From: Lentisphaeria bacterium UBA1784
GTDB taxonomy: Bacteria > Verrucomicrobiota > Lentisphaeria > Victivallales > Victivallaceae
NCBI GenBank assembly: GCA_002315455.1
Contig: DCGG01000175.1
Coordinates: 1 to 38,051 of the forward strand
Length of the DNA stretch: 38,051 bases
Direction: 5' to 3'
The translations under genes were made by a program, and so were the position numbers. Of the stretch, positions 1 through 38,051 are shown piece by piece; within the stretch, counting starts at the first letter, position 1; every line of letters starts with the position of its first letter. The notes under the pieces are model-generated. The model searched no databases, was not told the DNA's origin, and worked only from the letters and a program-made list of their open reading frames with translations.

Positions 1-777
1 GGCACGCCCCGCGCCTCCCACTGCAGCAGCGTGTATGACTTCAACGGCGACGGCGGAGACGAACTCCTCTGGGGCGAACGGATGATCTCCCTCTCCACCG
101 GGAAAGATCTTTTCGTCTGCACCGGAGACGGCTGGGACGGTCACAGCGACATCGTCATGCCGGTCTTCGACCGAGATCTGAAGTTCTGCGGCTTCTGGAC
201 CTGCCGGGAGAGCGGGATGACCCAGGGCCATCCGGAGCAGTTCCGCTGCAACTTCTACGACGGAAAAGGCAAACTCCTCTGGGGCAAGTTCAAAAATGGA
301 CACATGGATATGGGCGGCGTTCTGCGGTACAATGCCGCAGGCGACAAGGCGGTCTATTCCGTGGAAATGGGTGTGGATGCCAAGACGCTCCGCCGGGGAT
401 TCCAGCCGGCCCGCTTCTTCGACCTGAAGGGGAACGAGCTGAAGTACGACCTCCCCGGATACCGTCCGCCCCGGACTATCGACGTTGACGGCGACGGCTG
501 TCACGAACTGGAGATCGGCGGCATCGTCTATGATCTGAAAGGGAAACCGCTCTGCTTGACGCAGGGCGGCCGGACTTTTGTGGGACATATCCGGAACGAT
601 CTCCCAGGGGAGCAGTTTGTCCGCGCCACCAAGGCAGGACAGATCCTCGTCCTCGCCGATCCCAACGCAAAATGGAGCGAGGCCGCGAAACAGCGTTACG
701 CCCATCCCTATTACGAGAGCTGCATGCGGAATTATGCCGTAGGGTACAATTTCGGCTATGATCTCGGCGGGATCTGA
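1..777 (+). CDS. FG-GAP/VCBS-like beta-propeller repeat protein, C-terminal part (5' end outside the window)
   Basis: Frame 1 is open from nt 1; the track starts it at an internal GTG at 31. It has Ca-binding-type blade motifs DFNGDGGDELL and DVDGDGCHELEIGG. Composition is normal, unlike the Arg-rich antisense ORF. Any polysaccharide-lyase-like role is only a guess. Confidence 0.6.
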   Translation, partial: GTPRASHCSSVYDFNGDGGDELLWGERMISLSTGKDLFVCTGDGWDGHSDIVMPVFDRDLKFCGFWTCRESGMTQGHPEQFRCNFYDGKGKLLWGKFKNGHMDMGGVLRYNAAGDKAVYSVEMGVDAKTLRRGFQPARFFDLKGNELKYDLPGYRPPRTIDVDGDGCHELEIGGIVYDLKGKPLCLTQGGRTFVGHIRNDLPGEQFVRATKAGQILVLADPNAKWSEAAKQRYAHPYYESCMRNYAVGYNFGYDLGGI

Positions 778-797
778 CGGTTGCAAAGAGAAAGAAA

Positions 798-2627
798 ATG
801 ACAATGTTGAAACCATCCTTCTGGTCGAAGATCAGCCGCATCACCTCCCTTGAGGAGTGGGGGAAGCGCACTTCCCGGGACTTCACCCCGGAACTGTGCC
901 GTCAGGTCAGAGATGCCGGATTCACCGGCGTTTACGTCAACGGAGGTTCCGGCATCGGTCCGGACCAGATTCCCGCGGAATCCCTGACGGTCACGGAGAC
1001 CATCCCCGACCTGATGCCCCTGACCTCCGCGCTCTACCGGCAGGAGATCGGCGAACGGATCGGCATGCTGACCGGGGAGGGACTGGATCCATGGCTCCAG
1101 ATGTGGGGCGTCCCCGGCGCGAACCTGAGCCATGACGTAAAGGAGAGCGGCGACGCCAATCTCTTTTTTCACAGGCGGACCAAGATGGAGATGTCCGCAA
1201 AACTCCAGCGGGCCCCGGAGCTCTTCGGCTTCCGTTCTGCGGAAAATTACAGTTGGCGGGGTTCCCGTCCGCTCTGCATCTCCCATCCGCAGGTGCAGGC
1301 GTTCTATCAGGAACTGATGGGGAAACTCATCCGGGAATACCGTTTCCGTGGGATCTTCTTCTTTCCCGGAGACCATTCCCCGGAGTGCTGCGACGACAGT
1401 TGTCCGCGGTGCCGCGGGACCGGGCGTTCGCTTTGGGAACGGATGACCGATCACGTCAACCGCCTCTATGAGGCCTGCCGCTCGGTCGATCCGGATTTCG
1501 AGTTCTACGTCTGCCTCTGGAACCAGGATTTCCCGGGCGGCTCGGAGAACATTGCATCGATCCTGCGCCGCCTCGCCCCGGGGATCGGAATCTCCATGAG
1601 CATCTCCGACAACGTCGCGCAAAAACGCCGGGGCGGGACGCACCCCTTCAATCAGCCATGGGTGAGTTATCCGGCGGTTGGGGAACTCTTCCGGAACACC
1701 GCACAACTGGCGGCGGATTCCGGCCGGCCGGTGATGGCGCTGACGGAACTGGCACAGGGCGAGGAGTGGGATGCCGTTTGCAGAAACGTGCCGGAACCCC
1801 GGGCCGTGCTGCGGACCCTGAAACATTGCGAAGCCGTCCCCGGATTGCGGAGCGTCGGCGACTTTTGGGGACATCGCGGACCGGCGGACCCCTTTGCAAA
1901 CCTTGCCGCCATGGGGGCTTTTTTCGCCGATCCCGCGGCGGACGAGGAGATGTTGTTGAATCGGACCGCGACGAAGCACTACGTCATCCCGGCGGACCGT
2001 TCCGACCTGACGGCCGCAGCAAGGAAGGCTTGGGATGCCTTTGAAGATTTGAACCGTGATTCCACACGGATCGCGTGGGCGCAGAGGTTCAGTTTCGCCG
2101 TCGGACGGGATCGGGGGCGAGGTCCTTTTTTTCAGGCATTTACGCCGGGATATCTCAAGGTCCTCCCTTCCACCTGGGCATACCGCTCCACCCGGAACAA
2201 CGTCGCCGATTTTGCGGAGTACTGCCGTCTTGCAGATGGGGACCGGGAGCGTTTTCTCCACGTCGCGGAGGAATTCCGGGAACTGGCGAAGCAGCTGCCT
2301 TCCGTCGATGCGGCGAAAACCGCCCGGCGGGAAGCGGACAACATCGAACTTGCCGGAGAAATCCACCGGAGCCTCATCCGCGCCATGGAAGCGGCGGATG
2401 CCTTCGCCGCAAAGGATGCCCCCCGGCTCCGGCACCTGATTGAGACGGAGATCGCGGCACGCATCCGGGAACTGAAACTCTCCTCCCGGATCGCACCTTT
2501 TGCTGGGCTCAATGAAATGCTGACCACCGAGGACGTCCAGAACATGCTGCTCTATCTCTCGCTGGATTCCTTCCCGGAAGCGGAGGAAAACGTCTTCGAC
2601 TTCTCCGCCACGCCGTACACCATGTGA
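798..2627 (+). CDS. Hypothetical 609-aa protein with a Cys cluster (ECCDDSCPRCRG), possibly a Zn-binding TIM-barrel glycoside-hydrolase-like enzyme
   Basis: Long ORF with balanced composition, starting 21 nt after the upstream gene. The antisense 634-aa ORF is Arg/Gly/Pro-rich and judged spurious. I recognise no diagnostic family motif. Confidence 0.65.
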   Translation: MTMLKPSFWSKISRITSLEEWGKRTSRDFTPELCRQVRDAGFTGVYVNGGSGIGPDQIPAESLTVTETIPDLMPLTSALYRQEIGERIGMLTGEGLDPWLQMWGVPGANLSHDVKESGDANLFFHRRTKMEMSAKLQRAPELFGFRSAENYSWRGSRPLCISHPQVQAFYQELMGKLIREYRFRGIFFFPGDHSPECCDDSCPRCRGTGRSLWERMTDHVNRLYEACRSVDPDFEFYVCLWNQDFPGGSENIASILRRLAPGIGISMSISDNVAQKRRGGTHPFNQPWVSYPAVGELFRNTAQLAADSGRPVMALTELAQGEEWDAVCRNVPEPRAVLRTLKHCEAVPGLRSVGDFWGHRGPADPFANLAAMGAFFADPAADEEMLLNRTATKHYVIPADRSDLTAAARKAWDAFEDLNRDSTRIAWAQRFSFAVGRDRGRGPFFQAFTPGYLKVLPSTWAYRSTRNNVADFAEYCRLADGDRERFLHVAEEFRELAKQLPSVDAAKTARREADNIELAGEIHRSLIRAMEAADAFAAKDAPRLRHLIETEIAARIRELKLSSRIAPFAGLNEMLTTEDVQNMLLYLSLDSFPEAEENVFDFSATPYTM

Positions 2628-2779
2628 TCCCGGAAATGATATGCCATCCCTGCCTTGCAAAAAAACGTTTTACGACATAAGGATCATAAAAATGCAGAAA
2701 TTCTCCGTTGCGAACCACGGGGCCGGCATCCTCCCGGATGGCGAGAGGAAACTGGTCGGGAAATAGAAAACGGCAGACG

Positions 2780-3607
2780 ATGAAAATCCTTACGCAGCAG
2801 GACATCAAACGTTCTGAAATCGAGACGCTGCGGATCTTCCGCGACTTCTGCGACAAAAACCATTTGAGATATTATCTCGCCTTCGGGACTCTGCTGGGCG
2901 CAGTGCGGCACAAAGGTTTCATCCCTTGGGATGATGACGTTGACGTCTTCATGCCGCGGCCGGACTACAACCACCTCATCGCGCACTTCAATGATGCGGA
3001 CCAACACCGCAGAGAGGTCGTTTCCCGGCAGAATACCCCGGATTTCTATTTGAACAGCGCAAAGATCATCGACCGGAATACCGTCGTGCAGGAAACGGAA
3101 CGCTCTCTTGCTATCGGCGTCTGGATTGACGTCTTTCCCATGGACCTCCTGCCGGAAAACGCTCTGCTGCGCCGATGGGCGGTGTACCGCGTGTGGCTGC
3201 TGAATTTCCTGATCGCGCACTTTGTGCCCGCCGGCGGCAAGACCCGAGCATGGTACAAAAAACTCCTGTTCCGGCTTTGGCGGCTCGTCCGCCCGCCCAA
3301 ATCCAGGCTGGAGGCCCTGCTCAAAAAGGAAATGAAAAAATTGGAACGGAATCTTTCAGGCAGTTATTATGGCCTGCTGTACAAATACTTCTGGTATGCC
3401 GGGACCCCGATCTTTCCGGTTTCGGATTTTGAACCATCCGTGAAACTGGAATTCGAGGGAGAACACTACGATGCTCCGGCAGAGTATGATAAACTCCTCC
3501 GCCTGTGCTACGGCGATTATACGTCCCCGCCGCCGGCGGAACTTCAGAAAAGCCGTCATTCCTGCATTTGCTATTGGGATGATGCCTCCCCAAAGGAGCA
3601 GAAATGA
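2780..3607 (+). CDS. LicD-family phosphotransferase (nucleotidyltransferase fold; transfers a phospho-alcohol from a CDP-activated donor)
   Basis: N-terminal block LRIFRDFCDKNHLRYYLAFGTLLGAVRHKGFIPWDDDVDVFMPRPDY is the LicD signature, including the DDD-x-D acidic motif. I chose the ATG at 2780 (MKILTQQ) over the track start at 2708. The stop overlaps the next start (ATGA at 3604-3607). Confidence 0.8.
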   Translation: MKILTQQDIKRSEIETLRIFRDFCDKNHLRYYLAFGTLLGAVRHKGFIPWDDDVDVFMPRPDYNHLIAHFNDADQHRREVVSRQNTPDFYLNSAKIIDRNTVVQETERSLAIGVWIDVFPMDLLPENALLRRWAVYRVWLLNFLIAHFVPAGGKTRAWYKKLLFRLWRLVRPPKSRLEALLKKEMKKLERNLSGSYYGLLYKYFWYAGTPIFPVSDFEPSVKLEFEGEHYDAPAEYDKLLRLCYGDYTSPPPAELQKSRHSCICYWDDASPKEQK

Positions 3608-4011
3608 AACGTGTGCTGACGTTCGGCGTTTTCGACTATTTTCACATTGGACATCTGGCGCTTCTGGAACAGGCCCGGGAGCAAGGAGATTTTCTGATCG
3701 TTGCCGTGCAGAAGGACGAGGCAATCCGGAAATACAAGCCGGAGGCAAATGTGTTTTATTCCACGGCCCAGCGCGTGCGCCTGATCGAATCCCTGCGCCC
3801 GGTGGACCGCGTCGTGACCTATTCCGACGTGGATAAGGACATTCAGCGAATGGATTTCGACGTCTTCGCCGTAGGCGAGGACCAGATCCACGACGGATTT
3901 CAGCGGGCCATCCAATGGTGCTTGGGCAACGGCAAGAACGTCGTGCGGATGCATTACACGCAGGACATCTCCTCGACCGAACTGAAAAAACGGATCAAAG
4001 ACCTGTCATGA
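3604..4011 (+). CDS. Small cytidylyltransferase of the TagD/glycerol-3-phosphate cytidylyltransferase family
   Basis: 135 aa. Carries the HxGH motif in GVFDYFHIGHLALLEQA and a C-terminal ISSTELKKRI block resembling the RTxGISTT motif. Translationally coupled to the LicD gene. Confidence 0.85.
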   Translation: MKRVLTFGVFDYFHIGHLALLEQAREQGDFLIVAVQKDEAIRKYKPEANVFYSTAQRVRLIESLRPVDRVVTYSDVDKDIQRMDFDVFAVGEDQIHDGFQRAIQWCLGNGKNVVRMHYTQDISSTELKKRIKDLS

Positions 4012-5295
4012 AAGTTTCTTCCGGGCGCGCAGGATGATCAACATTTGCACGGGTAGCAACGCAAGGAAGGCATACTTTTCACCGCCCGGCCGCAGCAGAT
4101 AAAAAAGCCCAAACAGCCCCGGAACCGCAAGAAAAAGCACGACAGACAGCATGCTGTACAGCCCAATTTTTCCTTTTGGCACCAAACGCACCAGACAGAG
4201 ACTCGTGGTACTGGTCCCAACAATAAACGGGATCGCCAGCATCACGACCGGGATCAGTTCGTGATATCCTGCCGCGTCAGCGGCGCCGAACCAAGGCAGA
4301 ATCAAGCGGGGAAAGACAAAAACCGCGACCAAAATCGCTCCGATCCACGCCAAAGCGAAACAAAGTGATCGGTCATACACCATCTTCGCGCCCGCTTCGT
4401 CACCCGCGCCCAGACAGCGTCCGCCCAGCATGAGGGAAGTCTCTCCGGCCGCCAGAAACGCATAGTCCCCCGTGAGATAGATCATCATCACCACCGACCA
4501 GAAAAACAGCGCATTCTCGCCCTGAAACGCGAGAACGAGCCGGTTCATCGCGTATGCCATAATCATGTAGGCAAGAGTCACTGCGATGAATCCGGAACCG
4601 TAACGGATGTTGCCGCCAATGGTTCCGAGCAATCGCGCCAGGGAGCATTTCATGATCCGGAAGGGACAATCCTTGTGGCAATAGGCGGATAGCAGGATCA
4701 CTACTCCCGCCGTCGCGGAGAGCAAGGAGGAATACGCCAGCGCCTCGATGCCCAGTCCGAAGCCTTTGATCAACAGGAGATTGCAGGAGAGATTCACCGC
4801 GAATTGCCCCAGGGCAGAACACATCACCAGCACCGGGCGCCCGGACATGGCCGTAAACATGATGCCGATGACCAGTTCCCCGGCAACGATGAAATATGGT
4901 ACCATCGCGAAAAGATACCTTTGCGTCAATCCCCGCAGCCCGGAATTTCCGCACAGAAACTCCGTCAGGGGGCAGGAAAAAACACTGATTGCGGCCCCCA
5001 ACAGCAGCATCGCGGCAAGAGACGACACGGCGGCTCCCGTAAAATGCCGGCGCACCGCCGCCGCGTCGCCACGACCAAGCGCCAGAGAAGCCAGCGTGCA
5101 CGCCCCCATGCCGAACAGCATCGTCAGCGCATAAAACAATTCATACACCGGCATCACCAGTTCCACGACCGACACGGCATCGGCACCGAGCAGATTCCCG
5201 CCCACCGCGGCATCCACCACCATCGTGGCCTGCGAAGCGATCACGCAGACGAATATCGAGCCAAGATAGCGGGCATGTTCGAGTTTATTCATCAT
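4006..5295 (-). CDS. MATE/MOP-superfamily polytopic membrane exporter or flippase
   Basis: 429 aa and very hydrophobic, roughly 12 predicted helices by eye. The N-terminal pattern (ATMVVDAAVGGNLLGADAVSVVELVMPVYELFYAL...GMGACTLASLALGRGD) is MATE-like. The start overlaps the stop of the upstream carrier gene (ATGA at 5292-5295). Confidence 0.8.
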   Translation of the reverse strand: MMNKLEHARYLGSIFVCVIASQATMVVDAAVGGNLLGADAVSVVELVMPVYELFYALTMLFGMGACTLASLALGRGDAAAVRRHFTGAAVSSLAAMLLLGAAISVFSCPLTEFLCGNSGLRGLTQRYLFAMVPYFIVAGELVIGIMFTAMSGRPVLVMCSALGQFAVNLSCNLLLIKGFGLGIEALAYSSLLSATAGVVILLSAYCHKDCPFRIMKCSLARLLGTIGGNIRYGSGFIAVTLAYMIMAYAMNRLVLAFQGENALFFWSVVMMIYLTGDYAFLAAGETSLMLGGRCLGAGDEAGAKMVYDRSLCFALAWIGAILVAVFVFPRLILPWFGAADAAGYHELIPVVMLAIPFIVGTSTTSLCLVRLVPKGKIGLYSMLSVVLFLAVPGLFGLFYLLRPGGEKYAFLALLPVQMLIILRARKKLS

Positions 5296-5519
5296 TTGGA
5301 GAGGTATCGCTTCAGCATCGCCTCCATGGCCGCGACCGAGTTGAAATTCTCTTTGACGATTGAATCAAACGCGATCTCGACGTCAAATGCGTCATCAAAC
5401 TCCGCGATCAGCCGGATTACGGCAAGGGAGTTGATGTACCCGTCATCGACCAGCGCAGTGGACGTGACGTCGATGCCGCTGACGTTTTCCTTCAGGATCT
5501 TTTCAATGATTTTTTTCAT
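5292..5519 (-). CDS. Carrier protein (75 aa), D-alanyl-carrier (DltC)-like
   Basis: MKKIIEKILKENV...LVDDGYINSLAVIRLIAEFDDAFDVEIAFDSIVKENFNS. It has a Ser in a G-x-x-x-S-L context followed by an FD-V/I segment, as in DltC-type carriers (from memory). The ATG at 5519 overlaps the stop of the ATP-grasp gene. The 161-aa track ORF adds an Arg/Gly-rich extension that I reject. Confidence 0.75.
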   Translation of the reverse strand: MKKIIEKILKENVSGIDVTSTALVDDGYINSLAVIRLIAEFDDAFDVEIAFDSIVKENFNSVAAMEAMLKRYLSK

Positions 5520-6664
5520 GATCTGGCCTTTTTTCTGTTTTCCACCAGTTGCTCCACCGTTTCCAGCATGAACCCGTAAGGCACGTGGAAGCCGATCAGG
5601 TCCTCGAATTCCCGCTTCACCCCATGCCCAACGCACATCTGGAAGAAAAGCTCCCCGTTGGTGTTGCCTTCGATGATGCACCAGCCCTTTTCGGAATGCG
5701 CCACGTCCCACCCGATATAGCGGAGCGTCGGCAGTTTGAGGGCGGCCTCCTCCAGCATTTTTTTGAGTTCCGCCCACTGGGGCATGACGAAACCTTTGAT
5801 CTTAAGGCCGGATACCGGATGGCATTCCGTCGTTCCAATCGCGGTCATTCCATCCGTTACCACGATCCCGGTTTCGGCATCGATCAGGGCGTCCACGCTG
5901 TACATCTCGCCGGACTTTTCAATGCCGTCCCCCAGCATCAGCCGGAAAACGGGATGGAAGAAATGGACCTTCCCCTTGACCAGAATGGTCGTCACCCGGA
6001 GCACGGACATCTCTTTGGGATTGAAGGCGGCGATGGCTTGCGACGGAACGATCTCCTCCTCCAGAATGAGGCGGTGGTCGACGGGCCTTGTGACGTCCTC
6101 GCAGGAGAGGGCGGCGGCCTCCGTAAGGAGGGCGCGGAAAACCGCCTTCCGGTCGGTCGTTTCATCGACGGTCAGACGATGGACCCCTTCGGCGAGTTCG
6201 AGATTCACCGGCTTGACGAAGACCGAACGGTGTTTTGCCGTGAATGCGCAGAAGGCATCGAAATCCTCCTCCCCTGTGAGAAGCATCGCTTCGCGTTTGT
6301 AAAATGGCTTGAGGAGCGTGTAGGCTTCGAATTTGTTGTCGAGCCAATGCAGGTCCCGGTCCCTGTTCAGAAACGCCATGTAAATGAACCGGCTGAACCA
6401 GGTGACGTACTCCGCCTTCTGCGCGTGAGATAAATGCTCAAATCCATATATTCCGTATTCGAGAAAACTTGTGCCGTACATCTGCTGACAGTAGACCGCC
6501 TCGTAAAACATCTCGGCGAGGCGCTTTTCATCCGGCAGAAACTCAATGTACGTCCGCATGAAGTCATCCTGCATTCCGGCAGGATAACGCTCCGGGTTGT
6601 CCGCCATGATCTGCCGGGCGATCCGTTGGATCTCCTTTGGATCTTCCGTTATTTTGTATTTCAT
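5516..6664 (-). CDS. ATP-grasp enzyme of the sugar-transfer-associated type (Pfam ATPgrasp_ST / TupA-like as I recall them); biochemical function uncharacterised
   Basis: 382 aa. Contains SVFVKPVNLELAEGV, a C-terminal block LRYIGWDVAHSEKGWCIIEGNTNGELFFQ, and an N-terminal LDNKFEAY segment. Confidence 0.7.
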   Translation of the reverse strand: MKYKITEDPKEIQRIARQIMADNPERYPAGMQDDFMRTYIEFLPDEKRLAEMFYEAVYCQQMYGTSFLEYGIYGFEHLSHAQKAEYVTWFSRFIYMAFLNRDRDLHWLDNKFEAYTLLKPFYKREAMLLTGEEDFDAFCAFTAKHRSVFVKPVNLELAEGVHRLTVDETTDRKAVFRALLTEAAALSCEDVTRPVDHRLILEEEIVPSQAIAAFNPKEMSVLRVTTILVKGKVHFFHPVFRLMLGDGIEKSGEMYSVDALIDAETGIVVTDGMTAIGTTECHPVSGLKIKGFVMPQWAELKKMLEEAALKLPTLRYIGWDVAHSEKGWCIIEGNTNGELFFQMCVGHGVKREFEDLIGFHVPYGFMLETVEQLVENRKKARS

Positions 6665-6682
6665 AAAGTCATCTCAACTCTC

Positions 6683-6796
6683 TCAAAGCACGCAATAATT
6701 TTCATATGTCAACGCAAGGATGGAGTCCACGCATTTGCGAAGGTACCGCTCCACGTTGTAGATCGGAACGATGATGGAAATGAGGGAACGGGTCAT
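6683..6796 (-). pseudogene. Remnant of a family-2 glycosyltransferase (N-terminal 37 codons only)
   Basis: My own translation gives MTRSLISIIVPIYNVERYLRKCVDSILALTYENYCVL-stop. This is the canonical GT2 N-terminus (SIIVPxYNxExYLxxCxxSxxxQTYxNxE), but it stops just before the expected EIIxVDDGS motif. The ATG overlaps the ligase stop (ATGA at 6793-6796). It is below the size cutoff of the ORF track. Confidence 0.6.
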
Positions 6797-8199
6797 GGTG
6801 CCACCTCCTCCAGTTTCCCGTACTGCACTTTACCGCTCTCCAAACGGGGGATTTCGTCGACGTGCCATACCCGGAATGCCTTGCGGGGGATCATGGTACG
6901 GGAGGAAAGCAGGTCGATCACCGCCTCCTCATCGACACCGGCATCCGTGGTGAAGACCGTCAGATGAGAATCATCCCCCGTGCAGGCGCAATCCGTCAGG
7001 AACGGCTGCAGCATGAGTTCCGCGTGATCCAGACAGATCCTGATCCCGAAAAGTTTGATGAAACGCGACTTGCGCCCGGTAATAAAATAAAAGCCTTCGG
7101 CATCCCGGTACGCCATGTCGCCCGTGTGAATCACCCCTCGGTTTTCATCGCCTTTCGCAAGGTCTTCCGCACGCTCTGCATAACCGAGGCAAACGTTCGG
7201 ACCTTCATACACGAGTTCCCCCACGGTGTTGGATGCCGTGATCGGCTTCCCATTTTCATCCATGAGCGAAAGCCGGCCTCCGGGAATCGCCTCTCCGATG
7301 CTGCCCGCCTTGGTTGGAATGTACTCCGGATCAAGGTAAGCGATCCTCGCCGTGGCCTCCGACTGCCCGTACATCACGTAGAACTTCACGCCCCGGGGAC
7401 GAAACGTTTCATCAAAAAACAGGACGTGTTCCCGGTTCAGCGCGCCGCCCGCCTGCGTCAAAGTGCGCAGGGTCGGCATCTCCTGCTTCCATATCCCAAG
7501 TTTCCGGATCGTCTCGAATGCGTACGGCACCCCGGAATACGAGGTAAAACCGTTCCTTTTGGCGAAGTCCCAGAATTCACGCTGGACAAAGGCGTCTTCC
7601 GTCAGCAACAGCGTGGCTCCGGTCAACAGATGCGAGTTGATGATCGAGAGCCCGAAGGCGTAGTTCATCGGCAGTCCCAGAACGGGGCGCTCCCGGTCCG
7701 TGAGGTGGAGATACTCGATGATGGCGGCGGCGTTGGCGCGCAGGTTTTCTTTGCTCAACCGCACCAGCTTGGGCGAACCCGTACTGCCCGACGTCGCCAG
7801 CAGAAGCGCCAAATCGTCCGCGACGGCGGTCCCGTTTTCGCGAGTGTCCCAAAGAACGTAACTCTCCGCCTCGAAGATCCGGTCTGCTCCGCTGACCAGC
7901 CGGCAGTTCGCGGGAGCCCAGACGTATCGGGGACGATACACCTCCGCGATACTGTCGAACGACTTCTGCGTCATGCGGGCGTCCAGCAACAGCGTTGCAT
8001 CCCCGTTCCGCAGAAACGCGACGTAACCGGCGATTGCTCCGACGGAATTGCCGCAAAGCGAGAACACCAGCCGGTGCGGATCGGCATGATTTCCGATCCT
8101 CCCGGCGAGTCCGTCCAGTTCACCGTAGGTGATCGACCGCCCCGAAGAATGGATGCAGGCAGTCCTGTCTGCAAAAGGCCCGAAGTCAAAGATCACCAA
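6793..8199 (-). CDS. Adenylate-forming enzyme (ANL superfamily; acyl/aminoacyl-carrier-protein ligase, DltA-sized)
   Basis: 468 aa. Core motifs are LLATSGSTGSPKLVRL (TSGSTGxPK), YGQSEA, GDMAYRDAEGFYFITGRKSRFIKLFGIRI and C-terminal PRLESGKVQYGKL. The start is non-ATG (TTG at 8199 or GTG at 8196) and overlaps the SDR stop. Confidence 0.85.
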   Translation of the reverse strand: MVIFDFGPFADRTACIHSSGRSITYGELDGLAGRIGNHADPHRLVFSLCGNSVGAIAGYVAFLRNGDATLLLDARMTQKSFDSIAEVYRPRYVWAPANCRLVSGADRIFEAESYVLWDTRENGTAVADDLALLLATSGSTGSPKLVRLSKENLRANAAAIIEYLHLTDRERPVLGLPMNYAFGLSIINSHLLTGATLLLTEDAFVQREFWDFAKRNGFTSYSGVPYAFETIRKLGIWKQEMPTLRTLTQAGGALNREHVLFFDETFRPRGVKFYVMYGQSEATARIAYLDPEYIPTKAGSIGEAIPGGRLSLMDENGKPITASNTVGELVYEGPNVCLGYAERAEDLAKGDENRGVIHTGDMAYRDAEGFYFITGRKSRFIKLFGIRICLDHAELMLQPFLTDCACTGDDSHLTVFTTDAGVDEEAVIDLLSSRTMIPRKAFRVWHVDEIPRLESGKVQYGKLEEVAP

Positions 8200-8945
8200 A
8201 CGGAATATCCTCCATCAATCACCAGAGAGGTACCGGTCGTCCAGGCGGAGGCATCGGATATGAGATAAATGATTCCGTATGCGATCTCCTCAGGTTTTCC
8301 ATATCTGCCAAGAGGATATAACGTTTTGTCTTTTGCCAGATCCGCTTCCGATACAGCACCCCCATGAATCAAATCCGTTTCCACCATTCCCGGTTGGACG
8401 GCATTGACCCTGATGTTTCGCGGGCCAAGTTCCAGTGCGCAATAGCGCATAAAATTCGTAAGAGCGGCTTTTGATGCGCCGTAAATGCCGTTGCCGGCTA
8501 CCGCGCTGTCCGCAGCTGCGGATGAGGTGAAGACGATCGAACCGCCGGATTTGATTTTTTTCCGTTTCAGAAACGCCTTGATGATCAGCATCGGAGAAAA
8601 AGTGTTTATCCCAAAGACATAAGACAGGTCTTCCGGTTTGTAGAATGCGACCGGTTTCGTCACCACTACCCCCGCATTGCAGACAATTCCATCGACTTCC
8701 GGAGTTTTATCCGCCAATTTGTCGATTCCTTCCGGCTCAGCGAGGTCGGCAATGATCGAAAGATGCCCCTCGCCAGCAAGAGCGTCCAACGTTTCCTGCA
8801 GACGTTTTTCATTGCGTCCGGTGATGATGCAACGGGCGCCCAGTTTGGAGCATTCGACGGCGACGGCTCTCCCGATTCCGGAAGATGCGCCGGTGATCAG
8901 GATGGTCTTCTGCGTCAGAAAGAATGGATTTTCGATCACACCCAT
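8193..8945 (-). CDS. SDR-family oxidoreductase, 3-oxoacyl-ACP reductase (FabG)-like
   Basis: Has the TGASSGIGRA cofactor motif, the YGASKAAL catalytic Y-x3-K and an upstream SSAA serine. It overlaps the KAS III stop by 10 nt. Confidence 0.9.
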   Translation of the reverse strand: MGVIENPFFLTQKTILITGASSGIGRAVAVECSKLGARCIITGRNEKRLQETLDALAGEGHLSIIADLAEPEGIDKLADKTPEVDGIVCNAGVVVTKPVAFYKPEDLSYVFGINTFSPMLIIKAFLKRKKIKSGGSIVFTSSAAADSAVAGNGIYGASKAALTNFMRYCALELGPRNIRVNAVQPGMVETDLIHGGAVSEADLAKDKTLYPLGRYGKPEEIAYGIIYLISDASAWTTGTSLVIDGGYSVW

Positions 8946-10000
8946 GGGGAAATCTCCTTATCTTCCACTTCAACAAGATCGGAAATGACCAAATGCTCCG
9001 TCTCAAACGCAACGGTTCCCCAGGAAAGCCCCACGCCGAAACCGCAACAGATGAATTTGTTTTTTCTATCTGCGGCGCCTTTGAGCTGTGTGACGATCGT
9101 GAGCGGAATGGACGCCGATGAGGTGTTTCCGAACGATTGGATGCTGGAAGGCACTTTTTCCGGCGCAAGTTTCAGTTTTTTGGCGATCACGTTGTTCAGC
9201 ATCTTATTGGCCTGATGAAACACAAACCAGTCGTAATCAAGGTAGTCAAAACCGAAATGTTCGCCGAGCAGTCTGACGGACTTCGGCGCCGTCGTAATGC
9301 CGAATGCGAAAATATCCATCCCCTTCATATACCCCTGAATACGGGTATATTTCATGCCGTCGATCTCCTGCTGTGCAAAGGAGTTCTGGCTGATACCGTT
9401 ACGGCAACCGCCATCCGGGACAATCAGCGAATCATAACCGCGGCCGTCCGTGCCGAAATGAAATCGGAACCCTTCCGCCCCTTCGGAATACTCCAGAGCG
9501 GTCACCGTTCCCGCGTGTCCGAAAAGCGGGGATTTATCAGGCACGACACCTTTTGCATCACCGGTCAGAAGCAGAGCCTTTCGGATCGAGCCGGAAGACA
9601 GGAGAGAAGCCGCATTGCTTAAACCATAGACCCAGCCGGAACACCCGAGAGAAACGTCTTCCGCATAGCACTCCTCGCTCAATCCAAGCCGGTACTGCAA
9701 AATGCACGCGGTGGCAGGCAAGATATAATCAGGAGTCTGCGATACAAAGAGAAGCGCATCGATCTCTTCTTTCGCCCAGCCGAGGTCTGCAATCAACTTT
9801 TCCGCCGCCTCATAACACAAGTCGGAGGTGGTGAGTCTGTCGCTGTAGCGAAGTTCCCTGACACCGGTCGTCTGAATGAATTCTTCAGCTGAATACTTGA
9901 TGTCCGGATAATCCTCATTCGCAAGATTATCAACGGCATTTTTCGGGACTCCGGCGGAGATGCCGGCGATCCTGACGTTTTTGATACTTAAATATGCCAT
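8936..10000 (-). CDS. 3-oxoacyl-ACP synthase III (FabH-like KAS III)
   Basis: 354 aa. The catalytic triad is visible: Cys in SLGCSGWVYG, His in VFHQANKML, Asn in FGNTSSASIPL. The ATG at 10000 lies 3 nt after the ACP stop. Confidence 0.9.
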   Translation of the reverse strand: MAYLSIKNVRIAGISAGVPKNAVDNLANEDYPDIKYSAEEFIQTTGVRELRYSDRLTTSDLCYEAAEKLIADLGWAKEEIDALLFVSQTPDYILPATACILQYRLGLSEECYAEDVSLGCSGWVYGLSNAASLLSSGSIRKALLLTGDAKGVVPDKSPLFGHAGTVTALEYSEGAEGFRFHFGTDGRGYDSLIVPDGGCRNGISQNSFAQQEIDGMKYTRIQGYMKGMDIFAFGITTAPKSVRLLGEHFGFDYLDYDWFVFHQANKMLNNVIAKKLKLAPEKVPSSIQSFGNTSSASIPLTIVTQLKGAADRKNKFICCGFGVGLSWGTVAFETEHLVISDLVEVEDKEISPWV

Positions 10001-10003
10001 GAT

Positions 10004-10237
10004 CTACAACTTGGTGATGATGCACTTATATACATCCTCGACAGTGACCGCGTTATGAAGATCGTTTCCGCTGATGGTAACGCCAAATTCATCGTCGACC
10101 ATCGCGATGACGGAAAGGGCGGTCAGGGACGACCACTGCTCCAGATCGTGAAATACCGTATCCGCTTTAATGGTCGCGGGTTCCGTCCTGAAGAATTGCT
10201 CTGCGAAAAGAACAACAAATTCATCCAATGTTTTCAT
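10004..10237 (-). CDS. Acyl carrier protein (77 aa)
   Basis: MKTLDEFVVLFAEQF...DLEQWSSLTALSVIAMVDDEFGVTISGNDL shows the carrier-protein helix II pattern with a candidate phosphopantetheine Ser. I chose the internal ATG at 10237 over the track start at 10300. Confidence 0.8.
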   Translation of the reverse strand: MKTLDEFVVLFAEQFFRTEPATIKADTVFHDLEQWSSLTALSVIAMVDDEFGVTISGNDLHNAVTVEDVYKCIITKL

Positions 10238-10337
10238 GATCCGTTTTCCAGTTTTGGTACCAAAAGATGTCCGGCAGTACGTTTTTGCTGTAATATACAA
10301 TGCTCCGAGAGAGTTGCAAGTCCGTTTCCCAAAATTA

Positions 10338-10997
10338 TTAAAATTCTGTTTTTACGGCAGGGACCCCCATATAAAGGAATCCGTCCCTGGGATTGGTCAT
10401 AAGCGTGCTGCCGGCAACAAGTTTGACGTGATGGCCGATGACAATATGCGGGATGACGATGCTTCCGGTGCCGAAGAAATTGCATTCCCCGATCTTGACG
10501 TAACCGGAAATCCTCACTCCGCCTTTGAAGGAATTGAAGGAACCGATTCCGACGTCATGCCCGAGAACGACGTCGCCATTGAACACGTTGAAATCACCAA
10601 TGTGCACGTCACAGGTGGCGGAACAGCCGCTCTTAATGATGTTCCCCTTGCCGATCACAAAAGACTCCGGATCATCCGAGAATGCACCGTAAGGATGAAT
10701 CAGATTCGGGAACCAAAGACGATCGTTGGCGATGGCGTCATAGACTTTTTTCACTTCCAGGGGATCACCGATCGTCAAGGCAACGGCAAGTTCCCGGTCC
10801 CACGCGTTCAATTCGCCGAGCCCGCCGAAACAGGGGCCGAAATGGGAGACCTGCGTCCCTTTCTGCGCGGGATTGCTGTCGAAGAAACCGATCAGATTCC
10901 ACGTGGGCTTCTGCTCGTTGATCCGCCGGATCATGCAGGCGACTTCCCTCCCGAAGCCGCCGGCTCCGTAAAGTGCAATGTCTTTCAATTCCGCCAT
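10338..10997 (-). CDS. Sugar N/O-acyltransferase of the NeuD/PglD family (left-handed beta-helix)
   Basis: The N-terminus LYGAGGFGREVACMI is the Rossmann-like PglD_N-type segment. The C-terminal half has hexapeptide repeats (IGDFNVFNGDVVLGHDVGIGSFNSFKGGVRISGYVKIGECNFFGTGSIV). Confidence 0.85.
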   Translation of the reverse strand: MAELKDIALYGAGGFGREVACMIRRINEQKPTWNLIGFFDSNPAQKGTQVSHFGPCFGGLGELNAWDRELAVALTIGDPLEVKKVYDAIANDRLWFPNLIHPYGAFSDDPESFVIGKGNIIKSGCSATCDVHIGDFNVFNGDVVLGHDVGIGSFNSFKGGVRISGYVKIGECNFFGTGSIVIPHIVIGHHVKLVAGSTLMTNPRDGFLYMGVPAVKTEF

Positions 10998-11378
10998 TTT
11001 ATCTGCGCGCCCCTTCCCCTGCGAAATTCAGAACGGCACGCCGCAGAAAAATTTTTCCGGAACGGTTCAAAAGCGGTCACGGTACTTTCCCGCAACGCAA
11101 CAGTGGAATCTCCGAAAATAAAGATTTTTACCATGATCAGTATTCCCCGGGGACCTCCATCCATGCCGCTTTGACGGAAATCCCGAACGCTCTTGTCTGA
11201 AAATCTCCACGTGAGATCAGTCTCTGCTGTAATGTACTTTCTGAAGCGCCCTTTTTCAAATCGTGACCGTGATTTCTGCAGAAAGATCATCAACGCCCCG
11301 TCAAACCTGCGAAAAAAGCATCGCAGGACCGCCGTACGCAGAGAAAAATTGCACGGCGTTGTTTCCGCAGCCGGGTCG

Positions 11379-12038
11379 TCATTTGCAGGAGCGGTACGCT
11401 CCCGGAGACACGCCGGTCGCCTTCTTGAACGCTTCGGAGAAAACGTAGCGGTCCGCGAAACCGCAGGCTTCCGCGATCTCCCCGATCCCTGCAGAACCGC
11501 AGGAGAGCATGGTCCGGGCCTTTTCCATGGCGAGCGCCAACGCGAACCGGTGGGGCGTGACGCCGGTCTCCTCCTTGAACCTGCACTGGAAAATTGCGGC
11601 GGACATGCCGATCTTCCAGCAGATCTCCTCCCGTTTCAGACCTTGATTCATCAGGTGCATGGCGCGCTGTATCCGGTCATCCGCCTGTTCGCCGGCGGCG
11701 AAGAAGTGACTTGCCGGAATGGCGGCAAGCGCTGAAAAGACAAGGGCGTACACCGTCGCATCCGAGAAGGTCTCCTGTCCCATCAGGAGAGGCAGAACTC
11801 CGCAGAGACTTCGATCGAAGAGTATCACTTCCGGTTTCACCTGCGAGTATGGGAGACCGGCATGGAAGTGGACGTAGAGATGGTCGAAGGGCGCTTCGCA
11901 GGTACTGCGGCAAGGGGTATGAGGGGGGATCAGCACGATCTCCCGTCCAGTGGGGCGGACTTTCCTGCCGCCGAAATCCAGACAGGCCCCCGGTCCGGCG
12001 TAGTAGTAAAGGAACCGGGGGAAATTGGTCTGCGTCAC
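11379..12038 (-). CDS. AraC-family transcriptional regulator (cupin-like N-domain plus double HTH)
   Basis: The C-terminal segments GMSAAIFQCRFKEETGVTPHRF and IGEIAEACGFADRYVFSEAFKKATGVSPGAYR form the AraC HTH signature. A GTG start at 12038 overlaps the upstream stop. Confidence 0.85.
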   Translation of the reverse strand: MTQTNFPRFLYYYAGPGACLDFGGRKVRPTGREIVLIPPHTPCRSTCEAPFDHLYVHFHAGLPYSQVKPEVILFDRSLCGVLPLLMGQETFSDATVYALVFSALAAIPASHFFAAGEQADDRIQRAMHLMNQGLKREEICWKIGMSAAIFQCRFKEETGVTPHRFALALAMEKARTMLSCGSAGIGEIAEACGFADRYVFSEAFKKATGVSPGAYRSCK

Positions 12039-13921
12039 TCCCGTTCTTTGCAGAAACGGCGTGCCGCCTCCGCGTTCGCCGCGTAACCGGGATTGGCAGG
12101 TTCCAGCGCCTGCGCCCGCCGGAAGGCGAGTGACGCCTTCTCGTGGTTTCCGAGGCAGAACTCCGCGATTCCGAGGGCGTTCCAGTTCTTCGGGTCCGCA
12201 GGAGCGTAATAGACCGCGGTGGACTCCAGACGCTTCGCATCTTCGTATTTTTCCCGCCGGATCTGAAGCAGTCCGTAGTTGCAGGCCGCCTGCGAAGGAT
12301 CGTTCCCCAGCATCATCGCGCGCTCAAAACACGCCTCCGCCTCGTGATAGCGGGTCTTTTCTCCGTAGAGCATCCCCAAACGCATCCACGCCTCGGGATG
12401 CAGCGGCTCCGCTTCCGCCGCGTCTCGGTACCATTTCTCCGCCGTCAGCAGATCGCCGCGCTCCTCCGCGATCCGGCCAAGCAGACAGGAAGTCCGGGGA
12501 GGATCGTTCAACTTCCGGGCAGAGTAAGCCAGCAGATCTTCGGCAAGGTCAAAATTCCCCCGACGGAATGCCGCCTCCCCCCAGAGTGCGGCCGCCTCGA
12601 TCTTCCCCGCGGCCATGAAGGGAAAACTGAAGGGAAGCGAAAGCAGAACAGCCAAAGCAGGAAGGCTCCACCAGCGTTTCCAATTCATGGCATCCATCCC
12701 CAGCGCCGCAAGCACAAGGATCCCCGGCCACGCCCCCATCCGGAAGTTTCCGCAGGAAAAGGTGAGGAGCGTCCCGATCCAGAAAGCACCGACAAGCAAA
12801 AGCGCTGGCAGATATTCTCTCCGCCGCCGCACGACTTCCCACGTCCCGATGAACGCAAGAAGAAATACCGCTGGGACTACGCTTCTCCCCCAAAAAACGT
12901 AGTCGGTTTGGCAGATCAGGATCCCCGGATCGGCTCCGGATGGCAGTTCGTTGGGGTGGAAGAAATACACCGCCTTGCGGGCCAGCAGGACCAATCCCTT
13001 CCACGGATGCTCCTTCCAAAACGCGCCCGCTTTCTCCAGCCATACGCGCGGGGGAGAGACCTGACGCGCCTTCGCCTCCTGTGCGGTCTCCCGGCGGACC
13101 TGCCTCAACTTCTGCCCGGGAGCGAGGTTGCAATACCCCTTGGCCTGCGGATTGTTCCCGAGCCAAACGAGGAAGGCGGCATTGGACTGCACCCCCGTCA
13201 ACTGCACATAGCGAACGCTCTTGGCCGCAATGACCGGCAGAAGCAACAGCAACGCGCCGCACAGCACGCAGACAAGATGTTTCCACTTTTTCCGGCAACA
13301 TGCGGCGGTGGAAACCGCCGCAAGAAAGCAAAACGCAAGTCCATGGGTCAGCACTCCAAGCCCGCAAAAAAGCCCACTCGCAAAGGCGGGCACGCATCCG
13401 CCCGTCCGGCAGGCACGAAGCAGAAACGCCAGCGCCAGCGTCATCTCGGGGAACAGCAAACTCGCCGGGACCAGTTCCGCCTGAAAGTAAATGAGGTTGG
13501 GCAGAAGCACCATTCCCGCGAGAAACCAGCCGCAGAGCGAACGCTTCCAGCCGTTCCGATACAGTTCCAGCGCGAGCACGAATGATGCGGGGAGACTCAG
13601 CAAAAGCGTGACCGCCCGTGCCGCCGGGACCGGTGCCCAGGGAAAAAACCGATAGACTCCGGCGAGAAAGAAACTGTACAGCGGCGCATGTTCCTCCGGC
13701 CTCAAGGGGAAAAGAACTCCGCCGAGGATCTCTCTCGCCCGCTGATCGTATTCTGCGACGTCAGGGCCAAGCGCAAAGGAAAAAAGAGGCGAGGAGGAAA
13801 ACTCCCGCAGATATTCCGCGCGTGCAAAGATCCCCAAAAGAAGCGGGAACCACCACCAGAAATTCTCCTGCAGAAGCCGGGAAACGGTGCGGAACTTCCC
13901 TGCCTGTGCCCGTTCGTCCAT
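12035..13921 (-). CDS. GT-C fold (PMT_2/ArnT-like) membrane glycosyltransferase fused to C-terminal TPR repeats
   Basis: 628 aa with a polytopic N-terminal two-thirds and an early loop EEHAPLYSFFLAG. The C-terminal 200 aa or so are clear TPRs (AEKWYRDAAEAEPLHPEAWMRLGMLY, EACFERAMMLGNDP, NWNALGIAEFCLGNHEKASLAFRRAQALEP). Confidence 0.75.
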   Translation of the reverse strand: MDERAQAGKFRTVSRLLQENFWWWFPLLLGIFARAEYLREFSSSPLFSFALGPDVAEYDQRAREILGGVLFPLRPEEHAPLYSFFLAGVYRFFPWAPVPAARAVTLLLSLPASFVLALELYRNGWKRSLCGWFLAGMVLLPNLIYFQAELVPASLLFPEMTLALAFLLRACRTGGCVPAFASGLFCGLGVLTHGLAFCFLAAVSTAACCRKKWKHLVCVLCGALLLLLPVIAAKSVRYVQLTGVQSNAAFLVWLGNNPQAKGYCNLAPGQKLRQVRRETAQEAKARQVSPPRVWLEKAGAFWKEHPWKGLVLLARKAVYFFHPNELPSGADPGILICQTDYVFWGRSVVPAVFLLAFIGTWEVVRRRREYLPALLLVGAFWIGTLLTFSCGNFRMGAWPGILVLAALGMDAMNWKRWWSLPALAVLLSLPFSFPFMAAGKIEAAALWGEAAFRRGNFDLAEDLLAYSARKLNDPPRTSCLLGRIAEERGDLLTAEKWYRDAAEAEPLHPEAWMRLGMLYGEKTRYHEAEACFERAMMLGNDPSQAACNYGLLQIRREKYEDAKRLESTAVYYAPADPKNWNALGIAEFCLGNHEKASLAFRRAQALEPANPGYAANAEAARRFCKERE

Positions 13922-13947
13922 GGTCGTATTCCGGACGAAAACGCCCC

Positions 13948-14226
13948 CTACCGGGGCGGAAAGTCAAACTCGAACTCGAAGAGATCGCCGATCCGTTTGA
14001 CCGCCTTCTCCTCCTCCGGGCCCTCCACCCGCAGAACCCCTTCCGCTCCGCAGGTCAGTCCCAGGGAGATCAGGGAGAGGATGCTGTTCAGTTCGGTGTC
14101 GCCGTCACTGGTCTCCACCTCGAAACGGTGGAGCGGAAACTCCTGATTGATGGTGTTCAGGATCACGCTGGCCGGACGGCAATGGATCCCGGCCTTGTTT
14201 TTTACCGTGAAAACTCGTTCTTTCAT
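13948..14226 (-). CDS. ptsH: HPr-family phosphocarrier protein
   Basis: 92 aa. Has active-site His context KAGIHCRPAS and a regulatory-Ser-like region LNSILSLISLG. Confidence 0.85.
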   Translation of the reverse strand: MKERVFTVKNKAGIHCRPASVILNTINQEFPLHRFEVETSDGDTELNSILSLISLGLTCGAEGVLRVEGPEEEKAVKRIGDLFEFEFDFPPR

Positions 14227-14282
14227 CGTTTCACCTCTATTGAATCACACCTTCTTCCGAGCCGGAAGACCCGGAAAAGTTT

Positions 14283-14825
14283 TTATTTCCAGACGCGTTC
14301 CGGCGAGGCATCGTCTCCCTGCTCCAATCGGGCAATGCAGGGCAGATTACGGTATTTTTCGCAGGAGTCCAGCCCGTAGCCGACAAGATAATCCTCCGAC
14401 AAAAACACCCCCGCCCAATCCGCATGGACGACTCCTTCCGGACGGGGGATCGTCTTCTCCACCATCACCGCGGTGCGGACACTCAAGGCACCCTGCTCCG
14501 ACATGTGCCGGGAAACGGCCAAAAGAGTCTTGCCGCTGTCGAGGACCTCGTCCACCAGCAGGACGTGACGGCCGTTCACCGGCTCCTTCAGCGCGGAACG
14601 GAACCGGACCTCCATGACGCGGGTGTCCCGCTGATAACTGGAGACCGCGAGCGTATCCAACCGCAGCGGCAGGCGGAGTTTCCGCGTCAGATCCGCCGCA
14701 AAATAGACCGCCCCCATCAGCAGGACAACCACGGTGAGCGGTTTCCCCGCATAAAACCCATTGATCTCTTCTCCGAGGCGGGAGACGGCGCGTTCGATTT
14801 CGGCTTCGCTGACGATGATCTGCAT
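14283..14825 (-). CDS. hpt: Hypoxanthine phosphoribosyltransferase
   Basis: 180 aa with PRPP-binding loop VLLVDEVLDSGKTL and C-terminal VGYGLDSCEKYRNLP. Confidence 0.9.
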   Translation of the reverse strand: MQIIVSEAEIERAVSRLGEEINGFYAGKPLTVVVLLMGAVYFAADLTRKLRLPLRLDTLAVSSYQRDTRVMEVRFRSALKEPVNGRHVLLVDEVLDSGKTLLAVSRHMSEQGALSVRTAVMVEKTIPRPEGVVHADWAGVFLSEDYLVGYGLDSCEKYRNLPCIARLEQGDDASPERVWK

Positions 14826-14903
14826 GGTTTCCCCTGAAAATACCTCTGCCGCCGTAGAATATATACCGGGAAAAACCGCTTTGCAACCCCGATCGCGTAT
14901 TTT

Positions 14904-16691
14904 TTACGGTTTGATCCGGTAAAGAGGATGCGCCGGAAAGAGCGTGTGAGCCTTCCTCCGGTGGAACTGCGCGGACCCGGTGTCCCCTTCCTTCGCCGCC
15001 AGAAGCGCGAGCCGCCAATGGAGCGCCGCCTGATCGGGATCCCGGGCAAGCGCCGCATCATAGAAACCGCGGGCGGCGGAAAGTTCCCCCGCCTCCCAGA
15101 AGTAGTCCCCCGCCAGCCACGGCGGATAGGCGCTCCACGGACGGAACCGGAGACACTCCCCATAGGCCGCAAGGACCGCTTCCGGATGGTTCCGGCTGTA
15201 CCGGATCATTTCGCCATCCTGCGGCTGAACGAGAGCGGAAAGGTTCCCGAATGCGTACTCTCCCGCCAGCCACCATCCATTGGCGCCGGCGGCGGCGATG
15301 CCAATGAGAAGCAGTGCCGCCATCCGAACGTTCCGCCAGGTGCCGGACGCCGGATGCGGAGCCTCCTGGTCATTGGGGAGCAGAACTGCAAGTTCCACGA
15401 GGATCAGCGCCGCAAGCGTCGCCGGGATGTGGATTCCGATGTCCATGAGCAGATGAAGCGTTAACGCGGTACAACTCCAGAATCCGGCCTTGTACCACCG
15501 CCCCCGCCTCCGGAGCTTCCACATTCCGGCAAGCGGGACCAGCAGTGCCGCCGCGGCAAGGAGTCCGCCGGGGATACCGCACTGGGCGGAAAAGGAAGCG
15601 ATGAGATCGTGAGGGTCCCGGGCGGATTCATCGGAGCCGGAGCGCTTGATGCGCTGGTGAGTGTGGTAGAACGCGCCCCATCCCGCCCCCAGCGGATGAT
15701 GCCGCACCATGTACAGCGAAGTACGGAGATAATCCGCCCGTTCTCCGGTGGAGAGGAATCCCCGCTCGCTTTGATGGACGTAAAAGGCCCCTGCCCCCAG
15801 GAGCAGAAGAAGCATTCCGGCGATCCACCAGCGGACCGCCAGGGAGAGTTTGCGGTCGAGGAGCCATCCCGTCCCGGCCACCGCCGCGCAGACGAAGGCA
15901 CCCCGGCTCCGGGTCAGGGCAAGAACCCCAATGGTCAGCAGAAAAACGCCGGTCCCCAGGACGATCCGGGAGAGCCGCTTCGGCTCGAAGTGATCCCCGG
16001 CGCGGACCGCACACAAGACGGCAACAGGCGCCCCCAGAAGCAGGAACCCGGCGAGAGCGTTGCAGGAGACCATGGGTCCATAGACCCGGTTGTCTGCCAG
16101 ACGCGCGAGAATGACCGGATTGATGCGGACCCCTTCCGCCTGCTGTTGCGCCACGTACGCCCGGGTAGCCGCCATGCCGATGAAGTATTGATAGGTTCCG
16201 CAGAGGCAGGTGAGCAGAACGCCTGCCGCCAAGGCGATCACGGCAGGTCTCCACCACCGGGGTGCCCGGGAAAACAGAAGCGCCGCACCGCCGGCAAAGG
16301 CTCCAACGGCGAAGAAGTGGGAAACGGCTCCGAAGACGAAGTCCGGCGTTCCCCGGCCACCCAGCAGAGCGGCCAGCGGAAGCCCGGCCGTCCAGAGCAA
16401 AGCGGATACGGTTCCCCAGCCTCTCCGGTGCGGCAGACCGCATCCGAAGAGGGCGGCCAGCAGAAGGAGTCCGGAAAAGATCCCGAAGGTGTGGGCGGGC
16501 CAGCTGATGATGGACCATGCCGCCCACGAAACGTCGAGGAAGCCAGAGGCATCCGGCATCACCGCAAGCGATCCGAACTTCAGCGGCAGAAGAAAGGTCC
16601 CGAGCACCAGCAGAACGCCGGTCAGCCGGACGCCGAAAGGCTCCGGTCCGCCGTTATCCGTGCGTGCAGCCGGCGTCAGGGAGTGGTTCAT
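14904..16691 (-). CDS. O-antigen-ligase-like (Wzy_C domain) polytopic membrane protein fused to C-terminal TPR-like repeats
   Basis: 595 aa with many TM segments, LTRSRGAFVCAAVAG and a periplasmic-loop His region. The C-terminal segment YFWEAGELSAARGFYDAALARDPDQAALHWRLALLAAKEGDTGSA is TPR-like. The ATG overlaps the purU stop (ATGA at 16688-16691). Confidence 0.7.
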   Translation of the reverse strand: MNHSLTPAARTDNGGPEPFGVRLTGVLLVLGTFLLPLKFGSLAVMPDASGFLDVSWAAWSIISWPAHTFGIFSGLLLLAALFGCGLPHRRGWGTVSALLWTAGLPLAALLGGRGTPDFVFGAVSHFFAVGAFAGGAALLFSRAPRWWRPAVIALAAGVLLTCLCGTYQYFIGMAATRAYVAQQQAEGVRINPVILARLADNRVYGPMVSCNALAGFLLLGAPVAVLCAVRAGDHFEPKRLSRIVLGTGVFLLTIGVLALTRSRGAFVCAAVAGTGWLLDRKLSLAVRWWIAGMLLLLLGAGAFYVHQSERGFLSTGERADYLRTSLYMVRHHPLGAGWGAFYHTHQRIKRSGSDESARDPHDLIASFSAQCGIPGGLLAAAALLVPLAGMWKLRRRGRWYKAGFWSCTALTLHLLMDIGIHIPATLAALILVELAVLLPNDQEAPHPASGTWRNVRMAALLLIGIAAAGANGWWLAGEYAFGNLSALVQPQDGEMIRYSRNHPEAVLAAYGECLRFRPWSAYPPWLAGDYFWEAGELSAARGFYDAALARDPDQAALHWRLALLAAKEGDTGSAQFHRRKAHTLFPAHPLYRIKP

Positions 16692-17536
16692 TTTGCGAAG
16701 ACGATGGTCCGGCGGCCGGAGATCAGGATCCGGTGCTCCAGATGGGCCCGGACCGCCCGGGTCAGGACCCGCCGTTCGATGTCCTGCCCTCTGCGCTTCA
16801 GGTCGATGGGATCGCTTTCGTGAGTGATGCGCTCCACGTCCTGCTCGATGATGGGTCCTTCGTCCAGTTCGGGCGTGGCGTAGTGGGCGGTGGCTCCGAT
16901 CATTTTCACGCCCCGTTCCCAGGCGCGCTCGTAAGGATTCCCTCCCTGAAAGGCCGGCAGAAACGCGTGGTGGATATTGATGATCCGGCCCTGATAGTGG
17001 TTGATGAAGTTGTCGGAGAGGATCCGCATGTACCGGGCCAGCACCACCAGATCGACGTGGTGGCGGTCAATGATCTCCATGACCTGCTTCTCCTGATCCG
17101 CTTCATGCCCCTTGGTGACGGGACAGCAGTAGAAGGGGATGCGGAAGCGGTCCGCCGCTGCCTCCAACTCGGGATGGTTGCCGATGACAAGGCAGATTTT
17201 CCCGCCGAGGGTGTTGCTCTCGGAGTGGGCCATGAGGTCGTAGAGGCAGTGGGTGGTCTTGGAGACCATCACCGCCAGCCTCTGTTCCTCGTCGGCGAAA
17301 TGGATGGTGTAGTCCAGATGCAGGGGCGCCGCGAACGCATCGAAGGTGTCCCGCATGTACTTCTTGGTCAGGTCCCCGATCTCCACGGTGATCCGCATGA
17401 AATAGCGGTGCTCCAACTGATCGGAGTACTGGCGGCACTCCAGAATGTCCAGACCGAGGTTGTAGAAGAAACTGGATATCCCCGCCAGCAGACCTTTCCG
17501 GTCCTCGCAGCGGGTGAGAAAAACGGCTTGCGACAT
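16688..17536 (-). CDS. purU: Formyltetrahydrofolate deformylase
   Basis: 282 aa. An N-terminal ACT domain (CEDRKGLLAGISSFFYNLGLDILE) is followed by a formyltransferase core (LVVLARYMRILS, INIHHAFLPAFQGGNPY). Confidence 0.9.
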   Translation of the reverse strand: MSQAVFLTRCEDRKGLLAGISSFFYNLGLDILECRQYSDQLEHRYFMRITVEIGDLTKKYMRDTFDAFAAPLHLDYTIHFADEEQRLAVMVSKTTHCLYDLMAHSESNTLGGKICLVIGNHPELEAAADRFRIPFYCCPVTKGHEADQEKQVMEIIDRHHVDLVVLARYMRILSDNFINHYQGRIINIHHAFLPAFQGGNPYERAWERGVKMIGATAHYATPELDEGPIIEQDVERITHESDPIDLKRRGQDIERRVLTRAVRAHLEHRILISGRRTIVFAK

Positions 17537-17619
17537 ATGCAGATCCTTTGATTTCAGAGTTTATTTCATCGTTCCCGGGATAAAATACCACCATTCGGCG
17601 GGAATTTCAACTTTTTCTC

Positions 17620-17648
17620 TTGACTTCCGCCCCGGAGCGGGGTATGTT
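17620..17648 (+). promoter_or_regulatory. Candidate sigma-70-type promoter for murC
   Basis: TTGACT (17620-17625), a 17-nt spacer, then TATGTT (17643-17648). It sits 42 nt upstream of the murC ATG in the purU/murC divergent region. Confidence 0.4.
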
Positions 17649-17689
17649 GAAGCGGAACTCTCTGAAACAACGTACATCGAGGCGAAAAC

Positions 17690-19228
17690 ATGGGATTCAC
17701 GAAAATCCATTTTGTAGGAGTCGGCGGCATCGGCATGAGCGGTCTGGCCGCCATGTGTCAGGACCGGGGCATGGCCGTCACCGGCAGCGACCGGGGCGCG
17801 GACCGCCCGGAAAACCAGCGGATCATCGGAGCCCTCCGACGGCAGGGCATCCGGATCTATCCGCAGGACGGTTCCTACGTCAGGGACGGCAAACCGGAAG
17901 TTCTCGTCTATTCCACCGCCATTGAGGAAAACAATCCAGACTTCGCCGCCGGAATCGGCATCCCCCGGATGCACCGATCCCAGTTGCTGGCGGAGCTTCT
18001 GAACGGTACCTCCCAACTCTCCATCGCAGTCACCGGCAGCTGCGGCAAGAGCAGCGTCACCGCCTACCTCGCGGAAGCGCTGGACAACCTCGGCACGGAT
18101 CCCGCCTGCCTCAACGGCGCTCTGATCAAACGTTTCATCTCCGGAACCTTTGCCGGAAACTACCGTCCCGGCCGGGGGAAGTATCTGGTCTTCGAAGCCG
18201 ACGAAAGCGACAAGAGCCTGCTGAACTACGGCGCAGATTACGCGCTGATCCTCAACATGGGGACCGACCACTACGACCGGGAGGAACTGGCCCGGGTTTT
18301 CGGGACCTTTCTGCAGTCCGTCCGCAAAGGCGCCGTACTGGAGCGGCAGGTCTTTGAAGCCGTCCAAGCATTTCTGCCGAAGGAACTTCCCGTGGCCGTC
18401 TTCGACGCGATCCCGGGGCCGGGCCGCAGATATGCCTTGGAGGAGTATCAGGTCGTCACCCGGGTGGAGACCCTCTACGACCGCGGCACCAAGGCGAAGA
18501 TCGCCCCCTCCGGAGACCGGGCCGCAGAGGACGCCCGGGGCGCCTCCAATTTTCTGGAGATCTGCGGTCTGCATCAAGAGGACTTCCGCATCGAACGCAG
18601 AGTTCCGGAGGCTGTATTCACGGGCGGCGTTCGCCTGACGCTCCCCCAATCCGGACGGCACACCGCATGGAACGCCCTCGCCATCTTCGCCCTGCTGGAG
18701 ATGCTGGGATTTGAAAGGGAGGCCGCGCGGCAGGCGCTGGAACGTTTCGACGGAGTCTGGCGGCGCACCGATTTCGCAGGGATGACGGCGCAGGGCGCGG
18801 CGGTCTATGACGACTACGCCCACAATCCAGAAAAGATCCTCTCCTGCATTCAGGGGATGCGGGAAACGGTGCCGGGGCGGGTGCTGGCGGTGTTCCAGCC
18901 CCACGGCTACGGCCCCTTCGGATTCATGCGGGACCAGCTCTTCCTCTACCTCGAAAAGGAACTGAAACCGCAGGACCGCTTCTTTCTTCTGGAGCCCTAC
19001 TATGCTGGCGGCACCTCCAGTTTCAAGCCCTCCGCCGCGGAAGTCATGGCGGACTGGCGTTCCCGCTCCCGCGCTCCGGAGCGCTTCGCGCTGGCAGCGG
19101 ACCGGGATTCTCTGAAGGCGGAACTGCTCAAAGAGGGAACCTCCGGCGACGTGATCGTCATCATGGGCGCCCGGGATAATTCCCTGAGCGACTACGCGGC
19201 AAGCCTCGCGGCGCCGATCCGGGAGTAA
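17690..19228 (+). CDS. murC: UDP-N-acetylmuramate--L-alanine ligase (Mur ligase family)
   Basis: The N-terminus IHFVGVGGIGMSGLAAM is the MurC type, followed by P-loop VTGSCGKSSV and ADESDKS. At 512 aa it is longer than typical MurC, with an apparent insertion in the middle. Confidence 0.75.
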   Translation: MGFTKIHFVGVGGIGMSGLAAMCQDRGMAVTGSDRGADRPENQRIIGALRRQGIRIYPQDGSYVRDGKPEVLVYSTAIEENNPDFAAGIGIPRMHRSQLLAELLNGTSQLSIAVTGSCGKSSVTAYLAEALDNLGTDPACLNGALIKRFISGTFAGNYRPGRGKYLVFEADESDKSLLNYGADYALILNMGTDHYDREELARVFGTFLQSVRKGAVLERQVFEAVQAFLPKELPVAVFDAIPGPGRRYALEEYQVVTRVETLYDRGTKAKIAPSGDRAAEDARGASNFLEICGLHQEDFRIERRVPEAVFTGGVRLTLPQSGRHTAWNALAIFALLEMLGFEREAARQALERFDGVWRRTDFAGMTAQGAAVYDDYAHNPEKILSCIQGMRETVPGRVLAVFQPHGYGPFGFMRDQLFLYLEKELKPQDRFFLLEPYYAGGTSSFKPSAAEVMADWRSRSRAPERFALAADRDSLKAELLKEGTSGDVIVIMGARDNSLSDYAASLAAPIRE

Positions 19229-19236
19229 GAAGAAAA

Positions 19237-20541
19237 CTATGCGGGGAGGATCAGTCCGTCCGCGAGTTTCCACTTGGAACCGAAGGCGGCGCTGACGCTG
19301 CGGACCACCTGCAGGACCTTTTCCGCCTCCTCGCCCTCTGCAACGACCGGGAGACCGTTCAAACGATCCTTCCGCCGATAGTTCAGCGAGAGCGGAAGCA
19401 TCGTCAACTCCGTCATGACGCCCTTTTCGAACCGGAGCCGGGGCAGAACGCTCTGATAGTTCTTCTCCTGAAACTGCAGTCCCACCTTGCCGCCCTGCGA
19501 ACGGACGCCGAGGGCCTCCTTCGCCGTGGCGTTGACGTCTGCGCCCCACTTCTCCATGAAGTCGGCGGGCAGATGCTCCACCTCGCCGCCCTGATAGATG
19601 AAGTCCCCGAGAGAATAGAAGATGGGGAACCCCTTGTAGAGTTCGATACCTCGCAGAGAGTGGCATCCGCCGCCAAACACCGCCGAACACCCCGCGTCAA
19701 TGCAGGCGCGGGCGAACTCCGTGAGATACTGGGGCGGATTTTCCTGACAGACCTCGTCGCTGCCGTGACAGTGAGTCAGAATGAACACGTAGTCGTACTG
19801 CTCTTTCGCATCCGTGATCGCCTGCAGAAGGCGCTTCTTGTCGCCGCCGTTGCAGAAGGAACCGGCCAGTTTCCCGTCGGTGGTGAAAAGTTCCGCTCCG
19901 AACAGGAAACACCCCTCCGGCTCCGGCTTCTGAAATCCGGTGGCAATGCTCTGATTCTTCTGGAAGTTCAGATGCGTCTCATCGGCAATTCGGCGGAGTT
20001 CCGCCATCTGCTGCGCCGTCACAAGATAGCGGGTGCTGTGCCGCAGGTAATTGACTCCGGGGCGGGGGCCGATCTTCCGGGTGGGATTTCCCGCCCGGGA
20101 GGCGTCCGCAAAGGAACAGTCAACGGCGAACACAGCCGCCTTCACACCGCCGCAGTCGATGACCGCAGGCGCCGCGGCTTCGGCGAGGCTCCGGCCGGTT
20201 CCGGCGTGAGCCAGTCCGGCGGCGTCCAGCGTCCCGATGGTGGAAAGCAAGCCGTGATAGGAGTAGTCCATCACGTGGTTGTTGGCGGTGCCGTAGAAGT
20301 TAAAGCCGAACCGCTGAAGATCCGCGAGGCACTCCTTGCGGGTGTTGATCCAGGTGCCGCCGCTGTAGGCCGAGGCGCAGCCGCCGAAGTCATCGAGGTT
20401 GGTCTCCAGATTGGTAAGGCGCAGATCGCAGGCTCCGATCCACTCCGCGACGCCATGCATGGCGGAATGGTACTCCTGCGGAAAGTCGGTCACAAAGAGG
20501 GAATCTCCCGTCCCGGTCACAGTGAAGAAACGATCATTCAT
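19237..20541 (-). CDS. CapA/PGA_cap-family metallophosphoesterase-like protein
   Basis: 434 aa. The segments LRLTNLETNL...FNFYGTANNHVMDY...AGLAHAGTG are characteristic of the CapA family. Confidence 0.75.
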   Translation of the reverse strand: MNDRFFTVTGTGDSLFVTDFPQEYHSAMHGVAEWIGACDLRLTNLETNLDDFGGCASAYSGGTWINTRKECLADLQRFGFNFYGTANNHVMDYSYHGLLSTIGTLDAAGLAHAGTGRSLAEAAAPAVIDCGGVKAAVFAVDCSFADASRAGNPTRKIGPRPGVNYLRHSTRYLVTAQQMAELRRIADETHLNFQKNQSIATGFQKPEPEGCFLFGAELFTTDGKLAGSFCNGGDKKRLLQAITDAKEQYDYVFILTHCHGSDEVCQENPPQYLTEFARACIDAGCSAVFGGGCHSLRGIELYKGFPIFYSLGDFIYQGGEVEHLPADFMEKWGADVNATAKEALGVRSQGGKVGLQFQEKNYQSVLPRLRFEKGVMTELTMLPLSLNYRRKDRLNGLPVVAEGEEAEKVLQVVRSVSAAFGSKWKLADGLILPA

Positions 20542-20557
20542 GCGGCTTCCCTGTCCG

Positions 20558-21622
20558 TCAATTTTCGCTGCGGAGGAAGTCCGTCAACACCTCCGCATAC
20601 TCCCGGATGGAATCCAGCCGGACCCGTTCCGCCGGACCGTGGACCCCTTTCCCCTCCACGCCGATGATGGCAAAAGGGACTCCGCAGTTGACGAAGTGCC
20701 GGGCATCGGTGGCGCCGTTCATCCGGGTGTGGGAGGGGAAAAAGCCGAAGGTGCGCTCCATGGAGCGGGCCAGTTTCTCAAGCACCGGAGCGTTCTCATC
20801 GGTGAAGGCAGGAAGGCAGCCTTTGACGTAATCCACCTGCAAACCGGTGACGGAGCGGATCTGCTCCATAATCTCCTCCGCAGTACGCTTCTCCGTGTAG
20901 CGGACGTTGAGGATCATTTCCGCCGTATCCGGGACCTGATTGGTGGCGGCGCCGGCCTTCATGATGGTCGCGGCGAGGGAGTCGTGCCACGGATCCTTAT
21001 CCGTAGGCTGGACCCAAACGGATTTCAGCCTGGAGTACCCGTCCACCAGTTTGTCCACCGGGTTGTCGAATTCCCACGGCCGGGAACTGTGTCCGCTGCG
21101 GCCATAAGCGGTAACGCGCATGGTGAGGGAGCCTTTCTCCGCGACGGAGATGTTGTTCTCGTTCCAGGTATCCATGACGCAGATCAATTCGGTGGCACAG
21201 TACCCCAGCTCCGCCATCCGGGCGGCGGTCCAGCCGCCGATCTCCTCGTCGGAACTGAAAATCCCGCCCACGGAATCCTCCGGCCGGGCATCGCAGAGCA
21301 CCTTGGCCGCGCAGACCGCATCGCCGAGGCAGTCCCGGGCGCCGCGGCCGATGAGCCAGCCGTTCTCCTCCCGGGGTTCGTAGAGTTCATCCGCCGCCGG
21401 GACCACGTCCAAATGATTCACCAGAAGCAGTTTCGGCCGCTTGATCGGCTGACTGCAGACGAAGAGGATCTTGCGGTCGTCCTTGGTCTCCACTGTGCAG
21501 TGAAGGCCGGCATTCTGAAAGAACTCCAGCATGTCGTCAATGGAACGGTTCACCGCTTCTACATCGGAGGAGACGGCCCGGTTGCGAATCAGTTTTTTCA
21601 GCAGATCAAAATACTTTTGCAT
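20558..21622 (-). CDS. M20-family metallopeptidase/deacylase (ArgE/DapE/ACY1 type)
   Basis: 354 aa with metal-ligand blocks LLLVNHLDVVPA, GRGARDCLG and SSDEEIGG. Confidence 0.8.
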   Translation of the reverse strand: MQKYFDLLKKLIRNRAVSSDVEAVNRSIDDMLEFFQNAGLHCTVETKDDRKILFVCSQPIKRPKLLLVNHLDVVPAADELYEPREENGWLIGRGARDCLGDAVCAAKVLCDARPEDSVGGIFSSDEEIGGWTAARMAELGYCATELICVMDTWNENNISVAEKGSLTMRVTAYGRSGHSSRPWEFDNPVDKLVDGYSRLKSVWVQPTDKDPWHDSLAATIMKAGAATNQVPDTAEMILNVRYTEKRTAEEIMEQIRSVTGLQVDYVKGCLPAFTDENAPVLEKLARSMERTFGFFPSHTRMNGATDARHFVNCGVPFAIIGVEGKGVHGPAERVRLDSIREYAEVLTDFLRSEN

Positions 21623-21722
21623 GGAATTTTCACTCCTTGAGAAATGGGCGCTTGCGATTTTTCATACAATACTGCAGAAACGGGGAAAATACAAGGAACT
21701 CCCCCGGAGCCGTCTTCCTTTT

Positions 21723-22577
21723 TCATGCGTCCATGAGAGAGCGGACGTAACGGACGTCCTGTTCCGCCGCATAGATCTTGTCGCAGGGGCGCGGACACTC
21801 CACCGCCAGCATCCCGGAACGAAGCCTCCCCCGCAGACGCCGGATCACATCCCGGGTGTCGATGATGCCGTCGCTGATATTGCAGTAGACGTAGCCCATG
21901 CCGTTGGGGCAGACCACGTTGCAGTAATTTTTCAGGTGCGCGTAGCAGATTCGGTCGCCCAGCTGATCGAAGTAGTCGTTCACCTTGCTGCCGAACTTGT
22001 GCATAGCGGAATTACCCTGATCATAGTTGATCCCCGTCGCCGGATGTCCGCAGAGGTCAAGGATCTTTTTGCAGGATTCCGCCTTGTCATGCAAATAGCC
22101 GGGGTGGGTTTCAAGCGCCAGCAGAAGCCCCAGTTTTTCCACATGTTCCGCCATGGTGCGGAGTCCCGCCGCCGCCCGCTGATAATCGTCCTCTCCGGCG
22201 ATGGCGCTTCCGTGCATCTCTCCGGGGCGCCACTCCACGACGGGATTGAGGATCGCGCCGGTGAAGAAGTTGAGGAGTTTCGTGCCGCAGAAACGCGCCG
22301 CCCAGTTGCAGGCATCCATGCAGAAATCCTGCTCGAGCTTCACCTCGTCGGCGTTGCCCCGGCAGTAGGGAACCATGCCGCCGAAGACCAGTTCCTTCTC
22401 CGGATGGGTCTGCTTGTACTGCTCCACCCGCGCCCGGTATTGCTCCTGCGTCATGTCCTTGAACTTGTAGCGCATCCGCAGTTCCACGCCGTCCACACCC
22501 AGACGGTCCGCCAGCGCAAAGAACTCCTCCAGTTTACCCTCGCCCTCGCAATAATTGACGTGAAGCAGAAGTTTCAT
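21723..22577 (-). CDS. Sugar phosphate isomerase/epimerase (xylose-isomerase-like TIM barrel)
   Basis: 284 aa. The segments GVDGVELR, LLALETHPGYL and ICYAHLKNY follow the family pattern. Confidence 0.75.
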   Translation of the reverse strand: MKLLLHVNYCEGEGKLEEFFALADRLGVDGVELRMRYKFKDMTQEQYRARVEQYKQTHPEKELVFGGMVPYCRGNADEVKLEQDFCMDACNWAARFCGTKLLNFFTGAILNPVVEWRPGEMHGSAIAGEDDYQRAAAGLRTMAEHVEKLGLLLALETHPGYLHDKAESCKKILDLCGHPATGINYDQGNSAMHKFGSKVNDYFDQLGDRICYAHLKNYCNVVCPNGMGYVYCNISDGIIDTRDVIRRLRGRLRSGMLAVECPRPCDKIYAAEQDVRYVRSLMDA

Positions 22578-22606
22578 CGCTCCATCCTCCGGAATTTTGA
22601 TTTACG

Positions 22607-22636
22607 TTGCAATCAGATCTGTTATTTCTCTACAAT
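22607..22636 (+). promoter_or_regulatory. Candidate sigma-70-type promoter facing gpsA
   Basis: TTGCAA (22607-22612), an 18-nt spacer, then TACAAT (22631-22636). This would give a leader of about 195 nt before gpsA. Confidence 0.3.
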
Positions 22637-22837
22637 AGCATCTCTCCCGGAGGAACGCAACCGTCCAAGGTTATTTTCAGTTGTTTTCATATAGAAAACG
22701 CTCTTTTTCATAAATTCCCGATCCGTTTTATTTCCCATATCCGGAGAAAAAACGCTTTTTTACTGGTATTTTGCCGGAGTTCGGTTATATTATGATGGAA
22801 ATTTCTGAACACACACGTTTCACGCAGAGCAAACACC

Positions 22838-23830
22838 ATGAAAATCGCAGTTCTAAGTGATGGAGCCTGGGGTACCGCCCTGGCGGTCAATCTCGTTTCC
22901 AACCGCCATCAGGTCACCACCTGGGGGCCCTTCCCGGATTATCTCGCAGAAATGGAACGATCCCGGGAGAACTCCCGGTTCCTGCCCGGAGTCAAACTTC
23001 CGCCTGAACTGCACTTCGAGAGCGACATCGCCAAGGCTACCGCCGGATGCGATCTGCTGCTCCTCGCCACCCCCACCCAGTTCCTCCGGAGCGTCCTGCG
23101 GAAACTGAAGCCCTGTTTCGATCCGGCAAAGCAACTGGTGGTCAACGTGGCCAAAGGCATCGAAGTAGACAGCTGGCTCCGGGTGAGCCAGATCACCGGG
23201 TCCGAACTGGGTCCGTGCCGCTACGTGGCCCTCTCCGGGCCCAGCCACGCCGAGGAGGTCAGCCGCGGCGTCCCCACCCTCGTGGTGGCGGCCAGCACCG
23301 ACGACGATGCGGCCATGACCGTGCAGAAGACCTTTATGAATGAGCGCTTCCGGGTCTATACTTCCGGCGACGTCACCGGCGTGGAACTGGGCGGAGCGCT
23401 CAAGAACGTCATCGCCATCGCCGCAGGAGCCATCGACGGCATGAAGCTGGGGGACAATCCCAAGGCCGCCCTGCTGACCCGGGGCATCTGCGAGATGTCC
23501 CGTCTGGGCGAAGCCCTCGGCGGACAGCGGCAGACCTTCAACGGGCTGAGCGGCATCGGCGATCTGATCGTCACCTGCACCAGCGGCCACAGCCGCAACC
23601 GCCACGTGGGCGAAGAACTGGGCCGGGGCAGAAAACTTGCCGAGATCCTTCACAACATGGGCATGGTGGTGGCAGAAGGCGTTCCAACGGCGAAAGGCGC
23701 CTTCCATCTGGCCCGCACCGCCGGAGTGGAAACCCCGCTGATCGACGCGATCCACACGGTGCTTTTCGATGACCTGGACATCCGGCAGGCTGTGAACTCC
23801 CTCATGACCCGGGACCCCAAGGCGGAATGA
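22838..23830 (+). CDS. gpsA: NAD(P)H-dependent glycerol-3-phosphate dehydrogenase
   Basis: 330 aa with N-terminal MKIAVLSDGAWGTALA, then GPSHAEEV, LKNVIAIAAG and SRNRHVGEELG. Confidence 0.9.
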   Translation: MKIAVLSDGAWGTALAVNLVSNRHQVTTWGPFPDYLAEMERSRENSRFLPGVKLPPELHFESDIAKATAGCDLLLLATPTQFLRSVLRKLKPCFDPAKQLVVNVAKGIEVDSWLRVSQITGSELGPCRYVALSGPSHAEEVSRGVPTLVVAASTDDDAAMTVQKTFMNERFRVYTSGDVTGVELGGALKNVIAIAAGAIDGMKLGDNPKAALLTRGICEMSRLGEALGGQRQTFNGLSGIGDLIVTCTSGHSRNRHVGEELGRGRKLAEILHNMGMVVAEGVPTAKGAFHLARTAGVETPLIDAIHTVLFDDLDIRQAVNSLMTRDPKAE

Positions 23831-23886
23831 TCCTCCCCGCATAAGATTTGCAAGGCATTTCCGGAAGCCATCCTCCCGGAAACGGC

Positions 23887-23917
23887 AACGGGCGGACTGC
23901 ATCGCAGTTCGCCCGTT
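23887..23917. terminator. Hairpin between convergent genes (candidate bidirectional terminator)
   Basis: AACGGGCGgACTGC-atc-GCAGTtCGCCCGTT, followed by GTTGTTGT. It lies between the gpsA stop and the pseudopilin-like gene stop. The U-tract is weak. Confidence 0.45.
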
Positions 23918-23949
23918 GTTGTACCGGCTCCTGAAAACAGGAACGCAAC

Positions 23950-24750
23950 TTACTTCGTAGTGGTCGTGTGAGACAAATCTTCCTGCAGGGTCGTCTCGAT
24001 CTCCACGGAGGAGTCCCGCAGCTCGCCGGGGCCCATTATCCGGGAACTGCCATCGGCCATGCCGACCACGGTCGTTCCCTTATGGATCATTGTGATCAGA
24101 CCTTTTCCTTCTTTGCTGCCGGCAGAAAAGCGGTCATACGTGTTGGGAGAGGGCGCTCCCGATATGAAGGTATCGGCGAAGATGATCAGATTGGCAGGAT
24201 CCTTCATGCGCATGAGATTGTAGGAGACCGTCTTCTTGTCCTTATAGGAGCGGAAGCGGCCGACGACTTCGATCACGTCCTTATCATCCTTTGTCTTCCC
24301 AGTGTACCAACTGTCGCTTTTTTCTGAAAGATCCAGCATTCCCACGGCATTGGCTCCACTGGTATAGAGAAAATGCATATCTGCTTCCGTACACAACAGT
24401 ATCTTGTCTTCCGGCATGTAGCCGATCGCTCCTCCAATACGAATTTCCTTATCCGTCAACTTCTTTCTGCCCGTTTTGCCGCTCAAAATCATGGCGTAGT
24501 TCGCATTGCTCGCAGCCTTTTTTTCATCGACATCCTTGCCGTATGACTTCAGCAGGAACGGGATGTGCTGCTTGTTGTCGCCGGCGTACTGCAAAGCGGC
24601 GAGCCCCAACTGATGGCGGTTGTTGACGCAATCCGTACGGACGCTGGTGGCCCGGGCTCCGCCGAGGGCGGGCATGATCATGCCGGCCAGAACACCGATG
24701 ATACCGATGACGACCAGAAGTTCCACCAGAGTGAAAGACGATTTTTTCAT
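23950..24750 (-). CDS. Prepilin-type N-terminal cleavage/methylation-domain protein with H-X9-DG motif (DUF1559-like pseudopilin paralogue)
   Basis: The leader MKKSSFTLVELLVVIGIIGVLAGMIMPAL is the class III signal. IHKGTTVVGMADG matches H-X9-DG. I chose the ATG at 24750 over the track start at 24804. Confidence 0.85.
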   Translation of the reverse strand: MKKSSFTLVELLVVIGIIGVLAGMIMPALGGARATSVRTDCVNNRHQLGLAALQYAGDNKQHIPFLLKSYGKDVDEKKAASNANYAMILSGKTGRKKLTDKEIRIGGAIGYMPEDKILLCTEADMHFLYTSGANAVGMLDLSEKSDSWYTGKTKDDKDVIEVVGRFRSYKDKKTVSYNLMRMKDPANLIIFADTFISGAPSPNTYDRFSAGSKEGKGLITMIHKGTTVVGMADGSSRIMGPGELRDSSVEIETTLQEDLSHTTTTK

Positions 24751-25007
24751 AGAGTTCTCCCGTTTTGTTTCCAAAGGAATCCTGTCAGAATCCACAACTT
24801 GCACGGCTTAAGATACACCGAAGACAGACAAAATGCAAATCTCTCCGGAGGCTCCGGCTGACAAACTTTTCATTAATTATGTGAGTTTTCTGCGATTTGT
24901 CAACGTTTTTCCGGCGATCCCCTTGCAAAAAAGGGAAAGAAAGAGTATCTTGAGCAAGGAACACTCTTTTGTTGTCAAGGATTTCATTCAACGAGGTCGT
25001 AACATAT

Positions 25008-25787
25008 ATGCCGGATGCGCCGCTTCTCACCATTCTCATCCCGAATTACAAGACGGAGGCCATGACCAAGCTCTGTCTGCGGTTGCTCCGGTGCCATACC
25101 GACCTCAGTTGCGTCCGGGTCATCGTCATTGACAACCAGTCAGAAGACGGGTCCGTGGAATACCTCCGGAGCGTCAGGTGGATCGACCTGCTGGAGCGCA
25201 GAACCGATGGCGAGAACGGCCCCGAGATGCACGCACGCGCCCTCGACGAAGCTCTCGCGCAGGTGACCACCCCCCTCGTCATGGTCATGCACACCGACAC
25301 CCTCGTCATCCATGACGGATGGCTGGACTACCTTCTGCAGGAACTGGGCGACGATCCCAAGTGCGCCGGAGTCGGCAGCTGGAAGATGGAGATCGTCTCC
25401 CCGCTGAAATACGTCGGCAAGTTCATCGAGGAATTCTTCCGGCGCTGCATCGGACGGCAACAAAAGGCGGAGGTCCGCTACCTCCGGAGTCACTGTGCGC
25501 TCTACCGCACGGGACTTCTCAGGCAATACACCAATGGATTCTTCGACGGCGACACCGCCGGACGCTCCCTCTTCCTTGCGCTGGAGCAGGCGGGATATCA
25601 TTTCAAATTCCTGCCGACGAAGGAACTGATGCGCTGGCTCCGGCACCTGAACCACGCCACCATGATTCTCAATCCCCGGCCCGGCGACCGCAAGACGGCA
25701 CGTTCTTCCGCAAGACGCCGGGTCCTGCGGGAACTGGAGTGCATGGACTACAGAAAGATCCTCGACGACGACACTCTCGACGCCTGA
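25008..25787 (+). CDS. Family-2 glycosyltransferase
   Basis: LLTILIPNYKTEAMTKLCLRLL...VIVIDNQSEDGS is the GT2 N-terminal fold signature, and MVMHTDTLV supplies the DxD-like region. The ATG is at 25008. Confidence 0.8.
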   Translation: MPDAPLLTILIPNYKTEAMTKLCLRLLRCHTDLSCVRVIVIDNQSEDGSVEYLRSVRWIDLLERRTDGENGPEMHARALDEALAQVTTPLVMVMHTDTLVIHDGWLDYLLQELGDDPKCAGVGSWKMEIVSPLKYVGKFIEEFFRRCIGRQQKAEVRYLRSHCALYRTGLLRQYTNGFFDGDTAGRSLFLALEQAGYHFKFLPTKELMRWLRHLNHATMILNPRPGDRKTARSSARRRVLRELECMDYRKILDDDTLDA

Positions 25788-25816
25788 TGCCTGCCACACT
25801 CCGGCGATTTGACCGC

Positions 25817-25864
25817 AAAAAAAACGCCTGCATCCGAATCCGGGTGCAGGCGTGACGTTTTTTC
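25817..25864. terminator. Bidirectional intrinsic terminator
   Basis: An A8 run, then stem ACGCCTGCA (25824-25832) pairing with TGCAGGCGT (25845-25853), then a T6 run (25858-25863). It lies between the convergent GT2 and galE genes. Confidence 0.65.
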
Positions 25865-25869
25865 AGCGG

Positions 25870-26868
25870 TCAGCAGTTCTGCTGCCAGCGCCACGCATCG
25901 CGGCACATGTCGACCAAAGTCTTTTCCGCGCGCCAGTGGAGCAGTTCCTTCGCTTTGGAGGGATCGGAGTAGCAGGTGGCGATGTCCCCCGGACGCCGGG
26001 GCGCAATCACGTAGTTGATTTTGACGCCGTTGGCCTCCTCGAAGGCCTTGATCACGTCCAGCACACTGTAGCCGATCCCTGTACCGAGATTGAACACCTC
26101 CGCGCCCTTGCTGGTTTCCGCATAGGCGAGCGCCGCCACGTGGCCCTTGGCGAGGTCCACCACGTGGATGTAGTCCCGGACTCCGGTGCCGTCCGGCGTG
26201 GGATAGTCGTCGCCGTAAACGTTCAGATGCTCCCGGATCCCCACCGCCGTCTGGGTAAGGTAGGGCAGCAGATTGTTGGGGATGCCGTTGGGACGCTCCC
26301 CGATCAATCCGCTCTCATGGGCGCCGATGGGGTTGAAGTACCGCAGGAGGACGATGGACATCTCCGGGGCCGCCTTGGCCACGCCCTGCAGGATCTGCTC
26401 GATCATGTACTTGGTCCAGCCGTAAGGATTGGTGCAGTTGCCGGTGGGCGCGGTCTCCTTGAAGGGGGCTTCGCTGTTGGCGCCATAGACCGTGGCGGAA
26501 GAACTGAAGATCAGTTTTTTGCACTGAAACTCCCGCATGACCTCCAGCAGAGTGAGGGTGGTGTCCAAATTGTTGCGGTAGTATTCGACGGGTTTCGCAA
26601 CGGATTCGCCCACGGCCTTGAATCCCGCGAAATGGATGACCGCCTCAACGGGGAACTCCCGGAACACCGTCTGCAGCGCAGGCTTGTCCGCCACGTCCAA
26701 CTGCCGGAATGCCGGACGCTTGCCGGTGATCTTTTCGATCTTGTCGGCAATCTCCGCCTTGCTGTTGGAGAGGTCGTCGACGATGACCACCTCTTTTTTC
26801 GTCTTGATCAGTTCCACCGCCGTGTGTGAACCGATGAATCCCATTCCGCCGGTGAGAAGTACTGCCAT
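25870..26868 (-). CDS. galE: UDP-glucose 4-epimerase
   Basis: 332 aa from the ATG at 26868. Has MAVLLTGGMGFIGSHTAVEL, SSSATVYG, YGWTKYMIEQIL (YxxxK) and DYIHVVDLAKGH. Confidence 0.9.
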   Translation of the reverse strand: MAVLLTGGMGFIGSHTAVELIKTKKEVVIVDDLSNSKAEIADKIEKITGKRPAFRQLDVADKPALQTVFREFPVEAVIHFAGFKAVGESVAKPVEYYRNNLDTTLTLLEVMREFQCKKLIFSSSATVYGANSEAPFKETAPTGNCTNPYGWTKYMIEQILQGVAKAAPEMSIVLLRYFNPIGAHESGLIGERPNGIPNNLLPYLTQTAVGIREHLNVYGDDYPTPDGTGVRDYIHVVDLAKGHVAALAYAETSKGAEVFNLGTGIGYSVLDVIKAFEEANGVKINYVIAPRRPGDIATCYSDPSKAKELLHWRAEKTLVDMCRDAWRWQQNC

Positions 26869-27060
26869 GATCGATCCGTCCTTTCTGCTTTCGTATTGAT
26901 CCGGTTTTCTCTGCACGTTCATAATGTAGCGGATTCTCCGCGATTTGTCAACCGGGAAGTCCATCCTTTTCTTTGCGATATTTCCCCGGAATGTGCTTGC
27001 AATCCCGGAAAATCAGGCTATATTCAAACCCGGAGACACAAATCGACAAGGAGGCAGATC

Positions 27061-27702
27061 ATGAACATGAACACGACCGCGATCTCGTTCGGCAATCTTT
27101 GGCGCACCTCCTGGACGGCGCTGAAAGGAAATTTCTGGAAAAGCATCGCCGTCATCTTCATCGTCGGCGCGCTGCAGAGCGCGGCCAGCTGTTTCAGTTT
27201 TTCCATCGGCACCATTCTGCTGCTGCCGCTGGAGATCGGAGTGACCATCTACTTTCTGCAGGTGGTGCGTGGAAGCGGTTCTCGGATCGAATCCATCTTT
27301 CTGCCGTTCAACAAGTACGGGCACTATCTCTGGGTCGCGATCCGCCCCAACGTCTTCGCGCTCCTCTGGGCCCTGCTCTTCGTCATCCCCGGGATCATCG
27401 CAAAGTACCGCTACGCACTCACCTACTACGTCGCCCTCGACGAACCGGAACTCTCCGCCAGAGAGGCCATGGCCAGGAGCTGCCGCATGATGAAAGGCCA
27501 CAAAATGCAGCTCTTCGGATATACCATCCTGATCGCGCTTCTGATCTCCGTTGCGACGGTGTTCACCCTCGGCATCGCGCTCTTCTGGCTGCTGCCCTGG
27601 TGCGGGAGTTTCATGGCCAACTACTATCTGGCGGTGAAGGCCGAATCGGAAGCCATCCCGGAGCAGGAGGCCGAAGCCTCCGCAGACGCGCCGGTCCGGT
27701 GA
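27061..27702 (+). CDS. DUF975-family integral membrane protein
   Basis: 213 aa from the ATG at 27061, with an AAGGAGG Shine-Dalgarno 5 nt upstream. The pattern FWKSIAVIFIVGAL...FVIPGIIAKYRYALTYYVALDEP...MKGHKMQLF fits DUF975 as I recall it. Confidence 0.7.
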   Translation: MNMNTTAISFGNLWRTSWTALKGNFWKSIAVIFIVGALQSAASCFSFSIGTILLLPLEIGVTIYFLQVVRGSGSRIESIFLPFNKYGHYLWVAIRPNVFALLWALLFVIPGIIAKYRYALTYYVALDEPELSAREAMARSCRMMKGHKMQLFGYTILIALLISVATVFTLGIALFWLLPWCGSFMANYYLAVKAESEAIPEQEAEASADAPVR

Positions 27703-27714
27703 CCGGAGTTTTTT
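27691..27714 (+). terminator. Short intrinsic terminator overlapping the DUF975 stop codon
   Basis: CCGGTC-cggt-GACCGG hairpin (27691-27706), followed by AG and a T6 run (27709-27714). Confidence 0.5.
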
Positions 27715-27737
27715 GCGGACTTCCCGGGGCGGAACGC

Positions 27738-27765
27738 TTGAAAAATCCCGGCTTCGGATTATAGT
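27738..27765 (+). promoter_or_regulatory. Candidate sigma-70-type promoter for mcsA-mcsB
   Basis: TTGAAA (27738-27743), a 16-nt spacer, then TATAGT (27760-27765), 40 nt upstream of the mcsA ATG. A GAGGAGAGG Shine-Dalgarno-like element lies between. No CtsR-type GGTCAAA direct repeat was seen. Confidence 0.45.
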
Positions 27766-27805
27766 AAGTGTGGAATGCCAGAATTGAGGAGAGGCTCGAA
27801 CTGCC

Positions 27806-28390
27806 ATGTTATGCGACCATTGTAAAAAAAACGAAGCGACCATCCACATCAAGGAGATCCACGACGGCAAGTGCGTCAGTCTGAATCTCTGCGCTCAATG
27901 CGCCGCCAGCAAGGAGGAGAAGGGCGAACTGGGAGCCTTCGGGTTGAACCTCGCCGACGCCCTCTTCCATATCGGCGCCATCACCCAGAAACTCCAGCAG
28001 CAGAACGCTGCCCACGCCGGAGCGCAGAAATCCGGGGCATCCGATCCTGAATCGGCGGCGAAAAGTACCATACCGGAAGGTCCCGTCTGCCCCGTCTGCG
28101 GCTGGACTCCGGAGAAGATCCGGGAGGCCAACGGAAAACTGGGCTGTCCCGAATGTTACCGCACCTTCGCCGACATGATCAATAACGCCGTGGATCACTT
28201 TCAGCGGGGAAAAACGCATCTCGGCAAGCACCCCGCATCCCACCCCGGCCATGCGGAGGGCGCCCTGCACGCAGAACTGCAACGGCTCCGCCGGGAACTG
28301 CAGAACTGCGTCCGCAAAGAGGACTACGAACAGGCGGCCGTCTGCCGCGACCGGATCAAGGAGATCCAGGCCCGGCTGGATGAAAAGTAA
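27806..28390 (+). CDS. mcsA: Protein arginine kinase activator (UvrB/UvrC-motif protein)
   Basis: Two CxxC zinc-finger pairs (CDHC...CAQC; CPVC...CPEC) plus a C-terminal UVR segment (EDYEQAAVCRDRIKEIQARL). Confidence 0.8.
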   Translation: MLCDHCKKNEATIHIKEIHDGKCVSLNLCAQCAASKEEKGELGAFGLNLADALFHIGAITQKLQQQNAAHAGAQKSGASDPESAAKSTIPEGPVCPVCGWTPEKIREANGKLGCPECYRTFADMINNAVDHFQRGKTHLGKHPASHPGHAEGALHAELQRLRRELQNCVRKEDYEQAAVCRDRIKEIQARLDEK

Positions 28391-28414
28391 TCCCGGAACC
28401 CAAAGGCGTTTCCC

Positions 28415-29476
28415 ATGAGCGACCCCATTGAAACTTTGTTGAAAAACCCGGTGAGTTTCCTCTGCGATGCACCGCCGGAGGAGGATATCGCCATCTCCAC
28501 CCGCATCCGGCTGGCCCGGAACCTCGCGGGATTCCCCTTCCCCTCCGCGGCGGACGAGGAGTCTGCGAAGGCCGTCTGCGACCGGGTCACCCGGGCGGCG
28601 GCGGAGTCCAACGCGCTGGGATGCCCCGATTGCTACCGTTTTGATCCCGCCGAAATGGCTCCGCTGGACCGGGAGATCCTTCTGGAACGCAGACTGGCCA
28701 GCCGGGATTTTCTGGAACGCCCATTCGGCACGCGGTTGCTGGTCCGGGGAGATGAATCCAGTTCCATCATGATCAACGAGGAGGATCAGCTCCGGCTGCA
28801 GACCATCCGGCCGGGGTTCCGCCTCGACGAGGTGTGGGAGGAGATCAACACCCTCGACGACGAATTGAGCGCACATCTGGAATACGCCTACGACGACCGC
28901 CTCGGATACCTCACCAGCTGTCCCACCAACCTCGGGACGGGAATGCGGGCCTCGGTGATGCTCCACCTGCCCGGTCTGGTGATGGCGGACGCCATCGGCC
29001 CCACCATGCAAGGCGTGCTGAAACTGAACCTCGCAGTCCGGGGGATCTTCGGCGAAGGTTCCGACCACCGGGGAGACCTCTTTCAGATCTCCAACCAGTC
29101 CACGCTGGGGGAGAGCGAGGCGCAGATCCTCGCCCATCTGAAGATGGTCATCGAACAACTGATCCGGCAGGAAAAAAATGCCCGTCAACGGCTGCTGGCA
29201 CAGGACCGTTACACCCTTCTGGATCAGGTAGGGCGCGCCTACGGGGCGCTGCTCCACAGCTACAAACTCTCCAGCGCAGAGGCGTTGAGCAGTCTCTCCA
29301 AACTCCGGCTGGGGGTCGATCTGAACCTTTTCGGCAAATTGGAGATCCTCCGGGTCAACGAACTCTTTCTCGCCATCAATCCGGCACATCTGCAGAAGTT
29401 GACCGGCGCCGAACTCTCCGAGGCCGAACGAGACGTCCGCCGCGCCTCCCTCTGCCGCGCGAAACTTCATCCGTAA
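28415..29476 (+). CDS. mcsB: Protein arginine kinase (ATP:guanido phosphotransferase family)
   Basis: 353 aa with the guanidino-kinase signature CPTNLGTGMRASVMLHLPGL, plus NEEDQLRLQ and GESEAQIL blocks. Confidence 0.9.
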   Translation: MSDPIETLLKNPVSFLCDAPPEEDIAISTRIRLARNLAGFPFPSAADEESAKAVCDRVTRAAAESNALGCPDCYRFDPAEMAPLDREILLERRLASRDFLERPFGTRLLVRGDESSSIMINEEDQLRLQTIRPGFRLDEVWEEINTLDDELSAHLEYAYDDRLGYLTSCPTNLGTGMRASVMLHLPGLVMADAIGPTMQGVLKLNLAVRGIFGEGSDHRGDLFQISNQSTLGESEAQILAHLKMVIEQLIRQEKNARQRLLAQDRYTLLDQVGRAYGALLHSYKLSSAEALSSLSKLRLGVDLNLFGKLEILRVNELFLAINPAHLQKLTGAELSEAERDVRRASLCRAKLHP

Positions 29477-29506
29477 GAAGGAGCCGTTCTTCCCCTCCCC
29501 CGACTT

Positions 29507-29750
29507 TCGCAACGCGGTCCTCTCCGGCACTCTTTTGCTCCGGAGTTGTCATGGAAGGTCTCTCCCTCCGCAATGCGGTCCCTCTCAAACCCAAAGGTCC
29601 GCCCCCGCGGTGGACGTCCGCAACGCTCCCGGGTTGAAAGGAGGCCGCGATGACGGACCCTAAAATCCTGCCGTAACGTTATGGGCACTTCTAAAAGTTC
29701 ATTCCGGCGGCTTGCCGCCTTTGAGAAAAGTCCGCAACGCGCGACTTTTC
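29507..29750 (+). repeat. Cluster of four copies of a short dispersed motif (Y)CGCAAYGC(G) in non-coding DNA
   Basis: Copies are tCGCAACGCGG at 29507-29517, CCGCAATGCGG at 29568-29578, CCGCAACGC at 29618-29626 and CCGCAACGCGC at 29732-29742. The last copy sits in the loop of a GAAAAGTC/GACTTTTC hairpin (29725-29750). Confidence 0.45.
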
Positions 29751-30105
29751 GGCAGTTACCACTCCGAGTAGCCGCTTCAAATTTGCACATTGCGCCTTTT
29801 TCCTCACAGGCTCACAATCCATCCGTTTGAATTTTCAGAGGTGCCCTTGCCCTATGTCCCCCCCGCAAAAGTTAAAATAGCACCCATACCTGGACATTAT
29901 GCGTCCGGGTCTGATCATTTCCTGAAAATTCTTCGACTTTTTTATCATCCCGCCCCCGGGAGCCGCATCTCCGGACGGACCGGGATGGCAAATGATCGCG
30001 TTCCCCGGACGTTTTTTCAACACTTCCCATTGAAAAATCCCCGTTTCTGCAGTAATGTATGCGCAGACGGTACCATGCCGCACCGCCGTTCAAACAGGAT
30101 CCCTC

Positions 30106-30801
30106 ATGCAATACCGGAATATCGTCAAAGGCATCTTTCTGGAACGCCAGAACCGCTTCATCGCCAAAGTGGAAATCAACGGAAAAGCGGAGACCGTCCA
30201 CGTCAAAAACACCGGGCGCTGCAAAGAACTTCTGCGCCCCGGAACCACCGTCTATCTGGAGCCCGGAACCAATCCGCTTCGCCGCACCCGCTGCGATCTT
30301 GTGGCAGTGGAGAAGATCCGGGACGGCAAAGTACCCCTCGCCATCAACATGGATTCTCAAGTTCCCAACGCCGCTGCGGCGGAATGGCTCCCCTGCAGCG
30401 GCCTCTTTTCTCCCGGTGCGCACATCCGCAGAGAGGTCACCTTCGGCGACTCCCGCTTCGACCTCTATGTCGAGGATGGTCCCCGCCGCTGCTTCATGGA
30501 GGTCAAAGGCGTCACCCTGGAGCAGAATGGCATCGCCCTCTTTCCCGACGCCCCCACCCTGCGGGGCGTGAAGCACCTGAAGGAACTGGTCCGCTGCAAA
30601 GCGGCCGGATACGAAGCCTTTCTGCTCTTCGTTATTCAGATGAAGGAGATCCGCCGCTTCTCCCCCAACGATGCCATGCATCCAGAGTTCGGAGCCGCGC
30701 TCCGGGAGGCTGCGGCCGCCGGCGTGAGGCTTCTCGCCATGGACTGCCGCATCACCCCGGACTCCATCACCATCGCCGATCCCGTTCCCATCGAACTGTG
30801 A
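30106..30801 (+). CDS. sfsA: Sugar fermentation stimulation protein A (SfsA-family nuclease-fold DNA-binding protein)
   Basis: MQYRNIVKGIFLERQNRFIAKVEINGKAETVHVKNTGRCKELL is the SfsA N-terminal signature, followed by FMEVKGVTL. The ATG is at 30106. Confidence 0.85.
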   Translation: MQYRNIVKGIFLERQNRFIAKVEINGKAETVHVKNTGRCKELLRPGTTVYLEPGTNPLRRTRCDLVAVEKIRDGKVPLAINMDSQVPNAAAAEWLPCSGLFSPGAHIRREVTFGDSRFDLYVEDGPRRCFMEVKGVTLEQNGIALFPDAPTLRGVKHLKELVRCKAAGYEAFLLFVIQMKEIRRFSPNDAMHPEFGAALREAAAAGVRLLAMDCRITPDSITIADPVPIEL

Positions 30802-30974
30802 AGGCGCCCCGCCTCCCGGTGCGATCTCTGAGAACGCAGAAGCGGAAAACATGCGAACATATCAGAGCCATTTCCCGGTCAGAACATATCCTTTATTTTC
30901 AAAAAACATGGAGAAATCATCACGTTTCCAGCGGATTTTCCTGTCTTTTTTGCGAAAAACCTCCGAATGAACGG

Positions 30975-31003
30975 TTGACAAATCCCTCGGCAGGTGATAG
31001 ATT
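30975..31003 (+). promoter_or_regulatory. Candidate sigma-70-type promoter for the MFS transporter gene
   Basis: TTGACA (30975-30980), a 17-nt spacer, then TAGATT (30998-31003), about 60 nt upstream of the ATG at 31066. Confidence 0.45.
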
Positions 31004-31065
31004 AACAATACTTCGTAAAAAAAGCACTTTTTTTCACATATGCAATCAGGAAAGGTTTCTGACCC

Positions 31066-32463
31066 ATGGCAACGCAGGCTCCCGCGGAAGGCGCAAAGAA
31101 AATCTATAAAGTAGGAACGTTGGTCTATACCTCCGGCGGATTGATCGCTCTCTTCTGCTGGCTCCTCGGAGGGGAGTTCCCCATGATGTTCAAGGACCGG
31201 GCCCTCGGCGCCTGCGCCACCCAACTCATCACCAAGATCGGCGTCTCCGACCTCTTTTACTCCCTCGTGGTCATCGCGTTCCCCAGTTTCACCAACATCT
31301 TCCTCTGCCCCATCGTCGCCTACATCTCCGACCGGCACAGGGGCCGCTTCGGACGGCGAATTCCCTTTCTGATGTTCACCACGCCATTCGTGGTGATCGG
31401 CACCGCGGGGCTGGGGTTCTCCATCATGCTCGGTGAACAGCTCTGCCGGTTCACGGAGTTCCTCCAGCCCGGACTGCTCAGCCTCCACGCGGCGCAGGTG
31501 ATTTGCTTCTCGGTTTTCTGGGTACTGCTGGATTTCGGAGCCACCCTCACCGGCACCATCTCCAACGCCCTGATCACCGACGTGATCCCGCAGGAGGTCA
31601 TGGGACGCTTTTTCGGCATCACCCGCGGCCTGAACCTCGGCGCCGGAATCGTTTTCAATGCGGTCCTCATGGGCATGGTCAACCAGTACTACCTCTACAT
31701 TTTCTCCGGCGTTGCCCTCTTCTACGCGCTGGGTCTGATCATCCTCTGCCTCAAAGTGAAGGAGGGCGACTATCCGCCGCCGCCCTCCGTGGAGCCCGGC
31801 AGTTCCGCCATGAGCAAGATCGTCACCCCCATCCTGACCTATTTCAGACAGTGCTTCTCCCATCCCTATTACATTCTGCTGATCATCGTTTTCGCCTTCA
31901 GCCGCTACGCCTGCGGCCCCTTCAACATGTACGCTGTGCGTTACGGGTTGAGCCTCGACGTGGACATGGCGCTTTACGGACGGGTGGTCGCGGCCGCTTA
32001 TTTCGGGAGCTTCCTGCTGAGCGTGCCGCTGGGCTGGGTGGCGGACAAAGTCCATCCCCTCCGGGCCACCATGGTCGCTCTGATCCTCTACGGGATCACC
32101 ATGGCCTACGGATGGCTTTTCGTGGGGAATAACGTCCAAAAATTTGTGATCGTCCTCTTCCTCCACACCATCATCAGCGGATGCTACATCACGGTCTCCG
32201 GATCGCTTCAGCCTCGGCTCTTCCCCCGAGCCATCTATGCGCAGTTCCATTCGGCCTTCTCCATCATCAGCGCCATGCTGACCTGCCTCTGCGCCTGGTG
32301 CTTCGGCGAACTCCTGAGTTTCTTCGGGACTTACAAGGTGGTGTTCCCCGGATGCATCATGCTGACGCTCGCCGCCGTGATCGGATACACCTTCGTGCTT
32401 CAGAAGTTCAAGAAGTACGGCGGCGACAAGGCCTACCGCGCCCCCATGCCGGACGAACGCTGA
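31066..32463 (+). CDS. MFS-type transporter (GPH/sugar-cation symporter-like loop motif)
   Basis: 465 aa and polytopic. The cytoplasmic loop SDRHRGRFGRRIPFLMF resembles the D-R-x-x-x-R-x-G-R-R motif of GPH-like MFS members. Confidence 0.8.
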   Translation: MATQAPAEGAKKIYKVGTLVYTSGGLIALFCWLLGGEFPMMFKDRALGACATQLITKIGVSDLFYSLVVIAFPSFTNIFLCPIVAYISDRHRGRFGRRIPFLMFTTPFVVIGTAGLGFSIMLGEQLCRFTEFLQPGLLSLHAAQVICFSVFWVLLDFGATLTGTISNALITDVIPQEVMGRFFGITRGLNLGAGIVFNAVLMGMVNQYYLYIFSGVALFYALGLIILCLKVKEGDYPPPPSVEPGSSAMSKIVTPILTYFRQCFSHPYYILLIIVFAFSRYACGPFNMYAVRYGLSLDVDMALYGRVVAAAYFGSFLLSVPLGWVADKVHPLRATMVALILYGITMAYGWLFVGNNVQKFVIVLFLHTIISGCYITVSGSLQPRLFPRAIYAQFHSAFSIISAMLTCLCAWCFGELLSFFGTYKVVFPGCIMLTLAAVIGYTFVLQKFKKYGGDKAYRAPMPDER

Positions 32464-32482
32464 CCCGGCCCCCGGCCGTACC

Positions 32483-33256
32483 ATGTCCCGACTGCTGGAT
32501 GATCTGCTCCTCTGCTATGAGGAGATGACGCGGGAGTATCTTCTGAGCGAAGACGCCCACCTCGTGCGCAACGTCCGTCTGAAGCATGCCCACACCCGCC
32601 GGGTGCTGCTCACCGTGCAGGACCTCTGCCGCGAAGAGATGCTCTCCACCGAAACCACTCGTCTGGCGGAACTGGCGGCGCTACTCCACGACTGGAGCCG
32701 CTTCGAGCAATTCCGGCGCTACCACACCTACAATGACGGGATGAGCGAGGACCACGGGGACGCCTCTGCGGAAATGATCTTCCGGGACGGACTTCTGCCC
32801 GGCCTCCCCGATGCGGAGGTTGCGGATATTGCGGATGCCGTCCGCTGCCACAACAAACTGGCGATCCCGGCGGAACTCTCCCCCCGGGCGCAGGAACTCT
32901 GTCGCATCGTCCGGGACGGGGACAAACTGGATATTTTCTCCGTGCTTCTGGATTACCTGCAGTATCCGGACGATCCCGCCGTCACCCTCAGCCTGAAGGA
33001 AGGCATGGATTTGACTCCCGCCGTCGTGGAGAAGGCCTCCCTGCGGCTCAATCCGCCCCATCAGGAACTGCGGACCAAAGCGGATTTCATCCTGACCAGG
33101 CTGCTCTGGGCCTACGACCTCAACTACAGGTTCACCGCCCGGATGTTTTTGAAAGAGAATCTGCTGCCCCGGATGCGGGCCCAGCTGCCCCCTTCGGCGG
33201 CGGCGGACCGCATCCTGCAGGAAGCCATCGCCCATCTTCAGGCCTTCGTCCGCTGA
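32483..33256 (+). CDS. HD-domain phosphohydrolase-like protein
   Basis: 257 aa with His/Asp metal ligands in HTRRVL and LAALLHDWSRFE, plus DHGDASAEM. It starts 19 nt after the MFS gene. Confidence 0.7.
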   Translation: MSRLLDDLLLCYEEMTREYLLSEDAHLVRNVRLKHAHTRRVLLTVQDLCREEMLSTETTRLAELAALLHDWSRFEQFRRYHTYNDGMSEDHGDASAEMIFRDGLLPGLPDAEVADIADAVRCHNKLAIPAELSPRAQELCRIVRDGDKLDIFSVLLDYLQYPDDPAVTLSLKEGMDLTPAVVEKASLRLNPPHQELRTKADFILTRLLWAYDLNYRFTARMFLKENLLPRMRAQLPPSAAADRILQEAIAHLQAFVR

Positions 33257-33536
33257 AGCGCACGTTCCATCTCCTTCGCACCCTGCTTTTTCGCCCCCTT
33301 TCCGCGGCGGAAAAATTTTATTGCCAAATACAATAAAAAAGTACGGAAAAATATTTGCATTTTCTGATTTTCCTCTCAAAATAAAAAAAGGGGGGGCGGC
33401 GTTTTCTGTGCAGAGTTCGGTGCATGGACGCCGGCTCCGACTTGGCCAGTCGCAATTGCAAAAGCCGCAGAAAACGGCTTGACCGCGGACAAACCGGTCT
33501 TCAGACCAGCCCCGCAGAAAAAAAGGAGAAATCATC

Positions 33537-34214
33537 ATGAGTGACAAGCGTGTGTTTTTGATCGCATTGGCGACCAGCGTGGCCGTGTTGGCCCTGTTTC
33601 AGGTAGGGAAGATCATCTGCTGCCGACCCTTCCGCGGATGTCCTCCGCCCCAGTGCCGGAAAATGTGCCCCATGCAGAACAAGATGCAGATGTGCCCCAA
33701 GGCCGGGATGCCGGAGTGTGCACCTGCTCCGGCCGCCTGCCCCACGGCCGGGAAAGACCTCCGCAATCCGGCGGGAGGTCCCCGTTTCTTCGTCCAGTGC
33801 CCCCAGTGCCAAACCATGATCTGCCTGCAGGACGGACTTCGCAACGGACCCCGTATGCAGCGCATGGGACACCATAACCGCCGCATGAAGGAAGGCAAAG
33901 GCGAGATGTTCCGTCAGGGCAAAAAGGGAGCCATCGACGGCCGCAAGGAGATGAAGGACCGCAAGCATCCTAAGAACGGTTTCGATGCCAAGACGCCCAA
34001 TGCTCCCGGTAAGGATGGCGTCCGTCCCCTGCCTCCCCCGGCAGATTCCATGCTGCCCGGCGAAGGACCGATTCTTCCTCCTCCCGCCGCTCCCGTTGAG
34101 GTGAAGGCCGAAGTCAAGGCCGGCGCCGCCAAAGCGGCCAAGGCCGACGTCAAGGCCGACGTCAAGGCTGAAGTCAAGACTGACGCCAAGGCGGATACAA
34201 AGGCGGCAAAGTAA
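33537..34214 (+). CDS. Hypothetical N-terminally anchored Cys/Met-rich protein with a Lys/Ala-rich repeat tail
   Basis: An AAAAGGAGA Shine-Dalgarno element lies 7 nt upstream. It has one N-terminal hydrophobic helix (VFLIALATSVAVLALF), a 13-Cys region (CCRPFRGCPPPQCRKMCPMQNKMQMCP...CPQCQTMIC) and a strong terminator just downstream. I recognise no family. Confidence 0.7.
   Translation: MSDKRVFLIALATSVAVLALFQVGKIICCRPFRGCPPPQCRKMCPMQNKMQMCPKAGMPECAPAPAACPTAGKDLRNPAGGPRFFVQCPQCQTMICLQDGLRNGPRMQRMGHHNRRMKEGKGEMFRQGKKGAIDGRKEMKDRKHPKNGFDAKTPNAPGKDGVRPLPPPADSMLPGEGPILPPPAAPVEVKAEVKAGAAKAAKADVKADVKAEVKTDAKADTKAAK
34098..34211 (+). repeat. In-frame 12-nt tandem repeat encoding (K-A-x-V)n
   Basis: Encodes EVKAEVKAGAAKAAKADVKADVKAEVKTDAKADTKAAK. 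There is a perfect DNA duplication of AAGGCCGACGTC at 34140-34151 and 34152-34163. Confidence 0.7.
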
Positions 34215-34228
34215 CGGATTCCGCCACC

Positions 34229-34266
34229 GCCCCCCTGCAGACAGTGGTCTGCAAGGGGGCTTTTTG
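34229..34266 (+). terminator. Strong intrinsic terminator
   Basis: GCCCCCCTGCAGAC-agtg-GTCTGCAAGGGGGC forms a 14-bp stem with one mismatch, followed by TTTTT (34261-34265). Confidence 0.8.
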
Positions 34267-34412
34267 ACGTTTCGGGGAGATACACTGCCGCAGTCGAATG
34301 AAACTGCCATGAGTACGAGGCCGTTTCACTCCGCCCACCGCCGGTGCGTGCGCAGAAGGATGCGCAAAGGGCACGGCTTCCGTCAAAAAAAAGGAAAAAT
34401 GGGAAGTTTTAC

Positions 34413-34441
34413 TTGCATTTTCGACAAAACGGGGTTATTTT
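34413..34441 (+). promoter_or_regulatory. Candidate promoter for tRNA-Lys
   Basis: TTGCAT (34413-34418), a 17-nt spacer, then TATTTT (34436-34441), 26 nt upstream of the tRNA 5' end. Confidence 0.3.
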
Positions 34442-34467
34442 ATAAGAATTGAGGTGTTAACTTGGTC

Positions 34468-34543
34468 GGGTTGATAGCTCAGTCGGCAGAGCATCGCCCT
34501 TTTAAGGCGGTGGTCCCGGGTTCGAGCCCCGGTCAACCCACCA
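34468..34543 (+). tRNA. tRNA-Lys (anticodon UUU)
   Basis: I folded the cloverleaf by hand. Acceptor is GGGTTGA/TCAACCC, D stem GCTC/GAGC, anticodon stem TCGCC/GGCGG with loop CTTTTAA, and T arm CCGGG-TTCGAGC-CCCGG. Discriminator A and an encoded CCA give 76 nt. Confidence 0.95.
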
Positions 34544-34619
34544 TTTTTCAGAACCATCGCCCCGGATGGGCGAAGGGGATTGCTGAAACAAACTGTTTTC
34601 AACATAAAGAGGGACAAAA

Positions 34620-34847
34620 ATGAGCAAGGTTTGCGCCATCTGCGGCAAAGTCAAGGCCAACGGCGGTCACATCACCCGCAAGGGTATGGCCAAGAAGGCC
34701 GGCGGTATCGGTATGCACGTCGTCAAGAACACGAAGCGTACCTTCGAGATTAATCTTCAGACCGTGAAAATCAACGACAACGGCACGGTCAAGAGCGTCA
34801 AGCTCTGCACCAGCTGCATTCGTACCGGGAATTTCCAGAAGGCGTAA
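34620..34847 (+). CDS. rpmB: 50S ribosomal protein L28 (long form, Thermus-like)
   Basis: MSKVCAICGK...ITRKGMAKKAGGIGMHVVKNTKRTFEINLQTVKI parallels the Thermus-type L28 as I recall it (MSKVCEISG...RRGKAKREGGVG...KRRQYPNLQKVRV). A GAGGGA Shine-Dalgarno-like element lies upstream. Confidence 0.85.
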   Translation: MSKVCAICGKVKANGGHITRKGMAKKAGGIGMHVVKNTKRTFEINLQTVKINDNGTVKSVKLCTSCIRTGNFQKA

Positions 34848-34896
34848 TTCGTCGGAGTTTCCTTCGGGGAGAGACCGCCGGTCTTTCCCCTGCCAT

Positions 34897-34937
34897 AAGC
34901 GGACGGGTTTTGCCACCTTGTCCGCTTTCGTTTTTTT
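34897..34937 (+). terminator. Intrinsic terminator after rpmB
   Basis: Stem AAGCGGAC (34897-34904) pairs with GTCCGCTT (34920-34927), followed by TCG and a T7 run (34931-34937). A GGGGAGAGACC/GGTCTTTCCCC hairpin (34866-34890) precedes it. Confidence 0.65.
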
Positions 34938-35020
34938 CAGAGGCGGAAGTCCGTTTTTTTTCGGGGGGGGAACGTTCCTTCCCTGGCCTCCGCCACCACT
35001 TGATTGAAAGGGTCGATCCA

Positions 35021-35152
35021 ATGCTGGGTCTGGGAGATTGGTGGATCTTCAGCGCCATCGTCGGCTGTCTTGCGGTGACGGCTTTCGGAGTCGTTTACGG
35101 CATCTGCAACTGGAATAAGGGCGGAGAAAATCCGCCCCGGGAGAAACGCTGA
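35021..35152 (+). CDS. Small single-pass membrane peptide (43 aa), symporter small accessory protein-like
   Basis: MLGLGDWWIFSAIVGCLAVTAFGVVYGICNWNKGGENPPREKR has one TM helix. Its stop is immediately followed by the symporter ATG (TGAATG at 35150-35155). The longer 80-aa track ORF adds an unlikely N-terminal extension over the terminator. Confidence 0.6.
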   Translation: MLGLGDWWIFSAIVGCLAVTAFGVVYGICNWNKGGENPPREKR

Positions 35153-36805
35153 ATGAGTCCGGAGTTGTCTCTTTTCGGTGCGGCCTGCAGCATGAATACC
35201 GCCGTGCTCTTTTCGCTGATCGTCCTCTACGTCCTGCTCATCGGATATCTGGGCTGGCGGGGCTGGAAGCGCACCCGCAGCGGTCAGGACTATCTGCTGG
35301 CCGGACGGTCCGTCCACCCCTTCGTCATGGCCATGAGTTACGGAGCCGCCTTCATCAGCACCTCCGCTCTCGTGGGGTTCGGCGGCATCGCGGGAGAGTT
35401 CGGGATGGGCCTCATGTGGCTGGTCTTCATGAACATCGCCTTCGGCATCGTGGTCGCCTTCCTCGGGTTCGGACGCCGCACCCGCAGCATCGGACAGAAC
35501 CTCAATGCCCAGACCTTTCCCGAATTCATCGGCAAACGTTTCCGTTCCAACGGTTTGAAGATCCTCGTCGCCCTCATCATCTTCCTTTTCATCCCCCTCT
35601 ATTCCAGCGTGGTCCTCATCAGCGGCGCCCGCTTCCTCCAGGAGGTGATGATGATCCGCTACTCCTGGGCTCTCGTGATCTTCGTCACCGTGGTCGCCAT
35701 CTACGTTATCTTCGGCGGGCTGAAGGGGGTCATGTACGTGGATGCCCTCATGGGCAGCATCATGATCTTCGGCATGCTGACGCTTCTGGTCCTCTGCTAC
35801 GCGAAACTGGGCGGCATCGTCAACGCCCATCAGGCTCTCACCGATCTCGCCCCCCTCGCCGCGGAACGGTTGCCCCATGAGTTCGCACTGGGACACCGGG
35901 GCTGGACCGTCATGCCGGAGTTCAACTCCGTCTGGTGGTGGACCCTCGTCTCCAGCCTGATGCTGGGCGTGGGGATCGGAGCCCTCGCCCAACCCCAGTT
36001 GGCGGTGCGGTTCATGACGGTGAAGAGTACCCGGGAACTGAACCGGGCAATCCTCGTGGGATCCGTCTTCATCCTCTGCACCGCAGGAAGCGCCTATATG
36101 GTGGGAGCGCTCTCCAACGTGTTCTTCTTCCACACCGACAAGGGGATCGCCTCCGGAGTCCGGCAACTGGCCATCGAAGCGGCGGGCGGCAATCCGGACC
36201 TTATCATCCCCATGTTCATCCGGGAGGCGCTGCCCAGTCTGGTGCTGTACGTTTTCTCCCTGACCATGCTCTCCGCCGCCATCTCCACCATGAGCAGTCT
36301 CTTTCACGTGACGGGAAGTTCCATCGGCCACGACCTCTGCCGGGGGATTTCCGGGATGCGCCGCGACAGTTTGCTCGCCAACCGTATCGGCGTGGCCTTC
36401 GGCATCTTCGTCAGCGTGGTCTTCGCCATGGTCCTGCCGCCGGGCTTCGTGGCCCGGGGGACCGCCATCTTCTTCGGCGTGGCGGCGGCAAGTTTTCTGC
36501 CGGCCTACGTCGCCGCGCTCTACTGGAAGCGCGCCACCCGCATTGCGGTGTGGTCCAGCATCACGGTCGGCGTGAGCGTCAGCCTTTTCGGGTTGGTATT
36601 CCTCCACCGGAAGGAGGCCGCCGGACTGGGGATCTGTCAGGCGCTCTTCGACCGGACGGAACTCATCAGCATCCATCCGTGGCCCTTCGTGGACCCCTTC
36701 GTCTATGCGCTGCCGCTTTCGATCCTGACGCTGATCGCGGTCAGTTTTTTCACTCCCAAGCCCTCGGAACAACATCTGCGGCGCTGTTTTCAACGGAACA
36801 AATGA
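35153..36805 (+). CDS. Sodium:solute symporter family (SSF) transporter
   Basis: 550 aa and polytopic. The N-terminal pattern YLLAGRSVHPFVMAMSYGAAFISTSALVGFGG is typical of SSF. An alternative start at 35192 (MNTAVLF) cannot be excluded. Confidence 0.85.
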   Translation: MSPELSLFGAACSMNTAVLFSLIVLYVLLIGYLGWRGWKRTRSGQDYLLAGRSVHPFVMAMSYGAAFISTSALVGFGGIAGEFGMGLMWLVFMNIAFGIVVAFLGFGRRTRSIGQNLNAQTFPEFIGKRFRSNGLKILVALIIFLFIPLYSSVVLISGARFLQEVMMIRYSWALVIFVTVVAIYVIFGGLKGVMYVDALMGSIMIFGMLTLLVLCYAKLGGIVNAHQALTDLAPLAAERLPHEFALGHRGWTVMPEFNSVWWWTLVSSLMLGVGIGALAQPQLAVRFMTVKSTRELNRAILVGSVFILCTAGSAYMVGALSNVFFFHTDKGIASGVRQLAIEAAGGNPDLIIPMFIREALPSLVLYVFSLTMLSAAISTMSSLFHVTGSSIGHDLCRGISGMRRDSLLANRIGVAFGIFVSVVFAMVLPPGFVARGTAIFFGVAAASFLPAYVAALYWKRATRIAVWSSITVGVSVSLFGLVFLHRKEAAGLGICQALFDRTELISIHPWPFVDPFVYALPLSILTLIAVSFFTPKPSEQHLRRCFQRNK

Positions 36806-36846
36806 CTTTCATATAACAGTAACTCATAACCAAATGGTGCAGCATC

Positions 36847-38051
36847 ATGGCATTCAAACCGGTTTCCAATCAGGTGGACTTCCCCAAACTTGAGGAAGAG
36901 ATCCTCGCCTTCTGGCAGGAGAATAAGACCTTCGAGCGCTCTCTCGAACAACGCAGACACTCCCCGGAGTTCGTCTTTTACGACGGCCCCCCCTTCGCCA
37001 CCGGACTGCCCCACTACGGACACCTGCTGGCCGGGACCATCAAGGACGTGATCCCGCGCTATCAGACCATGCGCGGCAAGTACGTGGAACGCCGCTTCGG
37101 CTGGGATACCCACGGACTTCCCATCGAGGCGCTGGCGCAGGATGCCCTCGGCATCTCCGGCACTCACGCCATCAGGGAGTTCGGCATCGACAAGTTCAAT
37201 GAGCAGTGCCGTTCCATGGTGCTCCGCTACGTCAGCGACTGGCGCAAGACCGTGACCCGCATGGGCCGCTGGGTGGACTTCGACCACGACTACAAAACCA
37301 TGCAGCCCAGTTACATGGAGACCATCTGGTGGATCTTCAAACAGCTCTGGGATCAGGGCCGGGTCTATAAGTCCTACCGGATCATGCCCTACAGCTGGAA
37401 ACTCTCCACCCCCCTCTCCAACTTCGAGGCGGGCAGCAACTACAAGGACGTGCAGGATCCCGCCGTCACCGTCCGGGTGAAGGCGCTCACCGGCCCGGAT
37501 GCGGCCTGGGGCGATACCTACCTCCTCATTTGGACCACCACCCCATGGACCCTCCCCGAAAACCTGATGATCTGCGCCGGAGCCGACGTGGATTACGTGG
37601 TCCTGCGGGATCTCACCGATCCGGCCCGCGCCTGCTACGTCATGGCGGAGGCCCGGGTGAACACCCTCTTCCGCAAGCCCGAGGAGTATGAGGTGCTGGC
37701 GAAGTTCAAGGGCGACAGGCTGAAGGGTTGGACCTACGAGCCCATCTTCCCCTACTTCGCCGACCTGAAGGCTGAAGGCGCCTTCCGGGTGCTGAACGAC
37801 AACTACGTCAGCACCGATGACGGCGTGGGCCTCGTGCACATCGCTCCCGCTTACGGAGAGGACGACTTCCGAGTCTGCCGGGAGGCGGGCATGACCGCCA
37901 TCGCCGATCCGCTGGACGCCTCCTGCAACTTCACGGACAAACTCCCGGAGTACGCCGGACGCTTCTGCAAGGACTGCGACAAGGACATCATCAAGTGCCT
38001 CAAGGCCGAGGGCAAGCTCGTCCACCAGGCGACGATCACCCACTCGTATCC
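36847..38051 (+). CDS. ileS: Isoleucine--tRNA ligase, type 2 (eukaryote-like) form, N-terminal 401 codons (3' end outside the window)
   Basis: It is not in the ORF track because it has no stop in the window. My translation from the ATG at 36847 gives MAFKPVSNQVDFPKLEEEILAFWQENKTFERSL...FVFYDGPPFATGLPHYGHLLAGTIKDVIPRYQTMRGKYVERRFGWDTHGLP, with a HIGH-type motif (HYGH). The 417-aa antisense ORF is a shadow. Confidence 0.9.
   Translation, partial: MAFKPVSNQVDFPKLEEEILAFWQENKTFERSLEQRRHSPEFVFYDGPPFATGLPHYGHLLAGTIKDVIPRYQTMRGKYVERRFGWDTHGLPIEALAQDALGISGTHAIREFGIDKFNEQCRSMVLRYVSDWRKTVTRMGRWVDFDHDYKTMQPSYMETIWWIFKQLWDQGRVYKSYRIMPYSWKLSTPLSNFEAGSNYKDVQDPAVTVRVKALTGPDAAWGDTYLLIWTTTPWTLPENLMICAGADVDYVVLRDLTDPARACYVMAEARVNTLFRKPEEYEVLAKFKGDRLKGWTYEPIFPYFADLKAEGAFRVLNDNYVSTDDGVGLVHIAPAYGEDDFRVCREAGMTAIADPLDASCNFTDKLPEYAGRFCKDCDKDIIKCLKAEGKLVHQATITHSY

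Follow-up and report, generated by a model that had tools for sequence, protein, structure and literature searches.

A mosaic operon of Lentisphaeria bacterium UBA1784 that most likely equips a cell-surface sugar with an unusual acyl group

A block of minus-strand genes in Lentisphaeria bacterium UBA1784 raises the question of what two carrier-protein modules, an ATP-grasp enzyme, a PglD-like transferase and a MATE-like transporter could make together. The window, i.e., the whole stretch of 38,051 nucleotides that was analyzed, carries these genes as one operon, which most likely serves to make an uncommon acyl substituent for a sugar of the cell surface.

Organization of the operon and its broken gene

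The features of the locus are, from upstream to downstream:

10998-12038, minus strand: upstream non-coding region (380-nt gap) and AraC-family regulator (11379-12038; PF12833 and PF00165 matches)
10338-10997, minus strand: first gene, PglD/NeuD/VioB-family left-handed beta-helix N-acyltransferase, 219 aa (PF17836 PglD_N, 34.4 bits; PF00132 Hexapep, 32 bits)
10004-10237, minus strand: ACP1, dedicated acyl carrier protein, 77 aa (PF00550 PP-binding, 28.1 bits; Ser in EWSSL)
8936-10000, minus strand: KAS III-type condensing enzyme, 354 aa (PF08541 ACP_syn_III_C, 79 bits; PF08545 ACP_syn_III, 35.5 bits)
8193-8945, minus strand: FabG-like short-chain dehydrogenase (SDR), ketoreductase role, 250 aa (PF13561, 185 bits; PF00106 adh_short, 151 bits)
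6793-8199, minus strand: ANL-superfamily adenylating ligase, about 467 aa (PF00501 AMP-binding, 141.5 bits)
6682-6796, minus strand: N-terminal fragment of a GT2 glycosyltransferase, 37 codons, gene remnant and rearrangement scar (PF00535, 29.1 bits, profile positions 1-30 of 168)
5516-6664, minus strand: ATPgrasp_ST-family ATP-grasp amide ligase, 382 aa (PF14397, 99.9 bits)
5292-5519, minus strand: ACP2, small carrier protein, 75 aa (PF00550 PP-binding, 27.1 bits; Ser in INSL)
4006-5295, minus strand: last gene, MATE-like (MOP superfamily) membrane transporter, 429 aa (PF01554 MatE, 42.8 bits, N-terminal half only)

All minus-strand ORFs were found where the original prediction had placed them, and in profile-HMM searches each had a Pfam match above the gathering score (PglD_N and Hexapep, PP-binding twice, ACP_syn_III and ACP_syn_III_C, adh_short, AMP-binding, ATPgrasp_ST and MatE). 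The operon is real, but of its nine ORFs eight are intact genes and one is a broken gene. Direct reading of the sequence confirmed the ATGA overlaps at 6793-6796, 5516-5519 and 5292-5295, the overlaps of the KAS III with the SDR gene (8936-8945) and of the SDR with the ligase gene (8193-8199), and the 3-nt gap at 10001-10003, but the 100-nt gap between the PglD-like gene and ACP1 is not the tight junction that had been described. Moreover, the ATGA at 6793-6796 does not lead into the ATP-grasp gene: it couples the ligase stop to the GT2 fragment, a truncated gene missing from the earlier account, and the ATP-grasp start at 6664 lies 17 nt past this fragment. The stop codon of the fragment was read directly, and the same fragment was called in two independent assemblies.

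The gene arrangement is not a product of faulty assembly: contigs with 100% identity, obtained from four other samples, span 14841-6648 and 6602-6, leaving only 6603-6647 outside independent cover. A pattern scan of the operon detected no convincing internal terminators (16 weak matches vs 10.5 +/- 4.1 expected). The 380-nt gap holds two weak sigma-70-like matches and, judged by position, may contain the promoter of the operon, while the AraC-family gene may encode its regulator. LicD and cytidylyltransferase genes adjoin the operon. As originally predicted, DegT aminotransferase, initiating transferase and Wzx genes are absent from the block, and also from the whole 38-kb window.

Protein families of the two parts

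The first four genes (Part A) encode the PglD-like protein, ACP1, the KAS III-type enzyme and the ketoreductase. The PglD-like protein reached 135 bits against TIGR03570 (NeuD_NnaD), under the cut-off of 160.8; its best solved relatives are VioB (7txp), PerB (4ea7) and PglD (3bss), and its catalytic His in LGHDV aligns with those of VioB and PerB. ACP1 stays under every AcpP equivalog cut-off, and the same 77-aa ORF was chosen by gene callers in other assemblies. For the KAS III-type protein the best PDB matches were 4efi and 3gwa, and an assignment as housekeeping FabH was rejected (TIGR00747, 156 bits vs a cut-off of 292). The catalytic motifs were intact in the translations, as had been claimed: the KAS III triad (Cys in LGCSG, His in FHQAN, Asn in GNTSSAS), TGASSGIG and YGASK of the SDR, and TSGSTGSPK, GRKSRFIKLFGIRI and the terminal SGK of the ligase. 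The candidate Ser of both carriers likewise proved invariant among orthologues, those of ACP1 coming from loci L133, L085, L050, L115 and L037.

Part A is a widespread O-antigen/capsule cassette. Cassettes collinear with the window (PglD-ACP-KAS III-SDR-ligase) were present in L085, L050 and L115, with KAS III identities of 58-64%, inside loci containing DegT, Bac_transf, Wzy_C, Polysacc_synt_3 and glycosyltransferases. The presumed unusual fusion of an acyl module with a second loading module was therefore not borne out, as a ligase and a second carrier beside PglD-ACP-KAS III-SDR are common in metagenomes and occur in canonical O-antigen/capsule loci. ACP2 of the window differs in family from the carrier ("ACPb") that follows the ligase in this common cassette, and also from ACP1.

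The original prediction regarded the ligase and ACP2 as DltA/DltC-like. An aminoacyl cargo now appears unlikely, because the ligase scored 85.9 bits vs the DltA equivalog cut-off of 559.85 and was rejected as DltA, the solved structures closest to it are those of oxalate-CoA ligase (5ie0) and malonyl-CoA ligase (3nyq), with DltA ranking well below, and its family has an invariant N/Y-Y-x-x-G-L-S at the site where DltA and NRPS adenylation domains carry the amino-binding Asp. ACP2 matched the DltC model weakly (26 bits vs a cut-off of 68). Additionally, a divalent-anion/Na+ symporter gene in several sister operons was counted toward the substrate class of the ligase. Over its full length, the ligase is 60-68% identical to ligases encoded 5' of ATP-grasp genes in L001, L004, L005, L132, L133, L137 and L138; its start is more likely GTG 8196, giving a GTGA overlap, since the orthologues begin M-FDF.

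No sequence relatives of the ATP-grasp protein were found in the PDB. Its AlphaFold2 model (pLDDT 89.3) found its best Foldseek matches in D-Ala-D-Ala ligases, LysX/ArgX (complexed with the carrier LysW), RimK and DcsG, and it is predicted to fold as a carboxylate-amine ligase. K151, E202, D320, E332 and N334 are among the invariant residues, and some members of the ATPgrasp_ST family carry a fused GT2 or PGA_cap domain or stand in tandem.

The MATE-like protein scored under the NCBIfam MATE cut-offs, and an assignment as Wzx-type flippase was unsupported by any model tested. It belongs to a small clade (about 19 clusters, 47-62% identity), relatives of which also come after radical-SAM/PqqD and ligase/GNAT genes in unrelated operons. 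With no Wzx-type match and with close relatives trailing radical-SAM/PqqD genes, the proposed role as glycan exporter is unproven.

Mosaic origin, related loci and closest known systems

The block is a mosaic of Part A and Part B (ligase-ATPgrasp_ST-ACP2-MATE), toward which the GC3 values of 56-67% in Part A vs 69-73% in Part B were counted. Part B is a portable unit. ACP2 orthologues (44-65% identical) adjoin the ATP-grasp gene in 15 loci, always beside this ATP-grasp clade, and 13 loci whose ATP-grasp is at least 41% identical combine ACP2, a DHHW/AlgX-like protein, an MBOAT and a ligase in a Dlt-style architecture. MBOAT and DHHW accompany the ligase-ATP-grasp-ACP2 trio in 13 of the 15 informative loci, always within the operon of the trio and never elsewhere. 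The MATE gene of the window also stands last in three of these operons, L005, L137 (where the MBOAT is split) and L138. These usual partners, which the earlier account did not include, have been lost here: neither MBOAT nor DHHW was found in the 38-kb window.

The survey of gene order across other genomes retrieved one other example of the full set, the independent metagenomic contig L133. It encodes orthologues of all eight proteins, 60-73% identical (PglD-like protein 63%, KAS III 73%, SDR 69%), in the different order ligase-ATP-grasp-ACP2-GT2-PglD-ACP1-KAS III-SDR-MATE and again without MBOAT and DHHW. Its GT2 is full-length (314 aa) and not clearly orthologous to the fragment in the window. 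The GT2-PglD-ACP1-KAS III-SDR segment sits exactly at the place of DHHW-MBOAT in L005, L137 and L138. Since L133 carries all eight orthologues, the combination is a recurring unit, probably a selected one, and not an accident. Because the L133 trio is closer to those of MBOAT-type loci than to that of the window, the two parts may have come together on two separate occasions, or cassettes may simply be shuffled often, with no close coupling of function.

In accordance with the suggestion that the combination may be undescribed, no publication on it was found in the literature searched. Part A resembles wfpC-wfpG of Flavobacterium psychrophilum, where two KAS, an ACP, a KR and a PglD homologue in one locus correlate with 3,5-dihydroxyhexanoyl on Qui2NAc4N (bacillosamine), an assignment from genetics and structure correlation and not from enzymology; there, the hydroxyacyl group is predicted to pass from ACP to the 4-amino group of UDP-Qui2NAc4N, and the product is known (PMC6519341). 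Unlike the window, that locus has two KAS and adjoins pglE/pglF-type sugar genes, and it lacks an adenylating ligase, ATP-grasp, second carrier and MATE. Part B recalls Dlt D-alanylation, where a small carrier receives its cargo from an adenylating ligase, and further MBOAT-SGNH acyltransferases of bacterial polymers (PatA/PatB, AlgI/J/X; PMC12148441, PMC11035591). The sister loci (L005, L137, L138, L002 and others) share the MBOAT and AlgX/DHHW-type SGNH-like cargo route, whereas the window lacks both proteins, its ligase is no DltA orthologue and probably does not use an alpha-amino acid, and ATP-grasp and MATE are constant extra members of its type; no description of a Dlt-type system with these extras was found in the literature searched. 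In Campylobacter jejuni, the TupA-like C-terminal ATP-grasp of Cj1438, encoded in a surface-polysaccharide locus and fused to GT2 like some ATPgrasp_ST proteins, amidates a glycan carboxylate (PMC11800379; Riegert et al. 2022 cited therein). There, too, an amide bond decorates a glycan, but Cj1438 belongs to PF14305 instead of PF14397, targets the glucuronate carboxylate and works without a carrier protein or ligase beside it.

In the butirosin pathway (BtrI/BtrJ/BtrK/BtrH), an ATP-grasp acts on ACP-tethered substrates and the completed acyl group then leaves the ACP for an amino group on an amino sugar, although the product is an aminoglycoside antibiotic and not a surface glycan. To our knowledge this pathway, likened here by its logic and not by sequence, has no KAS III/KR line, ANL ligase or PglD-type transferase. 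Similarly, in Vibrio cholerae a carrier and an AMP-forming ligase supply unusual acyl groups, which an acyltransferase attaches to perosamine (O1 tetronate, rfbK-O) or lipid A (glycylation, AlmEFG), with other transferase families in Alm and additional reductases in Rfb; we know of no ATP-grasp, KAS III or MATE in these systems.

Proposed route and its alternatives

We propose, at a probability of roughly one half, that one operon builds an acyl donor and uses it to decorate a surface glycan, with a composite N-acyl group on an amino sugar as the result. Part A would act as a type-II-fatty-acid-synthase-like side-chain line, as in O-antigen loci: KAS III would condense a primer with malonyl-ACP1, the ketoreductase would then yield a 3-hydroxyacyl thioester, and the PglD-family enzyme would move the 3-hydroxyacyl group to the amino group of a nucleotide-linked 4-amino sugar, the synthesis genes of which would lie in another region of the genome. 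In Part B, the ligase would adenylate a small carboxylic acid, probably no alpha-amino acid and possibly a di-acid or hydroxy-acid, and load it on ACP2; the ATP-grasp would use ATP to make a single amide bond, on the unit once tethered or on the acid while still free, and the MATE-type protein may transport a small solute, be it a precursor, the product or a by-product. In most relatives, MBOAT and the DHHW/AlgX-like protein would receive the cargo of ACP2 for acylation outside the membrane; with this pair replaced by Part A in the window and L133, delivery would be cytoplasmic. We infer the substrates, the order of steps, the cross-talk between the carriers, including a hand-off from ACP2 to KAS III or to the PglD-like protein, and the role of the MATE. 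The expected product would be a composite N-acyl substituent, e.g., a hydroxyacyl-aminoacyl or malyl-type group; N-(3-hydroxybutyryl)-L-alanyl and malyl groups on amino sugars are chemically documented (PMC3210612).

Several observations count against this reading, namely the absence of acceptor-sugar genes in the 38 kb, the broken state of the sole glycosyltransferase gene of the operon, the membership of ACP2 outside the ACPb family, the retrieval of the full set from only one other contig, the proximity of the L133 trio to MBOAT-type loci and the MATE relatives in unrelated operons.

It is unlikely, though worth weighing, that two independent decoration systems share a promoter, with Part A making a plain 3-hydroxybutanoyl (or similar) amino sugar and the trio feeding an MBOAT and DHHW encoded elsewhere for Dlt-style polymer O-acylation. 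The frequent company of MBOAT and DHHW (13/15 loci), the separate carrier families, the GC3 difference and a Part A complete without the trio, as in wfpC-G, would fit this; however, the pair is absent throughout the 38 kb, sister loci keep it in the operon of the trio, and L133 again lost exactly this pair and gained Part A at the same place, which looks like a swap of delivery route.

The block without sugar-pathway genes, the MATE relatives behind radical-SAM/PqqD and ligase/GNAT genes, and the resemblance of ligase, carrier, KAS III, KR and ATP-grasp to small natural-product logic might also point to a small secreted metabolite (an N-acyl amide or short lipo-amino acid), exported by the MATE pump with no glycan decoration. 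This is improbable given a transferase of the NeuD/VioB sugar N-acyltransferase family, all solved relatives of which act on nucleotide amino sugars, homologous cassettes in canonical polysaccharide loci, sister operons with polymer-acylating MBOAT and AlgX-like proteins, the GT2 in L133, and LicD and cytidylyltransferase beside the operon.

About as improbable is a decaying Part B in which, after loss of MBOAT/DHHW and rearrangement, ligase, ATP-grasp, ACP2 and MATE are dead and only Part A works. None of its four frames is shortened, all catalytic or invariant residues are intact, the start/stop overlaps are kept, and L133 has the same four genes intact while also MBOAT-less, despite the truncated GT2, the missing cargo-delivering proteins and the split MBOAT of L137, a sign that decay happens among such loci. 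A housekeeping set for fatty acids or lipid A (FabH, FabG, AcpP, LpxA/D) in its ordinary synteny would fit the domain families, which are those of FabH, FabG and ACP, and the weak LpxA/LpxD matches, but is effectively refuted by scores far under equivalog cut-offs (FabH as above; FabG 136 vs 298, AcpP 17 vs 70, LpxD 29 vs 242 bits), by the absence of FabD, FabF, FabZ and FabI, by atypical GC3 and by orthologues in polysaccharide loci, all in agreement with the original view of a coherent glycan acyl-decoration operon.

Taken all together, a single operon for a composite N-acyl group is the reading we prefer, in which a known sugar-acylating gene set is joined to a little-studied, mobile trio of ligase, ATP-grasp and carrier.

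Operon layout, assembly support and surroundings

The unbroken series of minus-strand ORFs from 10997 to 4006 is present as the original prediction had described it, and each ORF passes the Pfam gathering threshold of the family named there.

ORFs of the operon (coordinates, strand, assignment; Pfam score above the gathering threshold or, for the GT2 fragment, profile range matched)
10338-10997, minus, PglD_N/Hexapep transferase, above threshold
10004-10237, minus, carrier protein ACP1 (PP-binding), above threshold
8936-10000, minus, KAS III, above threshold
8193-8945, minus, SDR, above threshold
6793-8199, minus, AMP-binding ligase, above threshold
6682-6796, minus, N-terminal fragment of a GT2 glycosyltransferase, 37 codons and then a stop, PF00535 profile positions 1-30 of 168
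5516-6664, minus, ATPgrasp_ST-family ATP-grasp, above threshold
5292-5519, minus, carrier protein ACP2 (PP-binding), above threshold
4006-5295, minus, MatE, above threshold

The junctions read from the sequence are those given in the original prediction, with the correction that it is to the 37-codon GT2 ORF that the ligase is coupled through the ATGA at 6793-6796; the ATP-grasp gene does not start there, its start lying 17 nt past the end of the fragment. GTG 8196 is the probable start of the ligase gene, and 100 nt separate the PglD-like gene from ACP1. All of the predicted catalytic motifs were found in the translations, and the carrier serines of ACP1 and ACP2 are invariant across orthologues. 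Both halves of the operon are matched at 100% identity by contigs from four further samples, and therefore the gene arrangement is real. Two Logan contigs stop at 6648 and one begins at 6602, and a JGI contig (L049) carries 51 non-window bases upstream of 6499. Independent assemblies (L044, L046, L048, L049) break inside the first 20 ATP-grasp codons, so that the population may vary at strain level or contain a variant junction at this point. An assembly chimera at the ligase/ATP-grasp junction was rejected, since the contigs ending at 6648 already hold the ATP-grasp start codon and the N-terminus of the protein aligns to its homologues from residue 1.

On either side of the modules, searches for repeats and insertion scars gave only short matches at chance level, no internal terminator or promoter in the operon rose above the shuffled background, and the search for a riboswitch or leader RNA with Rfam at the gathering threshold gave a tRNA only, far off. 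A 16-nt inverted repeat (88% complementary; 6675-6690 and 10301-10316) has its arms in the operon's two non-coding gaps, one preceding the ATP-grasp gene and the other that of ACP1, and is probably due to chance. Downstream, at 2708-4011 on the plus strand, a gene for a LicD-family phosphotransferase (PF04991, 150 bits) overlaps that of a small, 135-aa TagD/RfaE-II-like cytidylyltransferase. The pair converges on the MATE gene, with stop codons overlapping at 4006-4011, its adjacency to the operon is repeated in two other assemblies (L048, L049), and it looks like a second glycan-decoration module, of the CDP-alcohol or phospho-alcohol kind, adjoining the operon. Upstream lie genes for an AraC regulator, a TPR protein, HPr, a phosphoribosyltransferase, a Wzy_C+TPR protein and PurU, and many large ORFs without a Pfam match occupy 17561-38043. 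Together with the Wzy_C+TPR protein and a prepilin-type protein, these ORFs are in keeping with an organism of the PVC group.

Other features of the window
14904-16691, minus, Wzy_C (O-antigen ligase-like) protein, 595 aa, with C-terminal TPR repeats
23950-24804, prepilin-type N-methylation-motif protein
24969-25787, GT2
25870-26964, epimerase/dehydratase
34468-34540, plus, tRNA

The predicted lack of acceptor-sugar and assembly genes was borne out: Pfam and tblastn searches of the 38-kb window detected no DegT aminotransferase, initiating transferase (Bac_transf) or Wzx, and of genes of these kinds it has only the epimerase/dehydratase, the GT2 at 24969-25787 and the Wzy_C gene.

The PglD/KAS III cassette

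The genes at the PglD end form a polysaccharide cassette of a common type. The PglD-like transferase scores above the cut-offs of PF17836 and PF00132, the catalytic His of its LGHDV motif aligns with that of VioB and PerB, and its nearest relatives are VioB, PerB and PglD, all acting on nucleotide 4-amino sugars. In Flavobacterium psychrophilum the wfpC-G genes, coding for two KAS, an ACP, a reductase and a PglD homologue, were assigned to 3,5-dihydroxyhexanoyl on Qui2NAc4N (PMC6519341). Likewise, a dedicated ACP, a KAS III (Cys-His-Asn) and a ketoacyl reductase stand beside the transferase here; the acceptor amino-sugar neighbours expected of such a cassette, i.e., a 4,6-dehydratase with DegT and glycan assembly genes, were not found in the window. 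Housekeeping type II fatty-acid synthesis or lipid A synthesis is excluded, because the scores against the FabH, FabG, AcpP and LpxA/D equivalogs all fall far below the NCBIfam cut-offs.

Collinear orthologous PglD-ACP-KAS3-SDR cassettes occur in four other retrieved loci (L133, L085, L050, L115). In the latter three, whose KAS III is 58-64% identical to that of the window, the collinearity extends to the ligase (PglD-ACP-KAS3-SDR-LIG) and is followed by a third carrier type and a second KAS III; these loci also hold DegT, Bac_transf, Wzy_C, Polysacc_synt_3, a pyruvyl transferase and several glycosyltransferases. Among 80 loci retrieved by a ligase-profile scan of metagenomes, the ligase had as neighbours an SDR in 45, a PglD-like gene in 22, KAS III in 15, an ACP1-like gene in 11 and MBOAT in two. 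Moreover, in a Prevotella-type version (L037, L102, L107) a distant ATPgrasp_ST member adjoins PglD-ACP-SDR-SDR-LIG-ACP-KAS3, flanked by WbsX, GT4 and a CapD-like dehydratase. In L061 (11407-12486) the gene after a homologous ligase codes for a LuxE acyl-protein synthetase, a further form of ligase-centred acyl cassette in polysaccharide-type loci; a tblastn match of the GT2 fragment beside this ligase was discarded, being the LuxE protein.

The ligase, ATP-grasp and carrier trio and its partners

The ligase had been considered DltA-like, which does not hold: it scores 85.9 bits against the TIGR01734 cut-off of 559.85, and among solved structures it is nearest to oxalate-CoA and malonyl-CoA ligases, with DltA structures well below. 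In adenylation domains an acidic residue of the A4 motif marks the amino-binding position. The A4 region of this ligase reads invariantly N/Y-Y-x-x-G-L-S (family motif N-Y-A-F-G-L-S) and has no acidic residue there, which argues against an alpha-amino acid substrate and, with it, against the aminoacyl part of the acyl/aminoacyl decoration first proposed, in favour of an acyl one. A divalent-anion/Na+ symporter (Na_sulph_symp/CitMHS; L002 16590-17864, L003 16663-17955, also L016, L018 and L040) is repeatedly found within or close to operons with an ATP-grasp of this family, a hint at a di- or tricarboxylate substrate in them. ACP2 scores 27.1 bits for PP-binding, with an invariant Ser, and 26.1 bits against the cut-off of 68 for the DltC equivalog NF003464.

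The ATP-grasp belongs to ATPgrasp_ST (PF14397; 99.9 bits against a cut-off of 31.4), with K151, E202, D320, E332 and N334 invariant and homologues reaching down to about 33% identity. No match was obtained in a PDB sequence search, and only the fold search was informative: for the AF2 model (pLDDT 89.3), the nearest folds in Foldseek were D-Ala-D-Ala ligases (Ddl), LysX/ArgX, which were crystallised with the carrier LysW, RimK and DcsG (TM about 0.4), by which the protein is predicted to be a carboxylate-amine ligase. The family, whose founding paper is reportedly that of Iyer et al. from 2009, counts 11,404 representatives at E <= 0.001 and 1,632 at E <= 1e-30. It includes tandem ATP-grasps and fusions to GT2, to the poly-gamma-glutamate capsule protein PGA_cap and to BspA-type LRR (P0141, P0143, P0145, P0184, P0209, P0246), and the tandem forms and the GT2 and PGA_cap fusions are consistent with amide decoration of surface polymers. 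The literature searched yielded no studied ATPgrasp_ST member and nothing relevant on ATPgrasp_ST/PF14397, on an ATP-grasp together with MBOAT and a carrier protein, or on O-antigen sets with ACP, 3-oxoacyl enzyme and AMP-dependent ligase. The only characterised analogue that can be cited comes from Cj1438, whose TupA-like domain puts an amide on the glucuronate of a capsule (PMC11800379).

In a neighbourhood sample of about 135 ATPgrasp_ST loci, a distant member is flanked by glycosyltransferases (L037); the constant partners of the clade found here are ACP2 and the ligase, not a glycosyltransferase. At an ATP-grasp identity of at least 41% and with enough flanking DNA, all 13 sister loci combine the ATP-grasp with an ACP2 orthologue, an adenylating ligase, an MBOAT and a DHHW/AlgX-like protein bearing the motif YKTDHHWN. 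The closest set (L001, L005, L137, L138), probably from Bacteroidales/Rikenellaceae, has the order LIG-GRASP-ACP2-DHHW-MBOAT-MATE, with identities to the window of 60-68% for the ligase, 62-65% for ACP2 and 57-58% for MATE. The MBOAT gene of L137 (4871-6291) is split into two ORFs (132 and 329 aa) and may be a pseudogene or reflect a sequencing error. Distant versions in Lentisphaeria and Clostridia have an extra EamA-type transporter and often the divalent-anion/Na+ symporter; some distant loci use another ligase family, with 4-coumarate-CoA ligases and not DltA as nearest structures, so that neither ligase family is DltA although the architecture is Dlt-like. The ATP-grasp end of the operon is thus a portable unit that normally comes with two more genes, MBOAT and DHHW, neither of which was detected in the 38-kb window by tblastn with three MBOAT and three DHHW queries from sister loci.

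The MATE-like protein matches MatE in its N-terminal half only (42.8 bits), reaches 29.5 bits against the TIGR00797 cut-off of 147.4, and has no Polysacc_synt or MurJ match at E <= 0.01. It belongs to a small clade that is common to unrelated small operons: relatives of 60% identity directly follow radical-SAM (+PqqD) genes in a RiPP-like context (L130 3507-4706, L136 8360-9580), and another member follows a ligase and GNAT pair (L131). Because of these contexts, it appears to be a transporter of small solutes that several operons have recruited, and not a Wzx.

Mosaic origin, proposed pathway and significance

Orthologues of all eight operon proteins are found on L133, an 11-kb contig of 59% GC, with overlapping junctions and in a permuted order, LIG-GRASP-ACP2-GT2-PglD-ACP1-KAS3-SDR-MATE (identities: PglD 63%, ACP1 66%, KAS III 73%, SDR 69%, ligase 61%, ATP-grasp 66%, ACP2 64%, MATE 60%). 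L133 has a full GT2, whereas the window has only the adjacent 37-aa stub of a probably different GT2; descent of the stub from the L133 GT2 is doubtful, the likeness being generic and N-terminal (9/24 residues). The GT2-PglD-ACP1-KAS3-SDR block of L133 sits exactly at the DHHW-MBOAT position of L005, L137 and L138, and its trio is nearer to MBOAT-type loci than that of the window. Either the pairing of PglD/KAS III with the trio arose twice, or the delivery block is readily swapped. Base composition is consistent with a mosaic whose seam lies at 8193-8199, GC3 being 56-67% in PglD-ACP1-KAS3-SDR, 69-73% in LIG-GRASP-ACP2-MATE and 71-83% in the flanks. Recombination within the ligase gene was rejected, as sliding-window identity is uniformly closest to ATP-grasp-linked ligases along its whole length, which places the seam at or near the SDR/ligase junction, outside the gene. 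The original prediction is borne out in part: the decoration operon is coherent and apparently undescribed, but it consists of two recognisable, widespread cassettes, bears a gene scar and is without the MBOAT/DHHW pair of its nearest relatives.

Three main rivals to the pathway proposed below have to be weighed. Firstly, the halves may be two independent systems, with MBOAT and DHHW elsewhere in the genome; the GC3 seam would suit this reading, and the joint presence of both halves in L133 speaks for their association. Secondly, the operon may be a decaying relic, as the GT2 stub could indicate, the intact catalytic motifs pointing the other way. Thirdly, its product may be a secreted small molecule, a reading that the company kept by the MATE clade would allow and the polysaccharide-type relatives of the PglD cassette disfavour.

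Tentatively, at a probability of about 0.3, we propose that the ligase, ATPgrasp_ST protein and ACP2, together with MATE where present, form an unrecognised, horizontally mobile donor-building module, in which the ATP-grasp joins an amide on, or for, a carrier-tethered acid and which serves two delivery routes, MBOAT/AlgX-like polymer acylation outside the membrane and cytoplasmic KAS III/PglD N-acylation of nucleotide amino sugars. In the pathway proposed for the operon itself, which is about as likely as not, the ligase would load a small non-amino acid onto ACP2, the ATP-grasp would make an amide on, or for, the loaded unit, KAS III, the reductase and ACP1 would supply or extend a 3-hydroxyacyl chain and, in the last step, the PglD-like enzyme would pass it, once complete, to a nucleotide 4-amino sugar that is produced elsewhere. 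Composite groups such as N-(3-hydroxybutyryl)-L-alanyl, N-acetyl-alanyl and malyl are chemically documented without assigned genes (PMC3210612).

If true, the donor-building module would be the missing logic for composite acyl groups (hydroxyacyl-aminoacyl, malyl-type) on bacterial glycans and a new carrier-dependent branch of ATP-grasp chemistry. O-antigens and capsules bear many odd N-acyl groups, e.g., hydroxybutyryl-alanyl, malyl and acetyl-alanyl, which affect antigenicity, phage recognition and immune recognition, and to our knowledge most of them lack assigned biosynthetic genes; with the operon and its relatives, a small set of genes becomes available on which such chemistry can be tested. 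What makes the operon interesting is above all the uncharacterised trio with its two alternative routes of delivery: the trio would widen Dlt-type systems beyond D-alanine and would give ATPgrasp_ST, with more than 10,000 representative sequences, a first functional context. Finding one trio wired to two ways of delivery in gut anaerobes from several phyla (Bacteroidales, Lentisphaeria, Clostridia) suggests that surfaces are decorated with a modular set of exchangeable tools.

Follow-up and report, generated by a model that had tools for sequence, protein, structure and literature searches.

The Dlt pathway of Firmicutes is composed of the ligase DltA, the carrier DltC, the MBOAT protein DltB and DltD, a membrane-anchored SGNH-like protein. 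Precedents exist for other arrangements of such components. In the AlmEFG system of Vibrio cholerae, which adds glycine to lipid A, the carrier pair feeds a non-MBOAT acyltransferase at the cytoplasmic side. The butirosin side chain is built by BtrI, an acyl carrier protein (ACP), BtrJ, an ATP-grasp ligase, and BtrH, an acyltransferase; the substrates of BtrJ are intermediates tethered to the ACP, and once complete, the acyl group passes from the ACP to an amino sugar. For cassettes made of carrier, ligase, FabG and acyltransferase, the perosamine N-acylation genes of V. cholerae O1 serve as comparison, and the TupA-like amidoligase of the Campylobacter jejuni capsule is an ATP-grasp ligase encoded in a surface-polysaccharide locus. 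The name of the ATPgrasp_ST family (PF14397) we take to mean 'sugar-transfer associated ATP-grasp'; we know of no member whose function has been tested.

We hereby compare with these systems a locus of Lentisphaeria bacterium UBA1784, contained in a stretch of 38,051 nucleotides (contig DCGG01000175.1, hereafter the window) that belongs to an 80% complete MAG. Homologous loci included in the comparison are given L-numbers, contigs of the window's MAG C-numbers, and types of neighbour protein are named c5, c7, c9 and c11. The locus is a minus-strand operon of nine ORFs running from 10997 to 4006, the downstream half of which is the stretch from the ligase to the carrier:

10338..10997, minus strand, NeuD/PglD-like left-handed beta-helix sugar N-acyltransferase, 219 aa (PF17836 PglD_N and PF00132 Hexapep), the operon's first gene
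10004..10237, minus strand, second carrier, AcpP-like, c11 type, 77 aa from an internal ATG (PF00550, 27.1 bits)
8936..10000, minus strand, FabH-like KAS III, 354 aa (PF08541 and PF08545)
8193..8945, minus strand, FabG-like short-chain dehydrogenase/3-oxoacyl-ACP reductase, 250 aa (PF13561, 185 bits)
6793..8199, minus strand, ANL adenylating ligase of acyl-CoA-synthetase type, 468 aa (PF00501, 141.5 bits against a cut-off of 29.9)
6683..6796, minus strand, GT2 glycosyltransferase remnant, 37 codons (direct reading of the sequence)
5516..6664, minus strand, ATP-grasp ligase of the ATPgrasp_ST family, 382 aa (PF14397, 99.9 bits against a cut-off of 31.4)
5292..5519, minus strand, carrier of c7 type, 75 aa (PF00550, 27.1 bits against a cut-off of 20.8)
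4006..5295, minus strand, MatE/MOP-superfamily membrane protein, 429 aa (PF01554, 42.8 bits), the operon's last gene

The ligase, the GT2 remnant, the ATP-grasp and the 75-aa carrier form one translationally coupled operon. The ATG of the remnant overlaps the ligase stop, the ATG of the ATP-grasp gene lies 18 nt past the stop of the remnant, the ATP-grasp stop and the carrier start share an ATGA, and the carrier stop and the start of the MatE/Wzx-like gene overlap in the same way. Coordinates and overlaps agree with what a sequence-only reading of this DNA had described, namely a 468-aa ANL enzyme without condensation or thioesterase domains sharing an operon with a 75-aa carrier, from which only a GT2 remnant and an ATP-grasp gene separate it. 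That reading left out the second carrier, FabH and FabG of the same operon, which alter the interpretation of the pair. The MatE/MOP-superfamily protein, probably a Wzx-like flippase, is 57% identical to the product of the gene that follows SGNH and MBOAT in L087. The GT2 remnant reads as a typical GT2 N-terminus over 37 codons, then a stop, and is a rearrangement scar; as it lies between ligase and ATP-grasp, the present gene order may be an accident and not a selected pathway.

Among ANL enzymes, the ligase is of the acyl-CoA-synthetase type and has no amino-acid signature. Its translation carries the ANL core motifs (TSGSTGSPK, YGQSEAT, HTGD, GRKSRF and a C-terminal SGK), and G456 and K457 are invariant across its family. 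Both DltA models are missed by a wide margin (85.9 bits on TIGR01734, cut-off 559.85; 86.4 bits on NF003417, cut-off 476), and the same DltA model gives NRPS adenylation domains of other genomes about 210-320 bits. In amino-acid adenylation domains the Asp of the FDxS A4 core binds the alpha-amino group of the substrate; the A4 region of the family profile, 'lPmyyafGl', has no such Asp and aligns not to FDxS but to LPLFHVHGL, the A4 motif of the oxalate-CoA ligase 5ie0. Oxalate- and malonyl-CoA ligases are also the best PDB matches of the enzyme, and with the family profile oxalate-CoA ligase comes first at 114 bits, against 78-80 bits for DltA. The pair had been called DltA/DltC-like, and in the sense of family membership or of D-alanine chemistry this label has to be abandoned: NF003464, the DltC model, gives the 75-aa carrier 26.1 bits against a cut-off of 68. 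In the ligase tree, the window, L086 and L006 form a clade (support 100) that is sister to L007/L008 (97) within the L012/L032 group (99); L007, L008, L012 and L032 are all cassettes with FabH and FabG, and the tree places the origin of the window's ligase among the ligases of such cassettes.

The 75-aa carrier is predicted to be a PP-binding carrier by its Pfam score and by Ser31, the phosphopantetheine-attachment residue, which is invariant in 12 homologues. Its resemblance to D-alanyl carriers, also put forward from the sequence, is real but weak, the DltC model being its top NCBIfam match in spite of the low score. DltC structures are matched with E 0.003 by the single sequence and 7e-5 by the family profile, and with that profile the aminoacyl carrier protein 4h2s ranks first in the PDB (E 2e-9), followed by DltC; housekeeping ACPs are reached at E 0.006 or worse. 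The modules with an ATP-grasp have carriers that are 45-62% identical to it. With the c9 carriers, neighbours of the ligase in the sister cassettes, it shares only remote similarity (hhalign probability 83%), so that recognition of the c7 carrier by the ligase is not assured.

ATP-grasp and carrier are closely tied. A c7-type carrier lies directly 3' of the ATP-grasp gene in 13 of the 13 close loci that extend past this gene, and at most about 1.1 kb downstream of it in L086-L095, L097 and L130; across loci, the identities of the two proteins to those of the window rank in the same order. The joined ATP-grasps form a subclade at 41% or more identity to the window's enzyme, and near more distant PF14397 members (38% or less) no carrier was found with the queries used. 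The constant adjacency, while the ligase lineage varies, fits the earlier proposal that the ATP-grasp works with the carrier. K151 and the Mg site E332-x-N334 are invariant in 23 ATP-grasp homologues, and the window keeps all invariant residues of both proteins, with no sign of decay. The AF2 model of the ATP-grasp (pLDDT 88.8) has Ddl, LysX/ArgX and RimK as nearest folds. A complex with the carrier is predicted at ipSAE 0.57, against 0.00 for the best of three controls. Of 80 solved complexes 58 pass the mark used, as do 2 of 110 mismatched pairs; the range up to 0.60 contains only 7 of the 80 solved complexes and both passing mismatches. At least 60% of contacts are common to the runs, and partner pLDDT is at least 85; the modelling weakly suggests that the ATP-grasp may bind the carrier.

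The upstream half of the operon resembles a second kind of locus, the polysaccharide-locus cassettes L007, L008, L012, L032, L052 and L067, which combine carrier, ANL ligase, FabG (sometimes FabH) and a hexapeptide acyltransferase. The L007-type cassette consists of a NeuD/PglD-like acyltransferase, c11, c9, ligase, FabH and FabG, and the window has five of these six at 41-58% identity. Its ligase belongs to the same family as the cassettes' ligases and is nested among them. The acyltransferase, which scores 135 bits on the NeuD/PglB/VioB model TIGR03570 (cut-off 160.8), is 41-58% identical to its counterparts in L007, L008, L012, L032 and L052. FabH (NF006829, 191 bits, below the cut-off of 249) is 44-48% identical to FabH of L007-type cassettes, and FabG reaches 132-156 bits on FabG-type NCBIfam models, in all cases below the cut-offs. 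The second carrier matches AcpP models best (about 25 bits) and is 43-48% identical to the c11 carriers of L007, L012 and L032 (45% to L032). The cassettes differ from the window in having c9 beside the ligase, hence two carriers (c11 and c9), and no ATP-grasp; in the window c11 is accompanied by c7 and not by c9, and the ATP-grasp and the GT2 scar are present. Judging from this synteny, the beta-helix acyltransferase is a plausible consumer of the acyl group, one of the two routes that the sequence-only reading had proposed.

The downstream half points to another type of locus. In at least 10 related loci (L087-L094, L097 and L130), ATP-grasp and c7 carrier occur with SGNH, MBOAT and ANL ligase; the module is composed of the ATP-grasp, an optional protein of about 10 TM segments (c5), the carrier, an AlgX/DHHW SGNH-like protein with one N-terminal TM segment, the MBOAT and the ligase. 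This module is Dlt-analogous, with the AlgX/DHHW-like single-TM protein in the place of DltD. Three ligase lineages are used in it, the alternative ligases of sister modules being FadD/MenE-like. L014 and L015 have ligase, carrier, MBOAT, X and thioesterase II without ATP-grasp, which indicates that loading can be the ligase's task, with the ATP-grasp as an addition; L023 and L059 have at least ligase, carrier and MBOAT. Of the five families that define the module here, the window contains ATP-grasp, c7 and ligase and not SGNH and MBOAT, two genes that it lost or never received. In agreement with the earlier observation that the window has neither MBOAT nor DltD, six-frame searches of the whole 80% complete MAG found MBOATs (PF03062) only on contigs C108 and C82, none on the window's contig, and DltD (PF04914) nowhere; nor did the MAG yield a homologue of the module's SGNH protein.

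Like the Dlt pathway, the locus has a stand-alone ANL enzyme and a carrier about 75 aa long whose Ser is conserved, to which the relatives' loci add an MBOAT and a single-pass SGNH-like protein, that is, the same four-part logic. It differs in that its ligase is not of the amino-acid type, TIGR01734, NF003464, TIGR04091 and PF04914 are all missed or far below cut-offs, the extracytoplasmic partner in relatives is AlgX/DHHW-like and not DltD, and an ATP-grasp is added; moreover, the window has no MBOAT/SGNH, and its genes lie in a polysaccharide locus of a diderm Lentisphaeria host. The idea of a Dlt-type carrier system in another use thus survives in the flanking of the same ATP-grasp and carrier families by MBOAT and SGNH-like genes in relatives, with both missing from the window, but not as DltA/DltC membership. 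The outcomes that the sequence-only reading had named as telling against itself have come about in part: the ligase is of acyl-CoA-synthetase type and MBOAT/SGNH lie beside the pair in relatives, but the carrier is no AcpP paralogue.

AlmEFG offers a precedent for a ligase/carrier pair that works on an envelope glycolipid without DltB and DltD, but AlmE is a true amino-acid activator, AlmG an LpxL-type acyltransferase, and the system has no ATP-grasp, FabH or FabG. The likeness to butirosin drawn here is one of function; there BtrJ itself loads the ACP, no ANL ligase takes part and the product is an aminoglycoside antibiotic. As in PF14397 and TupA-like systems, the window's ATP-grasp, a PF14397 member, is a ligase encoded in a surface-polysaccharide locus, but only the subclade close to it is joined to a carrier.

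Taken as a whole, the locus probably follows a known logic, Dlt-like carrier acylation, in a variant arrangement, where the ligase/carrier/ATP-grasp trio and a FabH/FabG cassette without MBOAT would furnish a surface sugar polymer with an unusual acyl decoration. In its full form, the reading that we prefer is that the operon, a mosaic acquired horizontally, equips a surface glycan of a gut Lentisphaeria bacterium (Victivallales-like) with a non-amino-acid acyl group built on carriers, tailored by the ATP-grasp and delivered in the cytoplasm; we consider it about equally likely to be right or wrong, and we infer every chemical step from gene context. The ligase would adenylate a short carboxylic acid that is not an amino acid, such as an oxo-, hydroxy- or dicarboxylic acid of C2-C4 length, and load the 75-aa carrier, which would replace the c9 carrier that adjoins the ligase in sister cassettes. 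On the group tethered to the carrier, the ATP-grasp would carry out an ATP-dependent ligation in the manner of BtrJ acting on BtrI, and FabH and FabG would extend and reduce the acyl unit with the second carrier. The NeuD/PglD-like enzyme would then move the finished acyl group onto an amino sugar in the cytoplasm, and the MatE/Wzx-like protein would export the lipid-linked unit, in which case no MBOAT is needed here. An acyl-carrier donor has against it that NeuD/PglD enzymes normally use acyl-CoA.

A wider proposal, which we put forward only tentatively and hold to be on the unlikely side, is that the ATPgrasp_ST subclade is a carrier-dependent tailoring ligase, adding an amide or a second residue to the c7-tethered acyl group, by which the surface glycans of gut anaerobes would receive composite acyl-amino-acid groups; delivery would mostly be by MBOAT/SGNH outside the membrane and would here be rerouted to a cytoplasmic NeuD/PglD-type N-acyltransferase. 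If tailoring and rerouting were true, the window would display a natural swap of the delivery arm in a Dlt-like system, and the MBOAT/SGNH lineages would be a Dlt-like pathway for non-D-alanine cargo.

The two halves of the operon could instead be unrelated: a self-sufficient N-acylating cassette (for example for a 3-hydroxyacyl group) next to a stranded ATP-grasp and 75-aa carrier, idle or decaying, whose SGNH, MBOAT and own ligase were lost in the rearrangement that truncated the GT2 gene. The scar lies exactly between ligase and ATP-grasp, FabH/FabG cassettes are complete elsewhere, SGNH is kept by most close relatives, and in L087 SGNH and MBOAT stand between the carrier and the MatE-like gene, where the window has neither. 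What makes us doubt this explanation is that cassettes normally have two carriers, so that without the 75-aa one the window's second would be missing, and that ATP-grasp and carrier are intact and translationally coupled on both sides; in the ligase tree, the only one bearing on this point, the window's terminal branch does not exceed in length the branches of its nearest relatives. Furthermore, the nearest ligases (L086 and L006) are directly joined to ATP-grasp, which indicates that this adjacency predates the window's locus, and L086 is a second ATP-grasp/carrier/ligase trio in whose MAG no module-type MBOAT or SGNH was found, as far as searched. Most close relatives carry SGNH and MBOAT, and the c7 carrier family may therefore be adapted to MBOAT. 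An MBOAT for the window's carrier could lie on an unassembled piece of the incomplete MAG or act in trans from C108 or C82; the trio would then feed a Dlt-like extracytoplasmic O-acylation, through C108 (with its 393-aa neighbour), C82 or the unassembled part. Both contigs carry MBOATs of DltB/AlgI type that score on the DltB model as the module's own do (about 136-141 bits each), but these are only 30-33% identical to the module's MBOATs, the one on C82 adjoins its own carrier domain and ligase, and, with SGNH and DltD not found in the MAG, delivery of this kind is improbable. Hardly credible is a genuine D-alanyl or alpha-amino-acyl Dlt-type pair, in which the ligase would activate an amino acid and the ATP-grasp of Ddl-like fold would make or extend a dipeptide. 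The carrier's top matches, DltC in NCBIfam and an aminoacyl carrier protein in the PDB, and the D-Ala-D-Ala ligases among the nearest ATP-grasp folds speak for it; yet the ligase stays far under the DltA cut-offs and lacks the FDxS Asp, the alternative ligases of sister modules are FadD/MenE-like, and resemblance to Ddl is a general property of the ATP-grasp fold (TM 0.35-0.46, 11-15% identity).

As to its origin, the operon is most likely mosaic and horizontally acquired; the host itself was placed with the help of PurU relatives. Over about 2-11 kb the GC content is 0.51-0.57, whereas most 1-kb bins outside this part lie at 0.58-0.65. A search of 40 related genomes did not find the ligase, that of 121 genomes of the host family found the ATP-grasp in 2, and the closest homologues come from MAGs of Bacteroidales and Rikenellaceae.

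Nine minus-strand ORFs occupy the stretch from 10997 to 4006; most of them abut or share a few bases, with one gap of 100 nt and one of 18 nt. The ligase, the 75-aa carrier, the ATP-grasp and the GT2 remnant, which the sequence-only reading had assigned to one operon, are all present in it; the 77-aa carrier, FabH and FabG had been left out of that reading. The operon and the gene pair next to it are as follows:

10338-10997, minus strand: NeuD/PglD-like hexapeptide acyltransferase
10004-10237, minus strand: 77-aa carrier
8936-10000, minus strand: FabH-like KAS III
8193-8945, minus strand: FabG-like reductase
6793-8199, minus strand: ANL ligase, 468 aa
6683-6796, minus strand: GT2 remnant, 37 codons
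5516-6664, minus strand: ATPgrasp_ST enzyme
5292-5519, minus strand: 75-aa carrier
4006-5295, minus strand: MatE/MOP membrane protein
2708-4011, plus strand: LicD-family phosphotransferase and small cytidylyltransferase

The ligase stop overlaps the ATG of the GT2 remnant, the ATP-grasp stop overlaps the ATG of the 75-aa carrier, and the carrier stop overlaps the ATG of the MatE-like gene. The LicD and cytidylyltransferase genes, which overlap each other at an ATGA and run towards the MatE-like gene from the opposite strand, suggest a phospho-alcohol decoration of the operon's glycan; with these genes and a Wzy_C/TPR protein encoded farther along the window, the region is read as a surface-glycan locus. 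A 49-codon ORF overlapping the acyltransferase start (10985-11134, minus strand) was considered as an SGNH fragment and rejected, having no Pfam match at E 0.01.

Ligase and 75-aa carrier had been described as a DltA/DltC pair, which profile searches contradict for both members. The ligase scores 86 bits on the two DltA models, against cut-offs of 476 and 560, whereas the DltA model gives about 210-320 bits for NRPS adenylation domains of other genomes; the ligase thus stands much farther from DltA than an ordinary amino-acid activator does. In NCBIfam it comes closest, always below threshold, to models for an exosortase-associated acyl-CoA ligase and for acyl-CoA synthetases in general, and a profile of 15 family members run against the PDB places oxalate-CoA ligases on top (114 bits), DltA reaching 78-80 bits. 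The adenylation motifs are intact, and the A4 region of the family aligns to LPLFHVHGL, the acyl-CoA-synthetase form, while amino-acid activators have FDxS.

The proposed resemblance of the 75-aa carrier to D-alanyl carriers stands in part. Its top NCBIfam match is DltC, but the 26 bits fall short of the model's cut-off of 68, and in the PDB a profile of 12 homologues finds the aminoacyl carrier protein 4h2s (E 2e-9), peptidyl carrier proteins and DltC (E 7e-5), housekeeping ACPs ranking lower (E 0.006 or worse); the protein therefore leans towards aminoacyl and D-alanyl carriers, yet it is no DltC. The 77-aa carrier, by contrast, is matched best by AcpP models. The relationships given by hhalign across three carrier families are remote and alike, pointing to no origin for the 75-aa type. 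Ignavibacteria may likewise use the type without an MBOAT: in L039:11634-15996 and L041, a carrier like the 75-aa one has as neighbours a hexapeptide acyltransferase, a glutamine amidotransferase of the AsnB type and a second ANL ligase, and no MBOAT turns up within 7 kb.

In relatives the ATP-grasp and the carrier belong to a larger module, whose order in ten loci is ATP-grasp, often a protein with about 10 TM segments, carrier, SGNH-like protein of about 420 aa, MBOAT of about 490 aa and ANL ligase. The SGNH-like protein has one N-terminal TM segment and weak AlgX/DHHW matches. These modules share the architecture of the Dlt pathway, but its four roles are filled by other families and an ATP-grasp is added. 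In locus L087 the order is ligase, ATP-grasp, carrier, SGNH, MBOAT and MatE-like; in the window it is ligase, GT2 scar, ATP-grasp, carrier and MatE-like. The protein with about 10 predicted TM segments (about 320 aa) accompanies ATP-grasp and carrier in ten loci (L088-L095, L097 and L130, e.g. L088:8893-9849); its sole match is a weak, sub-threshold EamA in L130, and it is missing in the window, L086 and L087. Two Clostridia MAGs (L014:404-5923 and L015:9001-14527) carry a Dlt-like operon with the same ligase family and no ATP-grasp, composed of ligase, a carrier like the 75-aa one, MBOAT, an ORF of about 500 aa without Pfam match and a type II thioesterase; from these operons it follows that the ligase can load alone and that the ATP-grasp is an extra step. 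At least ligase, a carrier of this kind and MBOAT are also found together in L023 and L059. The DltB model was discarded as a means of telling module MBOATs from the other MBOATs of the MAG, because their scores all lie at about 136-145 bits.

The ATP-grasp is much rarer than the ligase, with 142 proteins in a large database and 127 genome loci, and a scan of metagenome contigs returned only distant ATP-grasps (25-45% identity). Every locus with an ATP-grasp at least 41% identical and with sequence past the gene has a carrier of the 75-aa type within about 1.1 kb downstream (L086-L095, L097 and L130, from Bacteroidales, Rikenellaceae, Lentisphaeria, Ruminococcaceae and Clostridiales MAGs), and across these loci the identities of both proteins to those of the window drop in parallel. 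The window copy keeps the ATP-binding Lys and the E-x-N Mg site, both of which are invariant. The AF2 model (pLDDT 88.8) shows a helical region at the N-terminus and, after it, an ATP-grasp core of standard form; Foldseek finds Ddl, LysX/ArgX and RimK at TM 0.35-0.58 and 10-15% identity, that is, the generic fold and no more; LysX and ArgX act on the carrier protein LysW. The predicted complex of ATP-grasp and carrier lends the pairing weak support: its ipSAE is 0.57 against 0.00 for the best control, the runs share at least 60% of contacts and the pLDDT of the partner is 85 or higher. Of 80 solved complexes, 58 reach this mark, and so do 2 of 110 mismatched pairs; those reaching it at 0.60 or below are just 7 of the 80 and both mismatches. 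Taken with the strict adjacency and the parallel divergence, this weak pass makes it likely, short of proof, that ATP-grasp and carrier are a functional pair.

The ligase family is very widespread, with at least about 600 matches in many phyla in the genome scan; it was not found in 40 genomes related to the host, and a single-protein scan of genome contigs with the ligase gave distant relatives only. Among the best 80 of these loci, the neighbours include a carrier of the c9 type adjoining the ligase (54), FabG (33), a hexapeptide acyltransferase (21), FabH (8), a carrier of the 75-aa type (7) and MBOAT (6). Five genomes carrying this family were checked for a stand-alone DltA and none passed the cut-off, so the tree of 92 ligases was built without true DltA sequences. 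In this tree the window ligase forms a clade with those of L086 and L006 (support 100; L006 lies on the same contig as L087), sister to L007 and L008 (97) and inside a group with L012 and L032 (99). L007, L008, L012 and L032 are all cassettes of NeuD/PglD-like acyltransferase, a carrier of the 77-aa type, c9 carrier, ligase, FabH and FabG. Three ligase lineages serve the ATP-grasp modules, namely the clade of the window, that of L091-L094 and a very distant FadD/MenE-like one (L088-L090, L097 and L130); judged from this phylogeny, the ligase is an exchangeable part. The window retains the cassette's acyltransferase, 77-aa carrier, FabH and FabG at 41-58% identity, with ATP-grasp and 75-aa carrier in the place of the c9 carrier, and among the loci examined it alone combines the two sets.

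A six-frame search of the whole MAG (2.06 Mb, 80% complete) confirms the reported absence of MBOAT and DltD from the window. The genome-wide search for dltB and dltD that had been proposed yields no DltD, and MBOATs solely on contigs C108 and C82; tblastn of all module proteins against the MAG found no SGNH homologue and the same two MBOATs, at 30-33% identity to those of the modules. On C108 (L001:862-3678) a DltB/AlgI-type MBOAT of 542 aa precedes a 393-aa ORF without Pfam or NCBIfam match, which may be an unrecognised extracytoplasmic partner. C82 (locus L002, C82:2224-4598) carries a second MBOAT set of the MAG that is linked to a carrier: an MBOAT truncated at the contig end, then a 366-aa PlsC-type acyltransferase-PP-binding fusion, then an ANL ligase (match at C82:669-1646). 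In the Bacteroidales locus L086, ligase, ATP-grasp, carrier and GT2 run into the contig end, and its 1.7-Mb MAG has no match to a module MBOAT or SGNH; the MBOAT-less state is thus seen at least twice, in MAGs that are both incomplete. The closest metagenomic homologues reach 62-69% identity, and gene content was judged indirectly, by pairing contigs of the same size across match lists. By this pairing, contigs of 21532, 12321 and 10201 nt hold ligase, ATP-grasp and SGNH homologues, and those of 13134, 10479, 11093 and 11351 nt hold ligase and ATP-grasp with SGNH not on record. Overall the pairing suggests at least seven contigs with SGNH and ATP-grasp and four maybe without SGNH. Given these searches, the MBOAT-less state is a minority condition and probably derived.

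A hybrid cytoplasmic route, to which we give an even chance, would begin with the ligase loading a short non-amino carboxylic acid onto the 75-aa carrier; the ATP-grasp would then ligate something to the tethered group, an activity for which BtrJ/BtrI are a precedent. FabH and FabG, with the AcpP-like carrier, would make an acyl unit that is first 3-oxo and then 3-hydroxy, the NeuD/PglD-like enzyme would N-acylate an amino sugar in the cytoplasm, and the MatE/Wzx-like protein would export the unit. The same genes could be two unrelated units, with ATP-grasp and carrier a stranded fragment; the scar and the lost delivery arm would suit this account, which has to be set against the retained invariant residues and tight gene joints, and we consider it rather unlikely. 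Completion of a Dlt-like route by an MBOAT in trans could draw on C108 or C82, but given the low identity of these MBOATs to those of the modules it appears improbable. As for a true amino-acyl Dlt pair, the leaning of the carrier is outweighed by the ligase scores and A4 form, and such a pair is hardly credible.

Carrier-protein-dependent acylation of surface polymers is known mainly from D-alanylation (Dlt), with a few lipid A and O-antigen cases. The parts found here come from known superfamilies, and the logic of adenylation, tethering to a carrier and transfer to an envelope polymer is already known, being the same in Dlt, AlmEFG and O-antigen N-acylation cassettes. The ATPgrasp_ST family was reportedly defined by a 2009 amidoligase survey. 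Our literature search found no account of a module of ATPgrasp_ST, carrier and MBOAT, nor of the FabH/FabG cassette; as far as it reached, the tight ATPgrasp_ST-carrier pair, the Dlt-analogous module with MBOAT and SGNH that surrounds it, and its joining in the window to a FabH/FabG/NeuD-PglD cassette that replaces the MBOAT arm all seem undescribed. The window locus and its relatives show a wider, seemingly undescribed module set in gut anaerobes (Bacteroidales, Clostridia, Lentisphaeria), with an exchangeable ligase, an ATP-grasp of putative function tightly tied to the carrier, and a delivery arm that is either MBOAT and SGNH-like protein or, apparently, a cytoplasmic acyltransferase. Working out the chemistry would give a function to Pfam family PF14397 and bring to light new acyl groups on the glycans of gut microbes, which shape recognition by phage and host.

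The operon has its nearest homologues in Bacteroidales and Rikenellaceae, and within the host family 2 of 121 genomes contain the ATP-grasp. The GC of the operon stretch is lower, at 0.51-0.57, than the 0.58-0.65 of most 1-kb bins outside it. The simplest reading of these comparisons is horizontal acquisition, and the GT2 scar shows a later rearrangement. The PurU of the window is 60-70% identical to that of Lentisphaeria and Victivallales gut MAGs. A 284-aa protein with a prepilin-type N-terminal methylation motif (PF07963), a type common in Lentisphaerae and other PVC bacteria, is encoded at 23950-24804 on the minus strand.
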